Shown here: positions 1 through 64,000 of the stretch, piece after piece | Layout of the letters: each line of letters begins with the position of its first letter | How positions within the stretch are numbered: the first letter of the stretch is position 1 | NCBI RefSeq assembly: GCF_021869535.1 | Contig: NW_026262701.1 | Location: forward strand, 9,486,001 to 9,550,000 | DNA from: Mytilus californianus | Taxonomy: Eukaryota | Direction: 5' to 3' | DNA: 64,000 nucleotides | Position numbers and translations under genes: made by a program | Notes under the pieces: model-generated | Databases searched by the model: none | Told to the model about the DNA's origin: nothing | What the model saw: only the letters and a program-made list of their open reading frames with translations

Positions 1-266
1 GAAGTTGATCTTCAGACTCGGAAGGATCTTGAGGTAATGCAGGTAGGATTGCTAGGAGATCTTCAATCGTTTTAGTGATCTTAGAAGCTATTTTTTTCTT
101 GTGCTTCTACGACGGGTTTAAAAACCTTGTTAAGATCACGACTCAATCCTTGTTTGTTCAGTCGTTCTTTTAAGTTGCTAGCTTGAATGTTACGTTTGAT
201 ATCGTGCAACTCCTTAGCAAGAGCTTCACGTTGTTTAGGATCGGTAATGCTAATTATAAACGTCAT
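1..266 (-). pseudogene. Polinton accessory ORF (N-terminal part; runs toward the window edge)
   Basis: MTFIISITDPKQREALAKELHDIKRNIQ...LSRDLNKVFKPVVEAQ resembles a coiled-coil accessory ORF start seen in animal Polintons; stop at 81 is probably decay. Confidence 0.5.
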
Positions 267-640
267 TTATTTACAGCGTTGAACATTTAACGCTCATTAG
301 CGTTGAACGTTGTTGAACGTTGAGCGTTGAACGTTGAACGTTGTTGAACGTTTAAATAGTTGTTGAAATAACGAAGGTAATGCAGTTAAGAGCATTTTTG
401 TTCTGAAAACTCAAGTGTCTTAGACGTTTTTTTATTAGGTTGACATTGACGAGTGCATTGATGTCCTCTGATCGTTGTTGAAGTGCATTTAGGTTGTTGA
501 GGTGGGTGTGTTGACTTGCGGAAGGTTTTACTTAAATTCCAACACTCAAAGTCATCACCATTACTAAATCGATTCTAGATGTGTTCAACACCACATGTTA
601 AACATTGTTTTACCCTTTAGTCAAACAGTACACACTTAAA

Positions 641-845
641 TCTTGGTCTGAACCTATCAATCGAGTCGATGAAGCTGCCTATCGTCATGACCTCTATTAT
701 GCTCGACATAAAGATACATCCACCTTATTCCGTGTGTGATATAAATATGCTCTTACAATTAGACACCATCCACCATTCAGCCATGAGAGAGAAAATGAAT
801 CGTGGTATCGTTTAACCTCTCATCGGTACTAAAAGACGATTTGGT
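641..845 (+). pseudogene. Parvovirus VP1u-like phospholipase A2 domain remnant, upstream of and originally continuous with the integrase
   Basis: Hand translation from 641: SWSEPINRVDEAAYRHDLYYARHKD (HDxxY motif, His codon at 686); after one frameshift and a stop it reads into KRRFGLGHKKVLWTDQLAEELHKP of the integrase. Confidence 0.75.
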
Positions 846-1774
846 TTGGGGCATAAAAAAGTTCTTTGGACAGATCAATTAGCAGAAGAATTACATAAAC
901 CCGTTCGACGTCATTTCAAAAAACGACGTGTTATCGCTGGTGTGGATGAAATTTGGACTGCCGATCTCATCGATATGAGTTCATTTTCTCGCGATAACAA
1001 AGGATTTAAATTCATTCTAAGCATCATCGATATGTTTTCCAAATACGGATGGCTCATGCTCCCAAAAACAAGAAAGGGTTGACAGTCAAAGATGCCTTTC
1101 AAGCGGTTTTCACATCATCATCACGACTTCCTAAAAAATTATGGACGAATAAAGGTACCGAATTTCACAACAAAGAAGTAATAGAGTTACTTCGACAGCA
1201 CAACATTGAACTGTACTGTACGAGAATGAAGAAAAATCAAGTTTCGTTGAACGTTGGAACCGTACCATGAAAGAGAAAATGTTTAAATACTTTTCGGCTA
1301 ATTCTACGCGCACTTACATCGATGTGTTGGATGATCTCGTGCATCAGTACAATACATCTAAACATAGATCCATTAAAATGACTCCTATTGCTGCAAGAAC
1401 ACGAAAACAAAGTGTACTGGAACATGTATGGTAACCTTCTTCCATTAAAACAGGTTAAATTTAAAGTAGGGGATACAGTTCGAATCACTTAAACGAAAGG
1501 CGTGTTTGAAAAGGGATACACCCGTAGGTTGACTGAAGAAGTCTTAACGGTGTTACACGTGTTAAACACACAACCTCAAACGTATCGTATCAAGGATTTA
1601 AATGACGAGGAAATAGAAGGTTCCTTCTACGAGCCCAAACTTCAAAAGACGGATCAAGACATGTACCGCATCAAAGAGGTCTTACGAAAACAAACCGAGG
1701 GTGGTGTGAAAGAGGTTACGTTCAACGGAAAGGGTACCTCCCTTAGTCCTTTAATTCTTGGATCAAACAATTAG
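846..1774 (+). pseudogene. INT: Retroviral-type (DDE) c-integrase, frameshifted
   Basis: LAEELHKP, WTADLIDM (D1), IIDMFSKY, LWTNKGTEF (D2 appears mutated to N), VERWNRTMK (E, about 1245-1270), HRSIKMTP, C-terminal FEKGY...GSFYEPKLQK. Confidence 0.92.
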
Positions 1775-1859
1775 ACATGCAATAAGAATGTGTAAGCTTT
1801 TCGTGTTCTTGAGTCCAAAGAACAAAAAGGTTAACTCTTCCCCTATAAGAACATTTTAC

Positions 1860-2790
1860 CTATCGAACGTATATCCTTAAATCGTTTATATCTTTCTTGT
1901 TTTTCTCTCCCATCGCCAACGACCACTCCACCAATGTATGGATTCTTGACATGGTAATACTTTGCACGAGTAACAAACGTTTTTCCAATGCATTGATTTT
2001 TTGTTGTAGAATAGTTTTTAACTCATTTACTTTTCCATTAAATTCTTGTTGCAGTCTGGTTTCAAACGTATCCACTTTCTTCTTAAGTTTTTTGATGGTT
2101 GCATCATATCCTTTTTCATTTGTTTGATATCCGTTTTTTTTTGCGCACGCTCGGATTGTAATTGTAATTCTAATTGTCTCGTATTGTATTTCAATTGCTG
2201 CATGACCCATTGTTTCGTTGCAGCATCCATACCGTGACTCGGAGATTTTTAGTTAGTGATACGATTGTCGTTCATGTTCAGATCTTCTTGAAAACTATCC
2301 TATTGATGTCTTCATGTCCATACATTCCAATTTTGTCTGTAATTTTTATTCATATTATGGCGGTGAAGGCTTGAACAACTGAGCTATATCTTTACCAGAT
2401 ATCGAACCACTAACAGTTTTATGGTTGAATCTCCCAGCAGTATGTTTCAATTACATGACCATCATTATACCATCTAAGTCTTCTTTGGTTTGCTCTTCCA
2501 TCACCAACATGAGATCCACCAATGCATCGATTTTTTGTTGTATAGTTTTCTATAGTTCTTGTTGCAGGGTGGTATTAGTCTCTAACCATTTTTTCTCGGA
2601 TTGTAATGCTTCGATTCTACTTGTCACGTCTTTCACCTGTTGAATAACCCATCGTTTCGTTGTATCATTCGCACCGTGACTCGGATGTTTCAAGTTTGTA
2701 ATTCGAGTGTCGTTCATGTTTAGGTCTTCCAGCAATTGACTGCTATTTATGTCTCTCTGTTCATAATATCCAAATTTGTCTGTCATTTTT
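1860..2790 (-). pseudogene. Polinton coiled-coil/repeat (possibly fibre-like) protein gene with internal duplication
   Basis: Two copies of EDLNMND(T/N)RITN.K(H/S)PSHG..D(T/A)(T/A)K(R/Q)WV.QQ (about 2630-2730 and 2205-2300), each followed by heptad-rich segments. Confidence 0.5.
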
Positions 2791-3190
2791 TTATAGCATC
2801 CAATGGAAAACACGACTTCATCAAAAGGTTGACCTTCCGACAACAATTTCAACACATACAAACAAAAGTGTCCACAGAACACTGTTTCTCTTATTTGAAG
2901 TTCATCGGTGTTTTAGTAGATCTTAGGTTTTAAGTAATTTACCATTTTGTTGGGGGTGGTAATGCATAAGAATCAAAGTACAGTTTGGTGGTTGTATTCT
3001 TAAACCAACACGTCCGAAGTGTTCCCGGTCTCCCTAAGGTATCATGGTTTAAAATACCACACTCTTCATGGTATGGTTGGGAAGGTAGGGTATCACGCAT
3101 GAATACACCTCTGAAATGAGGTATCTTTAGAGTCTTGACCGCTTTCTCCAACTCTCCGTTCGAAAGGGGTGAGTTGGGAAGTAGAATGTT
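2790..3190 (-). pseudogene. PRO: Adenain-like (adenoviral C5 family) cysteine protease, inactivated
   Basis: LPNSPLSNGELEKAVKTLKIPHFRGVFMRD; GTLR in place of GTHW (catalytic His lost); YFDSYALPPP; ELQIRETVFCGHFCLYVL (Gln and catalytic Cys) after a frameshift. Confidence 0.88.
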
Positions 3191-3913
3191 GTGTACTGGT
3201 ATCCTTTGTTTTAAGTCTTCTAGCTTCCAAAGGAGCGGAAAGTTGCAATCGTCTTTCTGAAGCCTCCATCATTTGTTTACATGCGTTGAAGTATTGTCGT
3301 TCTACAGCTGTTGATGTTTTTCAGACATTTCGATATAATAGGTGGGTAAGTCATTCTTTCTTTTACCAACACACGTCTTTAAGGTGATTTTTCAATTTTG
3401 TAATGTCCATGTGCTAGAGTACTAATGCCATTGGGTTAGATGTAACGTTTGTCATCATCAGCTGAGAAAGCTTTCTTACGACACTCAATCGTATGAATTT
3501 GATGCCCACGACTTTTAAACATATTCATGGTTCGATAACTAACTTTGTAAGTATCTAGACATGTCTTGTAGTCGGCAAAGGTAAGTCCATTTTTCTCAGT
3601 ACTCCTTTTCACCCCATTAGCTCTCTTTGATTCGGTGTCACCCATCTTAAAGGCATACAACTTTGCACGTAACCCAACAAATTCAGTCATAATTTCACCT
3701 TTGTTTTCATCCTTAAACATTCCAATAATACCAGGGTTTGATTCCATGCTTATTCCAGATGGATGATCTTTAGGAATTTTAGAGGTGTCAAACCATTGTT
3801 GTCCATGTTCATTAACGTCCTTATAAGCATCAGGTGTTTCTACTTTACAAATGATGCTATCAGTATCGGTGTAACAAATGGTTCCCTTTTCTTTGTAGGT
3901 AGGTTTCAAGTAT

Positions 3914-4786
3914 CTCTAATATCAAAAGAAAACATCCTCTTGGGATCAGATATTATAGATATCTCTGGAAATATTTCACTGTTCTCATGCAGTACTATAT
4001 TTATTCTTGTAGATTGAGCTCACTGTTACCTTGTGTTAAGATTGCACTAAAGAAATTGAAAAATTATTATATTATTGAAAAACTATCTTCCGCCTTTCAC
4101 AGTTCTCCTGCAATAGGTGAAAAAATAGAAAAAACATGGGAACCATTTCAACAATTAATTTTATGATACAAGAAAGATAACTCATATTTAACTGAAAATA
4201 AATGTGTAACACAACTGGATGCACATCACAATTGGACAGTGGTTAGTGTCATCCTATAGATATTATATATATGTATGTAAGAATTAAATGTGTGTTATTA
4301 TGTTATGATAATAGGAGTTAAAATACTGTTTTTTATATGATTTCCAGATATCGCCGGGAAGAAAAAATAACAACAAAATACAAATGTATGTCATTATATA
4401 TATAATTTTCTTTATGAGTACATGTAAATGTACGAATAGAATAACTATGTTGCATCAGTAATAATAATAGTCTTTTAATATCAATTTAATCATATATGAA
4501 TATAAGTTAATGATTTTTTTATCAATTGTTTNNNNNNNNNNNNNNNNNNNNNNNNNNNNNNNNNNNNNNNNNNNNNNNNNNNNNNNNNNNNNNNNNNNNN
4601 NNNNNNNNNNNNNNNNNNNNNNNNNNNNNNNNNNNNNNNNNNNNNNNNNNNNNNNNNNNNNNNNNNNNNNNNNNNNNNNNNNNNNGGGGATGTTAATATA
4701 AGCGCTGACACTGACAGGTCAAAATAAATAAACATGTATTGTATTCTTCTTTGATAAAGAATTACAAAATAAAGAATTATAAAAAA
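3914..4786 (+). mobile_element. 5'-truncated L1/Tx1-type LINE insertion inside pPolB (contains a 154-N assembly gap)
   Basis: 13-bp direct repeat AGGTTTCAAGTAT at 3901-3913 and 4787-4799; AATAAA plus A-tail before the right copy; 3915-4166 reads ...QYYIYSCRLSSLLP...LKNYYIIEK...KTWEPFQQLIL*, resembling an L1/Tx1 ORF2 C-terminus. Confidence 0.8.
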
Positions 4787-5974
4787 AGGTTTCAAGTATT
4801 TGTAAACAAAGTCTGTCATTAAAGTCTTCGATAAATCAAGAATCGAAAATCCTAAATAGATCGGTTTGTCAAATACTGTTTTTGTTTTTCGCATGTGAAA
4901 AGCTGCTAGGTGTTCACTAAAAATAACCCAACGATCAAAGTTTGGTTTAGCGATGACTTTTAGCGCTTGTTTTTCATTGTTTACCAACCGAACATTCACT
5001 CTTCGTCTAATGTTCTCCATTGTCTTGCCAAACATCGAGTTGTTCACGAATCTGAAGAAATCCTTTTCAAAATCCGTCTTGGCATTGGCTCGAATTGCGG
5101 TGTTCAACTCGATGTATTTTTTCAACCATGGTCATTGATTGAACTTAATAACACGGTGAACCTTCTTTAGTTTATGTCCAAGGTCAAGGTATAGTTTTAA
5201 ATTCACATAGTGAATGATGCACTTTTCTTTGTTTCCAAGATTCGGCACTAACTTCTTCACTTTGTTAATAAGTAAGGTTTCGGGTGCTAAGGGGTAATAA
5301 TTATGGTAATCATGAAGTGCTCTTGGATATTCCAAATCTACTTCCAACACGTAACCTTGATCGTCTTCAGCTGTAAGTGTATCCAAAGCTGGCATCTCTT
5401 CAGGTGTAATCCATGTAAACCCATCGGTAGGTAAGAACTTACTCATAGCCCATCCATATAAGTTGTTGGCATCTACATACATCAAGTGACTTGTTGGTTT
5501 GTTGGTATGATACTCTTTCATGTAGGGGTTGTTGGATTTGATATAGCGTTGAGTTGCGACGGTGATTCCTCCCCTAATTCCTTTCTCAAACATCAACAGC
5601 ATGTCTGGGTCAGTAAGAAGGTCAAGCTCATTATTACTAATCTTCAATGCTGCATCATAAGCAAGTCCTGGTGCTGTTAAGTACGAAGCAGGGTCGAGTT
5701 AGTAATTCTTCAAACAAAGATCCCTAAAATTTTCTAACACATCACATAGTAGTAATACATCTGTTTTTAAATACAAATCATGATATGTCCTCATGCTAGT
5801 CATTTTCAAAGTATTCTATACTTTTTGTGCATGTTCATAATCTTCTTTACTCACTTCTTCTTCGTTAAATGTATTGTAAAAATCTTCCCTTGAAGGTAAC
5901 TCTGTTATTTCAAGTTTGTTAAACCAATCCATGTAATCATAAGGATATACCCCTTTTCGTAAAAGCAAATCAAT

Positions 5975-6785
5975 GTTTACAGATGGGGTTGGTTCGTATA
6001 CAAGGGCATTCACTTCAATACCTTCTTCACTTAAATATTCAAAAGCACTCATCAATGCTTCGTTTTCAAAAGGGGTTGTTGATACGGTGTTTACAGGTAT
6101 ATCATAACCTTCATCCATAGGTTTGTTGGTAAATGTAATGTTACATTCCATAACTTCTTTCACTTTTTGTGAACACCCCTTAAGTATTTGTGGAAGGTTT
6201 TCTGGTGGTAAGTTGTCTTTGTAAATCATAAGGCCATCAAACACAAGGTAACCTACTTCAATGTCTTGTTCAATTAATTAATCAAAAGCAATCATCAATG
6301 CTTTGTTTTCTAAACTACACATCACATAATTTACTGTATTTCCATCAATGTTGTAGTTTGTACCTTTGTTATCTTTTGACTGCTTGGCTAAGGCATACAA
6401 TTCTGGTCGTAGTTTAACAAATGAATGCATAATGTGTCTCATTTCACTGTAAAATTCCTTGTACCAACTTGGATCATCAGGTGTTAGTTTCACACGTCTC
6501 CCGTTATAATAGCTAAAACATGTGCCTTAACTTCATCCCGTCTTTCATTAGTTCGTATCATCCAATTTTCCATGTATTGTTCCCTGTTTTCAATGAAATC
6601 ATTAAGCCCATCGCAGTTAATACCATTGTCATGACAATACCATGATAACAATGTGGGATGTGTATTCTTCATGCCAATGTCATACATGTTTACGTTTATC
6701 AATAACTTCACGTAGTTGAATAACTCGATTATTTTTTTAGGTAGATGGGTTAACCTTGTACAATTGAGGATCTAACGGTAGGTCA
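5975..6785 (-). pseudogene. DNA polymerase A-like (TV-Pol-type) domain embedded in the pPolB exonuclease region
   Basis: YDIGMKNTHPTLL (motif A-like, 6655-6684), VKAHVLAIITG (motif B-like), LVFDGLMI (motif C-like, 6233-6247); ORF 5816-6244 runs without a break from FDGLMI into LLRKGVYPYDY of pPolB. Confidence 0.7.
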
Positions 6786-8753
6786 CCAAACACTTTTTCC
6801 ATATTTTTAAAACCTCCACGAGGGGTTGCTTTCACTAATTTTTCTAAACTTGTACTCATAAATTTAAAGCCTCTACAAATCTCAAATGTTGGTACAGTGG
6901 TTTCTTTTCACCATCCTTCTTTGATGAGTATTTACCTACTTGAATTCTTTTGGTAAATGAAATGTATTTCTCATCGGTATTTGGAATACATGTAATTGGT
7001 CCTGCTGTTTCACCAAAATGTTTAATGAACAGATGACTGTCATACCCAGCTAAATTATGAAAAATCACAGGTATGAACTTGGGTACCCTATTTTTCAAGT
7101 TAAACTCGTTGTGTGCTGCAACCCTGTAATTACCAGTGAAGTGACAGTGATCTCTAACCTTGTCATCCCCCAATGCATTATTACAAAACCAACATAGTGT
7201 TGCAGTTTTGAAATCACTCTTGTCTTCCATTGTCATCACCATTGGTTTTCTAAAGTCATTCTGGGTGTAAATGGCTTTGATTTCTTTTTCAAGTCCTTCA
7301 ACAAAAATCTGCGTTACATCTTTTCCTTCTTCTTGCATGGTGGTCTGTACTGGTTTTTTGGTAAAAACACTTTCACCAAAACGTTTTATGAAATAAGAAA
7401 AACTAGAGGGTATATGCTTTTTGTAGGGTTTGGTGTGTGGTTTGTATGCGATTGTGTCCTCTGGTTCGGATTCTACTTTTTCAGTAAGCATTCAAAATCT
7501 GCAAAAACCTCAAATGGAACTCTTATTGAATTAGAGTGGTTTTCAAAACTATGGTAGGATCCTTTACCAGACATCTCTGTCTTAATTGCTTTGTGGTTTA
7601 CACAATACTCTTTATGTTTCTTCAATGCCTCTTCGCTGGGACGGTGGTTTGAACATCTGAGCATGAATGAATCTCACCGCCATGGTGCGTTTTCTTGTTT
7701 GAAATTAGCCGGGAATAGTGTTTTCGTCCATCACTTTCTATCATCAACAAGTTAATCATTTTACTTATCTGTTCAGCAACATCTGAAATTCGTAGATGGT
7801 ATATCTCTTTGTCATCAATTCCATATACATTGACTGCCAAGGTAGGGTTGATTTTTTCAAACTTGTTAATATACTTAAGGCTTACGGGAATTCTAATCCA
7901 TGCAGGTTTAGTTTATTGTTCCACCTACAATACTGAGTCCACCTTCGTGTTTTCCTTTGGTCTACCTCTTTGTGATGTACGGCTGAAAGTACACCCCATT
8001 TAAAACACATATCATCTTTGTTTTTGAACATTTATCACGGCTTTCTTGTCTTTGATCCATTTTGGTAAAGCTACATACTGCAAACCGGATAACGGTGTGT
8101 ATTTGTTGATGTTAAGTTGCAATTTCACGATTTCATTCAATGTCCACCCACTCTTCTCAGAGGTACACTCGGCAGTTTTTTCTCCGATCTTTTGGTCCAT
8201 CTCTTTCAAAGTTTCAATGAAGGCGATGGCTTCTGTTATAGTTTGATTTCCCGATTTAAAGTGTCCCTCATTTTCATCGTCCTCTTTACCTGTGGGGTTG
8301 ATTTTCACGAAAGTACAGTGTAACACCACATTAATGTTAACCCCTTTCAATCCACAATTTCGAATGATGTTCATCCTTTTCCCTCGTGTTACCTCAAGAA
8401 AGGTCTGGATGTCAATTTCAGCATCCGATGTCATTTTCCAGGTACTCAATACACCTTTTATGGATCTAATGGACTCTTTCTTGATTTTTTTTACCTACCT
8501 TTTTAACTTTAAGTTGATTTTTAGGTAACCTACTAATACCTTTCAACCCATGTTGTTTCGCCTTGATCATGATTTCTTTTTTCGTCGCTGGTTTAGGAAT
8601 ACGCTTATGTATGTTCCGTCTCCGTTTCAATCAACTCTAGTAACTGTTCTTTCTTCATTCTAGAGTATCATTTAAGACCAGCATGTTTAGCCATACTTCT
8701 TAACTGTTTTAACGTTTCAACAACAATCGTATTCATTTTTACTTACTATACCC

Positions 8754-8830
8754 ATGTCTTTCTTATTTTTGGCCATGGCGTTGTCAGTTTGTTTTCGATC
8801 TATGAGTTTGACTGTCCCTCTGGTATCTTT
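8754..8830 (+). repeat. Dispersed repeat family B fragment (GCCATGGCGTTGTCAGTTT...GTCCCTCTGGTATCTTTCGTCCCTC)
   Basis: Same sequence at about 10707-10860, 18505-18660, 34785-34900, 58010-58140, 59560-59760, 60620-60800 and 61455-61620. Confidence 0.85.
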
Positions 8831-8879
8831 CGTCCCTCTTTTATTATATTTTTTTCAATTACAACACCTCTCACTCCTA

Positions 8880-9072
8880 TTTGAAAAAAAAACACCTAAA
8901 ATTCTGCATAGTGTGGCAGAACTGTCACTAGGGTTTAGGGTGTTAGGGGTTAAACTGGTTGGAACCGGATTCTTATTTATTCTAAAGATGGATGACCTAC
9001 TTTCATTTTCAATTTTGTAGAAAAAAATTATCGAAAGTGAAAGTGTGGCAGAACTGTCAATTCTCTACTACT
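8880..9072. repeat. Putative Polinton terminal inverted repeat region
   Basis: 18-bp direct repeat AGTGTGGCAGAACTGTCA at 8910 and 9042; CTACTACT end; candidate 6-bp TSD CCGGAT at 9073-9078. The partner end is not in the window. Confidence 0.6.
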
Positions 9073-9149
9073 CCGGATTCGTCGATAGGGTAAGCATCAC
9101 CTGTTGTGCATGCATTCATCACCTACCATGCGATCCAGACTCAAAAGAG

Positions 9150-9330
9150 GAATGTTGTCACGTACACCTCTCCAGCGTTATAGATAACCTTTCACAGAAT
9201 AATTTCCGGTTTGTTGACTTGATTCCATCTATCTTGTTGAACTTCAAATAAATGGTTCCATAAATAAATTGACGATTGGTGTGTATCTATATCTACGCCT
9301 ATATCTAGTAATCGACTCTGAGGGACGGGA
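9150..9330 (+). mobile_element. Degraded Penelope-like RT fragment
   Basis: Remnants of LS.NN..F...and YL.IDSEGR, like the RT segments at 37800-37950 and 60900-61100. Confidence 0.45.
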
Positions 9331-9343
9331 ATTGATGAACTAA

Positions 9344-9724
9344 TAGTTTGTTCTTATGTTGTACTGTTACACCACTATCCCAGGCTAAAAAGAGGGTTTG
9401 GCGCCATCAAACTAGTTTAACCTTGTCGCATTCTGTAGATGCCTGTCCTAAGTAAGGAACCTGTAATTCAGTAGTTGTCGTTTGTTGCTGTGTATCACAT
9501 TTTTTTCTCGTTCATTGTATTTTATATAAATCAGTCCGTTAGTTTTTTCGTTTGAATTGATTTACATTTGTCATTTGGGGCCTTTTAAACCTGACTATGC
9601 GGTACGGGTTTTGCACATTATTGAAGTCCGTACGATGACCTATAGTTGTAAACTTCTACGTCATTAAGTCTCTGGTGGAGAGCTGTCTCATTGGCAATCG
9701 TACCACATTTTCTTATTTTTATAT
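9344..9724 (+). repeat. Dispersed repeat family A (3' end of the Naiad-type element)
   Basis: Aligns by eye with 38770-39147; ends CTCATTGGCAATCGTACCACATTTTCTTATTTTTATAT. Other copies at about 10541-10700, 10960-11175, 17536-17872, 20880-21040, 28210-28408, 41915-42360, 42780-42995 and 58976-59217. Confidence 0.85.
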
Positions 9725-10257
9725 CAAAGACTTCCCATTGTAAACTTTACGTTTTAGATAGCAACATTCCTTCAGACCCTGTATAGGATATAAAAATTGA
9801 TACATTTAAACAAAGCTGAAACTTACGTTTTCTGTCTTGATTTGATACAGAGTTGTTTCTGACAAGGGAGCAAACGAACAAGCAGTAATGAATTGTTAAG
9901 TTTAAGTCATCGCTTTGTCAAAACCGTTATCATTTCTACTCCACTATACGATATAGATATTCAACTTCAATTTATGTAAATGGTCTATACCTATTATATC
10001 ATATGCTAATGACCATAAGATGTGCGTACACATCAACGGGACAGCAACCCTCTACAAAATAACAAAATGCGAATAAATCAAACACAAATTATGAAAGATC
10101 TTCCATCAACACCAAATTATCCCCCCCCCCCCACAAAAAAAAACCAAAAAAACAACCAAATACATTAAGGTTTGACTTCAGACAACCACTGAGAGGTTAC
10201 CATACTTAGGACAGACATATGCATAATAGTATGTCGACGAATTTCACGAGCTTTTAA

Positions 10258-10360
10258 TGAGATCTCAACCCTCTACCTTTTAATGAGATCTCAAACCTCC
10301 ACCTTTTAATGAGATCTCAACTCTCCGCCTTTTAGTGAAATCTCAACCCTCCGCCTTTTA
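10258..10360. repeat. Short tandem repeat, 4 x about 26 bp
   Basis: ATGAGATCTCAACCCTC(T/C)ACCTTTTA repeated. Confidence 0.85.
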
Positions 10361-13300
10361 ATCTCGATTCATTAAAAATGCATATAATGAACTTATTTCA
10401 GGTACATAACAGTACATACAACAACATTCAGGTACAGTAGAAAAACAAAGCAAAATACAGAAATAAAATTCTTAATAAAAAAAATACTATTTCGTGTCAA
10501 AGAATGTTTTAAGTTACTATAAGCAAGCTCAAATTTCTCTATAAAAATAACAAAAAGGTGGTTATAAATGCCAACTTTCTACCAGAGTTCAAATGACGAA
10601 GAAAGAAGCAGTTATAGGTCGCCGTACGGTCTTCAACAATGGTAAAAACCCATACATGAAAAATGCGAAACAGTTCCAAACGTAAAAACTTACGGCCTAA
10701 TGTATACCCTTCCGGAGCACCTGATATCACTCCCATTTTTTGGTGGGGTTCGTGTCGCTCAGTCTTTAGTTTTCTATGTTGGGTTTTGTGTACTGTTGTT
10801 TGTCTGTTGGCTTTTCCTTTTTTTAGCCATGGCGTTGTCAGTTTATTTTCGACTTGAGTTTTATAGCAATACAATTTACTCATGACTTATAAAGTATGTT
10901 GCTGCGATAAACATGTCTGTATGCGCTCCATTCACCACCACCCCTTTTCCACCAACCTGAGACAGTGGCCGATATAAGACACATAGCACTCGCAGTTATT
11001 GTAAGATAGTTCAAAGCCAATTACATCTACATGTATTTAATAAATTATGTTCATAAAACACAATCAATACACAGAAGCAACGCATGTTGTATAAAGACGT
11101 CATACACAGTCGGAGAAACGCATGACTTTGTGCAAAGCCAAAATATAAGTAAACAGTATAGATAGGATGTAGGATCATGAGTACTAATAACTGTACATAT
11201 ATAGAAATATATATATTTAGTTATGTTTCATTTTTTCAAAAAACAAAATCTATGTTAGAGCCGATAACAACAATTGCCGGTGATAGAAAACCATGACGTC
11301 ACTGAAAATAGAAAATACTTGTGATAGATCATTGATATTAAATATAAAATTGCATTTCATATCGGTACATATCAGTTTGACGACTATTTCGAGGCCCTCC
11401 CCTAGGTCATGGTCCAGTGATTTTGAATTAATTAGCAATTTTCAATGTTATGTTTTCTGCGTAAGTCAATTTGATAAGAACTACTTGTGTTAGATCAAAG
11501 ATTTTTTGTATAAAGGTGCATTACTATCATTACATATGCCGACAGTGGAGACATATCTCTGTGTCAACAGTTTATTGTTAAATGAGTTGTTTTGTGTTTC
11601 TGAAAGAAAACGGAACCTGACATTCCATTCGACACTGTGTCATTGGTGATGTCGAGGTCGTCCCAGTCAGTATTCATGCTAATCGTCATAACTGAAATAA
11701 AATAATAAAAAGGAAAATTACATTTTTGCAACAATTTCGTCTTTCAGCAACTTTTACCAAGAACGTTTTTATCATAAAATGTATACACCGATATTTTAGT
11801 GTGAAAGACATTCAAACTTGATTTGAATACATACTGTACTAGAATATAATAATTTTATCATTACGAAAAGAAAATTACATCACAATCTTTACGTTTATTA
11901 TTATGTTAAGAACTTTAGGAAATATCGTTGTTATCTAATATTAGATCATGAATCAACAGAAATGATCAGCACCAATACTTTAGTCACACAAATTAACGCG
12001 ACAGAAAACTGCGTGGCATTCATAGAACATTTTGTTTGTAGTAAACAATCCGAAGGCGGAACCAGACTGAGTTATCAGCAATGTCAGGTGAACGGGGAAC
12101 TACATGCGATATATTCTATTTTAACGAGATTAAGATCGATGCCTTATTCTTCAACAACCCATATAGAAACATACAGGAAAAAAAGACAGAGACCATATTT
12201 TGTAATTTCAGTAAACGATTCGTTTTAAATGGAAAATGTTAATGTTGGATGTTATAAGAATTGTTCATGTTTTCATTTTAAGTAGTCAAACAACAATCAG
12301 GACAATTGGACCATATGGAGGAAAAAGAATTAAAAGTACAAATCTATAATACTAGTAGCATCTTTGTGTGGAGAGAAAATTCAATGGACAAGATTGGATG
12401 TCGCTTAATAAATTTTTTGTTAAATCTTTTAAAACAAAACATATCAGAGAATACTTGCAGTGAAAGAAAATGAGTTCTTAGTACATCGCTGCTAGTATGC
12501 AAATTATACAATGTATTTATCGGCGGTAAATAGATTGAAAACTGCAATGTTATTTTCAATTAAACTATGCAAGCAAGTACATAACAGTCCGAATATTATC
12601 TAAAAGCACGACAGAATAGTGTGGATAGCTATAATTATATTCCTGAATGATGGAAGAACGAAGTTTTTATCAATAATGAGTCATGGTCACTAAATGGTGG
12701 ATATATGAAAAGAATAAATTACGAAACTTGCAATACAAGCCGTATAAGCTTGCTCCATGGGAAAACAAATGATATAAAAATATCCAATTCCCAACTTTGT
12801 CTAATTTGATTTGACGTGAAGAACTGTACAATGTAAATTTCATTCAATTCGTTCAATTTTCAGAAGTTGGATTGCTTTCTCATCTTCTGCGACCTTTTTT
12901 TCATTCGCTCCTTAAAAGTGTGGTAATTTGTCTTTTAAATAATTACAGTTAATTTATTCTACGAAAGAAGGATGCAATACAAATTGACAAATGAACTTTT
13001 ATATAATATAATTTATAACGCGTGAGTTATCCCGGATTTTGATACAGATGATTCCAAGAATTTTAACATGATAGGTATAATTAATCAAGTTGCTTGTTTT
13101 TTTTTAATTTTAACAATGTGGGAATGATTTGAATTTTAACATGGTAGGAGTAATTGAATTTTAGCATTGTAGGAATGAAGCTACTAGTTTATTCGATGCG
13201 ATTTTTAGTATGGTAGGTATAATTAATTCAGTTGCTAGTTTATTTGATGAAATTTGTGAAGCTCCTACATTTAATATATGCTTTGAACACATATATATCT

Positions 13301-14086
13301 TTTAATTGTAATTCTTCGTCAATAAAAATAAATAAATTAATACTTAATGGCAATTAAGCTGCGAAGATTTAAAGTATATGACAACCAATAACATTGGTGA
13401 GTACACACAAGATTCGCATTCCGATCTAATAATTCAGTGAATCTCGAAGCCAAAATATTCAGGATCCCAAAACAATAGACAAAGGGTGCAGAATTGAAAC
13501 CACCGAAAAGACGACAAAGTTATAACGAGTAAAATGATTGAACTCTTCCAGTTACACGATTTAATCAAATGCAGATTAATGTTAGTAAAATTTAATATGG
13601 AATTATTTACATTTTTTAAGTTAACTTTTAAAAGAATTCCCGCAATCGGTGTCTTTAAGACGTTTGATATTCATGTATTTAATGGTTTGTCAACAGTGTC
13701 AGATTCCCTACTGTATATGTGCAATATGACGGTGAAACAAGGCGATTCCCCTCAAAATATTATCTCGAATCCATGTGCGAGAAACAACAAAATACCTCCC
13801 TCTGTTGATAACTCTGTTTTGCTGACCATTAGGAAATACAAAAGGATTTGATTTAATTACTTGACAGAATAGAAATCAACATTGTATATACATGTATATT
13901 TAAACAGTCATACTTGCAAATATGTTTTTTATTTGTTAGCAATCACATTGTAAAGACGCCCTCCAACAATAATAAATAAGTCCCGCTGCTCTCCTTCCAG
14001 TGCGAAGAAAACTGCGAACGATTCTTGCACTGCGTAACCATACAGATACATATACAGAAGTGGTTACACGCAGATAATACGACATT

Positions 14087-15492
14087 ATGGGTTTGTGTTC
14101 GTTTCAAACATGCCGATTCCGTGTTACAGTTCTACTGTGTATACTATTTATTCATCAGGTGATGACTGAAAACACAAACAAGATCCAATCAGCAAATAAA
14201 TCACCTCAACTGTCAGGTTATGTACTGAATAATATTTCTTTTTCTATCTTACAACCATGGCAACAGTTTTGTTATATAAATGAGTTACCAAAACAAGACA
14301 AACCCGGTGAATACTATATTGAGATTATCTGTAATGTCAACAGCAATGTTTTAAACTTTCTTGATTTTCGTCGCTTCACATCAAGAATTCAAGAAAATAT
14401 TTTATTTTCCGTTGTAATAACGTGTGGCCATAATGGAAGCGTTTTCTTTCCATACCCTGGCAGAGCACGTCTCCTCCATTCATTACGAATCTCAAATTGT
14501 GTTTTGAATGGATTTACATCCGAAGCAACATCTGATGTCATTGATTCAATACCGGATCGCATGAAATATTTCACTTTAATCAATTCAGTGATATTTTTGT
14601 CTCAAAATGATTTTAGACAGTTTCAGAGAGCAAAACATTTGACTAAAGCTTTTCAATGCGGTAATGTAAACGCTGTAAAAATAATTGAATACAACATTTC
14701 TTGCTGGATTGGTAATGCGAGTAAACGTGCGAGATTAGAAACCTATCAAACGCGACCTGATTTCCATGACCGCACCTGCACCTATAAATATCTTCGACAT
14801 TTGCAGAAAAGTTTTTCAATAATACAACCGTTTACTCGGCAGATTGATAAATCTATGTATCCTAATATTGAAATGCTCAACTTTAGTGCAGCCAGTATAA
14901 TAGAAACACCAAAACATGTTCAGGATTGGAGACTAGAATCAAAAGATTTGAAATATTTAGATCTCAGTCACAACTTAATAGAAGATGTGTTTCCTATAAT
15001 TTGTTATGATAGATACAACGATGATTCAACTGAAGGATTTGTAGATTTACGTTATAATAACATATCATCTCTCAGACTACATGGAGTAACGAGATGGTTT
15101 AGTGAAATTTGTGATAACCTAACGGTTGATATTCGAAATAATCCATTTTTGTGTGATTGTGGCGTAAAGCATTTTAAAGACCTTTTACAAAAATACGTTG
15201 GAAATCATATAGCATCTTCTTCTTGGTATATGCTTAGGCGAAAACAGATTTTTTCTCGTTATAAATATCTGTATGATCTTACATGCTACAATCCGCCTTC
15301 ACTGCGTGGGAGAATAATTTCTAAACTATCACTAAGTGAAATCGGGTGCAAGCCCAAATTACGAATAGTAACAAATGTTCCGACAGGGCCAATTATAGTA
15401 GTGATGTTTGTTAGTTTTTTTCTTTCTGTATGTCTTTTTGTTGGTATCAGATATCGAGAACAAATAGCTGTTAGCTGTAGTATGTGGCTAAA
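14087..15492 (+). CDS. TLR-ectodomain-like LRR transmembrane receptor without TIR (gene 1), main exon
   Basis: Open 469-codon ORF: signal peptide, Cys-containing N-region, LRRs (LKYLDLSHNLI, VDLRYNNI), LRRCT NPFLCDC...C, TM PIIVVMFVSFFLSVCLFVGI, then RYRE; the apparent stop lies inside a GTAAGT donor at 15493. Confidence 0.9.
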
Positions 15493-15612
15493 GTAAGTTC
15501 TAACTGTCGATCATAATATAATTACACGGTTGCTAAGAATACAAATGTGAATGAAATTAATTGAACTGATCAGACTTATGATCTTCTAATGGTTGGATTC
15601 CACAGCTTTTAA

Positions 15613-17133
15613 TCTTATATCACTATCACAGCAGTTACTGTAATGATAAACACATCGACATTCATTCTTTTCACTATCACAGCAGTTACTGTAATGATAA
15701 ACACATCGACATTCATTGTTTTCACTATCACAGCAGTTACTGTAATAATAAACACATCGACGTTCATTGGTTTCACTATCACAGCAGTTAAAGTAATAAT
15801 AAACACATCGACGTTCATTGTTTTCACTATCACTGCAGTTACTGTAATAATAAACACATCGACATTCACTATTTTCACTATCACAGCAGTTACTGTAATA
15901 CTAAACACAACGACATTCATTGTTTTCACTATCACAGCAGTTACTGTAGTAATAAACACATCGACATTCATTGTTTTCACTATCACAGCAATTACTGTAA
16001 TAATAAACACATCGACGTTCATTGTTTTCACTATCACAGCAGTTACTGTAATAATAAACACATCGACGTTCATTGTTTTCACTATCACAGCAGTTAAAGT
16101 AATAATAAACACATCGACGTTCACTGTTTTCACTATCACAGCAGTTACTTTAATACTTAACATATCGACATTCACTGTTTTCACTATCAGAGCAGTTACT
16201 GTAATAATAAACACATCGACGTTCATTGTTTTCACTATCACAGCAGTTACTGTAATAATAAACACATCGAAATTCACTGTTGTCACTATCACAACAGTTA
16301 AGTAATAATAAACACATTGACATTCACTATTTTCACTATCACAGCAGTTACTGTAATAATAAACACATCGATATTCATTGTTTTCACTATCACAGCAGTT
16401 ACTGTAATAATAAACACATCGACATTCATTGTTTTCACTATCACAGCAATTACTGTAATAATAAACACGTCGACGTTCATTGTTTTCACTATCACAGCAG
16501 TTACTGTAATAATAAACACGTCGACGTTCATTGTTTTCACTATCACAGCAGTTAAAAAAATAATAAACACATCGACATTCATTGTTTTCACTATCACAGC
16601 AGTTACTTTAATAATTAACACATCGACATTCACTGTTTTCACTATCACAGCAGTTACTGTAATAATAAACACATCGACATTCATTGTTTTCACTATCACA
16701 GCAGTTACTGTAATAATAAACACATCGACATTCACTGTTTTCACTATCGCAGCAGTTACTGTAATAATAAACACATTGACATTCATTGTTTTCACTATCA
16801 CAAACACATCGACATTCATTGTTTTCACTATCATAGCAGTTACTGTAATAATAAACACATCGACATTCATTGTTTTCACTATCGAAGCAGTTACTGTAAT
16901 AATATACACATCGCCATTCATTGTTTTCACTATCACAGCAGTTACTGTAATAATAAACACATCGACATTCACTGTTTTTACTGTCACAGCAGTTACTGTA
17001 ATAATGAACACATCGACATTCACTGTTTTCACTATCACAGCAGTTACTGTATAATAAACACATCGACATTCATTGTTTTTACTATCACAGCAATTACTGT
17101 AATAATAAACACATCGACATTCATTGTTTTCAC
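15613..17133. repeat. 51-bp minisatellite, about 30 copies, in the predicted intron of gene 1
   Basis: Unit CACTATCACAGCAGTTACTGTAATAATAAACACATCGACATTCATTGTTTT. Confidence 0.97.
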
Positions 17134-18027
17134 CGAATAGTCGATCTTATATGTATACCACATAGCCAACAATGGCATGTCTTACCTAGTTTTGAATGCA
17201 TTTGTTATCTCTGGTACAATCATTTATTTTACAAAGACAAATACATTATCGAAACCCTGTACTCATGTGTCCCTGGGCTATATATTACACATATAACACA
17301 ATCCACATCACAGCTATCATGCATGATTACAAAAATGTAACTCGAAATGCGTGCTTTGAACGAGTTGTAATTTCTTTTTTTGTTTTTTTTTTGTGATTTT
17401 TTATGTTATCTAAAAAAAAACTCCAAGCATTGAGATACATAGATATAAACATTATATATAATATAAGTATTAATATGAAATTTTGTTCGATAGCTGTCTA
17501 AAGCTAAAATGTTTACATTTCTTTGTTAATAACAATATAAAAATAAAGAGATGTGGTATGATTGCCAATGAGACAACTATTCATTGAAGTTCAAATGAAG
17601 TGGATGTAAGCAATTATTGGCAACCGTACGACCTTCAAAAATGAGAAAAACCCATACCGTGTTTTCGAATATAAAAGGCCCCGACATGAAACATATGAAA
17701 CAATTCAATTGAAAAAACTAACAGCCTAATTTATAAAAAAAATCATTTACGAAAAACAAATGTGACAGACATGAACCAACGACAACAACTGAACTACAGG
17801 CTCCTGATCTTGAGACAGGCACATAAAGAATGTAGCGTGGTTAAACATGTGTGTGTGCGCTCAACCCTCCGCAACCAAGATTGCTCCGCTGTAGCGAAAT
17901 GTCTCCTAGCTGCCGCTGTGTAAGTGAGGGAAGACATGTACAGTATATATAGAGTTGTATAACAGTAACATAAATTATATTATAAAATGTATTTAGGGCT
18001 TTTGTATTTGTTGTTGTTATTCAATAG

Positions 18028-18118
18028 GCACACATGGTGTAGTTGTGGTACAATAAACGAAATAACTACTCCCGTGAAAATGATCGAATCAAAGTTATTG
18101 TACAATGTGGCAAACTAG
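18028..18118 (+). CDS. Predicted exon 2 of gene 1 (short cytoplasmic tail (K)HTWCSCGTINEITTPVKMIESKLLYNVAN*)
   Basis: T-rich tract plus CAATAG acceptor at 18027; the phase-2 join with the 15492 donor gives the longest frame; conserved in paralog 35360-35429. Confidence 0.55.
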
Positions 18119-18344
18119 ATATGACGGAAGTCAGTCTGACCAAGTATGAAAGCTTTCTGAAGAACAATATGAGAGGATTGGGTCCAAGAGGTGTCATAGT
18201 GGTACGATAGTCCAAACACGGTACAAGTCCCATGAATCTTGTAAAATGGTTAAATAAAGTGGAGAGTAAAACGGTCAACTACACAAAGAAGGATCCTACA
18301 AGTCTAAATGCTTTCTGTAAAACGCCATCAGTGTTACCAATTAA

Positions 18345-18755
18345 ACTTATCACAGATGCCAGGATTAAAATTGTATACGCCAGATGCGCGTTTCGTCTAC
18401 AAAAGACTCAATGATATGATCATAATTATAAATTAACTGCTTACAAAACTTATATTTTTTTCGAAATACTAAGCATTTTCTACTCCAGGAATAGATTGCC
18501 TTAGAAGAGAGGCGAAAGATACCAGAGGGACATTCAAACTCATAAATCGAAAATAAACTGACGACACTATGGCTAAAAAAGAAAAAGACAAACAGACAAA
18601 CAATAGTACACAAAATACAACATAGACTAAGCAACACGAACCCCACCAATCACTTAGCTGTGTTTGGCAAAACTGTTCGAAATTTAGGTCCTCAATGCTC
18701 CTCAACTTCGTACTTTATTTTCCCTTTAAAACTTTTTTTTGATTTGAGCGTGATG
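18345..18755. ncRNA. Degraded hammerhead-ribozyme retrozyme remnant, interrupted by a family B copy
   Basis: Minus strand GAGTCTTTTGTAGACGAAACGCGCATCTGGCG (core CTGATGA damaged); body matches 28750-28900. Confidence 0.6.
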
Positions 18756-19514
18756 TCACGCTCTGAAATTACATAATAAAGTATTAGACACAACGAATAA
18801 AAATTACGTTACACTTGTAAGATTGACCAAGTTATAGGGATATCAGATGCTATATTAGAATTGATTTGGTTAATTAAATGCTGCATGTAACAATTTCCAC
18901 TTCTATTCTATTTTAACTTTATGTGCAGGAGTTAAGAAACATACAGAGTATTTTTCTATAATTTTGTATCCAATATTTCAAATATTCTATCCCACCATAT
19001 TTTGTGGGCAAAATGTTCTTACATCTACACTTGTATATATAGTATATAAATAGCAACACAGTATTATTTACTGTTTTACTGCTATCAAAAACCTCAGACA
19101 AACCAAAAATGATTTCTTTTTGTGCTTAAAGGTAGGAAATGACATATTAATCCAGTCTATCATGGATACCCAGAAATTTTGAACAACATTACATTCCCAA
19201 AAAGTAAAATATATTTCTCTGAAATCTGAACAAAAAATAAGTAGTTCATTTTTTTTTTATTTGCATCTATATAAAAGCGAATTACATGATAGAATCCTAT
19301 GAACAATCCTAGAATGGAAACTTCTGGTTATTATAAAAGGCATGTAGTAAATAGTATTCCAATCTTCAATCTGCTTATATATTTCCCATTTATTACGGGA
19401 AGATAAAGCCAATTCTTTATCATCTTTCAAAAATATTTTTTTTAGCATTATCTACCAATTTATTTTCCAACACAATTCTACCTTCTATCATAATTTTCAA
19501 TCTATTTAAGGAAT

Positions 19515-19812
19515 GATTGTAATATTTTTTCTAGAAATAACATCAAAATGTGATGCACACTGAATAACCCGCGTAGCTTGTTATCTAAAAGTGTCCACCA
19601 CATTTTTAAGGTTACTTCGAATAGACAGAAAAACTATTACAGTTTAAACTATTCATTCCTTATAATCTAATTCTAAATTCAATTTTTAAGGAGTAAATTA
19701 TGAAAAAACATTAATGACGTCACGGTCACATGACAAAATTATGTCTATGAGCTGATAGACAAAAAACCTTTCAGCCAATCAGAAGACGTGTTACATCCAA
19801 AATTAAATTATT
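19515..19812. mobile_element. Unclassified non-autonomous element with an internal hairpin
   Basis: Inverted repeat AAAATGTGATGCACAC...GTGTCCACCACATTTT at 19545-19606; resembles a common bivalve interspersed repeat. Confidence 0.45.
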
Positions 19813-20343
19813 TGGAATTGCACTAATAATACCATAAAACTCCACAAAATTATTATTGATTTTATACTTTCTTGAAAATTCCTCTTATGAAAATAATGTA
19901 TTATTTTCTGACACCTGATCATTATTAACAAATACACACTTTCTGAAATACTTGACCTTCAAGATGATCTTGCCATCTTGCTTTATAAAAATTGTAAATC
20001 CGAAACATCCAACCTTTTCATATGACTTCATAAATATGTCAAAGGGTATATATCATATGTAAATGTACGACAATTGTGTGTGAATATTTTACTAGACTGG
20101 CATATGAAGCGATTTTAATGAGCTAGTTCAACGGTTATTTGTTTTCTTTCAATTGTTTTATATATACGCGAAGTTTCGAATCTTTGATCGATGGAAGAAC
20201 AAATCATATTTTAAACATCAGCCGTTCTTATTCGTAACCTCTATTGGTCGTTTTTAGTTCAAGTACACTCAGGTTTGAAATCGCTTTTCTGAGAACTTGC
20301 TCTTGCACACACTATTAATAACATTAACGGTATCAATTTTACT

Positions 20344-20392
20344 GTACCAGATGCACATGTCGACAGTTATTGTCTTTTCAGTGATGGACGAG
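20344..20392 (-). ncRNA. Degraded type I hammerhead-like motif
   Basis: Reverse complement CATCA-CTGAAAAG-ACAATAACTGTC-GACA-TGTGC-ATC-TGGTAC; both core boxes carry substitutions. Confidence 0.45.
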
Positions 20393-21299
20393 GCCATACT
20401 ATTTGAAATCCAAAACTTAATACAAACGTTGAACAGCTGATAAAACGGTCTTTGTTACTTCTATATAATAGAGAGTTGATAAAAATCATCACGTTTGTCT
20501 CCGAACCTAGTTTGAAGTCATCATCAGTGCACTTTTTTGAAATGTTTGAAATAGGAAGAAAAACAACTTCCACTTGTATCTCTGATTCCAGGTACAGAGG
20601 GCACTAGTCTTTAAAATGGTATATTGGTGACAAGAAAACTGTACCTGTATTTTAAATTTTTTTTTTCTTATAAATGAAACTGTGTATAAATAGGAGCAGT
20701 CTACGATATATGATTTTACGATGGGGTATAGAAGTGTTCTGTGTAGAGAAGTCGAAAGTTTTGATATTTTGTAAGGTTATTAATGGCCATTTTTGGCCCA
20801 ATCTCAAAACTTTCACTTTTTAGGGATTTTCTGGTGGAGAGAATAATTAAACATCATTGAAATGATAATAATGATAGCAAAATAAGGAGATGCGGTATTA
20901 CTGCCAATGAGACAACTCTCACCAGAGAACAAATGACATAGACGTTAACAACTATAGGTCACCATACGGTCTTCAACAATGAGCAAAAACCATACCACAT
21001 AGTAAACTATAAAAGGCATCGAAATAACAAATGTTAAACAATTCATGTATATGCATTTATTGTATAACAATACATTTATGGATACGAAAGTTATGAAATA
21101 ACAGAAAAATGCTTTTAGATGTCATTTTTATTAAACAAAAATCATAAAAAGAAACAAAAAATGAGGATTTCTTGGATTTTTATGATGCGTTTCTTGTATA
21201 CCATTACAGTTAATAAACAATACCAAACTTACCAAATAACAGAAAAATGCATTCAGAGGATAGAGACCACATGTAACCATGTTGTTGGGTTTTTTTTTA

Positions 21300-21390
21300 G
21301 TTTTTGTAATGCCCCCACCTCTAGACGAAAAGGGCGTAAAGTGTTACCCTTGACCGTCCGTCCTTTCGTCTATCCGTTCTTCAGTCCGTC
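21300..21390 (+). mobile_element. Helentron/HINE-like 5' end fragment
   Basis: T-tract, GCCCCC...GGGC hairpin, then a (GTCC)-type microsatellite. Confidence 0.45.
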
Positions 21391-23419
21391 TAAAAAGTAT
21401 TTTCACACATTATAAGCAAGCTTGATCGTGGACATTCGTGTCCTCAGACACGTTCTTCTTTTGGGTTTTAGAGAATAAAATATTGTATTGTGTTGTATTT
21501 TGGATAAAAATCATAAAACTCTAAAAAAAAATAAGGATTTCTGGAAAATAAAGAAAAAAGCAAAATAATAATAACATGAATGGGTATGTATGGAGTGTAA
21601 AAGAAAATTAATGAAAAATTAAAAAATATATCATTAATGAAAATATTGTAACAATGAATTTAAATGTAACAATACTAAAGTTTGTTTTTTTCAATGTGGT
21701 GTATGGTCAACACATTTCGGCGAAACCCAGGTTGAGAATGTTTATTCGAGGGGTAAAAATCTGCTCTATCACCCTCTCATCTATGTGTTATTTAATTTAT
21801 TAAACTGATTGTATCAAATGAGATTAAATGACAAAAACGGTAACAAGTAACAAAAAAGATGACCGTACACCTTTCAGCAATTGGTTAACTATATATTGAG
21901 CTAAGGGTACTTTGCTTACATTGATTAAAGATACGATCTTTTTATTTACAATGCTGCTACCAGGTACTACTACGAAACAATTAACGCTGAACATTCTGGA
22001 AAGGAAATGTACAGATTTGAATTATAGGTGAAATATGTGGAGTAAACTTGTTAGACAGCAACCCAACGTCATAAACAACCAAAAAGACATCTAGAGATTG
22101 ACAAACGGTCTTTAATAATAAACAATTATTTTAATAAAATAACAAGCTATAAATCGTTATATCGCGTTTGAAAAAGTGGTGAATAAGATAAAAACAGTAG
22201 TTCAAAGATCTGCCATCAATCCAGAACTCTACAGATAACAGAAATCATTCAGATATCACAAAAGACAAACACTGACACTGATGAACAAAATCGATCGTGT
22301 GGCGAGTTTAGACTATTTTTTTCGCTCCTACTTTTTAATTTAAAAATATGCACGAAAAAAAGGTACATCAATAAACATAAGTTAACATCTGTACAAGAAA
22401 TGCAATTTCATTAAACATCACGGTATAATAAATATGCAAAACAACAATACACGTAAACTCTATGGGGTAATAACACTGTTCCCTATGAGCCAGGTGCCAA
22501 CGCATCTTGAGCCCGGATCCATAATGACGAAGGTGGAAAACCTATCATTGGAGCCTAGAGCCTATTTAGTAAAGCCCGGTTCCTTGTCAGTGGAGCCCGG
22601 GGCCAAACAAAATTGTTTAAAGGATTCCGGTGCCGATAATGTGGAACCTAGATCCCAGAGATAAAATAAAGATGGAACCCAGAGCTTAGAGCCTTTGGTA
22701 TCCCCCAACTTTATGATCACATTTGAATTAACTTACTGCAAACTGAAAAGACATCACTTGTACATTTTTTGTTATTTATTGTTTTACTAATAACATATAG
22801 ACGGATAGATTGAAAACCTTCTCCTTGATATTTACGTCAAAAGAGAATAATACAGCATTGTGCTTTTCTGATATTTTCTTCTTTTGTTTTGATAGAGAAT
22901 GTAGGTGTGATGGTTAGATTACACAGGGTATTGTTTAATTTTTAAATAAAGATATTATATTAAAGACACCTTTCAAACTTGAAAATACATATCTATCATG
23001 CAAGGTGTTTTAATTATTCATACAACGTATTTTCCATTTTATTTATGTTTGAGTGATTGATGAACAGTCTTCATTCATTCACTCATAGCATGTGGCTCCA
23101 ATTACTGACAATCGTCGAAATTCACCTGTCAAATTTGTAAAGATGTCGCGGTATTGCACGTCTAGGCTCAGTTGACAATACCCATCAAGCCATGCATTGA
23201 TTGAATACACCCACTTTCGTGAAGTTTTATGTTCAACTTTGACACATACAAGCTATATTAAAAATACAACGATACACAAAATACAGGAAAGGGGCAAAAT
23301 ATGAAAGAAATAAAAGTATGCAAAATAAAACTCACAATCTAAATCTGCAACGTGCGAAAGATATTTATAAACGTGCAGATGAGCTTGCAAGAAATGTATT
23401 GAAGTACTTAGTTTCTTTT

Positions 23420-23590
23420 GTTATCTATTATGACATCAGACTCTGACTTCTTTTGAATTGAGTTTTACTGTGCGTATTGCTGGGTGTTTGTTTTTTCTAC
23501 ATTGGCTAGAGGTATATATTTTTGCGCCAGTCCCAAGTCAGGAGCCTCTGGCCTTTGTTAGTCTTGTATGATTTTTAATTTTAGTTCATT
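23420..23590 (+). repeat. Fragment of an abundant mussel-type interspersed repeat
   Basis: CTACATTGGCTAGAGGTATA...GTCCCAAGTCAGGAGCCTCTGGCCTTTGTTAGTCTTGTATG. Confidence 0.6.
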
Positions 23591-26500
23591 TATTAGGTCT
23601 TTCCACTTTTCTGTGGAAAGAGCTATTGGTTTTGTTCTAATTATTATTAGGTCTTTCCACTTTTCTGTGGAAATACCTATTGTATTTGTTCTGATTATTA
23701 TTTTTATTAGGTCTTTCCACTTTTCTGTGGAAAGACCTATTGGTTTTCTTCTGATTATAAGGTCTTTCCACTTTTCTGTGGAAAGACCTATTGGTTTTCT
23801 TCTGATTATTATTTTTTTCTTCTTCCACCACTTTTTTCTGACGGTGCTTTTTTGTTTCGCAAGATGTCGCTTAGATTTTTTGCATATGATATCGAACAGT
23901 TATTAAGATTTTGAAACTGACCCTGTTAAGCCGAACACTTTTTATTGTAAGAGTTATCTCCCCAAACACTGTTTTTCTTGTGTACAAATCTCCTTCGCAA
24001 CCGTAAAAGATTATGACAAATTTATGTCACCAATTTTTTCGTTATATCCTCAGGATCTTAAGAATAATTTTGACCAAAGCGGTTCGGAAACTCCATATGA
24101 GAGTTATTTCCCCTTCTGTATTTAAAATAAGTAAAATGTAATTGTAATTGGTAAACCATAAGTAATAGGGACCTAGGATCTTTTGATTTCAGGTCCTAGG
24201 TCCAAAAAAAAAGAAAATAAGGTCAAAGGTCAAGGTCATTTTTAAATTTGGATTTTGGCTTATTTTCACCTCTTTTCCAACACCATATAAGATATCGACA
24301 ACAAATGTTTACTTAATTGTTAGTTTCGACATGTCGTAACACATACATATCGGTTTAAAGGGTACGCTTACATCAAATTAGAGTTTTTACCCCTCTTTTA
24401 TTTAAAAATATGCATATGGTGATATAGCTCATGAACCAAATATAATTTAGACCTAGGGTCTTATGATTTGAAGTCCTTGGTTGATGACCTTGAAATTGAG
24501 CTCAAGGTCATAGGTTAAATTGACGTTCTAGATTTTGACCTTTGCTTTTACCTCATATGTATACATGATAAATCCATGGGACTTTTTTTTTGCATTAGGT
24601 TTCAAGCCATTTAACCTTAGAAAAGCCAACTGGAAGTGACCTTGTGTAAACCGGAAGTTGCTTCTTTTGTACTTAATTGATGTAAAAGTTTATAGAACCA
24701 GATATTTTTGGTATCAGTGTCAATTAAACGTTTGAATAATACCGGAAGAAACATTTTTCAAACCGGAAGTAACAAATTATCTCCCTTATTTGAAAAATAT
24801 TGTATAGAAACAATATATTTTTGGAATGAGCGTACAATAAGCTATCATTTGACGCTGAAAATGACATTTTAAACCAATTTTACTATTTTCATATTAAAAT
24901 ACATGTTTTTTTGTGGAAAGACCTTCAATTGTTCTCTGAACAATTGGTTTTTAATTATAATTTTTTTCTTCTTCCGCCACTTTTTTCTGACGGTGCTTTT
25001 TTGTTTCGCAAGATGTCGCTTAGATTTTTTGCATATGATATCGAACAGTTATTAAGATTTTGAAACTGACCCTGTTAAGCCGAACACTTTTTATTGTAAG
25101 AGTTATCTCCCCAAACACTGTTTTTCTTGTGTACAAATCTCCTTCGCAACCGTAAAAGATTATGACAAATTTATGTCACCAATTTTTTCGTTATATCCTC
25201 AGGATCTTAAGAATAATTTTGACCAAAGCGGTTCGGAAACTCCATGTGAGAGTTATTTCCCCTTCTGTATTTAAAATAAGTAAAATGTAATTGTAATTGG
25301 TAAACCATAAGTAATAGGGACCTAGGATCTTTTGATTTCAGGTCCTAGGTCCAAAAAAAAAAGAAAATAAGGTCAAAGGTCAAGGTCATTTTTAAATTTG
25401 GATTTTGGCTTATTTTCACCTCTTTTCCAACACCATATAAGATATCGACAACAAATGTTTACTTAATTTTTAGTTTCGACATGTCGTAACACATACATAT
25501 CGGTTTAAAGGGTACGCTTACATCAAATTAGAGTTTTTACCCCTCTTTTATTTAAAAATATGCATATGGTGATATAGCTCATGAACCAAATATAATTTAG
25601 ACCTAGGGTCTTATGATTTGAGGTCCTTGGTTGATGACCTTGAAATTGAGCTCAAGGTCATAGGTTAAATTGACGTTCTAGATTTTGACCTTTGCTTTTA
25701 CCTCATATGTATACATGATAAATCCATGGGACCTTTTTTTTGCATTAGGTTTCAAGCCATTTAACCTTAGAAAAGCCAACCGGAAGTGACCTTGTGTAAA
25801 CCGGAAGTTGCTTCTTTTGTACTTAATTGATGTAAAAGTTTATAGAACCAGATATTTTTGGTATCAGTGTCAATTAAACGTTTAAATAATACCGGAAGAA
25901 ACATTTTTCAAACCGGAAGTAACAAATTATCTCCCTTATTTGAAAAATATTGTATAGAAACAATATATTTTTGGAATGAGCGTACAATAAGCTATCATTT
26001 GACGCTGAAAACGACATTTTAAACCAATTTTACTATTTTCATATTAAAATACATGTTTTTTTGTGGAAAGACCTTCAATTGTGTTCTGAACAATTGGTTT
26101 TTAATTATAATTTTTTTCTTCTTCCACCACTTTTTTCTGACGGTGCTTTTTTGTTTCGCAAGATGTCGCTTAGATTTTTTGCATATGATATCGAACAGTT
26201 ATTACGATGTTGAAGCTGACCCTATTAAGCCGAACAATTTTTATTGTTAGAGTTATCTCCCCAAACACTGTTTTTCTTGTGTTCAAATCTCCTTCGAAAC
26301 CGTTAAACATTACGACAAAATTATTTCACCAATTTGCTCGTTATATCTTTAAGATCTTAAAAATAATTTTGACCGAAGCGGTCCGGAGACTACATATGGG
26401 AGTTATTTCCCCTTTTGTATTTTCAATAAAAAATGTAGTTGTAGCTTGTAAACCATAAGTGATAAAGACCTAGGGTCTTTTGATTTGAGATCCTTGGTCC

Positions 26501-27255
26501 AAAAAAAGAAAAGAAAATAGGGTCAAGGTCAAAGGTCAAGGTCATTTTTAAATTTGGATTTTGGCTTATTTTCACCACTTTTCAAACACGATATAAGATA
26601 TCGACAACATATTTTTACTTAATCGTTAGTTGTGACATGTCGTAACACATACATATTGGTTTAAAGGGTGCGCCTACACCAAATTAGAGTTTTCTCCCCT
26701 CTTTATGTAAAAATATGCATGTAGTGATATAACTCATGAACCAAATATAATTAAGATCTAGGGTCTTTTGATTTGAGGTCCTTGGTTGATGACCTTGAAA
26801 TTGAGCCCAAGGTCATAGGTTTAATTGACGTTCTAGATTTTGACCTTTGCTTTTACCTCATTTGTATGCATGATAAAGCCATGGGACTTTTTGCATTTAG
26901 TTGCAAGCCATATGACCTTGAAAAAGGAACCGAAAGTGACCCTGTGTAAACCGGAAATAGCTATTTTTTGTACTTTTTGAATTTTAAAGTATAGAGAACC
27001 ATATATATTTGGAATCAGTGTCAATTAAACAGTTAAATAATACCGGAAGTAACCTTTTTCAAACCGGAAGTAATAAATTATTTCCTTTATTTAAAAAATA
27101 CTGTATGGAAACAATATATTTTTGGAATCAGCGTACTTTAAGCTATCATTTGACGCTGTAAATGACATTTTAAACCGAATTTTTACTATTTTCATATCAA
27201 AATACTTGTTTTTTTGTAAAAGATCTTCAATTATTCTCTGAACAATTGGTTTTTT
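23591..27255 (+). mobile_element. Helentron/HINE-like element: 4 x 5' hairpin module plus 3 tandem about 1150-bp bodies
   Basis: AGGTCTTTCCAC-TTTTCT-GTGGAAAGACCT x4 (23591-23800); each body ends GTGGAAAGACCT + hairpin CAATTGTTC-TCT-GAACAATTG + T-run (24913-24946, 26063-26096, diverged 27216-27250). Confidence 0.8.
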
Positions 27256-27309
27256 ATATGTTTTATAGTTTAGTATGATGTCCATTTTCACTGAATTACT
27301 GCACATTGA

Positions 27310-27460
27310 TGTTTAGGGGCCAGCTGAAGCTCGCCTTCGGGTGCCCAATTTTCTCGCTGTGTCGACGAAGACCCATTGGTGGCCTTCGGCTGTCTTCTAC
27401 TCTTTGGTCGGGTTGTTGTCTCTTTGACACATTCCCCATTTCCAATCTCAATTTTATTTA
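27310..27460 (+). repeat. Short interspersed repeat (GGGGCCAGCTGAAG...GACACATTCCCCATTTCCAATCTCAATTTTATT)
   Basis: GC-rich block that I recognise as an abundant mussel repeat; single copy in this window. Confidence 0.5.
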
Positions 27461-28552
27461 TAAGAACTTTCAATGTTATGTAAATATATTTCTAATACAA
27501 TAATGACTAATGCGACAGTCTGGTGGATAGTTGTCTCATTGGCAATCAAACCACATCTCCTTATTTTTATTTTGACCACCTGGAAAACAATTATATCGTC
27601 TTTGCGGCTAGTTACAGGTATGTTCTACAGAAAATACTGGACTTCACCTGTTTTACGGTAAAAAAACTCACCTTAAAATTCCCCAGTTTTTGACAGTCGG
27701 CTGAATTTTCGAAGCCTTTATAAAAAGATAAAAATGTACTTTTTATTGTCATTAACATCAAGTTTCAAAATGGTGAACTGTAAGTAAAGTATTATCCCTT
27801 GAAATCTCATTTTATATTGTTATTACATTTTGTTTTAATTTCTGTACCTTTTTGCTTTACTTTTATTTTTACATCAATGATATAGCAACTCAACGATAGA
27901 AATAAGCAAACGAAATCTAGAGGGAATACATGTAGTCTTTAACATTATACATAATAAATCCATTCAGCACGTCAAGCTCCAGATCGTCCTTGGTCTACGA
28001 AAGTAAATAGAACAACTGAGCAGGTTCCTGACTTGGGGCAGGTACATGAAAAGGTGGCGAGGTTAAACTAAATTTTTTCTTCTCAAATCACCCCTTTTCT
28101 AAATATCAAACATTCCCTTTTTAATCTCAAACCTCTTTCCTTTCCCCCCCCCCTCTACCATCACCTTTTTAATGTTAATCAAAAGACAAGCAAAATGTAC
28201 CGGTCATTGGGTTTTTTTCTTCGATTGAATTGTTTTCATTTGTTTTCATTTGTTATTTTGTTGGGTCTTTTATTGCTTACTATATGATATGGCTTTGCTC
28301 ATTGTTGAAGGCCGGGTGGTGACCATTAGTTGCTCACTCCTACGCAATTTGGTCTGTGGTGGATAGTTGTCATAATGGGTATCATACCGCTTCTCATTTG
28401 TATATAAAAGAGCAGTACAGGACGAGCATTTAAACAGTATAATAAATAGCAAAAACACAAACTCATCAACAAATTTAACCGTAATAAGGATTGCTCGGAG
28501 TTACCGAAAGCAAGCTTTAAGTACTTAACCTGCTGATGCGAAATACTGTTAT

Positions 28553-28980
28553 ATAATCCTGGTATCTTTGATGAGCTTTTTACAACCACAGGGTTGATGC
28601 CGCTGTGGGTAGATGTTTTCCCCCCTATATGGTATCACCAGCCAAGTGTCGATGCCACTGCTGGTAGAGGTTCCCCCTCGAGGGTATTACCAACCCATTA
28701 GTCAGCACTTCAGTGTTGGCATGCAAATCTATCATTGGTATGGTTATATTTATAAATTAACTGTTTACAAAACTTTGAATTCGTAATACTAAGGATATTT
28801 TACTCCCGGAAAAGATTTTCTAAGCTCTATTTGGCAAAACCTCTCGGAGTTAAAGGTTCTTAATGCTCTTCAACTTCGTACTTTATTTGATTTTTTTTAT
28901 TCAAACATCACTGATGAGTCAACAAATAAAACGCGTGTCTAGCGTGCAAAATTATAATCCTGTTATCTATGAAGAGCTTT
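28553..28980 (+). ncRNA. Retrozyme monomer (about 401 bp) with a decayed type I hammerhead
   Basis: Terminal redundancy ATAATCCTG(G/T)TATCT at 28553 and 28954; CATCA-CTGATGAG-TC...AAACGCGT-GTC-TAGCG at 28906-28947. Confidence 0.7.
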
Positions 28981-29139
28981 TTATACTAAATATCTTCTGT
29001 TGTTATAATGAACAGTACAGGAAGACCTGATATTGTGCAATGCTTAAAATAATTCTATAAACTTATATTTAATTTCTGTCACGATTTTACCGTAAAATAT
29101 ATGTTGCTAGAATAGTTGATCACAAGATCTCACGATAAG

Positions 29140-29310
29140 GATCAATAAAGGCAACAGTAGAATACCGGTTTTCAAAAGTAATAAATCGATTGAGAGAAAA
29201 CAAATCCGGGTTACAAAATAAAACTGAGGGAAACACATCAACTAGAAGAGGAAAACTGAAGTGCAACAAAAAAAAACGCCAACATACATAGAAACGAACT
29301 ATTTGATAAC
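29140..29310 (+). repeat. Dispersed repeat family D
   Basis: ATAAAGGCAACAGTAG...AAATCCGGGTTACAAA..AAACTGAGGGAAACACAT; same family at 63447-63622 and partly at 50840-50880. Confidence 0.8.
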
Positions 29311-29923
29311 AAAGAAAAAGAATGGCGGAGCTACAGCTATCATTATAACCATAAAATAACAAAACTTTCTACATAATGAAGTTTATTATTTCACCAATTT
29401 CTTCCGGAAAATACAAAGGTATATGTTATAAGCTATCTTATTTTCGTTTAGTAGCAATTAAGGTAAAAAGGAAATTGTCAAGGCCATTGAAGGGGAGATC
29501 ACCTGATGCTTATTATTCCTTTCTTTAACAGATTGTATATAAGTGATCCAGGATTCTCTTTACACAGGTAAAGAAAGTACTGATCATGTTTAGTTGGAAA
29601 ACTCAATTCTTTAAAAACGTAAGTTTTTGGTAGACAAGTGCAAAATTATGTATTAATTTCTTAATTGTAAAAAATGTATAATGACCTCGAAGATATTTGG
29701 ATAGAAGTCGATTTTCAGGAAATATGTTTAATACAAAGAAAACAACTTTATAATTATGATACTACAACGTATGATAAATATTTCTGACAAATAAATGTCA
29801 ATTGTAAAATAAAACTATTCAATTTGCAAAAATATGATTTTTTTTTCAGAGACAATTCGTATAGCTGAATTTGCAAAGTCATTCATATTACTGCTTTTTG
29901 CTTTAAGACTTAACAACGATATC

Positions 29924-31365
29924 ATGTTCCATATGAATAGTTGTCAACAATTTCCAAAAAGGATCTGGCTTATTTTCATCGTGATGTTTGTGACATTAGT
30001 CCAATACACTAGTACAGACAAAAACGATACAAGTATTGAAAATGAACCTCTAGGGCATGCGGAAAATAATGGAATTAAAGAAACAGAGGTGATTTCTAAA
30101 ACATTGGTACACAATGAGAGTTTGTTCTCTTTGCCTAGTTCTTGGCAAGATATTTGCTATGTAAACAAAAAAATAAATACAACTGTTACATTGAGAAAGC
30201 ATATGGAAATTATATGTAACGTTGCTGGAAGTAACAGTATAAACTTTCTAGACTTTCGTAATTTCACATCCAACATTCAGGAAAATGTATTATTTTCTGT
30301 TAACGTAAAATGTGGAAACGGCGGAGGTATATTCTTCCCGTATCCTGGACGAGCACGCCTTCTCTATTCTTTACATATATCACACTGCATTTTGTCTGGG
30401 TTTCGATCTGAAATTAGAGATTTTTCAATAGACTCAATACCAGACGATTTAAAGTACTTTAGATTAAAAGATTCGGTTGTCCTTACATCCATTAGAGATC
30501 TTTACGCCTCTGTTGATCCACAAGAAGTTACAAAAGCGTTTGAATGCGGTCCTTTAAACGCAATAGAAATAACGGAATCTAACCTGACGGATTATTTTAT
30601 AGATTTGTCGTCAATACCATTCTCGCCGGATACTGTCATGGAAAAGAATGTTGATTATCACAGAGAAAATAGTGATACGTCTTTCAGATGTAAATATCCT
30701 CATCTTCGATATTTGGACAAAAGTTTTTCTCTTGGATTAGATCGCCAACAGTTGAATAAAAAGTTTCAGAACTTGTTATACCCTGTTGTAGAGGTAATGA
30801 ATTTTTCCCACTGTGGCATCAGTGAGATACCGGTACAGCTTTATGACTGGAGACTTTTCAGTAGAAAACTGAAAATTGTAGATCTTAGCCATAATAAAAT
30901 ATCAGATCTTGGTTCTTTTACGTGTCATAGTAATGCAGACGTGACCGAAGGCATTTTTGATTTGCAATTTAATAATATAACAACAGTGAAGTTACGTAGT
31001 CTGACTACAATATTTCGTGACATGTGTAGTCAGTTAACGGTAAATATTCGGAATAATCCATTTGCCTGTGATTGTGAAATCAAAGACTTTTTCGGCTTTC
31101 TAGATAGAGGCGATTATACAAATATCGCCCGCTATAGATATTTATCGGATTTCACTTGCTACAATCCATCTTCACTGCGGGGGAGAATAATTTCTAAACT
31201 ATCACTAAGTGAAATAGGGTGCAAGCCAAATTTACGAATAGTAACAAATGTTGCGACAGAGCCCATTATAGTAGTGGTGTTTGTTAGTTTTTTTCTTTCT
31301 GTATGTCTTTTTGTTGGTATCAGATATCGAGAACAAATAGCTGTTAGTTGTAGTACGTGGCTAAT
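29924..31365 (+). CDS. TLR-ectodomain-like LRR transmembrane receptor without TIR (gene 2), main exon
   Basis: Open ORF 29834-31369. The start is more likely 29924 or 29933 (signal peptide RIWLIFIVMFVTLVQYTS; TTTTCAG acceptor at 29849). LRRs, NPFACDC, TM, and a GTAAGT donor at 31366. Confidence 0.88.
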
Positions 31366-31561
31366 GTAAGTTCTTACTGTCGATCATGATATAGTTACGC
31401 TAGATATCGAGAACAAATCGCTGATAATGGTAGTACTTGGCTAAAGTAAGTTCTTACTGTCGATCATGATATAGTTACGCTAGATATCGAGAACAATTCG
31501 CTGATAATGGTAGTACTTGGCTAAAGTAAGTTCTTACTGTCAATCATGATATAACTACGCG
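31322..31561 (+). repeat. 80-bp triplication of the exon end and splice donor of gene 2
   Basis: AGATATCGAGAACAA...GGCTAA(T/A)GTAAGTTCTTACTGTC...TACGC x3; donors at 31366, 31446 and 31526. Confidence 0.92.
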
Positions 31562-31644
31562 GTTGCTAAGAATGGAAATGAAAATGACATTTATTATACT
31601 GATCAGACTTTTAATATGTTTATTGTTGGATTCCCCAGCTTTAA

Positions 31645-31950
31645 ATCCTATTTCACAGTAGTTACTGTAATACATCGACATTCAATGTTTTTATTATCAC
31701 AGCAGTTACTGTAATAATAAACACATCGACATTCACTGTTTTCACTATCACAGCAGTTACTGTAATAATAAACACACCGACTTTCATTGTTTTCACTATC
31801 ACAGCAGTTACTGTAATAATAAACACATCGACATTCATTGTTTTCACTATCACAGCAGTTACTGTAATAATAAACACATCGACATTCATTGTTTTCACTA
31901 TCACAGCAGTTACTGTAATAATAAACACATCGTCATTCATTGTTTTCACT
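31645..31950. repeat. 51-bp minisatellite, about 6 copies, in the intron of gene 2
   Basis: Same unit as 15613-17133 at the paralogous position. Confidence 0.95.
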
Positions 31951-31997
31951 GAATATTCAATCTTATATGTATCCCACATAGCCAACAATGGTATGTC

Positions 31998-32230
31998 GTT
32001 GTCAATATAACGGAATTTGTTGCGACTGTCATACAAGTGAGAGGTTTAGCTAGCTTTAAAACCAGGTTCAATCCACCATGTTCTACTTGAGAAAATGCCT
32101 GTACCAAGTCAGGAATATGACAGTTGTTATCTATTCGTTTGATGTGTTTGAACTTTTGATTTTGCCATTTGATTGGGGACTTTCCTTCTTGAATTTTCCT
32201 CGGAGTTCAGTATTTTTGTGATTTTACTTT
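31998..32230 (+). mobile_element. Dispersed repeat family C insertion (233 bp)
   Basis: Absent at the paralogous site ATGTC|TTACCTAG (about 17181); other copies at 41262-41460, 44290-44470 plus 49248-49300, and 50880-50990. Confidence 0.85.
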
Positions 32231-32515
32231 TTACCTAGTTTTGAATGCATTTGTTATCTCTGGTACAATAATTTATTTTACAAAGACAAATACATTATCG
32301 AAACCCTGTACTCATGTGTCCGTGGGCTATATATAACACATATAACACAATCCACATCACAGCTATCAATCATGACAACAAGATTGTACCTCGAAATGCG
32401 TGCTTTGAACGAGTTGTATTTCTTTGTTAATAACAAGATTGCTCTGTCGTGACGAAATGTCTCCAGTCGCTGTGTAAATGAGGAAAGCCATTGCGTATAC
32501 AGTATATATAGAGTT

Positions 32516-35285
32516 CACTAGTAACCAGAATTAAGATTGATCGGCCAAAAAGGTATTAACCCTATTTAAAAAGATTACTGAATATTTAAATAATATTGAC
32601 AAAAAATTAAAACTTTTTTTTTCAATTTATTTTAATCCATTTCAAATCATTTTAATACCAGTCAAATAGATTCCCTTGCAGTCATTTAAGTAATTAACTG
32701 ATTTACATTTGCGCGCATTTGTGGATTAAAATTTGTTACGTTTGCGCGTAGCTTTTGATTACATTTGCACGCATTCATTTTACAGGTAACACAGGTAAAA
32801 CATAAACATCATTCATAATGATTTGTATGACTATAGTTATGATGAATTTTGAAAATACTTGTAAATTTATTATATATTTTTCATATTGAATTCTCAAAAA
32901 TTATAAAGTGACCATGAGAAATCCCGTAATAGCTTAACACAAACATGTAACTTAATATCCATAATTGAGAAACCCGTAATAGTTTAAGGTAATCATTTAG
33001 CTTCATTACGAATATTTCATAGGGATTGTATTTTGTTTCCTGATTTTACCGAAAAGTGATCGCTTTAGTAAATAATTTGTCAGTTTGTAAAGCTGCGTCA
33101 AAGCACAAGAATGGGGTTTCGTTTGTGACTAACAAATCGCAGCCGGGGGGATTATAGTATAGATGGATTTACTTTCCGTATCAACAGAACACTTATGCCA
33201 AGGGATATTTCACGGCTATGTACCGTAAAGAATTGCAAAGATAGGATAAAAACTTATCAGTATTCAACAGTCTATCAAAATGATTTTAGAAAATTGAGAG
33301 GCAGATTATCCGTGCAGTTGTAAAGAGAAAAGCTTCAACCGACATAACTACTAGGCCTATGAAATTAGTATTTACCTGAGTTTACCTGTAAAATGTAATC
33401 AAAAGCTGCGCGAAAACGTAACGATTTTTACGCGCAAATGTAATGCATAGATCCTTAGTAATAGATGATGTTTAATACACATGATTTACGTTATCGTTAT
33501 TTATTTCTCAAACTGTCGCGTGAGTTAATAATGAATTTGAAAAACATACAGCTTGGGTGGATATAAAAAAAAACGTAAAGAAGATTTGTTATGCACGTTC
33601 CGTCAAGGATTTGTATAGTGTATCTAAAATCCTTGGTTCGTTTATTGATTTTACTTCTTATTTGTATTTATCTATAGTTATATACGATCTAGCCCAGGAA
33701 CACAGTTAATTCATAATACAGAATTCAATGGGGACTAGAGGGCATACGCACCCCTACCCCCGTTTCATTGGAAAACATCTTTTTGTTTTGCGTATCGACA
33801 GAACACTTATGTAAAAGGATATTTCACGGCTATGTACCGTAAAAAATTGCAAAGACAGGACAACAACTTATCAGTATTCAACAGTTTATCTAAATAATTT
33901 TAGAAAACTTGAGAGGCAGGTTATCCGTGCATTTGTTAAGAGAAAAGCTTCAACCGACATAACTTGTAGGCCTATGAAAATAGTGTTTACCTGTAAAATG
34001 AATGCGCGCAAACGCAACAGTGTTTACGCGGAAATGTAATACATAGATTCTAAGTCCTAGAAGATGTTTAATACACGTGATTTGCGTTACCGTTATTTAT
34101 TTCTCAAATAAGTCATTAACTCCTTTTAATTGTGAATATTTGTTGGTGATATATCATCTGACTAAAATCGATAAGGTTTGGAAAGGATTGACGATAGATA
34201 AACGGGGTTGTTTTTCTGCTTGAGTGATTTACCTAAAAAAAGGCGGACACTTTAAAGTTCAAAAGGACTTATAGTGCCTAAACAATCATTTTACCTGGCG
34301 TAGCCGTGCGTAAAATGTATTTCGGCATTTCTTTTCAAAAAATGATTTGTTAAATGGAATAAATCGTCGGATTGTAAACTTTGTCTTTTTTGTCCGGAAT
34401 AAGCTATTAAAAAAATAATGTACGTGGAAAATTTTGTGAAAAAATTAGGAGTTGCAATTCTTACCTTTCATACCTTTAGTTTCATTGATAAAAATTAATT
34501 TTGACTCGTCCAGTGTCCAGTTTGAATGTCAATTAAGTTACTGTACACATTCATGCATGTTCTGATTTAATCAATATACGTGTATGATGAAAAACAAACA
34601 GTTCGCAGGTAAACTACTGGGTAGGGAGAAAATGACAGATATTTTAAGTTATTTTTTTTTGCTCAAACAAAGAAAATTTGTCAACCAAAACTTTTGCTAT
34701 AATTTCAAAAGCATGTCGTTCTGTATTGGTATATTTTTTGGATCTTTCATTTACGTATTTAAGGCAATAGAAAGTTTGGGCTGCAAAAGAGGGACATAAG
34801 ATACCAGAGGGACAGTCTAACTCATAGATCGAAAACAAACTGACAACGCCATGGCCAAAAATAAAAAGACAAACAGACAAATAATAGTACAGATGACACT
34901 GCAAAAGTCTACATAATTATTGACTTTATACAGAAAACGCGTCCTTTCAAAACATTTAATGTTTCACAAATAATACATGGATACAAAGTAAAATCATATC
35001 CCAAAACACTGCAAAAAAAATCATTCTGATTGGTATAGTGGTATTGTCATAAAGTGTGTTGAAATGAACCATGGTATAGCAAACATCGAATTCCCTCATA
35101 AAATGTTATCACACACTATAATACCAGTTTGATTTCGTTCAACGGGGGCATGGTTAATTAGTTTGACGTAGCTTAACCATATCTTAAAATAACTTAAATG
35201 ACTGCAAGGGAATCTATTTGAGTAATCTTTTTTAAATAGGGTTAATACCTTTTTGGCTGATCAATCTAAATTCTGGTTACTAGTG
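32516..35285. mobile_element. Non-autonomous CACTA (CMC/EnSpm) DNA transposon, 2770 bp
   Basis: Termini CACTAGTAACCAG...CTGGTTACTAGTG with TIRs over 60 bp; 3-bp TSD GTT; empty site AGAGTTGTAT at 17951-17960; internal about 350-bp duplication (33170-33520 and 33790-34110); no transposase seen. Confidence 0.93.
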
Positions 35286-35359
35286 GTTGTATAACAGTAA
35301 CATAAATTACATTATAAAGTGTATTTGGGGCTTTTGTATTTGTTGTTGTTATTTAATAG

Positions 35360-35429
35360 GCAAACATGGTGTCATTGTGGTACAATAAACGAAATAATTG
35401 ACATAGTCCAACAACTCCCGTCAGAATGA
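35360..35429 (+). CDS. Predicted exon 2 of gene 2 ((M)QTWCHCGTINEIIDIVQQLPSE*)
   Basis: TAATAG acceptor at 35359, phase-2 join; paralogous to 18028-18118. Confidence 0.55.
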
Positions 35430-35929
35430 TCGAATCAAAGGTATTGTACAATATAGCCAACTACATGACGGAAAACAGTCTGACCAAGTATGAGAGCTTT
35501 CTCATGAACAATCTGAGAGGATTGGGTTCAAGAGGTGTTATAGTGGTACGATAGTCCAAATATAGTTCAAGTCCCTTAAATCTTGTAAAATGGTTAAATA
35601 AAAAAACAAATCAGTGCAATACGGTCAACTACACAAAGATGGAAAAAAGCCTATCATTGTAAATGCTTTCTGTAAAACGCTATCAGTGTTACCATCAAAC
35701 TCATCATAGATACTAGGATTAAAATTTTGTACGCCAGTCGCGCGTTCGGTATTCTATTTCTTGGGTTGAAAATCCTTAGTATTGTGTAAAATTCTAGTTT
35801 TTGTAGACAGTTAATTTATAATTATGATCATATCAATGATAAGTCAGGATACCATGATAAAAATTTTGAACGCCAGACTTTTGCAAAAGACTCATTAGAG
35901 ACACTCGAATCAAAAAAGTTAAAAAAGTC

Positions 35930-38900
35930 CTAAAATGGTAGGATCAAAAGAAATTCAAAAGTATAATTTACCAACATTTAGGTAAACACAATCACAATAA
36001 ATTTATAAGATTCCAACCACTCGAAACGATCCAGAAATAACAAGGGCAATCGCATAAACCATTTGAAGATTCCCGTAAAATTATCGAACTGTCTTGGATT
36101 AAACGACTGCATACAGCATATCCCCTAGTTCTAAATGACAATATAATGGGACAAGGGAACATATCTAAAACTTCTTCTTTTGATATCATGAATAATGTTG
36201 ATAAAAGACAACGTAATAATAGGCAAACGTAGCAATCGAAATCAACGAATTAAACATCGTATGGATTATAAACTTGATGATCTCCTTTCTATATTTAAAA
36301 AACAATGGTAGGCATCAATTATTATGTAAACTGGATCAAATACCAGTGATTGAATTACATGATATTTTCAAGGAGTGTGACACAATTTCGTTCTTCAGCC
36401 CACTCTATGAATATTCGCGTATAATTACAGCTTTTTTACAACATAGGCTGTTCCCGCGTATCGATAAACCTGAAGATCATAAACGATATTTTCTGAAAAT
36501 TAAATATATTAACAGAGGTATTGATTTCATCAAGTTATTGAGTATATTTAATGACTCTACCATTCAAAACTTTATACCTCCCTTTTTGATAACACAGAAC
36601 CACCTAGTATTTCGTATGCATACAAAAAAACCAGCAGAAGATTAATTTCTAATTATACATCAGTAACATCAGACGTCAGTGTAGAAAATAATACTCCTCG
36701 AACTTAAGACTGAATCTTCGAATTTTAGATATGATCCATATGGCCACGTTATTACGGGGGACCTCAATATAGTTCTTCAAGACTGTGAGGTTAAAATGTT
36801 TTTAAAAAAGTACCAAAATATCGTCCTCCATCTAAAATAGATTGCAAACAGGGTCGTCCGGTCACAAAATACGCCTTTTCGTCGTATTGTAAAAATTGGT
36901 GTAAACGGGAAAAATCCTATTGAAAATCTCTTGATTTTCATTTAAATAAATGTATGAATGTTGTGGATATCCTAATATCGCAAATTGGTTTGTGTTTGAA
37001 CCGACTGACAAAGCAGCCAACAATGTACTTGTTGTATACTACACGGACGTTCTTATGAATGAAATTTTAAATTCTTCTACATTCAAGTCCGTGCGCTCCA
37101 CAGAGAGTCATATAGTAAACAAATATATCATAACCACATCACAGCTTAAGGCCTCTTCTGAACATTTAAAGGTCCCTACTGTATTGGCTACCTTAACTAC
37201 ACAAAAAACCAGTAAAATATCATTTCATCTCGGCCTCTTTTAAGTGTTCTACAACTAATCTGTCAGTGTGTTTAACTAGTTCCTTAACTTCTATCAAAGA
37301 ACTTTAGTAATAAAACATATGCAAATAGTGGAATTAACTATTTTTGGAGTGTAAAAAATTCTTTTGATCTTTTAGATAAATTACGTGCTTTTGATTGTCC
37401 TGTTGATTCTGTTGACAGTTTTGACTTTTGAACTATTTACACTACACATCCACACAATCTTATTAAAAAAAGTTTTCCTATTGAATTAAATGGTCGTTTG
37501 GTAAATCTGAATGCAACTATATTTGCTGCAACTCATTTAAAGCCTTCTTCTCTAATGAGAAAGGTAAATATGCCAGATATACTTTCTGGAGGTGTGATAA
37601 GATGATTGAAGCTGTTAATTGTCTCCTTGATAATATTTATGTACGTTTCGGCAATAAAGTTTATCGACAGGTTGTAGGTATTCCTATGGGCACCAATTGT
37701 GCCCCTTTATTAGCAGACTTGTTTTTGTACTATTATGAATCAAAGTTTATGACCAAACTACATAAATTCAACAACACTAACAGTTAACTTGATGATATTT
37801 TTTCGTTAAATAATCAAGAATTTTCTAAATATACTGCCGAAATTTACCCAAAGGAACTTACTTTAAATAAATCAAATATAAACGGTAATAACTGTGCTTT
37901 CCTAGATTAAGACATTTCAGTTTTAACAGGAAACTCTACACTAAAATTTACGACAAAAGGGACGATTTTCCGTTCCCTCTTGTTAATTTTCCTTTTTTTG
38001 ACGGTGATGTTCCTTTGGCATCATCTTATGGTGATTATATATCACAACTCGTTCGCCCTGTCCGTGTCTGTTGTGACGTTTTGGATTTCATTGAGCGTTA
38101 TATATGTATTACTGGTAAATTATTAAGTCAGGGATTTCGTTACCACTAATTACTTTAAACCTTACTAAATTTTTCGATAGATATAAAGATTTGGTTATGA
38201 AGTTTGGTTGTACCTGTAACTTATTTCTAACGGGATAGCACATCCTAATGTTTACGGAGATGTTGTTTATATACGATCCGGGTAAACTTATCGATCTTTT
38301 AAATAAACTTATTCTTAAAGGATACCAATTCACCACTATAATTAGATCTTTGAATATTGTTTTCATTGGTATTAGTATTGATTTTGTTATCAGTAAATTA
38401 AAATCAAACTAAATATTATTTTTATATACTTATGCACATTCATGGCTCTACAATCTGACGATACCTGTATCTTAGCATTGCACAAGGTCATGTTTTTCTC
38501 TAACTGTTAATGACGTCTTAACACTAAAACCATTGAATGTTGGATGTGTACTGATAGATATTTTAGTCTTAGATGCATGATTTCTTTTTATTAGTTATTG
38601 GCTTTGAACTAGCTGTCAGTAACTAGGAGTACTCTCAGATCTGTACTTAGAGTCTTTTTTTGTAGTTGGAATGTATAAGTACCCTGCCACGTCCACTCTG
38701 CATTTTTGTTACATGTATTTCTCCTTTTTATCCATCTGATGAGGTTAGCTCTTTCAACAAATTTTTATAGTTTGTATTTATGTTGTATTGTTACACCACT
38801 GTCATAGGTTAAGGGGAGGGTTGTCGCCTTGAAACTAGTTTAACCCGCCAAATTCTACATGTGCCTTTCCCAAGTCAGGATCCTGTAGTTCAATGGTTGT

Positions 38901-39147
38901 CGTTTGTTGCTGTATATCATATTTGTTTTTCGTTCATTATTTTGTACATAAATCAAGCCATTAGTTATCTCGTTTGTATTGTTTTACATTCGTCATTTCG
39001 GGGCCTTTTATAGCTGACTATGCGGTATTGGTTTTTCTTATTATTGAATTCCGTACGGTCACCTATAGTTGTTAATTTCTGTGTCAGTTGGTCTCTTGTG
39101 GAGAGTTGTGTCATTGGCAATCATACCACATCTTCTTATTTTTATAT
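35930..39147 (+). mobile_element. Penelope-like retroelement with N-terminal GIY-YIG (Naiad-type), 5'-truncated and decayed
   Basis: IIYQH...ELSWIKRLHTAYPLVLND (GIY-YIG C-half, 35963-36140) precedes linker HVITGDLNIV and RT: PTDKAANN, YRQVVGIPMGTNCAPLLADLFLYYYE, DDIFSLNN, YDK.DDF.F..VNFPF, YISQL; about 750-bp 3' region. Confidence 0.88.
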
Positions 39148-39343
39148 TAAAATGGAAATTTTGTAAAACGAATTTCTGGTTATTATAAAGGGCATGGAGT
39201 AAATAGTATTCCCATCGTCAATCTGCATTTTTAAATATTTTTCTATTTGTTACGGAAATTTAATACTTTATTATCTTACAAAAACAATCTAAACATTTTG
39301 TTCGAGTTTTTGGTTATTATTTTTTAACCTTACCTACCAATTT

Positions 39344-41260
39344 CACTACAAACCAGTAAAAGTCTGAAATGGCCTATATCTGTACTCGACTGTACTGATT
39401 TTTACTCGACCAGTCTGAATTGGTCTGAATTTTACTTGACATTACTCGACCCCAGTCTTAACCATACTCGACTGTACTGATTTGTACTTGACCCTTATCT
39501 TTGCCATTGAAAATAGTCTAAACTATTACTCGACCAGTCTGAAACAGTCTTAACCCATTCTCGACCTGTACTCGACCTATTTTTTCAGTCTAAACCATAC
39601 TCGACCAAAGGTCTGAACCATACTCGACCAAAGGTCTGAACAATACTCGACCAGTCTGAACCATACTTGACCAAATAACCTCTACTTTTTCTAAATTTTA
39701 ACTGTTAAAATGAATTTCTTTTTAACTGACATGACAACAACCTCAATAAAATAAAGATATATTATAAAAACAGATTTTTACATTCTTACATGATTCTCAG
39801 ATTTATCGAATAGAGATAGTTAAATCAAATTATCTTATATAATAATTTAATTATGTTAATTTTAAAGTTTTAGTGTTTTGTTAAAAAAAAGATTTTCTTT
39901 TACCTAAAAACCACACCTATACTGATGGTTATTAAACCTTATTAAGGTGCTTCTTGTTTGGCATGTGTTTTTTTTTTTAAATAATTTTCCTAAATTCCTA
40001 AATAAAAACTACATAGGTTTCATGGTTACATACAAAAAATGTACAATAGTTATATAATTATCTTTTTAATGAGGTAACTACAGCCAACAAAATCACTGAA
40101 ATTGTTTAACCTTATTTTAGAAATATATCTATTATTATAATTTGGGATATATTATATACAATATATATCAAAAGATAAAAATTAAAGAAATTAATAAAAT
40201 TATTCTTCTAATTAGTGGTGAAGTATAAAGTAATACCTCCTGCTTGGGGCAAACTCATGAAAAAGATCACACCTGGTCAGAGAGTATTAAATTCTAAATA
40301 ACATTCGTTCAAAATTGCAACATCCTGTGAAACTTAAATCGCAAGGCCTTTTGAATTCACTAGATAAGTAATACACGAGTTTAAGAAAAATAGGGCTTTC
40401 TTTTTACCTGTAAAACACACATGTACTGAGGTAATTAAACCTTATTAAAGTGCTTCTTGTATGCCATGTCTTTAATTTTGACAAAAATTATTTAAATTTA
40501 ATTGAAATAAATTTTTACTGTAACTTTGGAACACATTTCCTTTTTTAAAAGTTTTATCACAGGATTACTATGGAAGTTCTATTATCATGATTATATTAAA
40601 TTCTTGGTTAAACAAAACAAAGGTGTCATTTTTTAAATTTATTAAGTTGCTTTATATGCTATTTTATATATATTTTAATAAAAAAATGTTCACTGCATTA
40701 TTAACTAAACTCAACTGATACCATAAATCTATACGAGGTTTAAGTTAATGGTGAAAATTGTCCAGTAACCATAAAATATATCTGAAACATTCCAAAAATT
40801 TTGAATAACATTGAAAATATTAGTCACAATTCAGTTTTGAGATTATTTGATCAGCTTGTTTTATTTTTATTTTAAAGGTGATATATATGTATGTATATAA
40901 GTGTTGATGAATATGGGGATGAAGTTATATTATGTTTATTGTGAAATTTTGGTTTCAATGCTATATTGAATACATTTTTAATTTCAAATTGTTGTTCAAA
41001 TTTCTAGCCAGGGGAAATAGCTGTTGTTAAAAACAGTTCCTAAATTGATGAAATACAATAGATAGATACAAAAAATAGGTCTAGGTTGGTTAAGACTTGG
41101 TCGAGTATGGTTCAGACTAGGTCGAGTATCGTTCAGACTAGGTCGAGTATGGTTCAGACTAGGTCGAGCATGGTTCAGACTAGGTCGAGCATGGTTCAGA
41201 CGCGTATAAAATGGTTAAGTACTGGTCGAGTAAGGGTCGAGTACAAGTTCAGACTGTTAA
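39344..41260. mobile_element. Second CACTA-ended non-autonomous element with inverted subterminal repeat arrays (right end not found)
   Basis: Starts CACTACAAACCAG; ACTCGACCAGTCTGAACCAT-type motifs at 39380-39670, and inverted as a 21-bp tandem GGTCGAGTATGGTTCAGACTA at 41080-41250. Confidence 0.65.
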
Positions 41261-43009
41261 GTATGGAAAATTCAATCGGAAAGTCCCTAATCACATGGCA
41301 AAATCAAATGACAAAACACATCAAACGAATGGACAACAACTGTCATATTCCTGACTTGGTACAGGCATTTTCAAATGTAGAAAATGGTGGATTGAACCTG
41401 GTTCTATAGCGCTAAACCTCTCACTTGTACGACAGTCTCATCAAATTCCGTTATATTTACAACGATGCGTGAACAAAACAGACATAATAAATAAAATAGT
41501 CAAAATATGGGTACAGCAGTCATCACTGTGTTACAATCTCAAAACAAACAATCATTTACAAAAAAGCACAAAAGCATCTATCAAATTAAAAACCACATTC
41601 ATTGCTTCGCGTGTCTGACGTCAGAAAATGTAAACGTCAAATAAGAAGAAATTTTGTCGTTCAATGTATAATTTTCTGACAACAGATCATTAATAAAGAT
41701 ACACTCTTTTTTATAATACAATATATTTGAACTTAGGATGATCTCGGATGCGCCGGAATGGTAATCAGATCCTGCTCCACATGTGGTACCCGTCGTGTAA
41801 TTACAAACCCAGTGATTAGTCTTTCTTGGTTCACATTTGAGGAAAAGAGGAGGTGATTGTGGTTACGAAAATTGGAACAGATCTGTCGTCATCTATGAAG
41901 CAGATATTCCATTTCATAGATATAAGAAGATGTGGTATGAGTTCCAATGAGACAACTCTCCATCCAAGTCAAAATTTATAAAAGTAAACCATTATAGGTC
42001 ACAGTACGGTCTTCACACGGAGCCTTGGCTCACACCGAACAGTAAGCTATAAAGGGCCCCAAAAAATTACTAGTGTAAAACCATTCAAACGGGAAAACCA
42101 ACGGTCTAATCTATATAAAAAACGAGAAACGAGAAACACTTATGAACCACATCAACAAACGACAACTACTGAACATCAGATTCCTGACTTAGGACAGGTG
42201 CAAACAATTGCAGCGGGTTTAAACTTTTTAATGGTACCAAACCTTCACCCTTTTTCTGAAACAATAGTGTAACATCACAACATAGAAAGACACACTATAA
42301 AATATCAACTGAAATAGCTTAACTCAATCAAAGGACATATTAACACCATTGAACATACACTGAACAAATAAAATAAATGAAAATAATTTTGTTGTTAGGT
42401 ATACGTGTACAGTAACAATAGAGAAAGGAAATATTTTTACAAAATAAATAATTTAGAATACAAAATAAATAAACTAAGGGAAGAATAATAAAAGTAACAT
42501 GTTATATAGGTAAGAAATGTAAAACAATAAAAGAAAAACAATATGCTCGAACAAAAATACCATCCATTTGCAATAACTTTAAACACAGGTAAATGAAAAT
42601 AATTCTGTTGTTAGGTATACGTGTACAGTACCAATAGAGAAAGGAAATACTTTTACAAAATAAATAATTTTGATGTTCATAGTACGAAGTAAAAATTTAT
42701 AGTTATACCAAACACTTATCAAAGCAGGTATATAGACCAGATATAACCCTGAATAACATTAAATAACAAAAAAGCAATACAATTAGTATCAACAGGTCAA
42801 ATAAACAAGAAAGTACGATTTGAGAGTACTCGCAGTTACTGACAGCTAGTTAAAAGCCAAAACAATTAATAATAAAAAATCATGCATCAGAGACTAAAAT
42901 CAACTAAAACACATCCCAGGGATTTAGTATTTTAACGTCATGGACAGTCAAAGAAGACATGACTAGTGCAATGCCAAAAATAAATGTATCGACAGACAGT
43001 ATGATAGTT

Positions 43010-43190
43010 AGGAGTTTAACCTCAGTCAACTTACTGGTGATGGCGTCCGTAAAATTTTTCGAAGGGAAATTTCAACTTAACCACTTGGAACTTTTGGTTT
43101 AAAAGCTTCATTGCAAGAATCAATCATATATCAAGGAAATTATAATAGGAAATATAAGCTCTGGAATATCGTATCAGCTGTGATCAAACT
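43010..43190 (-). mobile_element. Penelope-like RT C-terminal fragment
   Basis: QLIRYSRAYISY.NFLD...KLLNQKFQVVKLK...KFYGRHH. Similar fragments at 51400-51545 (plus) and 60790-61140 (minus). Confidence 0.65.
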
Positions 43191-45074
43191 ACGGTTTCCA
43201 ATTATGTAATCATTCAACATTTCAAATAATAAACTAGCAACAGCGCCACACATAGACAGTGAATAATATATTAACTGCAATTTCCAACTGATTTACAGTT
43301 TATCCGTATGTGGTTTTGGTACACCACGTTCCCATTAAAAAAATGGGGGAACACCAACAAACAAGTTTAACCCCGCCACAATCTTTTTTTCAAAGAATAA
43401 ATCAATAGTTGTACATATATAATCACTGGATAATTCTTTTTGTGGGACAAACTTAGACATGCAATATCATTTTGACGGAAAAGAAAAAGTCCAAAGAACT
43501 GAATCTAAATATGGTTGTATCGTTTTCGGTTATACTCCATATTCATACATTTAGCGCCTTGTACAATAAAACTGTGTCGTGGAAATAATAATTTTTTTTA
43601 TCAGGCTTAGTCAATCTATTGACGGCGTCATATGTCTTTTATTGACGTTTTGATGCAGTGTGATTTTAAACGTAGAATCGACTGCTGAATTTGTATTTAT
43701 CATTTAAAAAAGTTACAGTAGATATGTTATATAAATTTGAATTGTAATAACTATTTCGTACACCTACTACACTAGATTTAACAAGAGAATTGAAATGTGT
43801 TTATAACTTACCTTTGTTACCGTTATTATATTTATCGACAGAACATACATGACAAAATTGATTTTCATTAAATATACTTAATTTGGTTAGCTTCTTAAGA
43901 ATATATACGTTATCAACGTTTTAAACGTTCTTCCTTGATTTCATCTGAATCGAACATCAAATCATTATTGTATTTATAGTTTACTTAATTTGTACTTTAT
44001 CGAGAAAGTGTATACTATATAAGATATGTACTATCAACTACAAAATTTTTTTTATTTGCATGTTTGTCAATATACTATCAACTACAAAAAAGTTTTTTTG
44101 ACATCATTGTCAAATTTACTTTTAAATACAACTTATTTTGTGACGTCTTTGTTAGATTTATTGTATGTTTTTTTTTAATTGTTTAGCCAGTTGTGTTGTA
44201 TGTTTGTTATATATGTTTACATAGTTTTGGCTGATGGATCCCGATTATTGCCACTTTAACCTATTATGTCGGTTTGGGTTGATCATCCAATTTTGTCAAT
44301 ATAACGGACCTATAAACTGTCATACAAGTGGGAGGTTTAGCTAGCTATAAATTCAGGTTTGACCCACAATTTTCTACTAGAAATGCCTGTACCAAGTCAT
44401 GAATATGACGATTGTTTTCCTCTCGTTCCGTTGGTTAATACGTTTGCTTTTGTCAGTTTGTATGGACTATCTTCTTCTTCTTCTTCTTCTTCTTCTTCTT
44501 CTTCTTCTTCTTCTTCTTCTTCTTCTTCTGGAAGTCCACCCTATTTGCAGGGTCACCGCATTAAAAATATTATTATTTATATTTTTAAAAATGCGTCACT
44601 TTATAAAATTAATAGATTAACATATTTTAACTATGTGAGGGTAAAATAAAGTAAAATATAAAGAATAAAGGTAAAACTTGTATTTACACTGTAGACTGAC
44701 ATAAGCTTAAAACATTATATTTTAAAATGGATAAAACTTTAATTGGTGTGTTAAAAGTGTCCAATAGTTTAAAAATAATTAATGGGATAAGGATTTTTTA
44801 TGTCAGTACTGATAAAAAGTTCAACAATCACATAGGGGTTCCATACCTTAAATTTATTGTTAAAATTTTAAATCTTGTGAAGGACCCAATTGATCGGTTT
44901 TAATTAGTAAATGTTGTTGTTTATATGTAAAATATAATGCAGGGGTCATATAGTTATAAATTTACTAACGGATATAATCTGTAGCTATTTCCCTCTAAAT
45001 TATTTCTATTCTCATGACCGACAGTATCCAGCTTATAAAGTTCCAAGAGTTAAAAATGAATGTTCATTATATTT

Positions 45075-46950
45075 ACTGTAGTAATTCCGCTCTCTTGGTA
45101 TGCAATGCATATACCCAGTCTTTCATATTCTTTCTATAGCAACTAGGTGAGTCACAGATATGTGACGTTTGCTGGAACAGTTAACTAGTAATTGAAGCAG
45201 ATCGTCTTCAGATGTTGAAGTTGATATGTAGTTTAGCCATCAGATGTTTAAATTTGGTGTAGTGGAATTTTCTCACTGATTTGAGGCTTATGCAGTTAAC
45301 AAGAAAGTGCTTGTAATCTTCTGTTTACACAATTTGAACTCTGCAGATTTTGTTCAGTCAAAGAGGTTGTCAATGCTTTGAGTTTTATATGTCCCGGTCA
45401 ATATTCTGAATTTTATTATTCCTTTAGCAACATCTCGCTTGTTGTCTCTGACACTGCTCCAACATGTATTAGGTTTTCTGAAGTTCCAATTGCTTACTTC
45501 CATATGATTACGTGATGTTTTGGTTTTAGCTAATTTAGGACATTTTGTTTTCCATGTTGAATCTATCATATCATGAACCATTTTTGTCCAGTTTTTCCTT
45601 TCGATTTAAGATTATCTCATGTGCAGATGGTAGTTTATACGACTTGAGAATACTATCTACTTTTATACATCTCATGTTGCTAATTGTTTTATTCCTATTT
45701 GATGTTCAATCGAATTTGTATCTTTTGAAATTCTAAGGATCAAATAAATCATTGCTTTGTGGATAAGTTGTTCTACAGATTCTGCCCCAACCAAAATATA
45801 TATTGCAGCATCTGCGGTCCGTTGTGGTAGAGACAGTAGTTGTTAAAATGTCTTTTTCTTAAAGTTTTTTAGTTTTAAAATGTCTGTCTTGGTGAAGTTA
45901 AGAATTTCAACACCATATAACATTCGTGGTATGACATAAGTTCGCCAAAGTTTGTATGATATCAATGGATTTATTCCGTTAATTCCATGTAGACCTGATC
46001 CCATGAGAGTTGCTCTAGCAGTAGAAATTCTCTATACTACATTTGGGCTATTTCGGTCCTGTCTTTCAATACCCAGGTGCTCTATGTTGTGTTTTTCACT
46101 TATCTTCTCGTTAAACAGTTCAAGATTAGGTTTGTTCTTTTTGTTAATCAACAGTATTTCAGTCTTTTTACTATTGATCTTAACTCGATCATTTTTGGTA
46201 CAGCTTTCAATGATGCATAGTTGAGCTGATGCATCCTGTTCCGATGTTGCACATATATAGCATAATATCATCTGCGCATGTTGGACAACCCAAATAATTG
46301 ATTCCGATCTTAAAACCGATATCTGTTGCTTTGAGTGTATCTAGAATATTCTTATTGTAAGTTTTGTAAAAGCTAGCAGATAAAATACCTCCCTGCTTTA
46401 CTCCTTGCTTGTTAGTGAATGCTTCCGAGATACGTCCGTGAGATTTTACTTGGGTTGATGTATTATTATATAGTTCTCTGATCAGAAGCCAGGTTGACTC
46501 TGTGATTCCTTGGTGAAATAATTTCCAAAAAAGATGTATGTGATCTACGACATCGAATGCCTTTTCTGCATCTAGGGTGGCACCTTTTGTAAAACCTTTT
46601 TGCAGTCTATTTTGTTGTTTTTTTAAAGTGCCTTCAATCCTAGGTCTGAAGCAGAGTTCTAAAACTTTACAAATGATCGAGATGACCGTTATTCCTCTAT
46701 AATTTGATGGTATTGTTGGGTGTTTGTCTTTTTTATGGCCTGGAGTTAGAAGTCCCTTTTAATAGCATCAGGCACATGTTTTGTGTAGAAGATGTTATTA
46801 ATGAGAGTTGTCATGTAGTCAGTTAGAGCTAAACCTCCGTATAGTAGATGTTCAGATGTTAAACCGTTTACATCTCCAGATTTCCTTTTTGTTTTTAGAT
46901 GTGAAACCAGTCGGACTTTGGTAGAGTAGACAACCAAACAAGTTTTTACT
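45075..46950 (-). pseudogene. LINE reverse transcriptase with C-terminal Cys/His region, frameshifted
   Basis: KSGDVNGLTSEHLLYGG, SNYRGITV, Q.GF, LDAEKAFDVV, QGVKQGGILS, GCPTCADD, HLGIER, YVIPRMLYG.E, RILTGTY. Confidence 0.9.
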
Positions 46951-47900
46951 ATCTTAATCCCTTGATAATAAGTATGTTGTTCTAGCTCTGAAGAGATTAT
47001 TGACTTGTTTTCTTGAGTTAATAACGAAATAGAAGATATAGCTTATATAAATATATTCTTTAAATGACAGGGTATACAGATATTAAAATCATGAGGTTGG
47101 ATATCCTTGGGAGTACAATTATTTAATCCTCTTTGGACAGCAAAACTGTTTTTACTATCTTGTTTCCTTGACTAGTATTATTGAGTATGATATAAAAGAA
47201 AAATACTTTGATTATATGCAATGCTTGCTGAAATGTTCCTTCTTTTTTTAAAGCTTTATAAGTTGTGAATGAACTTGTTATGATACTATGGTACTGTGGT
47301 CAGCAAAACAGTTTTTACTATCCTACTTCCTTGACTAGAATATTGAGTAGAATACAATATATTTGATCCTTTTCAGACAATGACTGCTGTAATTTTAACT
47401 TGTACAGGTTTATTATATTTTGAGTGTATACTTGATGGTGTTTCTCTTTGGACAGCAAAACTGTATTTACTATCCTGAACTCTTAAATACATATCCTTTT
47501 GGAGAGAGTGTCAGTTGAAATTAAACTTATAAATTTAAGATATTCACTAGTACTGTTCTCTAGACAGCAAAACTGTTTTTACTATCATAAATACTGAAGC
47601 AGTGTCAGAGATATTTATTTGTTGCTATAGGTAGTTGCATGTGATGTGAATTCCTAAATGTTGATGAACTTGGATAGATTTTTTCCTATTTTTTTATGCT
47701 GGATGAGTCAATTAAATTATAGTTATACTTTATTTGACAGCTAAATAGTTTTTACTATCGTAACTATAAGGTAAACTTTGATGTTATAAATAAATTTTAC
47801 TTTAGAACCCAGTGAACATTGGTTGGTTTAGCTTGGTAATTGACAATTAAGTGTCAATAGTTAGACGTAACTTAATAAGCAGCAAAACTGTTTTTACTAC
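46931..47900. repeat. Seven interspersed copies of a 22-bp dyad motif CAGCAAAACTGTTTTTACTATC
   Basis: Copies start at about 46931, 47138, 47301, 47453, 47565, 47738 and 47880; core AAAAC-T-GTTTT is palindromic. Confidence 0.9.
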
Positions 47901-47994
47901 TAATTTTCAGTATCTTGATTTATTTAGGTACGTCTGTGTGTGTGTTTGTGGCGACTCTTCTTTGTTTTTGTAAAACAGTCAAAAACAATTTTGC

Positions 47995-48706
47995 CTACCG
48001 CTGGTACCATAACTTAGCTAGTAGCGGTTTTGGGTGTTCCCCATCCAGTTATACTTGTTTGTAGTTGCAGTGGCTGTGTGCTTTTGCTTTCTGACCTTTG
48101 TGGCCTTTTGTTAGTCGTATCAAGTCGAGTGAAAATCTGGGAGATCTGGCCTGTTCTGTGTTATTCAACTGACGTATCAGGTTGTTTATCGAATCAATTT
48201 GTTTGGCTAATTTTATATCGTCCTCATAAAAAGAATGAGGATCTGGGTGACTTCTTGACGCATTAAATTCAACTATTGAATAGTGAGGGATTTCAAGTAG
48301 GGTTACTCGCGGTGTATTCTTTTTCCGGGGTACCTTTATTGCCAGAGTTAGGTCTTCAAATTTGTCCTGGATGTATTTTAGGATAGTAGATGTGTTTTGA
48401 AATCTCAATTTCAGGAATTTCCCTAATTTGGTTGTAGCGTCACATGTGCCTAACCAAACATAAACGTGTATGTGTTTGAACCTTTTTGTGCGTTTGTGTA
48501 GATTGTTCCTGACTCATAAGATGGAGTCCCTAAGTCTTGAACGTGATTGTTTTACAAACAATATTACGTTCATCCACATTGGTGACCTCACGTTTGATAT
48601 AAGCCCCCTTACTGTCAGAGAGAAGAACAGGAGTGTGTTTCTGCTGCAAACCTGCAGTGTTGACTTTGATTTGTCTCAGACTTCTTCTTATATAGCTATC
48701 GGTCAT
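47995..48706 (-). pseudogene. SGNH/GDSL esterase-like ORF1 of the LINE
   Basis: PVLLSDSKG (block I), VYVWLGTCD (block III), LDGEHP (block V); a few stops and frameshifts. Confidence 0.8.
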
Positions 48707-49440
48707 GAGAACAGACTTGCTCGGCAAGGAGTAATAATTAAAATATAAAGAGGTTTGGGGTTTTACAGTATAAGGAATAAAAAAAAACAAGATAAAATAA
48801 CAGAAAAAATGGAGGTCACGTACGATGTTTTGTGTGCCTACATGATGGATCTAGTCAGCAGAGAAAGTTTATTATTTATAATATATTCTAAAAATGGACG
48901 ATGGATATTACGATATTAATAAACGGTATTTAACTGTTGTATATTAAGGAATAATAAAATAAATGCCTTCTTTTTTTTATAAGGGCGGGTATTTACAAAC
49001 CTCGATCTGCACGGGCGGAATTCTAAGTTTTAAATTTGATTGTTTTTAAGGAGTATTTTTTGTAAAATCTATTACTAAATGTAACTGTATTGTTTTTTAA
49101 ATGTTTTAAGTGTTGCAAATTGGGTGGATCAGTGTGGAATTCCTGAAAAACTTTCAAAATTCGTCTCCGTGAAAAAATCAACCATGCTTGTCAATAGTCT
49201 CGTTTTCATCCTGTTCGAGGAAAAAATTCCGGAAACTCTTTGATCATGACTATCTCTTTAAGAATTTACCTTCGAGTTTGGTATTTTTGTAATACTTTTT
49301 CAATTATATGCAACAAAGATTTTCCATAAAGATTGATCAAGTCATGCCTCGAAAAAAGAGATGAATTCAAGTCAACCTCGAAGAACTCTTGGTATTTGTG
49401 TTCTCAAATATTGAAATTTTCCAGACTTTTGGACTCCATC

Positions 49441-49480
49441 GTACCTGATGAAGTCTATATCAGAAACACGAGTCATGCAC
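49441..49480 (+). ncRNA. Hammerhead-like motif (variant family)
   Basis: GTAC-CTGATGA-AGTCTATATCA-GAAA-CACGA-GTC-ATGCAC; core boxes intact, stems imperfect. Confidence 0.5.
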
Positions 49481-51719
49481 AGTGTATTGACATGGTATGC
49501 ACATTACTTGATTTAATAGCATCCTTGTAAACAGCAACCTCTCTTAAAGGAAATCATGATAAGAAACGTTAACTTTGAAATATGGGTATCAACTTAAGAT
49601 GAAACTTTTATTATAAATATACGTTGCATGTCATGTCATACATTAATCAGATCTTGTAAATAAGGAACAATCTAAAGGAACTAAACATGTCGGTGAATTA
49701 ATCTTACTTGACAAAGATAGATATTACATATGCATTTCCTACAAAATTAACATATTTCAGCTGTGTAATGTAATACACAAAAGCGATTAGTATTTTGAAC
49801 CTATTCATCACTTAGTATGTGCAATAAATGTCAACACGAATAATAAAGGTAACATTTTACACGTACCCCATACTAGCGGTTGACATTGAACGACGAAAAG
49901 GTTTCATATTTTTAACATGTTCTTTGGTACTTTTTTCATAGAAAACTTCTGTAAATTAACTTTTTCAAGATTGATTTATTTACTTGACATTTGCGAGTAG
50001 AAAAATAAGGCGAAAATAAATTACAGCGAATTTGTCCCACTTTTATGTTCTTATAAATGAATAAACCAATTAAGTTAGAATATCGATTGCATTTTAAGCA
50101 AATAAATATATATGGTATCAACTGGGATTATATAATGGATATTATAAAACCTACTGTTTAACAAAGATATTACAAATGCATACCTACAGATTTAACATAT
50201 TTCAACTGAAATAATGTAATACACAGAAGCGATAAGTATTTTAACCATCTTTTAGTTTGTGCAATAAATGTCAACACCCATAATAGGAGGTATCATTTTA
50301 TACGTACCCCATACTAGTGGTTGACATTGTACGACAAAAAGGTTTCATATTTGTGGTATCAACTGGAATAATATAATGGAATGAATAAAACCTAATATTT
50401 TCTTATGAAATTCGACACCTGCTCTTCACCGTTAATGTAAACACGCTAAATATCAACATATGTTATAACACTTGTTTTGTTAGGAATTGGTGCAGTGGGT
50501 CATGACTTAGTTACATAACTGAATATGAATTAAAAACAAGGTCAAATAAAAACAATTACATATTTCTTAAAGAATGAAAACAACAGGTTATAAATTTCAT
50601 GAGTCCGAAGCGCTTTTCTGGATTTAAAGTATTGAACTTAAAAAATCGACTATTAAGGAGCATTGTATAAAGCTATTATGTTTGTTATTTACTACATAAA
50701 AAAATAATGAAATAACTTTGAAAAACGCTTGAGTCAATAAATTTTTCACATATCAACAAAATGTTGTTCTACTTCTTATAACATACGTTATTATTTATGA
50801 TGTATAATTACTGCTAAATATTCTGAACTGCTACAAAAACAAACGCCAACATACATAGAAACGGACAATTTGATAACAACTGCCATATTCCTGACTTGGT
50901 ACAGGACATTTTAAGAACAAAATTGGGGGTTGAACCTGGTTTGATGGCTAGCCAAACCTCCCGCGTATATGGCAATGTTTAAATTACATTTTTTTATGTA
51001 GCTATTGGTTATAAAGTTCCTCACGTATTCAAGTACTTTTACATCCTTAGGTTTCCAATGTTTGTGTGTGAGCGTTAATGATGAGGTAAAATACAGAAAA
51101 CGCGAAGAAAAGACTCAAGGTAGTAATCAACAATCATAAGTCCAATAAAATACCATAGCCAAAAAAAACGAAATAAACCCAACAATAATAAAATTACTAC
51201 ACAAAAAACTAAAGATTGATCAAAACTAACCCTAACAACAATCGGGGGGCCTCGATTGCAACAGAAGGGTAGGCCATTCCTTCTCCACTAGTGAAACCGC
51301 CGTATATGGTGTTAAGTTATCAAAGAGTTATCTTAATTTGTTTAGTAGTTATCATTATGGGATATGTATGAGTTATGTATGTATGATTATAAAGCGAATA
51401 CTTCATTTCTATGTAGCAACATTCCAGCAGTGCCTGCATGCATATGGAGTTGAAACGATATTCCAGGGCTCGTATTTCCTATCATGATTTCCTTGATAGA
51501 GGGTTGCTGCTCACAAGGAAGCTATTAAACCAAGAGTTCCAACATTGACCGGGGTCTTGATGAGGATATTTGTTTATAGGATTCCAAAGTAAAAGTACAC
51601 ATATCAAACCCAATTCATTTTACTTATGATCCACCCCATGATGTCTATAGTTCCCCGAGTCTATTAACCAACAACATAAGATATCTGGATGGAACGTACA
51701 TTACATTTTGTAAATTTCG

Positions 51720-52035
51720 TGCGTTCGCAGCGCTTTACTGAACCCACCTTCATCAGAAAAGCTCAAAACCAAACACTTGAAAATCAAGGACATAAAAAAA
51801 CCTTGATGAGCTATATGACCAACAGGGACCTCAAAATAAGGCCAATAAATTCATCTAAGGTCATCATTGCCGGAGGGGAGTTGGAACAGTACCAAAGCTT
51901 TGACTTCGAAGATGATTATATACAAACAGTCTACCAGCAATGATATCGATCCAGTGCTAGTAAACAAAAACACTTTATAAATTACCTGCATCCGAAGCGC
52001 TTTTCTGGATTCAATTTCAGCAGCAACGCTCATAT
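51720..52035 (-). ncRNA. Retrozyme-like monomer (about 267 bp) bounded by two decayed hammerhead-like motifs
   Basis: GCGTT.CTG(A/C)TGAA...CCAG(A/T)AAAGCGC-TTC-GGA(C/T)GC-type motifs at 51720-51765 and 51987-52032; partial copies at 50603 and 51068. Confidence 0.55.
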
Positions 52036-54488
52036 CCAAACTTTTGAACGCCAAGGATGTATAAATGTATAAACATGTGAGGAGCTATAAAACAGACGCA
52101 AAGTTTTCTGCTATTGAAAGTAGTTTCGCCGAATGATTGTACAAAAGAGTTATGCCTATATCAACTACATATGTGACAGTTTAAGATTCCTACTATGAGA
52201 AAATGTTTCACGTATTGCTCATCAATTACTCAGAAAAAAAAACAGTAAACAATACTTTTCTGGAAGGTCAGTTCCTTATATTATAGTATTGATTTAAAAG
52301 GTATATCAATATGGAAGTGATATGAGTATATTTAGATTTGGAACTAAACTATGAAATTTTTTAGATACACAATGAAAAATCAGGATGAATAAATTGAAAC
52401 ATGAAAATCACATGCATATTTACTAAGCCATGATAATTTCCGGTATTCTTGCCTCAATATTCTACAATGAAAATGTTCATTGTTTAATGTTGGAGTTAAA
52501 ATATTGATTTCAATATTTTATTTGCTGGTATTTTGCATAAAAAGTTAGGCATTCCGATGATTCTTTCGGAAAACTCTTAACTAAATCGTGGCCAACTGCA
52601 CCAAATTCATGACAAAATCACTGCAATAAACATTCCTCTGTTAGCTGTGTTTATATTTTATGTGACACATACTCAACCTTGACGTACGCAAAAAGGTTTA
52701 ATATATTGAAAGCCACCAATTGTATAGTGCCGTTCTCCTAGGAACAATCACTGAACTTTTATGAAAGCATTCTTGTTTTATCAACTGCATGAACCATTTG
52801 ACAAATTTTATTGAGCATTCCATACATTAAAATTTTTTTCAAATAAACGCGAGAATGAGATATACGTCAAAAAGACATCATCAAAGCAACAAAAGACTTA
52901 AAAATAATGATACAAAACCACTTTAAAAAGAAACGATGTACTATGAGTACATGGTGTTTAACCCTTTGAAGAGGGCCTGGTTTTGTGGATACTTAACCTT
53001 CTCTTCACGATAAAATAAAAGTGTGGTTCCAGCAAAACAATCTTCAAACAATATTGTTTTATTTTTTATGCAAAGTCGTTATTTGAATTGACTAACAACA
53101 AAAAAAATAACAGAAAATCTGAGAACATCATTTACACCAACAAATCTGTAAGTATTATTTCATTATTCTACATTGATCACGAAAGAGGAGATTTTAGAAA
53201 ATCACAAATCTTGTGTTCTCACCTTTGGTTTTGACATACAAACATACAAAAGGGTAAATCTCTCTTCCTTATATTGCAAACCAAAAACTTCACAAAAATG
53301 TAAAGAACAATACATTGCATAGTCATCTATATATCCAAAATTATTACTACGATTCTTTCTTACGTGATAGGTAGCCGTCAAAAATTTGAAATGCAGTATT
53401 AGTGTTAATTAGATTTGGACTCTAAATTTTATAGATTCAATCCGAAATTTTCAACACAATCAGTATTATTTTGCTCAAATAAAAAATAATGTTTGATTTG
53501 TCTACACTCACAAACTATTCGTGATGCTCAATTAAAAGAATGACTATTTATCATTGCTCTCCCAAAAAGCAATCGTTAACACAAACTTCTATTGTGTCTT
53601 ATTGTGAAGTGTTTCCAAAATGCTGACTTTTTTATATCGCCTTTTTGTTTATTCGAATTTGGTGAACTGATATTAAATATACAGTCGATATTACAATGGG
53701 TTCGAATTTTGCATTACCTACTGATCAACTTGCTTTTATATTCATATGAATCATGCTATCTTCTCTCATCACGATTTTCCCCTTCGAATTTGCGTTATGC
53801 TATTGCCGTATTTCTAACAACAGGTGTCGTGGTTAAGGTTACTGCATACGAAAAAAAAATGTCTGTGAATAAGAGTACACAATGTATGGGAAGACAAAAA
53901 TTCAGTATCAGTACATATCTAAAGATTTAGATAAAACAAAGGATTTGAAAGTCTATGCACACATGTTTTACTGTAAATCTTGGCCATCCAAGTTTGTAAA
54001 ACGTATTAAGACTTTTGTTAATCTGAATGATTATAAAACTTTCAGCTATATGCCTATGCAGCAGAACAATCCCATACTTCTCACCTGCAATAACTGCCCT
54101 TTTTGATAATCTGAATACCGTTCTTTTATTGGTTAAAAGACAAGGTTGTAATTTACATGCATCTTCATAAATACTCTTTCTTAATACAATGACAATATTA
54201 AGAGGCGGAAAACGTTTTATCTACTCAGGTAAAGGATAATTCTTTAAGGTATCGTGTATATTTATTATAGATTAAGCATACTGTGCAAATAAGTGATATA
54301 ACTGATTTTTAGTTGTTTTTTCCTGAAAAGATGTTACAATGATTTGACAGCAGTTTCCTTGATGAATATCATTCGCTAAAGCATGGTTTCAACTATTGTT
54401 TGACATGAGTTTATATGTTTTGTTGCAAATTATTGTTGTACATAAGATCCGGTTAGCCATATATTTACGCTTGCTATACACAAGGAAA

Positions 54489-56331
54489 ATGTACTTAAAA
54501 CTACTTACTACTTGTAATATATTAGTTACTGGACTTTGGTTAATATTAAATTTAATCAAACTGACAAGACGAACTGAATTCTTCAGATTGGAGTATCAAT
54601 TTGAAAACCAATGAACAAATCGGTTTAATGAGCATTTCATTTAAACCTACTGAAATTTTGAAAAGGTTTGAAAGCATAGACAACTGGAACAGTTCCTTTA
54701 ATATTTTACAAAAAGATAACTCTATGTTGAGAATATTTTGTCTTGTTCATCATGTTCATGGTGGAGCCAATCTAAAGTTTTCAGAATTTAGGAATTTCGC
54801 AGTACGGTTACCCTCTTCATATCTAATTGACTTGAATGTTATCTGTGTTGGTGGATACGTTAGGTTTCCTTGGCCATTTAGAGCTCACAAACTCAAAAGG
54901 ATTTATATAAAATACTGTGTAATACGAGAATTTCGTCGAGAATTTAAAGACAACGCTTTTGATAGAATTCCAGATGCATTGCAATACGTACAAATAGAAA
55001 ATGCAACACTTATTGTTACTGTGAAAGAGCCAGCTGAGTCACTAGCTAAATCGGATAGCCCAATTACAAGAGCTGCTGAATGTGGACCAGAGAATGCTAA
55101 GATTATAATTCAAAGAGGAATATCTATAGAAATTAAAGAAGATCCTGATGAGTGGAAACAATTCAATAATAATACTTTCTACAACAATAATTTAAATATC
55201 CAAAAGACAAAGTGCATTTTTAAAAATCTTGACACGTTTGAAATAAGTGGTAGTAGGAGCTTGGGAAAAAATAAACTCAATAAAAACTATACACAGACAT
55301 TGCACTAAATCTCAAAGTGTTAAATTTCTCTAATAATGGATTGACTGACACCATATATAAGTTTGACAGCTGCTGGCGGGAACATTTTCCAGTCATGGAG
55401 TTTTTAGATTTCTCCAACAATCAGATGCAATCAATTCCATATATAAAAGATAATGGAATGGTTTGGAACAAGACATTGTCAGTCGGAATAATAGATATCA
55501 GACGGAATAAAATTACGTTCCTCACAAAGGAAGTACTTGATTCATTTTCATCCCACAAATTTGTTATGGTCGATATTAGAGAAAACCCATTTCGGTGTGA
55601 CTGTGGAACAATTGAGGTATTCAAGTATCTTTCTACCAAGACCATGTCAAAATCTTATGACTACTTCAGGTCCTTAGAGTGTGCAAGTATAATAAGCGTT
55701 AGCGGAGGTAAAATGTCAAGTCTATCTATCAATGACTTAAACTGTAGAAAAATAACGGTCGTAAATATTCCAGCCATCGTACTCAGTATTGTAACAATAA
55801 CAATAATCATATCTGTTGTTCTAATAATATATTTCAGAAATCTGATCAAATTTATTTCATTTACTCGACTAGGTATCAGGTTCGCATGTAATGTTTCAAA
55901 TTACGCGAAAGAGGACAGAGATTATGACGCGTGAGAAGGATGTCGACTGTGTTTTGCAATCGGCTATTCCTATGTTAGAAACAGCAGAAACTCGAAAAAC
56001 ATTTAGATTGTGCCTTCATCATCGAGATTTTGAAAAAGGTGAAACGATTGCAAATAACATCATCAAACGTGTTGAGAATAGCCATCAAACTATATTAATG
56101 ATTTCAAACAATTTTTTCAAAAGTAAATGGTGTATGATGGAGTTCAGAACGGCTTTACAGAAAAGTTTACAGGATAAAACCCGTCATCTGATCTTGATAA
56201 TGAAAGATATTGTCACCAAGGATAACATTGATTCCGATCTTAAAACCTGCATTCATTGTCTTACATATTTTGATATAAGAGATTTCTTGTTCTGGGACAA
56301 ACTGAAATACGTAATGTCATTCAGGCAATAA
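54489..56331 (+). pseudogene. Toll-like receptor (LRR-TM-TIR), three frameshifts
   Basis: Ectodomain homologous to genes 1 and 2 (FSEFRNF, FPWPFRA, DRIPD, AAECGPEN), NPFRCDC, TM, TIR (LCLHHRDF..G..IANNI, FFKSKWCMMEF, FWDKL); shifts at about 54560, 55282-55286 and 55932. Confidence 0.88.
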
Positions 56332-56709
56332 TGTTTTGCATAATTCTTTTTGCATCTCTTACCTTTTTCAATCGTTGAGTGACCTCTGCATGATACCTTT
56401 CTATATATTCGTTCATGTGCGTCGTCAAAACTTGAAATATTAGAATACCGGGAAAGCATACAGGCTATATCAAAGATATTTTGTCTGTGTTATAACCATA
56501 ACCGATAATATCATCAAAGGTTTTGAACAGCTATCTCACTATCTTATTTATTCTGTTGTTTTCTTGGATAGGTAATGGTGCATAATTGATTTTCTGCATG
56601 GAAAAAAATTAGAATAATTCAAATCATCTTGTTGAAATATATACATTTGGCACGACCTCAATGTTTTCATTGACAAGACACAATAGACACAATTGTACAA
56701 TATCTGAAG

Positions 56710-57185
56710 CATGCTTCTTTTAAATTCGCAATATTGAACGCATTCGAAGATTTATAACGGAGAACGCACGAACAACAGTTCACTGTTTACATGTCGTCTA
56801 AGCTATGGCAACGCCTTACTGTGCGCAAAAAATGCATCTGTATTATCTAAGTTGCAACTTGTTCAAAAAATAGCTGCTAGACTAATCGCCCGACATAAGA
56901 ATTGCAACCATATTGCACCAGTTATCATATCACTTCTTTGGCTTTAGTGCAATAGTTCTGTCAACATAAACTATTGATGTACACATTTCAAGCCATACAC
57001 AATCGTGCTTCTGTGTACCTCAAGAACTTGTCAGTTTGTACAAGCCGTATATGGCAGAGACGGCTATGCGTATACAACCACCGCGTGTACACACTATAAC
57101 TTACTGAGAAAGATTTTACAAAGCGACAACAGCTCTCTCGAACAAACTACTCTGCACTATGCTTTCAACATTGCTTCATCTAAGT
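56710..57185 (+). mobile_element. L2/CR1-group LINE ORF2 3' fragment
   Basis: RNIERIRRFITE, L.YGNALL, LQLVQKIAARLI, HIAPVIISLLWL, QHKLLMYTFQAIHNRA. Confidence 0.8.
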
Positions 57186-59217
57186 AAGAATTTTATCATG
57201 TTTTAGAACAGTTTGAAAGTTGTTTCATCTATGTAATTCTGTGACGTTTAATCATTCGCCTCATCTCTTGCCATATGTTTGAATTTGTTTATTGATATGA
57301 TTATTTGCGCTTAGAGAAATTTTATTTGATAACAAGCTTTATAAATATTGCATAATAAATGATAATCTTACCTGTAAGAGAAACATATCAAATCCTGAAC
57401 ACATATCAAAATGCTGTAACTAATAAAAAAACATTTCAAATGTTAATGCATATATGAAGCGCATTTGGGGCAAACGATACAGAAAAGATCTCTTGTTGGA
57501 TTTTACTTAAAATGTTTTCAAAAGGTCAATTTTGATGTGCGCTATCAAAATATGCAAAAGAAATGTCCCGATATGTCTTTCTTTTCGAAATATTTTGGTG
57601 TGAATTTAGGACTATTTGAAGAAAAAATAAAAATCTTTCATATTCATATACTTTGCTGAAAAAAATTAGTCTATAGTCTCTTAAGGTAACCAGTTGAAGG
57701 TAAATCAAAACATAAGAATAGTGAAATCATGCAATAATCGATGAAAGAAAGCCGGAGCATGCAGAAAAAACCGTTGATTTTTTTCTTACAAGTTTGACAT
57801 GACATCCTCGAAGCATTATAAAACTGATTATAAAAGAAAAACAATTTGCGTGTGTTTTTTGGAAAGTATCAAAAAGCCCTTATTTTCTATACTATACATA
57901 GCATTTCTGTGTTTGGTCCAAAACAAGTCCCAGTGTATTGCTAATGCAACATCGTCGTTTTATTATTCTAGCAGTATACAACACTACACGGATCTTTGAC
58001 ATTAAATATACGTCCCCGGTTTTTGGTGCGGTTCGTGTTGCTCAGTCTTTAGTTTTATATGTTGTGTTTTGTATACTGCTATTTGTCTTTTGGTCGTTTT
58101 TATTTTTATTTTTTCCCATAGCAATGTCAGTTTTTCATTGAATATTTTTATGGCTGAAAAGTAACCAGTTGTTCGTTTAACTCGCGCTGTATGTCTAACC
58201 GTAGATTTTACGTGCTCCAAATAATATTGTTTTCGTTTGAGATTGCTTTCAATTTCACGTAACTAATTTGATAACGTATGCCCTAAAGTATCCTGCCAAA
58301 TCATTTGAAGAATTTTCAAGTGAATTAAAACTTTTCAAAGTGGGACAGCTACTAGTCAATAAAAGAGAACCGTCAGTTGTTAAGATATTCCAAATCGTTA
58401 GTTTCCCTCTATCAATTATTTAATAGAGTACCACTTCTTTTACGGAAACTAATTAACCAGGGATAATTAAAGGGAAAGCTGATAGTATAATTTGAAAATG
58501 TTACGATGGCCATCATGAAAATAATGTTGACCGTTATTAAATATTTCTGTTACAATCATATAGAAAATTCCGTCCTCTTTTCTTCGTTCATCCTCTTACA
58601 CGACTTGTCACTGACATTTTAGAAGTCATGAGTCAGGAATTTAGGCAGCAGTTGATTATCAATGTTCAAAAATCGATTAAAAAGAAACAAATCAAGGTAA
58701 AAAAAAAATTGAGGAACCCACATATACTCCAAAAGGAACTAGATCAGATGCGTCGACAGAGTTATCGTATCCTGATATGCCTGCATCACCCGCTATGCGC
58801 ATCCACACTCAGTCAAAATCTTCCAATCGGTAAAATTGGAGATGAGACGATTATTCTGGTATCTAAATGTCTGTGACTGCAGAAACAGATCAATCAAGAG
58901 TTTTGACAAAGACTCAGCGTATTGGCGAACCAATTCCTGGTAGTCAACTTTATGGGCCACTAGTACAAAGAATCTATATAAAAATAAGAAGATGTGGTAT
59001 GATTGCCAATGAGACAACTTTCCACCCAAGTTTAAATGAAGTGTATGTAAGTTATTATAGACAACCTCAACAATGAGGAAAAACCATACCGTATAGTTGG
59101 CTATAAAAGGCCCCGACGTGAAAAATAGGAAATAATTCAATTGAGAAAATTAACGGCCTAATTTATAACAACAAAAATTACAAAAAACAAATATGACAGA
59201 CATTAACCAACGACAGG

Positions 59218-59445
59218 TCGTTTCGGTCAACTAATTCGTGATCGTCAACCAATTCATGAGCAGGACGACAGATGTAGCTAGTACAAAGAATCTATAGATC
59301 GTTTTGGTCAACTTATTCGTGATTGTCAACCAATTCATGAGCAGGAAGACCGGTGTAACTAGTACAAGGAATCCATAGATCGTTTCGGTTAACGCATTCG
59401 TGATTGTCAACCAATTCACGAGCAGGACGACAGATGCATCATACA
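59218..59445 (+). repeat. 81-bp tandem repeat (about 2.8 copies, plus a diverged copy at about 58900-58975)
   Basis: Units start at 59218, 59299 and 59380. Confidence 0.9.
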
Positions 59446-60136
59446 TTTATTTATTCCTAATGTCGTAACTACAACCCCGTTCCCTTTTCGCGAATGTGAA
59501 CTACCGAATTAGTCTATTTACCGGGTTTATACTAACATAAGCAACACGACGGGTGCCACATGTGGAGCAGGATCTGCTTACCCTTTCGGAGCACCTGAGA
59601 TCAACCCAAAGTTTTTTGGTGGGGTTGCTTAGTCTTTAGTTTTCTATGTTGTGTTTTGTGTACTATTGTTTGTCTTTTTCTTTTTTAGCCATGGTGTTGT
59701 CAGTTTATTTTCGATTTATGAGTTTGAACGTCCCTCTGTTATCTTTCGCCCCTTTTTTAAGTCTGAAATGTGGAACATGGAAAAAAAAGGTACAAAAGGG
59801 GTGATTAATCAACTCATCAGTGGTGCTCGAATCAATACAGTTGAAAGGCCAAACCAATTACGAAGTTTAAGAGCATTACAAAAATATGAATATTCCATAA
59901 AGTGGTGCCAAATCAGGCTAAGGCTATCTTGACTTAGGGTCGTTAAAACGTAACTGTTTCAAAAGATTTTTTTTTATTTATGAACAATAAAATTCCAACG
60001 AAATTACCGTATCAAAGTGTTTCTTGTAAGTACAGTAACGCTGACTGTCTGGTGATATCCTCGGGTACGAAACGTTAACCGGCAGTGTCATCAACCCAGT
60101 GGTTGTAAAAACTCCACAAATTGTATCTTATAATTT

Positions 60137-60543
60137 GGTACACCTGACGAGTACTTCGATTACATAAGACCCATCGAACGCCAAATCAAGATAAAGAGCA
60201 TTTGGCAGTGAAAATCTCTGTTGCAAATCGTCCAGTAGCAGTGGCATAGACCGAGTGGTTATCAAAACGCAAAAACGCAAAAAATATCAGGCTCATTATC
60301 TGGTACGCCAGGTGAACGTTTTATCTATATGAGACTCATCAGTTGCGCTTAAATCAAAACAAGGTTGAGAAGCATTGAAGCCCAAAAGAAGAAACCTGAA
60401 TATTCCATCGGATTTTAACATTTTATGCGGGGTAAATTTTCGGGAAATGAGTGAATCAATATTAAATTCATCATAGATACCAGAATTACAATTTTGTACG
60501 CCAGACACGCGTTTCGTCTACAAAAGACTCATTAGTGACGCTC
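60137..60543 (-). ncRNA. Three tandem type I hammerhead-like motifs (retrozyme multimer remnant)
   Basis: Best copy 60496-60543: GAGCGTCA-CTAATGAG-TC-TTTTGTA-GAC-GAAA-CGCGT-GTC-TGGCGTAC; others at 60302-60349 and 60137-60182. Confidence 0.75.
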
Positions 60544-62829
60544 GAACGAAAAAAAAAGATAAAAGGGCCAATTACAGTACGAAATTGAAGAGCATTGACG
60601 ACCCTCAAATATAGCTGAGGTATAAAAAAAGAGAGGCGAAAGATACTAATTGGATATTCAAACTCATAAGTCATAAACAAACTGACAATGCCATGGCAAC
60701 AACCAAAAAATGATGAAAAGACAAACAACAGTACACAAAACACAACATAGAAAAGCAAAGATTGAGCAACACAAACCCCACCAATCTCAGATGTTCCGGA
60801 AGGGTAATCAGATCTTCTTCTATAAAAAATGCAAGCTCTGGGATATCGTTTCAACTGAGAGATATAGACTCCATATGCAGGCGCTACTGGAATGTTGCTA
60901 CATAAAATGGAAAGTTAACAAATTGGATGCATATATCATATCTTTGTGGTCAAGTTTTGTTTTCAACCGATACTCAATGTCAATTTCTAAATGCAAGCCA
61001 AGGTATGACTCAGACGTTGGTGATTTCTTGAAAGATTTTTTTGAAATTTCTGTGAAAATTGATTCCCCTTCAAAATATATTGCTAGATGTAAGTCAATAA
61101 TATTATACATCAGCAAATACTACAAAGTAAGCTAATGATTAAGCAACTAGAACCAACACAAAAAAAAATATGGAATAAACTTAGGTCTCTTGAAAGATGC
61201 ACAATTGTTGCTCCAGCAGTGATAATCCGTTGAAAAGTTGTGTTTGGTTATAGTGATGGCTAGGATTTTACTACGATAAGTGGAACATCACCATTGTCCT
61301 TTGTGTTAAACATATATATTCCAAAACGGATTCACTCATTTATTTAAATAAACATTGCATGCATAACACTTTCAAAAAAATACTTTAACTGACAAACAAA
61401 GAAACCTTTTTTAAATAGTTTTATTGTATATGTAAGCATCATTGAATGATTGTACATTTGTTTTGGTGGGGATCGTGTTGCTTAGTCTTTAGTTTTCTAT
61501 GTTGTGTCATCTGTACTATTATTTGTCTGTTTGTCTTTTTATTTTTGGCCATGGAGTTGTCAGATTGTTTTTGATCTGTACGTTTGACTGTCCCTCTGGT
61601 ATCTTTCGTCCCTCTTTTGTGCAGTACATATATACATGTATAAAACAAATAGAAAGCAATATTGTTTTTAGGAATAACAATTTTTACAGAAAATTAAAGA
61701 AGATCTTTCAAGAAATCCATATACATGACAAAACGATTACCTTTAAATTGTATGCCTTACTATGCTTAATATTACAAAAAAATCGATTGTATATACCTCA
61801 AAAAGTATTGAAGTGAACTGTGCCATTTTTTTTTATTCAGATGCAATAACACACATGTTCTACATGCTGGTAAATTTCATTTACATTCTCCTGCTTTAAG
61901 TCCGATCCACGTGTTTGGAGAATACATGACAGGCTCTTTGAAAGTCAAAGAAAAAGAGTAAGGTAGCATGTAACACATTGCAAATATTCATAATTTATCT
62001 ACATATATCTTTTTGAATTGCAAAAAAATATTAACCATCTGCCCTTTTTGTGTTGCTTTTTTTCAGATTTAACAAATCGGTATATGGTATATTAGAAATA
62101 TTTCTCTTGAAAAGGCATGAATTTTTGCCTATGTTTCTGACGTTGATACGTTCTATGAGAATATTCTGAGAACTTGTTTGCACTACTTTAGCTAACAGAT
62201 ATTTTACAATAAATATTTTGTGAATATGAAGTCGGCAACAAAATCGAAGATCGTCAAATTCAAGAACTGTTTGACAAGCTGTTCCGAAGAAGACAAATAC
62301 AATGTTAGGTTGACAAGTCTTATGAATTCTTTGTGAATTCCCGCCCACCACCTCAGTGCGCAGCAAACTTAACTTAATTAATCAATTAGTTTATGAGAAC
62401 AAATACTGCTGTTTTTTGCAATCGTTTTGACAGTTTGTAACGTCTTGACATGGATCCTTTACTATTGTTGTAATGACACATGTAACAAAAAAGTGACACT
62501 AGTAATCTTTAACGCAGGTATTATATAACATAATCTTGGAATTTATCCGCTATAGGTGTTTCACATAATATACCAATCCTATTGACGAACTTAATCAAAA
62601 ATTATTTAATTCTTTTACAACATATTTATTATAATGATGCAGAAATACATACAGGATAAACAACATTTTGAAATGGTATGATTTAAAATATATTTAACGT
62701 AATAAAGCAATAAATTATCTTCGGTTGTAACTGTATCAAAATCTTCAAATAGACACCCAACCACACCACACACAACCGAACATACACAGTTATTTGTACA
62801 AAGACATTTTGTTAATTACTTTGTCTTGT

Positions 62830-64000
62830 GTTATGTCTAGATGATTTTGCATATTTCAGCCTGTCCCAAAATAACACATTTTTAATTTTAAGATAGGTAT
62901 GAGTATTGAAACAATTTTTCAAATCAGGATCAACATGATCCAAAAGTTATATTACTTTTCAACACAATTATTAAATGACGACCTTTATCTTGTAAGCTTT
63001 TCCTCAAAGCCGTTCGAAATTCCATCATGCACCATTCACTTTTCAAGAACACACTGGATATAAGTAAGATGTTATAATAGCTATTTTCAACACTGTTGAA
63101 TATATTATCAGCTATAGTATTACCAACTACAAAATCTCTATGATGAAGACATAGGTGCATGCTTTCCCAGCGTCTATTGACTCCAGATTTGGAAAAGCTA
63201 TACGTATAACCAAGTCAACATCTTTCTCGCTGTAGGCAATAAATGCATCATAGTCTTTCTCTTCGTTTATGTCATTTCTAAATTCACATTGACAGTTTGT
63301 ATTGAGTCGAGTAAACAAAATAACCTTGATCAGATTTCTGAAATAGATTGTCAACAAAGTTATGACGAACAATGTAATTGTTATGATGCTCATAACGACT
63401 ATTGGAAAATGTATGACAGTGTCCTTGTTACAGATAAGTTCTGTAAATAAAGGCAACAGTAGTAAACCGCTGTTCGAAATTCATAAATCGATTGAGAAAA
63501 AACAAATCCGGGTTACAAACTCAAACTGAGGGAAACACATTAAGTATAAGAGGAGAACTACGACACAACAGAAACACAACATTAAAATGTAACACACACA
63601 GAAACGAACTATAATAACACAATGTAAGAGAGAGAGACGGACGTTTGATAGATTTGCACACTCCAGCGAACCGAGGTAATCATAAGCTTTTGGCATAGTC
63701 TCTGAAGATAGATATTCAATTACTACAATTATTCCACAGTCACATAAGAACGGATCCTTAGTGATATCGACTTTAACAAATTCGTGAGTTGAGAACGAGT
63801 CTATCATACCTTTTGTTAATGAAGTTTTATTATTACGCCGTAAATCTATTACTACTACTGATTTTGTCTTTTCGAGGTCATTCCGTAATCTCGTATCAAA
63901 GGAAGGACTTATATGTTATTATTGGAAAAGTCTATATATTCCATCAATGGGAATCGTAGTCGCCAGCCTTGTAGTTTATACAAAGTGTCAAACATATCAT
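62830..64000 (-). pseudogene. Toll-like receptor (LRR-TM-TIR), 3' part; stop, frameshifts and a repeat insertion
   Basis: MEYIDFSNNNI*, IDLRRNN, DPFLCDC, TM, DYDAFIAYSEKD, LCLHHRDF.VG..IADNI, FLKSEWCMMEF, FWDRL; extends beyond the window. Confidence 0.88.
63447..63622 (+). mobile_element. Family D repeat inserted in the LRRCT-TM junction of the minus-strand TLR
   Basis: TGTAA duplicated at 63442-63446 and 63623-63627; homologous to 29140-29310. Confidence 0.8.

Follow-up and report, generated by a model that had tools for sequence, protein, structure and literature searches.

In a group of Polinton/Maverick elements of marine animals, seen here in the mussel Mytilus californianus, the family-B DNA polymerase that is primed by protein (pPolB) contains a second polymerase domain, a TV-Pol of family A, fused in frame between the Exo II and Exo III motifs of its exonuclease domain. 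This fusion was confirmed, and none of the outcomes by which the sequence-only reading of this DNA had said that its proposal would fail was encountered as far as the tests reached, because the insert has the fold and motifs of a TV-Pol, occupies a site between Exo II and Exo III and is part of unbroken natural ORFs. The resulting two-polymerase architecture, drawn from two known families, is apparently undescribed: as had been supposed, no earlier description was found in the literature searched.

A decayed copy of the fusion gene in Mytilus californianus

The window, by which we mean the entire 64-kb stretch of DNA analysed, holds one copy of the fusion gene together with remnants of the surrounding element (Table 1). 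This copy is a pseudogene. Its insert lacks about 80 codons at 6688/6689, a gap that takes out the conserved β-hairpin arginine, and its frame is shifted near 6500 and stopped at 6278-6280; both metal-binding palm aspartates of the TV-Pol are still present. The host gene has further frameshifts and stops, and about 870 unrelated or N bases split its C-terminal part from the remainder.

The motifs from which the fusion had originally been recognized were all found on the minus strand between 5939 and 6847, and the C-terminal junction is a single open frame, as claimed, with an extent of 5816-6277. The insert had been estimated at about 270 codons, which is too short because of the deletion in the window copy; the real insert comprises about 320-380 codons. 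A reported second copy of the helix preceding motif C is indeed present, 6000-6071 directly repeating 6243-6314 over 72 nt at 81% identity, but the linker that contains it is limited to the subfamily of the window copy: a degenerate counterpart occurs in L016/P0003 and P0050, and the other subfamilies lack it.

Table 1. Features of the decayed Polinton, in window coordinates
Feature	Position	Strand	Remark
Decayed Polinton pPolB gene	3394-8464	-	beside protease-like and integrase remnants
pPolB N-terminal part	6785..8464	-	several frameshifts
pPolB Exo I	7488-7505	-	
pPolB endonuclease VII-like domain	near 7132-7155	-	PF02945 match on relatives
pPolB Exo II	7027-7044	-	
SLEKLV/FxDS helix (LEKLVKATP), host side	6821-6847	-	
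TV-Pol insert with linkers, decayed	5972..6784	-	motifs; tblastn against unbroken relative, 63-75% identity
Insert start	6758-6784	-	
Internal deletion point, about 80 codons	6688..6689	-	this copy only; query residues 31-111 unmatched
TV-Pol motif A region	6655..6684	-	YDIGMKNTHP here, DID[MI]KNAHP in relatives
Fingers helix with conserved Asp and RxxxK	6499..6540	-	frameshift at helix end
TV-Pol motif C, LVFDGLMI	6224..6247	-	
Partial duplicate of pre-motif-C helix, in C-terminal linker	6000..6071	-	copy of 6243-6314, 81%
DLLLRKGVYPY, host side after insert	5939-5971	-	
pPolB middle part, KGVYPY motif and motif B region	4781..5971	-	in-frame stops
pPolB Exo III	5759-5782	-	
pPolB Pol motif A	5456-5473	-	
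pPolB C-terminal part with motif C (3856-3870)	3394..3912	-	
Putative cysteine protease, Polinton gene after pPolB	2841..3268	-	motif reading; no Pfam match on unbroken relative
Decayed rve integrase, same Polinton	642..1774	+	PF00665 on unbroken relative

Unbroken fusions in the genome and in public data

Searches of the same genome gave at least 47 DNA and at least 130 protein matches, which are lower bounds and not copy numbers; 30 loci were read, and intact relatives with the insert at the same point were found. The frame of one (L016) is unbroken for at least 1191 codons across the exonuclease, insert and palm, and that of another (L021) for 1084. The L016 ORF encodes 1477 aa, stopping just past motif C, and lies in a 14.5-kb Polinton with 750-bp TIRs that are 98.9% identical. 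A further unbroken fusion ORF of 1673 aa (G000:C24:45571802-45576823) belongs to a 14.7-kb element with 165-bp TIRs of 100% identity and with capsid, integrase and ATPase genes, and four more elements carry TIRs at 95.5-97.7%. Besides the TIRs, hallmarks of Polinton/Maverick elements were recovered by profile (DJR capsid, PF21738, E 4e-47; rve integrase, PF00665, E 4e-9; A32 ATPase, PF04665, weakly and on a partial ORF), the protease of the complete elements was assigned by motif reading, and no helicase ORF was recognized in the complete 14.5-kb and 14.7-kb elements.

Identical junctions were seen in public proteins of 1433-1644 aa, those of 1538-1644 aa counting among the unbroken fusions, some of whose cluster members are named Mytilus proteins, and three metagenome contigs (L166, L183 and L188) carry the fusion at this main site. 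An independent run yielded the unbroken copy in one 5.5-kb contig with 4 differences (X16), possibly from the same material. Within the one genome, the FxDS and LLRKGVYPY motifs are 36 residues apart in pPolBs without the insert and 355-360 in those bearing it, and therefore the wide gap between them is no chance spacing. The unbroken ORFs and the insertion site shared by genome copies, public proteins and metagenome contigs bear out the earlier view that this is a real domain fusion rather than a one-off event.

With regard to splicing, a raw RNA run sampled to about 6% contained 0 reads of the gene, a coverage too thin for a test, and the contigs from two further runs, of RNA or possibly RNA, gave short matches of 90-95% with no joint removing the insert, which is uninformative. 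No GT-AG ends at the insert junctions are conserved across subfamilies.

The insert is a reduced family-A polymerase

The assignment of the insert as a TV-Pol/PolA-like domain is supported by both fold and motifs. Its AlphaFold model, built from a 50-row alignment, has a pLDDT of 94.8. A Foldseek search of BFVD with this model placed the Zamilon replication protein best (E 7.6e-20, TMq 0.76), followed by viral proteins of 700-1275 aa; the matches include an origin-binding-domain protein of Pyramimonas orientalis virus and the helicase/primase/polymerase of Qinghai Lake virophage. Against the PDB all 50 best matches were family-A polymerases with Klenow at the top, and a structure search independent of Foldseek (VIA) likewise aligned Klenow over 277 residues (Z 15.9, rmsd 4.1). 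Thus the match to PolA and TV-Pol that had been anticipated was obtained by structure, with the Zamilon TVpol and Klenow covering nearly the whole length of the insert in a reduced family-A fold of thumb, hairpin, palm and fingers. Sequence searches of Pfam, PHROGs and the PDB gave no match to the insert; in the ESM Atlas the nearest Pfam cluster is PF00476 at 0.82, which serves as a lead only.

The hallmarks of TV-Pols, in the relevant passages of Iyer, Abhiman and Aravind (2008, PMC2579912), are a hairpin arginine, two palm aspartates and a fingers aspartate with RxxxK. Across 33 long fusion proteins, a set that includes near-copies and one ORF counted twice, the hairpin arginine, the motif A aspartate and the motif C aspartate are each present in 33/33 and the RxxxK with the fingers aspartate in 32/33; K165 is invariant in the 50-row alignment. 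The host motifs are present in the same 33, save for truncated proteins or misses of the pattern window.

An intein or homing-endonuclease insertion was considered and rejected, for the fold of the insert is that of a polymerase and it has neither splicing residues nor a nuclease domain. The splicing residues of inteins are a Cys/Ser start and a His-Asn end, and the junctions of nine proteins share no such ends. No TSD signal was found at the junctions compared, in line with the initial impression.

A predicted protein with two active sites, under purifying selection

We modelled residues 560-1723 of an unbroken fusion ORF, leaving out the N-terminal 560, and obtained a pLDDT of 85.5 and a pTM of 0.71. 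Both polymerases are confidently modelled, with low values confined to linkers and two loops, and the single chain matches both phi29 polymerase (E 7e-13) and KlenTaq/Klenow, a check that the sequence-only reading had called for. The Exo I-III and Pol A-C motifs and the phi29-like fold identify the host part as a Polinton/Maverick pPolB. The model predicts a separately folded TV-Pol domain on flexible linkers, and hence one protein with two polymerase active sites, both of which, we infer, would be active.

Selection was gauged by pairwise Nei-Gojobori comparisons of natural unbroken frames in subfamily B. For the insert, dN/dS is 0.095-0.12 between L013/14/15 and L021/22 (dS 0.28-0.30) and 0.12-0.21 for pairs with L018; the C-terminal part of the host gives 0.05-0.075 between the subgroups of this subfamily. 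Near-identical copies show values of 0.4-1.1, as expected of decay after insertion. The insert, at a dN/dS of about 0.1, is thus under purifying selection, and the proposed comparison of insert and host (0.095-0.12 versus 0.05-0.075) finds low ratios in both.

Probable origin, patchy distribution, probable transfer and loss

The TV-Pol family to which the insert belongs is large (7323 representatives). Outside pPolBs, its nearest relatives are the N-terminal domains of UL9-like (PF02399) helicase fusions of 1000-1150 aa, at 39-49% identity, compared with about 30% for fusions to D5-type helicases. Marine TVpol-UL9-like helicase proteins are likely donors. Two of the UL9-type fusion genes lie on small contigs that also carry GIY-YIG genes and genes resembling tyrosine recombinases or telomere resolvases; no capsid profile matched on these contigs, which may nevertheless represent Polinton-like viruses. 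Proteins joining a TVpol to a herpes UL9-like SF2 helicase form a sizeable marine group (P0018-P0032; L167:6257-9529, L181:3814-7017), and one protein (P0296) is a TVpol-NUDIX-UL9-like helicase fusion.

In a quick TV-Pol tree of 76 rows the main-site inserts form one clade amid the UL9-type fusions, and this clade has a support of 81/83 in a more careful tree of 23 rows. The number of independent captures is approximate because deep support in the quick tree is weak. Host trees built from either flank or both place the insert-bearing pPolBs at 4-6 separate positions among insert-less ones, and their monophyly is rejected (p 1.5e-5). In the two-flank tree, of 47 rows with four omitted for short N-termini and with insert-less rows picked near the queries, they fall into four host clades, so that a single gain needs 8-9 losses as against four changes.

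The disagreement between insert and host is clearest for subfamilies A and B, whose inserts are 79% identical and whose flanks are 53/64% identical; the flanks of B are 89/92% identical to those of an insert-less copy (L083). The synonymous-site difference between A and B is likewise lower in the insert (0.58-0.69) than in the host (0.78-0.85), and their grouping has a support of 100/96 on the insert tree, whereas the host tree built from both flanks rejects it (p 2.4e-6). Two of the four topology tests were non-significant: A+C was not rejected on the insert tree (p 0.075), nor A+B when the C-terminal host region was used by itself (p 0.062). Owing to these conflicts in identity, synonymous sites and trees, we interpret the data as one or more lateral transfers into the same site; the phylogenetic comparison recommended at the outset thus shows the insert of one subfamily in conflict with the host tree. 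Such spread may have come about by recombination between co-resident Polintons. A 3-base ATG common to both junctions of subfamily B and to the empty allele is lacking in the other subfamilies, and could be due to chance.

The TV-Pol domain is optional, as most pPolBs are without it and one copy has lost it. The latter, in subfamily B (L089; G000:C93:5651133-5651537), retains the last 13 codons of the insert as an in-frame scar, which marks it by its sequence as a secondary loss. The insert was present in 0/110 of the close pPolB relatives scored (119 listed), and in this genome the unbroken insert-less pPolB family outnumbers the insert-bearing one. A scan of IMG/VR with the single insert sequence gave no match; an alignment scan did, with no pPolB fusion among the loci by the classification used.

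Several further observations concern pPolB genes of this kind. A large young family of insert-less Polintons in the same genome has near-identical pPolB frames of 1400-1450 codons (L069-L081). Paired inverted matches to the start of the insert, at first sight a separate small element, proved to be old decayed fragments of insert-bearing pPolBs; two inverted decayed pPolB fragments and a tandem repeat of about 168 bp make up a block amplified on many contigs at 87-98% identity (L090-L096). In one pPolB lineage (P0007, P0427, L166, L188), members with the TV-Pol and members lacking it have a small Cys-rich segment, similar to a zinc finger, inserted just upstream of the TV-Pol site. The loop looks like an insertion hot spot.

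TV-Pol domains at other replicase sites

A TV-Pol with both aspartates is found in frame at five other sites in pPolB or Tlr1-type replicases, making six in total. These lie (a) between a VSR-like nuclease and Exo I in a different type of pPolB (P0033); (b) about 25 residues past motif C of a P0033-type pPolB (P0091, P0056, P0107 and fragments), for which P0033 itself is the empty allele, accurate to three residues; (c) in P0251, a pPolB with PF03175, within its VSR-like domain; (d) in the Tlr1-like P0268, following motif A; and (e) within the SF1 helicase of a second Tlr1-like protein, P0286. Four of these fusions are represented by one database protein each (P0033, P0251, P0268, P0286), and the VSR and Tlr1 labels, assigned by motif reading, are presumptive. 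In the quick tree the TV-Pol of site (b) is sister to the main clade, at 55% identity, and those of the other sites branch apart. Ahead of the TV-Pol of P0251, inside the VSR-like domain, residues ~815-850 form what we take to be a GRF-like zinc finger.

Comparison with known systems

The insert shares the minimal family-A core of the TV-Pol family and of the Sputnik and Zamilon TVpol-S3H proteins (PMC2579912, in part). Known TV-Pols are free-standing or N-terminal to a helicase, and in the passages of that paper they are free-standing or linked to D5-like helicases, never fused to nuclease domains. The insert breaks this rule of context by being nested in the 3'-5' exonuclease domain of another polymerase, a feature that is contextual and not catalytic. 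pPolBs with in-frame HNH and VSR inserts have been reported (Jeong et al. 2023, 10.1101/2023.08.22.554363; Krupovic et al. 2024, PMC11161782, both in part); they involve the same host protein and type of element, and the fusion described here likewise has an endonuclease VII-like domain, but those inserts are endonucleases whereas the Mytilus fusion carries a second polymerase, of another family. A polymerase can thus behave as the endonuclease inserts of pPolBs do. The Tlr1-like pPolB-S1H proteins and the OmPLV SF1-pPolB (PMC12721341) likewise place a second replication enzyme in one chain, but by terminal fusion of a helicase rather than internal insertion of a polymerase.

In the Polisuviricotina, text from a preprint (10.64898/2026.10.13.758929) describes swapping of PolA and AEP domains, PolA-SF2/SF3 proteins and genomes with two replicase genes. 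The likeness lies in the exchange of PolA domains between replicases, for which mobility is proposed there; however, those PolA domains are N-terminal to helicases, the second replicases are separate genes, and the text mentions no PolA inside a pPolB. The CCPol-MP system of SCCmec, from passages of PMC7581432, resembles the insert in having a family-A polymerase without exonuclease, classed as a TV-Pol and shown to prime, but it is bacterial, depends on a separate partner, has no B-family fusion, and is likened here by description and not by a sequence match. We found no literature description of a PolA or TV-Pol inside a pPolB, in searches of article text (figures, supplements, most subscription papers and Repbase being outside their scope), and the passages of PMC8502044, PMC11131425, PMC13215967 and 10.64898/2026.06.19.733378 likewise contain none.

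Family-A and family-B polymerases are usually alternatives in Polintons, virophages and their relatives, and here they are joined in one polypeptide, with both sites conserved, in young animal Polintons. Replicase swaps have been inferred for this group of viruses, and the fusion is a direct intermediate for them. It also allows the long-standing prediction that virophage-type TV-Pols are primases to be tested on a TV-Pol that is compact, well predicted and associated with eukaryotes, and a natural polymerase that displaces strands and has a priming domain tethered to it would be of interest to DNA-amplification work.

Proposed role and alternatives

We propose, with a probability of about 0.5, that the fusion is a two-polymerase replication protein, in which the captured TV-Pol would likely act as a tethered auxiliary primase or primer-extender that restarts synthesis. 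The donor of the domain was probably a TVpol-helicase gene carried by a Polinton-like virus. Replication of the phi29/adenovirus type is initiated by protein priming at the ends alone, with displacement of the other strand, and so a tethered domain permitting internal restart would be useful: a primer-making or primer-extending partner could let pPolB resume on displaced single strands or after stalls. The donor-type position N-terminal to a helicase is the usual position of a primase (PMC2579912, in part). In passages of PMC7581432, CCPol, there called the only characterised TV-Pol member, primes de novo with its partner, the primers being extended by another polymerase; without the partner it performs only primer extension (also 10.1101/2022.12.02.518924, in part). 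Against a priming role, CCPol is a distant member that primes only with MP, no counterpart of which was found here, and the insert has lost its helicase. Any benefit would be small or conditional, because insert-less pPolBs are the majority and form the more numerous unbroken family.

A selfish origin is the main rival, credible though weaker: where replicase genes are broken, perhaps by neighbouring endonucleases, the TV-Pol would copy in the sequence that encodes it, survive at tolerated in-frame loops and be kept intact by its own spread, as homing endonucleases are. This would account for six different in-frame sites, four of them with separately placed TV-Pol lineages, for the sharing of the main site by four host clades, and for the A/B conflict in identity and on the host tree. 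Endonuclease VII, VSR or GIY-YIG domains do occur within the same proteins, and autonomous mobility of whole PolA/AEP replicase genes is proposed in text of the 2026 preprint (10.64898/2026.10.13.758929). The insert, however, has no nuclease, intein ends or conserved splice or TSD signal; endonuclease VII is not allele-specific, because insert-less alleles have it too; no free-standing copy occurs among the genome loci read, which are part of the at least 130 matches; and dN/dS is low also within subfamily B, where descent looks vertical. An active auxiliary polymerase for translesion bypass, or for filling gaps during integration and excision, with no de novo priming, is rather unlikely. The rve integrase encoded by these elements leaves gaps that need filling, and the insert itself lacks a proofreading domain, but host repair serves insert-less Polintons for such gaps and the donor-type proteins are polymerase-helicase replicases, not repair enzymes; that CCPol alone merely extends primers (PMC7581432, in part) would fit this role as well. 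We give very little credence to a one-off rearrangement, an assembly artefact or a tolerated non-functional passenger or relic. The decay of the window copy and the four single-protein fusions at other sites would suit it, but many copies in the genome share the junction with named Mytilus proteins and with metagenome assemblies made independently, the contig of the independent run (possibly the same material) agrees but for 4 differences, and dN/dS is about 0.1 with invariant catalytic residues, so that for the main site the artefact reading is largely refuted. Auxiliary priming or restart, the reading that we prefer, and selfish mobility are not mutually exclusive. Tentatively, and with the balance tilted against it, the TV-Pol might be a self-propagating, active in-frame polymerase passenger of at least six sites in pPolB and Tlr1-type genes, which homes from one Polinton lineage to another with neither a nuclease of its own nor protein splicing and whose hosts, as two-polymerase enzymes of a single chain, combine protein priming with internal repriming.

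Elsewhere in the window

On the plus strand at 14078-15496 lies a 472-codon ORF whose start resembles a signal peptide and which has motifs like those of leucine-rich repeats and a hydrophobic C-terminal stretch; on reading, it would be a Toll-like receptor-like host gene. A long tandem repeat that is open in several frames occupies 15586-17340.

What the first reader, a model, noticed from the sequence alone, without database searches (positions are those of the whole stretch)
14087..18118. TIR-less TLR-like receptors whose apparent stop is a splice donor: candidate decoy receptor pair
Genes 1 and 2 share their unusual short ectodomain (FLDFR.F, FFPYPGRA, DSIPD, KAF.CG, about 3 LRRs plus LRRCT) with the TIR-bearing TLRs at 54.5 and 63 kb, but have a different TM and no TIR. 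In both, the stop codon overlaps AA|GTAAGT or AT|GTAAGT, and a conserved downstream acceptor (18027; 35359) gives a phase-2 exon encoding a 23-30 aa tail with a conserved TWCxCGTINEI motif. The TIR exon portion seems to have been replaced by an intron plus a new Cys-containing tail, possibly palmitoylated. These would be inhibitory or decoy partners, or co-receptors, derived from a TLR within one cluster.
Basis: partly seen in the sequence, partly recalled or inferred. Interest (0 to 1): 0.7.

Follow-up and report, generated by a model that had tools for sequence, protein, structure and literature searches.

The report
TIR-less mussel TLR relatives; no spliced tail
Two mussel genes encode Toll-like-receptor relatives that stop just after the membrane anchor and lack the signalling domain; the second got that ending by swapping in the first gene's 3' end, and the proposed hidden splice to an extra tail is not supported.

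Summary
Both ORFs are real (14087-15496, 469 aa; 29834-31369, 511 aa). Each encodes a signal peptide, an LRR/LRRCT ectodomain, one TM helix and a 15-aa cytoplasmic stub, with no TIR. The TAA stop does sit inside GTAAGT.

The 469-aa form with the same stop is kept in M. coruscus and M. galloprovincialis (M. edulis copy: 472 aa). dN/dS is 0.38-0.55 overall and 0.15-0.22 for the LRRCT/TM part. A spliced transcript exists in a close relative. Gene 1 is therefore most likely a functional TIR-less TLR derivative.

The "stop = donor + Cys tail exon" idea is not supported:
- The tail is no better conserved than its non-coding flanks.
- Its reading frame differs in all three copies.
- The tail region is missing within 10 kb downstream in M. 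coruscus and M. galloprovincialis.
- One M. galloprovincialis copy has lost GTAAGT and reads through.
- An RNA contig of a relative runs straight through the stop at about exon depth.
- Comparable acceptor-plus-ORF sites are common downstream.

New result: gene 2 is a clean chimera. Up to 31151 it matches a collinear, intact 660-aa TIR-bearing TLR in the public M. californianus assembly. From 31159 it carries gene 1's LRRCT-end/TM/stub/stop cassette plus several kb of flank. A decoy or co-receptor role is inferred, not tested. Another note of this scan (s1-279601) flagged the identity boundary.

The parts
13128..13212 (+). 5'UTR exon of gene 1 (at least this much)
   Evidence: A 1509-nt contig of run X1 joins 13212 to the main exon. 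The donor GT is at 13213.
13213..13940 (+). 5'UTR intron (GT..AG)
   Evidence: The joint is in the X1 contig. The 36 letters reported between the two sides match 13941-13976. The acceptor AG is at 13939-13940.
14087..15496 (+). Gene 1 coding sequence, 469 aa: signal peptide, LRR/LRRCT ectodomain, TM (about 15386-15448), 15-aa stub RYREQIAVSCSMWLK, TAA stop at 15494-15496
   Evidence: ORF. Orthologues are 93/80/77% identical with the same end. dN/dS is 0.38-0.55. The model has a TM helix at residues 433-455.
15493..15498 (+). GTAAGT overlapping the stop; a sequence-level donor with no evidence of use
   Evidence: Sequence. It is conserved in L001 and L002 and lost in L004. An RNA contig of X1 reads through it.
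15257..18495 (+). Cassette copy 1: end of LRRCT, TM, stub, stop and about 3 kb of 3' flank, shared with gene 2
   Evidence: blastn segments match 31130-35840 at 83-94% identity.
15620..17133 (.). 51-bp minisatellite, about 30 copies; each unit contains AATAAA; lies in the 3' flank or UTR
   Evidence: Tandem Repeats Finder. It accounts for the long repeat ORFs.
18028..18118 (+). Proposed tail exon of gene 1 (30 aa); not supported as coding
   Evidence: Sequence. It is 95-97% identical to L003, the same as its flanks. The frame is not kept in the other copies. It is absent from L001, L002 and L004.
29834..31369 (+). Gene 2 coding sequence, 511 aa (478 aa from the Met at 29933); a chimera
   Evidence: ORF. 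Before the breakpoint it is 91% identical in protein and 95.5% in DNA to the M. californianus TLR; after it, 89% and 92.6% to gene 1.
31152..31158 (+). Recombination breakpoint inside the LRRCT (LSDFTC|YNPS)
   Evidence: Informative sites switch from 'like the M. californianus TLR' to 'like gene 1' between 31151 and 31159. An X1 RNA contig carries the same junction.
31130..35840 (+). Cassette copy 2 (gene-1-type 3' end and flank), lengthened by insertions
31322..31560 (+). 80-bp unit repeated three times in tandem, covering the last 44 coding bases, the stop/GTAAGT and 33 bases of flank
35360..35429 (+). Proposed tail exon of gene 2 (23 aa); not supported as coding
   Evidence: Sequence. A 14-bp insertion relative to copy 1 shifts the frame after TINEI.
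54601..56331 (+). TIR-bearing TLR paralogue with two frameshifts (frames 1, 3, 1)
62830..63998 (-). TIR-bearing TLR paralogue with two frameshifts, running off the window end

Best explanation
Gene 1 is a Mytilus-specific, TLR-derived type I membrane glycoprotein. It has a signal peptide, an LRR/LRRCT ectodomain of about 400 aa, one TM helix and a 15-aa cytoplasmic stub, and it ends at a genuine TAA stop. What follows the stop is 3'UTR or flank with a 51-bp minisatellite, not an intron leading to a coding tail.

The protein has no TIR, so it cannot recruit TIR adaptors itself. It most likely acts at the cell surface as a ligand-binding, non-signalling partner of TIR-bearing paralogues, either as a decoy/negative regulator or as a co-receptor, in the way RP105 or IL-1R2 do. 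This functional step is inferred.

Gene 2 acquired the same ending by ectopic recombination or gene conversion. A TIR-bearing TLR kept its own ectodomain up to the LRRCT (to 31151). It then received the gene-1-type LRRCT-end/TM/stub/stop cassette with several kb of flank, and lost its own TM and TIR.
For: Shown:
- The ORFs exist and have no TIR.
- They are homologous along their whole length, including the TM and the RYR..xL stub, to 36-46%-identical TIR-bearing proteins.
- The 469-aa form with the same stop context is conserved in M. coruscus and M. galloprovincialis, and as a 472-aa form in M. edulis.
- dN/dS is 0.38-0.55 overall and 0.15-0.22 for the 3' part, at dS up to 0.29.
- A spliced transcript (5'UTR intron 13213-13940) of the orthologue exists in run X1. 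A 315-nt contig runs 15335-15614 and beyond, through the stop, at depth 8.55 against 10 for the exon. No run shows a loose end at 15492.
- M. galloprovincialis copy L004 lost GTAAGT and the stop, and is modelled as one exon reading 28 codons into the flank.
- The tail region shows no excess conservation, and its frame differs in all three copies.
- The tail region is absent within 10 kb downstream in L001, L002 and L004.
- Chance acceptor-plus-ORF sites are frequent.

For the chimera:
- M. californianus locus L003 is collinear with window 17677-31152 and carries an intact 660-aa single-exon TLR with a TIR.
- The breakpoint is sharp, at 31152-31158.
- The same junction is present in an RNA contig of another organism.
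Against: - No expression evidence comes from the window's own species. The one raw-read RNA run (X21, about 6% of it read) gave 0 reads, which the tool calls no test.
- The read-through contig comes from a relative, probably M. coruscus, whose locus lacks the tail region. It therefore does not test the 18027 acceptor.
- GTAAGT and the about 20 bases after it are strongly conserved in three loci. This could reflect occasional use as a donor.
- An ectodomain dN/dS of 0.4-0.6 shows only moderate constraint.
- The decoy or co-receptor function is pure inference.
- How gene 1 first lost its TIR is unknown. No relic of TIR coding follows the stop.
- Whether L003 is an orthologue, an allele or a paralogue of the window's locus cannot be told, because the window's source is hidden.
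Confidence: 0.7

Rival explanations
1. One reading: the stop is bypassed because GTAAGT is used as a phase-2 donor. Transcripts then join a downstream exon (18028-18118; 35360-35429) that encodes a Cys-containing TWCxCGTINEI tail.
For: - The donor matches U1 well, and plausible YAG acceptors follow T-rich tracts.
- The motif and acceptor are also present in the M. californianus copy, where the tail would read HTWCNCGTINE then stop.
- GTAAGT plus the next ~20 bases are conserved in M. coruscus and M. galloprovincialis.
- No RNA reads from this species were obtained, so the model is not directly excluded.
Against: - The tail is no better conserved than its flanks: 95-97% in every 100-bp bin from 17877 to 18476.
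- A 1-bp deletion in M. californianus and a 14-bp insertion in copy 2 give three different tails and stops, while nucleotide similarity continues well past all three stops.
- The region is absent within 10 kb downstream in three loci of other species that keep the ORF.
- L004 has lost the donor.
- An RNA contig reads through at about exon depth, and no run shows a loose end at 15492.
- 42 comparable acceptor-plus-ORF candidates lie in 14.3 kb.
Confidence: 0.1
2. One or both genes are non-functional remnants of TLRs that still have open frames. This applies especially to gene 2, a recent recombination product sitting in a cluster of decaying TLRs.
For: - The neighbouring TLRs at 54.6 and 63 kb are frameshifted.
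- Gene 2's ectodomain dN/dS against the TIR-bearing counterpart is 0.61.
- Its 3' end carries an 80-bp triplication.
- No reads were found in X21.
- No gene-1-type protein from the annotated M. californianus genome appeared among the hits.
Against: - For gene 1, 469 codons stay open in several species at dS up to 0.29, with dN/dS 0.15-0.55, and a spliced transcript exists in a relative.
- For gene 2, 478-511 codons are open, although the cassette dS of 0.17 against gene 1 points to an old event. The same junction is transcribed in another organism.
Confidence: 0.17
3. The gene 2 chimera is an assembly artefact: two paralogues were mis-joined at the shared LRRCT region.
For: The junction lies where two paralogous sequences meet, in a repeat-rich region.
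Against: - Sequences on the two sides of the junction are only about 55% identical between the parental types, so there is no long shared repeat to collapse.
- An independent RNA contig from another organism spans the junction with 1 mismatch in 30 bases.
Confidence: 0.03

Closest known systems
RP105 / CD180 (vertebrate TIR-less TLR4 paralogue)
   Same: It is a type I membrane protein with a TLR-type LRR ectodomain, one TM and a very short cytoplasmic tail without a TIR. It modulates signalling of a TIR-bearing relative (own knowledge; papers PMC1887709 and PMC8369417 were listed but not read). RP105/MD-1 structures are among the fold hits.
   Different: The origin is independent and Mytilus-specific. 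Sequence identity is only about 14% and TM-score about 0.27. The ectodomain is much shorter (about 400 aa). No MD-1-like partner is known, and the function is untested.
Decoy receptors of the IL-1R/TLR superfamily (IL-1R2, soluble TLR2/4, fish TLR5S)
   Same: The ligand-binding ectodomain is kept and the TIR signalling domain is missing. They derive from signalling paralogues (review PMC3705552, listed but not read; own knowledge).
   Different: The mussel proteins are membrane-anchored, and the stub is fixed in the genome rather than produced by alternative splicing or shedding. In gene 2 the TIR-less state was acquired by transfer of a 3' cassette from a paralogue.
Expanded bivalve TLR repertoire (Saco et al. 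2023, PMC10279657)
   Same: The genes lie in a tandem TLR cluster of a mussel. Their closest TIR-bearing relatives (P0007-P0013) are single-exon TLRs with the same ectodomain motifs (NFLDFRNFTS, FFPYPGRARLL, KAFECG).
   Different: In my term search that survey did not mention TIR-lacking, truncated, decoy or pseudogene TLR derivatives. These genes fail the TIR criterion.

Membership tests
Toll-like receptor (canonical) | Extracellular LRR domain with a C-terminal cap (LRRCT) | tested here: met
   Full-length homology at 36-46% identity to TIR-bearing TLR proteins, with a conserved NPFxCDC...C LRRCT. Pfam LRR hits are only near or below threshold. The fold search hits LRR ectodomains including TLR3/7/8, Toll and RP105, at low TM-score.
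Toll-like receptor (canonical) | Single transmembrane helix, type I topology | tested here: met
   A hydrophobic stretch GPIIVVMFVSFFLSVCLFVGI is followed by RYR (sequence). The model has a helix at residues 433-455 and an N-terminal hydrophobic helix.
Toll-like receptor (canonical) | Cytoplasmic TIR domain | tested here: not met
   Pfam finds no TIR in either protein. No TIR-coding DNA lies between 15.5 and 54 kb on either strand. No relic of one follows the stop.
RP105/CD180-type TIR-less TLR homologue | TLR-like ectodomain, TM and a short tail without a TIR | tested here: met
RP105/CD180-type TIR-less TLR homologue | Orthology or sequence relationship to vertebrate CD180 | tested here: not met
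   There is only generic LRR fold similarity (14-16% identity, TM-score 0.25-0.27). The nearest sequence relatives are Mytilus TLRs.
RP105/CD180-type TIR-less TLR homologue | MD-1/MD-2-type secreted partner and modulation of a TIR-bearing TLR | not testable with these tools
   This needs co-expression or binding assays.
Decoy receptor (functional class) | Binds the ligand or partner of a signalling receptor without signalling | not testable with these tools
   It is inferred only from the architecture. For gene 2, the ectodomain is 91% identical to that of a TIR-bearing counterpart.

The most novel reading that the evidence does not exclude
A portable 'LRRCT-end/TM/stub/stop' cassette from a conserved TIR-less gene converts signalling TLRs into TIR-less receptors by ectopic recombination. 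Mussels would then hold TIR-plus and TIR-minus versions of the same ectodomain, as alleles or as close paralogues. Gene 2 and the M. californianus P0013 gene are such a pair, 91% identical up to the breakpoint. They would be natural dominant-negative or decoy pairs that tune individual TLR specificities.
Probability: 0.3. Interest if true: 0.65.

Novelty: new variant of a known kind. Interest (0 to 1): 0.4.

Why it matters
Bivalves have the largest TLR repertoires known, but how so many receptors are regulated is unclear. Two things here make a negative-regulator or co-receptor layer testable in mussels. One is a conserved, lineage-specific TIR-less TLR derivative. The other is a second gene that became TIR-less by receiving the first one's 3' cassette while a near-identical TIR-bearing version exists.

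These genes supply matched TIR+/TIR- ectodomain pairs for reporter assays. They also illustrate how recombination within immune gene clusters can switch a receptor from signalling to non-signalling in one step. The specific claim of a hidden splice and a palmitoylated tail should not be carried into annotations.

Tried and rejected
1. Relic TIR coding sequence after the stop. I suspected that the M. galloprovincialis read-through tail (PCYNFT...) resembled the PCQNYET...YDAFIAY linker of TIR-bearing paralogues. Local alignment of the 130 bases after the stop against the M. californianus linker/TIR start scored below the shuffle mean (743-804 of 1000 shuffles did as well). Rejected.

2. Exact-sequence look-ups of the gene 1 and gene 2 proteins in public assemblies found nothing on record.

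3. Raw RNA reads of the presumed source species (X21) gave 0 reads on 12600-15614, which is no test. I kept the reads stretch short of 15615 because the tool turns away long repeats and the 1.5-kb minisatellite starts at 15620. The 15492-18028 joint could therefore not be looked for directly, only loose ends and read-through at the donor.

4. A simple unequal crossing-over model predicts a full copy of the 18.5-29 kb spacer after gene 2, followed by an intact gene. The shared block ends near 35840, so a patch transfer, or later deletions, fits better.

5. The structure prediction was only moderate (pLDDT 65, pTM 0.49), and the fold search was generic for LRR proteins. It adds no specific ligand or partner clue.

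6. The literature term searches found no description of TIR-less TLR derivatives in Mytilus. This is absence within the held library only.

7. The tail peptides were searched alone in a local tblastn, including the residue of the split codon.
Full report
**What is there**

The window is AT-rich mussel DNA; the best protein hits are all Mytilus. ORF 14087..15496 (469 aa) and ORF 29834..31369 (511 aa, probably starting at the Met at 29933) exist as described. Both proteins have:
- a hydrophobic N-terminus;
- an LRRCT (NPFxCDC...C);
- one TM segment;
- a 15-aa basic stub (RYREQIAVSCS.WL.).

Pfam gives only borderline LRR hits and no TIR. An AlphaFold model built on a 12-sequence alignment is moderate (pLDDT 65). 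Its best PDB matches are generic LRR ectodomains: NGL-3, 5T4, RP105, TLR3/7/8 and Toll. tblastn with the TIRs of the neighbouring genes finds TIR-coding DNA only at 55.9-56.3 kb and 62.8-63.2 kb. Genes 1 and 2 therefore have no TIR exon anywhere downstream in the window.

**Relatives**

Gene 1 has 469-aa counterparts in M. coruscus (93% identity) and M. galloprovincialis (80%), and a 472-aa one in M. edulis (77%). They end at or next to the same residue.

The nearest TIR-bearing proteins are 36-46% identical. They align through the TM and into the stub: RYRKEIxILAYTRL aligns with RYREQIAVSCSMWL. The TM is therefore homologous, not new. The TIR-bearing relatives are single-exon across this point (L003 ORF 9086..11116), so no 'TIR exon' was replaced.

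Selection on gene 1:

| Comparison | dN/dS | dS |
|---|---|---|
| vs M. coruscus, whole gene | 0.55 | 0.059 |
| vs M. galloprovincialis, whole gene | 0.38 | 0.29 |
| LRRCT/TM/stub part | 0.15-0.22 | - |

An open 469-codon frame at that divergence, in AT-rich DNA, argues for a functional gene.

**Is the stop a splice donor?**

The sequence facts are right. GTAAGT overlaps TAA in both genes, and YAG acceptors at 18027 and 35359 open phase-2 ORFs that share TWCxCGTINEI. The supporting argument, conservation in two genes, fails for the following reasons.

1. The two genes are one observation. blastn shows the genes are alike at DNA level only from 15257/31130 onward. That similarity runs on through the flank:

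| Gene 1 side | Gene 2 side | Identity | Content |
|---|---|---|---|
| 15257-15525 | 31130-31398 | 91% | exon end and first flank |
| 15620-17133 | 31672-31950 | - | 51-bp minisatellite |
| 17182-17377 | 32231-32425 | 94% | flank |
| 17954-18392 | 35286-35746 | 83% | 'tail' region |

2. No coding signature. A three-way alignment with the M. californianus copy shows nucleotide similarity continuing unchanged far beyond all three stops. M. californianus has a 1-bp deletion, giving HTWCNCGTINE then stop. Copy 2 has a 14-bp insertion, giving a different tail after TINEI. Per-100-bp identity to M. californianus is 95-97% from 17877 to 18476, with no peak at the 'exon'.

3. Missing in other species. 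In the M. coruscus locus (L001), two M. galloprovincialis loci (L002, L004) and 10 kb downstream of each, the tail region is not found even with word size 7 or tblastn. The ORF is kept in all three, and the stop context GGCTAAAGTAAGTTCT is kept in L001 and L002.

4. Donor lost in one copy. In L004 the stop and GTAAGT are deleted. The NCBI-listed model there (P0006) is a single exon that reads 28 codons into the flank. The M. edulis protein ends ...KWFSSNC, a different ending again.

5. RNA evidence. Contigs of run X1 carry a GT..AG intron in the 5'UTR (13213-13940), so they are transcripts. They cover the coding exon at depth 10. A 315-nt contig then runs 15335-15614 and 35 bases further, straight through the stop/GTAAGT, at depth 8.55. 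No run shows a loose end at 15492. About half of X1's differences from the window match M. coruscus L001 (18 of 34). X1 is therefore probably M. coruscus, not the window's species.

6. Base rate. In the 14.3 kb after gene 1, 42 YAG sites with an equal or better pyrimidine tract open a phase-2 ORF of at least 23 codons. Thirteen of these lie outside the minisatellite. 30% of all YAG sites do so.

What remains in favour of the donor is its good consensus and the conservation of the about 20 bases after it in three loci. The only raw-read RNA run of the presumed source species gave no reads at all, which is no test. I put the tail model at about 0.1.

**Gene 2 is a chimera**

The locus of the M. 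californianus 'protein toll-like' P0013 (L003, GCA_021869535.1) is collinear with window 17677-31152 at 89-95% identity. It includes the gene 1 'tail' region at its start. It carries an intact single-exon 660-aa TLR with a TIR.

Similarity of gene 2 on either side of the breakpoint:

| Part of gene 2 | vs M. californianus TLR (protein / DNA) | vs gene 1 (protein / DNA) |
|---|---|---|
| before the breakpoint | 91% / 95.5% | 43% / 55% |
| after the breakpoint | 43% / 55% | 89% / 92.6% |

Informative sites switch cleanly between 31151 and 31159, inside LSDFTC|YNPS. About 74 of 82 favour the TLR before the switch, and about 107 of 113 favour gene 1 after it.

The same junction sequence occurs in an RNA contig of X1 with 1 mismatch in 30 bases, joined to cassette sequence. 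The chimera is therefore not an assembly artefact, and it is transcribed in a relative. The cassette dS of 0.17 against gene 1 exceeds the 0.06-0.07 seen in the cross-assembly comparisons. Either the event is old or the donor was another gene-1-type copy.

The window's source is hidden, so I cannot say whether L003 is an orthologue, an allele or a paralogue. Other notes of this scan call the genome the California mussel; I did not check this. If they are right, the TIR+ and TIR- versions coexist within one species.

**Mechanism proposed**

Shown:
- the architecture;
- conservation of gene 1;
- transcription in a relative;
- the true stop in annotated or read-through models;
- the chimeric origin of gene 2.

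Inferred: the proteins sit in the membrane, bind ligand or pair with TIR-bearing paralogues, and cannot signal. They would then act as decoys, negative regulators or co-receptors, in the way RP105 or IL-1R2 do. The stub Cys (AVSCS) could be acylated, but this is speculation. How gene 1 first lost its TIR is unknown; no relic of TIR coding follows the stop.

**Comparison and novelty**

These genes fail the defining TIR criterion of TLRs. They are functionally closest to RP105/CD180 and to the decoys of the IL-1R/TLR superfamily, but of independent, mussel-specific origin. The large bivalve TLR survey (PMC10279657) did not mention TIR-lacking derivatives in a term search. I rate the finding a new variant of a known kind. 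Interest is moderate: the eye-catching splice/tail claim falls, while the cassette-transfer origin of a second TIR-less receptor is a tidy and testable piece of immune-gene evolution.

**Limits**

- It was kept clear of the minisatellite, so the 15492-18028 joint was not tested directly.
- There is no expression evidence from the window's own species.

Noticed in passing
They are probably pseudogenes, or carry assembly indels.
   Followed up: partly
window 15620-17133 and 31672-31950: A 51-bp minisatellite sits in the shared 3' flank, with about 30 copies after gene 1 and 5.5 after gene 2. Each unit contains AATAAA. It produces long spurious ORFs on both strands.
   Followed up: partly
window 31322-31560: An 80-bp unit spanning the last 44 coding bases of gene 2, its stop/GTAAGT and 33 bases of flank is repeated three times in tandem.
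   Followed up: no
window 3436-7491 (-): ORFs resembling protein-primed family B DNA polymerase (a Polinton/Maverick-like element), interrupted by an N gap at 4532-4685. Another note of this scan (s1-279512) covers it.
   Followed up: no
P0001 (M. coruscus, same 3.3-Mb contig as P0002): This 683-aa annotated protein is a gene-1-type ORF fused to a second partial copy running from MNFSAAS to the stub. M. coruscus therefore has tandem partial duplications of the same cassette region.
   Followed up: no
L003 9086-11116 (M. californianus): The public model P0013 (371 aa) starts at an internal Met, although the genomic ORF is open for 660 aa from MNSCQQ, including the whole ectodomain.
   Followed up: partly
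window 17534-17869, 18500-18650, 20863-21045: Dispersed repeats have several copies in the window (9.4-9.7, 38.8-39.1, 59.0-59.2, 60.6 and 61.5 kb). They flank the shared cassette.
   Followed up: no

Follow-up and report, generated by a model that had tools for sequence, protein, structure and literature searches.

A stretch of 64,000 nucleotides from Mytilus californianus (contig NW_026262701.1, positions 9,486,001 to 9,550,000; hereafter the window) contains a series of short palindromic motifs beside a reverse transcriptase (RT) sequence, which raises the question of what kind of element this array belongs to and what its conserved units may do.

The array and its RNA stem-loops

The array is real. 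A pattern search with the predicted 22-mer at ≤3 mismatches located six strong copies on the plus strand, at 47138, 47301, 47453, 47565, 47738 and 47880 (0 expected by chance in 100 shuffles), and a seventh, degenerate copy was also recognized. The spacings of 207, 163, 152, 112, 173 and 142 bp given in the original prediction were reproduced, as was its statement on spacer divergence, the spacers being mutually unalignable apart from u2/u3. Alignment of the units gave a mean identity of 46%, restricted to the motif. No tandem array was found by TRF, and the tandem-repeat or satellite reading was rejected on this result. The copies are as follows:

46931..46954, minus strand: hairpin 7, degenerate (R1 22.3 bits, E 0.015, covariance model)
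47136..47159, minus strand: hairpin 6, perfect consensus (R1 50.4 bits)
47299..47322, minus strand: hairpin 5, one broken pair (R1 42.5 bits and sequence)
47451..47474, minus strand: hairpin 4, broken closing pair (R1 46.6 bits and sequence)
47563..47586, minus strand: hairpin 3, perfect consensus (R1 50.4 bits)
47736..47759, minus strand: hairpin 2, decayed, with one loop and one stem change (R1 40.9 bits and sequence)
47878..47901, minus strand: hairpin 1, closest to the esterase ORF (R1 43.6 bits and sequence)

Hairpin 7 is orthologous to intact hairpins of the copies L012 and L016 in the array alignment. Only the minus strand of hairpin 6 folds into a 10-bp stem-loop (MFE -8.8 kcal/mol), hairpin 3 has an MFE of -9.6 kcal/mol (z -3.15), and hairpin 1 carries the compensated pairs G2-C23 and A1-U24, as seen from its sequence and the pair counts.

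The motif is an RNA stem-loop with sharp bounds on the sense strand of the element. Its conservation agrees with the original prediction, but its length is 24 nt rather than 22 bp: across 77 instances, the plus-strand form GACAGCAAAACTGTTTTTACTATC has sharp edges and flanks of about 0 bits. Likewise, the predicted dyad AAAAC-T-GTTTT is not the full extent of the unit, which on the minus strand (LINE sense) reads GAUAGUAAAA-AC(A/U)G-UUUUGCUGUC and consists of an AU-rich stem of 10 pairs closed by the 4-nt loop AC(A/U)G. The stem contains two conserved U.G wobbles, at which the opposite strand would have C.A mismatches. Folding of the minus strand yielded the full hairpin at -8.8 to -11.4 kcal/mol (z -2.4 to -4.3), whereas the full hairpin was not formed by the plus strand in the same test.

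Among the 77 instances, 92.8% of cells were paired, compared to 32-54% with slid partners, and 23 double-sided compensations were counted against 4.4 expected, a number reached in 0 of 500 shuffles. In the larger set of 120 covariance-model hits, all on the sense strand, 93.3% were paired, with 45 compensations against 9.1 expected; the best score was 53 bits in sense and 17.9 bits in antisense. Compensatory changes affect four pairs in the window family and a fifth in the distant intact relative L027. Both compensatory change and strand specificity, as expected of a structured cis-acting RNA element, were therefore found, and the folding, pairing and strand-specific scores favour an RNA stem-loop over the DNA palindrome originally described. 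No Rfam family matched the hairpin; the sole hit, a TMV pseudoknot elsewhere in the element, was at chance level (E 0.3).

Architecture of the element and the deletion in the window copy

The array corresponds to the inter-ORF spacer of a minus-strand non-LTR retrotransposon with three ORFs. Fuller copies contain, in order, an SGNH-esterase-like ORF (ORF-E), the hairpin spacer, a PHD/coiled-coil ORF1, an APE endonuclease, the RT and a (GAA)n tail, so that the intact layout couples the array to the upstream esterase-like ORF and not, as had been proposed, to the RT. In these copies the spacer measures 0.8-1.1 kb and holds 6-9 hairpins; the array begins approximately 25-150 nt past the ORF-E stop codon, and the last spacer hairpin lies 13-31 nt ahead of the AUG of the PHD/coiled-coil ORF1. 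At least three further hairpins are found in frame in the tail of the PHD/coiled-coil ORF, and 250-300 nt separate this second cluster from the endonuclease domain that follows; the internal hairpins number 10-12 per element. The array differs in copy number between element copies, and segments of it have been tandemly amplified locally in L017 and L029. Decay affects all copies in this genome. The other parts of the window copy are:

44465..44535, minus strand: (GAA)n 3' tail of the LINE (direct reading; homology to other copies stops here)
44536..46910, minus strand: decayed 3' part of the LINE, namely the RT-bearing ORF2 part with many stops and the 3' UTR (translation, homology)
46905..46930, minus strand: junction of an internal deletion of ~3.6 kb (alignments to other copies)
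47998..48706, minus strand: remnant of ORF-E, the first ORF, with stops and frameshifts (tblastn against the intact ORF-E P0002)
48707..49255, minus strand: presumed 5' UTR (in L027, ≥424 nt precede the ORF-E AUG; the 5' boundary is presumed)

The DNA of 44536..46910 is homologous to L015, L016, L017 and L019. Its translation contains RT motifs such as LDAEKAFD, and the window RT piece shares 51% identity with the L025 RT ORF, L025 being one of the sister copies in which Pfam RVT_1 was matched. The ORF-E remnant aligns with residues 1-237 of P0002 at 60-65% identity (tblastn). From about 49156, depth climbs into a different high-copy repeat. In one RNA-seq run from the same organism, sampled at ~6%, 13 reads were placed, most of them partial matches extending past the ends of the stretch and into another repeat near 49156-49300, and the sample gave no sign that the window copy is expressed.

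Alignment of the array to other copies ends at 46905-46930, where homology on the RT side begins, and L015 and L016 hold 2.5-4.1 kb at this junction that are absent from the window. The deleted part comprised the final two hairpins of the spacer, the PHD ORF together with the in-frame cluster, the APE endonuclease and the beginning of the RT region. It is because of this deletion that the endonuclease is missing and the array abuts the RT in the window; the abutment was thus correctly observed in this copy, but it is not the native layout. An APE endonuclease lies between array and RT in sister copies, with Exo_endo_phos matched in L025 (E 1.3e-6) and weakly in L016, and with in-frame endonuclease motifs in L021. 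The suggestions of a missing endonuclease and of priming sites substituting for it are accordingly abandoned, and the idea of a LINE that lacks an endonuclease and primes at the motif was rejected on account of the sister copies and the deletion. In practical terms, the window holds a dead, internally deleted LINE and not an endonuclease-free system, and its array has no current function. We call this APE-type LINE CR1/L2-like solely from its ORF1 types (esterase, PHD) and its simple-repeat tail. In relatives, ORF2 has no AUG at its start, and a large protein search for ORF-P relatives gave none above 993 aa.

Conservation of the hairpins and their association with ORF-E

Hairpin identity between subfamilies is 83-87%, compared with 47-50% for the spacers. 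Motif and spacers therefore do not diverge equally, and the proposed selective retention of the motif is borne out. The motif is conserved over subfamilies, at least two Mytilus species and a relative with 59% identity, while the spacers are unalignable; this relative, the intact L027 (identity measured on ORF-E), has six hairpins in the corresponding spacer, including a new C-G compensation. The array occupies the same position throughout the copies, subfamilies and species examined, indicating that it is part of the retroelement rather than an inserted satellite. A genome-wide search found the motif confined to this element family: approximately 13 loci matched at ≤1 mismatch, every one with element homology. 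Resemblance of the motif to a splice site, tRNA or snRNA was rejected on a by-eye check and on this coincidence of the ≤1-mismatch loci with element homology.

Other retroelements of this genome that carry ORF-E, both LINE-type and gag-pol-type, carry hairpin versions of their own shortly after ORF-E, whereas relatives with PHD ORF1 and EN-RT but without ORF-E have no such hairpin. At 19 other ORF-E loci, eight ACWG-loop hairpins of ≥7 bp were found downstream in sense, compared to 0 in each of three control compartments; with any tetraloop, the count was 25 downstream in sense versus 2 on the antisense strand of the same DNA. Family-specific arrays comprise five hairpins in L056/L045, six in L055 and three in L057, while gag-pol-type elements have only 1-3 hairpins, at least 60 nt from the gag AUG. 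All versions have in common an RGU/GCY base with a U.G wobble. The stems covary over seven hairpin types; the U.G-then-G-C step is near-invariant in types 1-6 and lies one pair farther from the loop in type 7, which has an 8-bp stem. Loops and upper stems vary by family (ACWG, AUUG, YUUU). The cross-family set was selected at ≥7 pairs, which makes its pairing percentage circular and only its sequence diversity and position informative. A crude search for stems of ≥7 bp found no hairpin array in several ORF-E families at ~39% identity (L047-L053).

ORF-E is predicted to be an esterase-like protein with an SGNH fold. Searches of Pfam and PDB sequences were blank or weak, but the AlphaFold model of the family, built on 13 homologues (pLDDT 79.6), gave top Foldseek matches that were all SGNH/GDSL hydrolases, PAF-AH included (best E 2.3e-5); an earlier 6-sequence model was too poor, and the clear fold comes from the 13-sequence model only. 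Residues S32, G87 and D222-x-x-H225 are near-invariant.

Candidate functions and comparable systems

Among the functions originally listed for the motif, multimeric binding sites and translation signals are both still leading candidates. We tentatively favour the former, inferring that an element protein binds the hairpins as its cognate, multivalent sites and that these serve RNP assembly in cis. The partner would be encoded by the element and, at a guess, is most likely ORF-E, whose basic tail resembles the arginine-rich motif proposed by Schneider et al. as the RNA-binding element in esterase ORF1 proteins. Protein freed at the ORF-E stop codon could attach to the very RNA from which it was translated and there nucleate an RNP in cis. 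Each esterase-bearing family appears to have its own hairpin on the shared RGU/GCY base, which looks like private recognition among competing families. Weighing against this reading are the gag-pol-type ORF-E of L026, which has no basic C-terminal tail, the families at ~39% in which the crude search detected no hairpin, and the decay of every genome copy.

The main rival, somewhat unlikely in our estimate, is that the hairpins are translation signals which recruit or tether ribosomes on a tricistronic RNA, as an IRES-like element or reinitiation enhancer for the ORF after ORF-E, the in-frame cluster serving EN-RT likewise. The array fills the spacer; in four lineages, as in a second LINE family, its last unit stops 13-31 nt short of the AUG; and the second cluster precedes the endonuclease domain by 250-300 nt. 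These positions fit a translational role equally well. Many AUG triplets were seen by eye in the L027 spacer, making plain scanning or reinitiation across it unlikely; the ORF2 of relatives starts without AUG, so unconventional initiation is normal in the clade; and relatives without the extra upstream ORF are also without hairpins. However, a host ribosome or factor should fix the loop, yet loops and upper stems are family-specific (ACWG, AUUG, YUUU); 5-9 copies across 1 kb exceed the needs of a restart signal, a single hairpin is weak (about -9 kcal/mol), and the few hairpins of gag-pol-type elements stand apart from the gag AUG. The same family-specific loops and upper stems, together with the tight coupling to ORF-E, would be unneeded if the hairpins bound a host RNA-binding protein for localisation, export, stability or silencing escape. 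This is improbable in our view, even though the stems are AU-rich, sequence is conserved as well as structure, and the RGU/GCY base with its U.G wobble in all families could reflect one common host partner. The I-factor and gurken localisation stem-loops are a precedent for retroelement RNA signals read by the host.

Readings at the level of DNA or protein fare worse. An imperfect palindrome every ~100-200 bp, variable in copy number between copies, could be an array of double-stranded transcription-factor sites acting as internal promoter or enhancer. The mouse L1 5'-UTR promoter monomers are head-to-tail DNA repeats at the 5' end, conserved as whole units, and likewise form a variable-copy array within a LINE. 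In the mussel element conservation is limited to 24 nt per unit, the units are not alike throughout as those of L1-type monomers or a satellite are, and the array follows the first ORF instead of lying at the 5' end. Both conserved departures from symmetry coincide with U.G pairs on one strand, the compensations are RNA-sense (A-U to G-C, U-A and C-G among them), and motif orientation within the element is invariant, leaving DNA sites very improbable. A neutral origin, in which an ancient tandem duplication left the array behind or an unrelated satellite supplied it and chance or gene conversion preserved the motif, could draw on the common spacer sequence partly kept by u2 and u3 and on the local amplification in L017 and L029. 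We consider this hardly credible given the sharp motif edges with random flanks over 77 instances, the significant covariation, the restriction of the motif to this family genome-wide, and its persistence over subfamilies, species and the 59%-identical relative despite unalignable spacers. Least probable of all is a repeated peptide (DSKNSFAV-like) conserved as protein. Three second-cluster units, spaced 171 and 159 nt, do share one frame and read D/N-S-x-N-S/C-F/I-A-V, but the spacings of the spacer cluster are not multiples of 3, the unit beside the AUG is in another frame or upstream of the AUG, one frame has a stop, all codon positions show equal conservation, and the substitutions compensate at RNA level instead of being synonymous. 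This reading was rejected on the frames and the substitution pattern.

Returning to protein binding, dispersed small hairpins with conserved loop and base, variable spacers, some coding positions and family-specific versions are familiar from the multi-hairpin packaging signals of RNA viruses and the MS2/PP7 operator hairpins. No capsid is known in the mussel element and its binding is putative, so this is an analogy of mechanism and not of membership. On a broader and still more tentative view, ORF-E and its hairpin might form a portable, co-evolving protein-RNA recognition cassette passed between the LINEs and gag-pol retroelements of mussels, in which the SGNH-fold protein would read a private hairpin on its own RNA, possibly via the basic tail. 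A comparable sharing of GDSL-esterase ORFs between retroelement classes was reported in bdelloid rotifers (PMC5408684), and the mussel genome likewise has this esterase-like ORF type in both LINE-type and gag-pol-type elements. The words hairpin, stem-loop, IRES and spacer are absent from that paper, whereas the mussel ORF travels with a putatively cognate RNA hairpin downstream. An ORF-plus-hairpin module in both element types bears on module swapping among retroelements.

LINEs of the CR1/L2 group with esterase-type (type IV) ORF1 likewise have a 5'-side SGNH ORF, APE/RT and a PHD finger (Kapitonov & Jurka 2003; PMC3905857; PMC4120745), but the mussel esterase ORF is an extra, stand-alone ORF ahead of the PHD ORF1, and a hairpin array between the two is not described in these papers. 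In PMC4120745, esterase ORF1s were found in vertebrate groups only, where they replace other ORF1 types; the three-ORF architecture is here documented in a mollusc. The hairpins bear on the way in which esterase-type ORF1 proteins recognise their RNA. According to the structural study of ZfL2-1 ORF1p, such proteins have no defined RNA-binding domain and yet interact with RNA, an arginine-rich motif being proposed as the binding element (PMC3905857). A covarying, family-specific hairpin array right after the esterase ORF is a concrete candidate RNA target, and if the cassette reading is true, these proteins would gain both a defined target and a mechanism of cis-preference.

The 3' stem-loops of the stringent LINEs UnaL2 and ZfL2-2 are likewise short, conserved sense-RNA structures and are read by the elements' own ORF2 protein (PMC4176376); the mussel hairpins, too, are proposed to be read by the element's own protein and to differ between families. 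The UnaL2/ZfL2-2 stem-loop is a single copy at the 3' end beside the tail and acts in template choice by the RT, whereas the mussel element has its 10-12 copies tied to the esterase ORF. All of these are internal, and the covariance model finds none near 44465-44700. The 3' end of the window LINE carries a different small hairpin.

The hairpin array and the element that carries it

In the window, a pattern search for the 22-mer allowing up to three mismatches found six copies at 47138-47901 on the plus strand (chance expectation, 0), and R1, a covariance model of the 24-nt hairpin described below, scored a seventh, half-degenerate copy. The recurrence and spacings of the motif in the original prediction were therefore borne out. 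TRF reported no tandem array in the window, and the seven units could be aligned over the motif only. Across the 1.65-Gb genome, a search tolerating up to one mismatch located the motif 35 times in ~13 loci, compared with no occurrence of its reversed control.

Features of the element copy in the window
48706 to 47998, minus strand: decayed copy of ORF-E, a stand-alone SGNH-esterase-like first ORF (full ORF 269 aa)
46931-46954: seventh motif copy (hairpin 7), half-degenerate, 22 bits with R1
~46910 down to 44536, minus strand: decayed RT region with terminal (GAA)n tail

As the ORF-E remnant and the RT region are both on the minus strand, the array lies between ORF-E and RT on the sense strand. 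The fuller copies compared were L012, L015, L016, L011/L021, L018/L023 and L025, together with L026 from M. galloprovincialis and L029/L030 from M. edulis. Their order is ORF-E, a hairpin spacer, ORF-P (a PHD/coiled-coil ORF1) with hairpins in its tail, an APE endonuclease (Pfam Exo_endo_phos in L025, E 1.3e-6) and RT. The spacer between ORF-E and ORF-P is 0.8-1.1 kb long with 6-9 hairpins, the last of which ends 13-15 nt before the ORF-P AUG, and the ORF-P tail contains three hairpins spaced by 171 and 159 nt in a single common frame. In M. edulis L029:7323-8512, the in-frame cluster ahead of the endonuclease is expanded to eight copies, with six of the seven spacings being multiples of three (198, 198, 198, 132, 78 and 150 nt) and the remaining one 196 nt.

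Compared to L016, the window copy lacks ~3.6 kb, with the deletion junction at ~46905-46930, ~19 nt beyond hairpin 7. This single deletion accounts for the absence of the endonuclease as well as for the position of the array against the RT. Thus, the endonuclease described as missing was lost from this copy, and the abutment, although true of the window copy, does not reflect the order of the element.

A strand-specific RNA stem-loop under selection

Pooling 77 instances from ~13 loci uncovered a sharply bounded 24-nt block between random flanks; the block reads GAUAGUAAAA-ACAG-UUUUGCUGUC on the minus strand and comprises a 10-bp stem and a tetraloop. Two stem pairs are U.G, the plus-strand equivalents of which are C.A mismatches. 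In ViennaRNA, the minus-strand fold matched this hairpin exactly, with energies of -8.8 to -11.4 kcal/mol and z scores from -2.4 to -4.3, while the plus strand did not form the 24-nt hairpin fold. In the 77-sequence alignment, 92.8% of the cells were paired versus 32-54% with slid partners, double-sided changes were found at four pairs (G-C/A-U, A-U/G-C, A-U/U-A and A-U/G-C), and 23 compensated cells were observed against 4.4 expected, a number reached in 0 of 500 shuffles. In the fetched loci, all 120 R1 matches were on the element sense strand (best score 53 bits, versus 17.9 bits antisense); their alignment was 93.3% paired, with 45 compensated cells against 9.1 expected. Scored R1 matches genome-wide fell in the same loci as the motif, and an Rfam search returned no family resembling the hairpin.

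Within the window's subfamily, hairpins were 89-93% and spacers 80-89% identical, a small difference expected under post-insertion decay. Between subfamilies, hairpin identity was 83-87% whereas spacers fell to 47-50%, which supports selective retention of the motif relative to its spacers. Moreover, the Logan contig L027, with an intact ORF-E (59% identity) and an open ORF-P, retains six hairpins in the same spacer, the last ending ~30 nt ahead of the AUG; four of the six have C-G where Mytilus copies show A-U or U-A, and U.G is replaced by C-G. Together, our data show that the array is an RNA-level, strand-specific, selected set of stem-loops travelling with the esterase-like ORF. Readings of the array as a DNA palindrome, a satellite, a peptide or a primer site were all rejected.

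Association with ORF-E and possible function

Homology between ORF-P and ORF1 of the more distant LINEs L032, L033 and L034 begins at the very first ORF-P residues. These LINEs have only ORF1 and EN-RT (APE endonuclease plus RT); both ORF-E and hairpins of the 24-nt type are absent from these three. In two of these relatives (L032:2600-3200 and L033:2400-3000), the EN-RT frame is open well ahead of any AUG, in L032 overlapping the ORF1 end, a sequence arrangement suggestive of unconventional ORF2 initiation or frameshifting.

ORF-E has at least 147 matches in the M. californianus genome, many of them open. Thirteen diverse members were used for its AlphaFold model (pLDDT 79.6), for which every top Foldseek row was an SGNH/GDSL hydrolase, PAF-AH included (best E 2.3e-5), and Ser, Gly and Asp-x-x-His are conserved. 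At 19 other ORF-E loci, eight ACWG-loop hairpins of at least seven pairs were found directly downstream on the sense strand, and none upstream or antisense. With any tetraloop, 25 such hairpins were downstream-sense versus two antisense of the same DNA; a simple search found no hairpin in some ORF-E families.

A second, better preserved three-ORF LINE family (L055:884-7882; G000:C24:53005500+) encodes an open ORF-E of 246 aa, six YUUU-loop hairpins, a PHD ORF of 378 aa with its AUG 27 nt after the array, and an RT ORF of 677 aa (RVT_1, E 5e-21). Several other hairpin versions are in gag (CCHC)/protease-like/RT elements, in which the same SGNH-esterase-like ORF is on the 5' side, with 1-3 hairpins between it and gag (L026:468-4184 on the minus strand, L035, L036, L040/L058, L041, L043, L046, L047, L049, L051, L052 and L057). 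Since this order is common to many independent loci, it is not a nested accident.

Family-specific hairpin versions
GGUGAGA-ACWG-UCUUGCC, two copies
UGGUGAGG-ACUG-CCUCGCCA, three copies
GGUGAGA-AUUG-UCUCGCC
UUUGGUGAUG-AUUG-CAUCGCUAAA, five copies
AGUGUGGG-YUUU-UCUACGCU, six copies, second three-ORF LINE (L055)

In an alignment of these versions that started at the loop, the upper stems covaried freely (position 2 being A-U, U-A, C-G, G-C or G-U), and the U.G-then-G-C step at the stem base was near-invariant. Because the versions were selected by at least seven pairs, they are evidence only in their diversity, repetition and position.

We infer that the hairpins serve a protein of the element, most probably ORF-E, as cognate sites for binding. 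Esterase ORF1 proteins reportedly interact with RNA although they have no defined RNA-binding domain, and an arginine-rich motif was proposed as their RNA-binding element (PMC3905857); LINE-type ORF-E members have a K/R/H-rich C-terminal tail. The main alternative is that the hairpins act in translating the downstream ORF, which would agree with their short, constant spacing to the next AUG and with the location of the second cluster upstream of the endonuclease; their family-specific loops and their copy number argue against it. If the hairpins are instead bound by ORF-E, their position directly past its stop codon would favour loading in cis.

State and surroundings of the element copies

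The copies in the M. californianus genome are all old (at most 89% identity) and broken, and almost no reads fell on the window copy in one RNA-seq run (~6% sampled). High-copy short repeats flank the element on its 5' side (window 49156-49300 and L016:8440-8500), at which depth jumps ~10- to 500-fold by run, and a 62-bp piece matches dozens of genomic sites (87-95% identity). Immediately before the (GAA)n tail (window 44536-44570, minus strand) is another small hairpin, ACCCU-GCAAAU-AGGGU, which has no relation to the 24-nt one and could be a 3' recognition element for the RT. Immediately upstream of the L025 copy, an open 963-aa ORF (L025:9-2900), which lacks a Pfam match and contains an OTU-like 'DGNC' cysteine-protease motif, is probably another mobile element. 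At L017:6500-9700 and L024 (G000:C88:76.23 Mb), a segment containing the PHD-ORF start and hairpins is locally amplified in tandem with a period of ~1035 bp, and a piece of 64-68 bp that corresponds to window 45946-46009 is present at this locus as well, in ~8 tandem copies.
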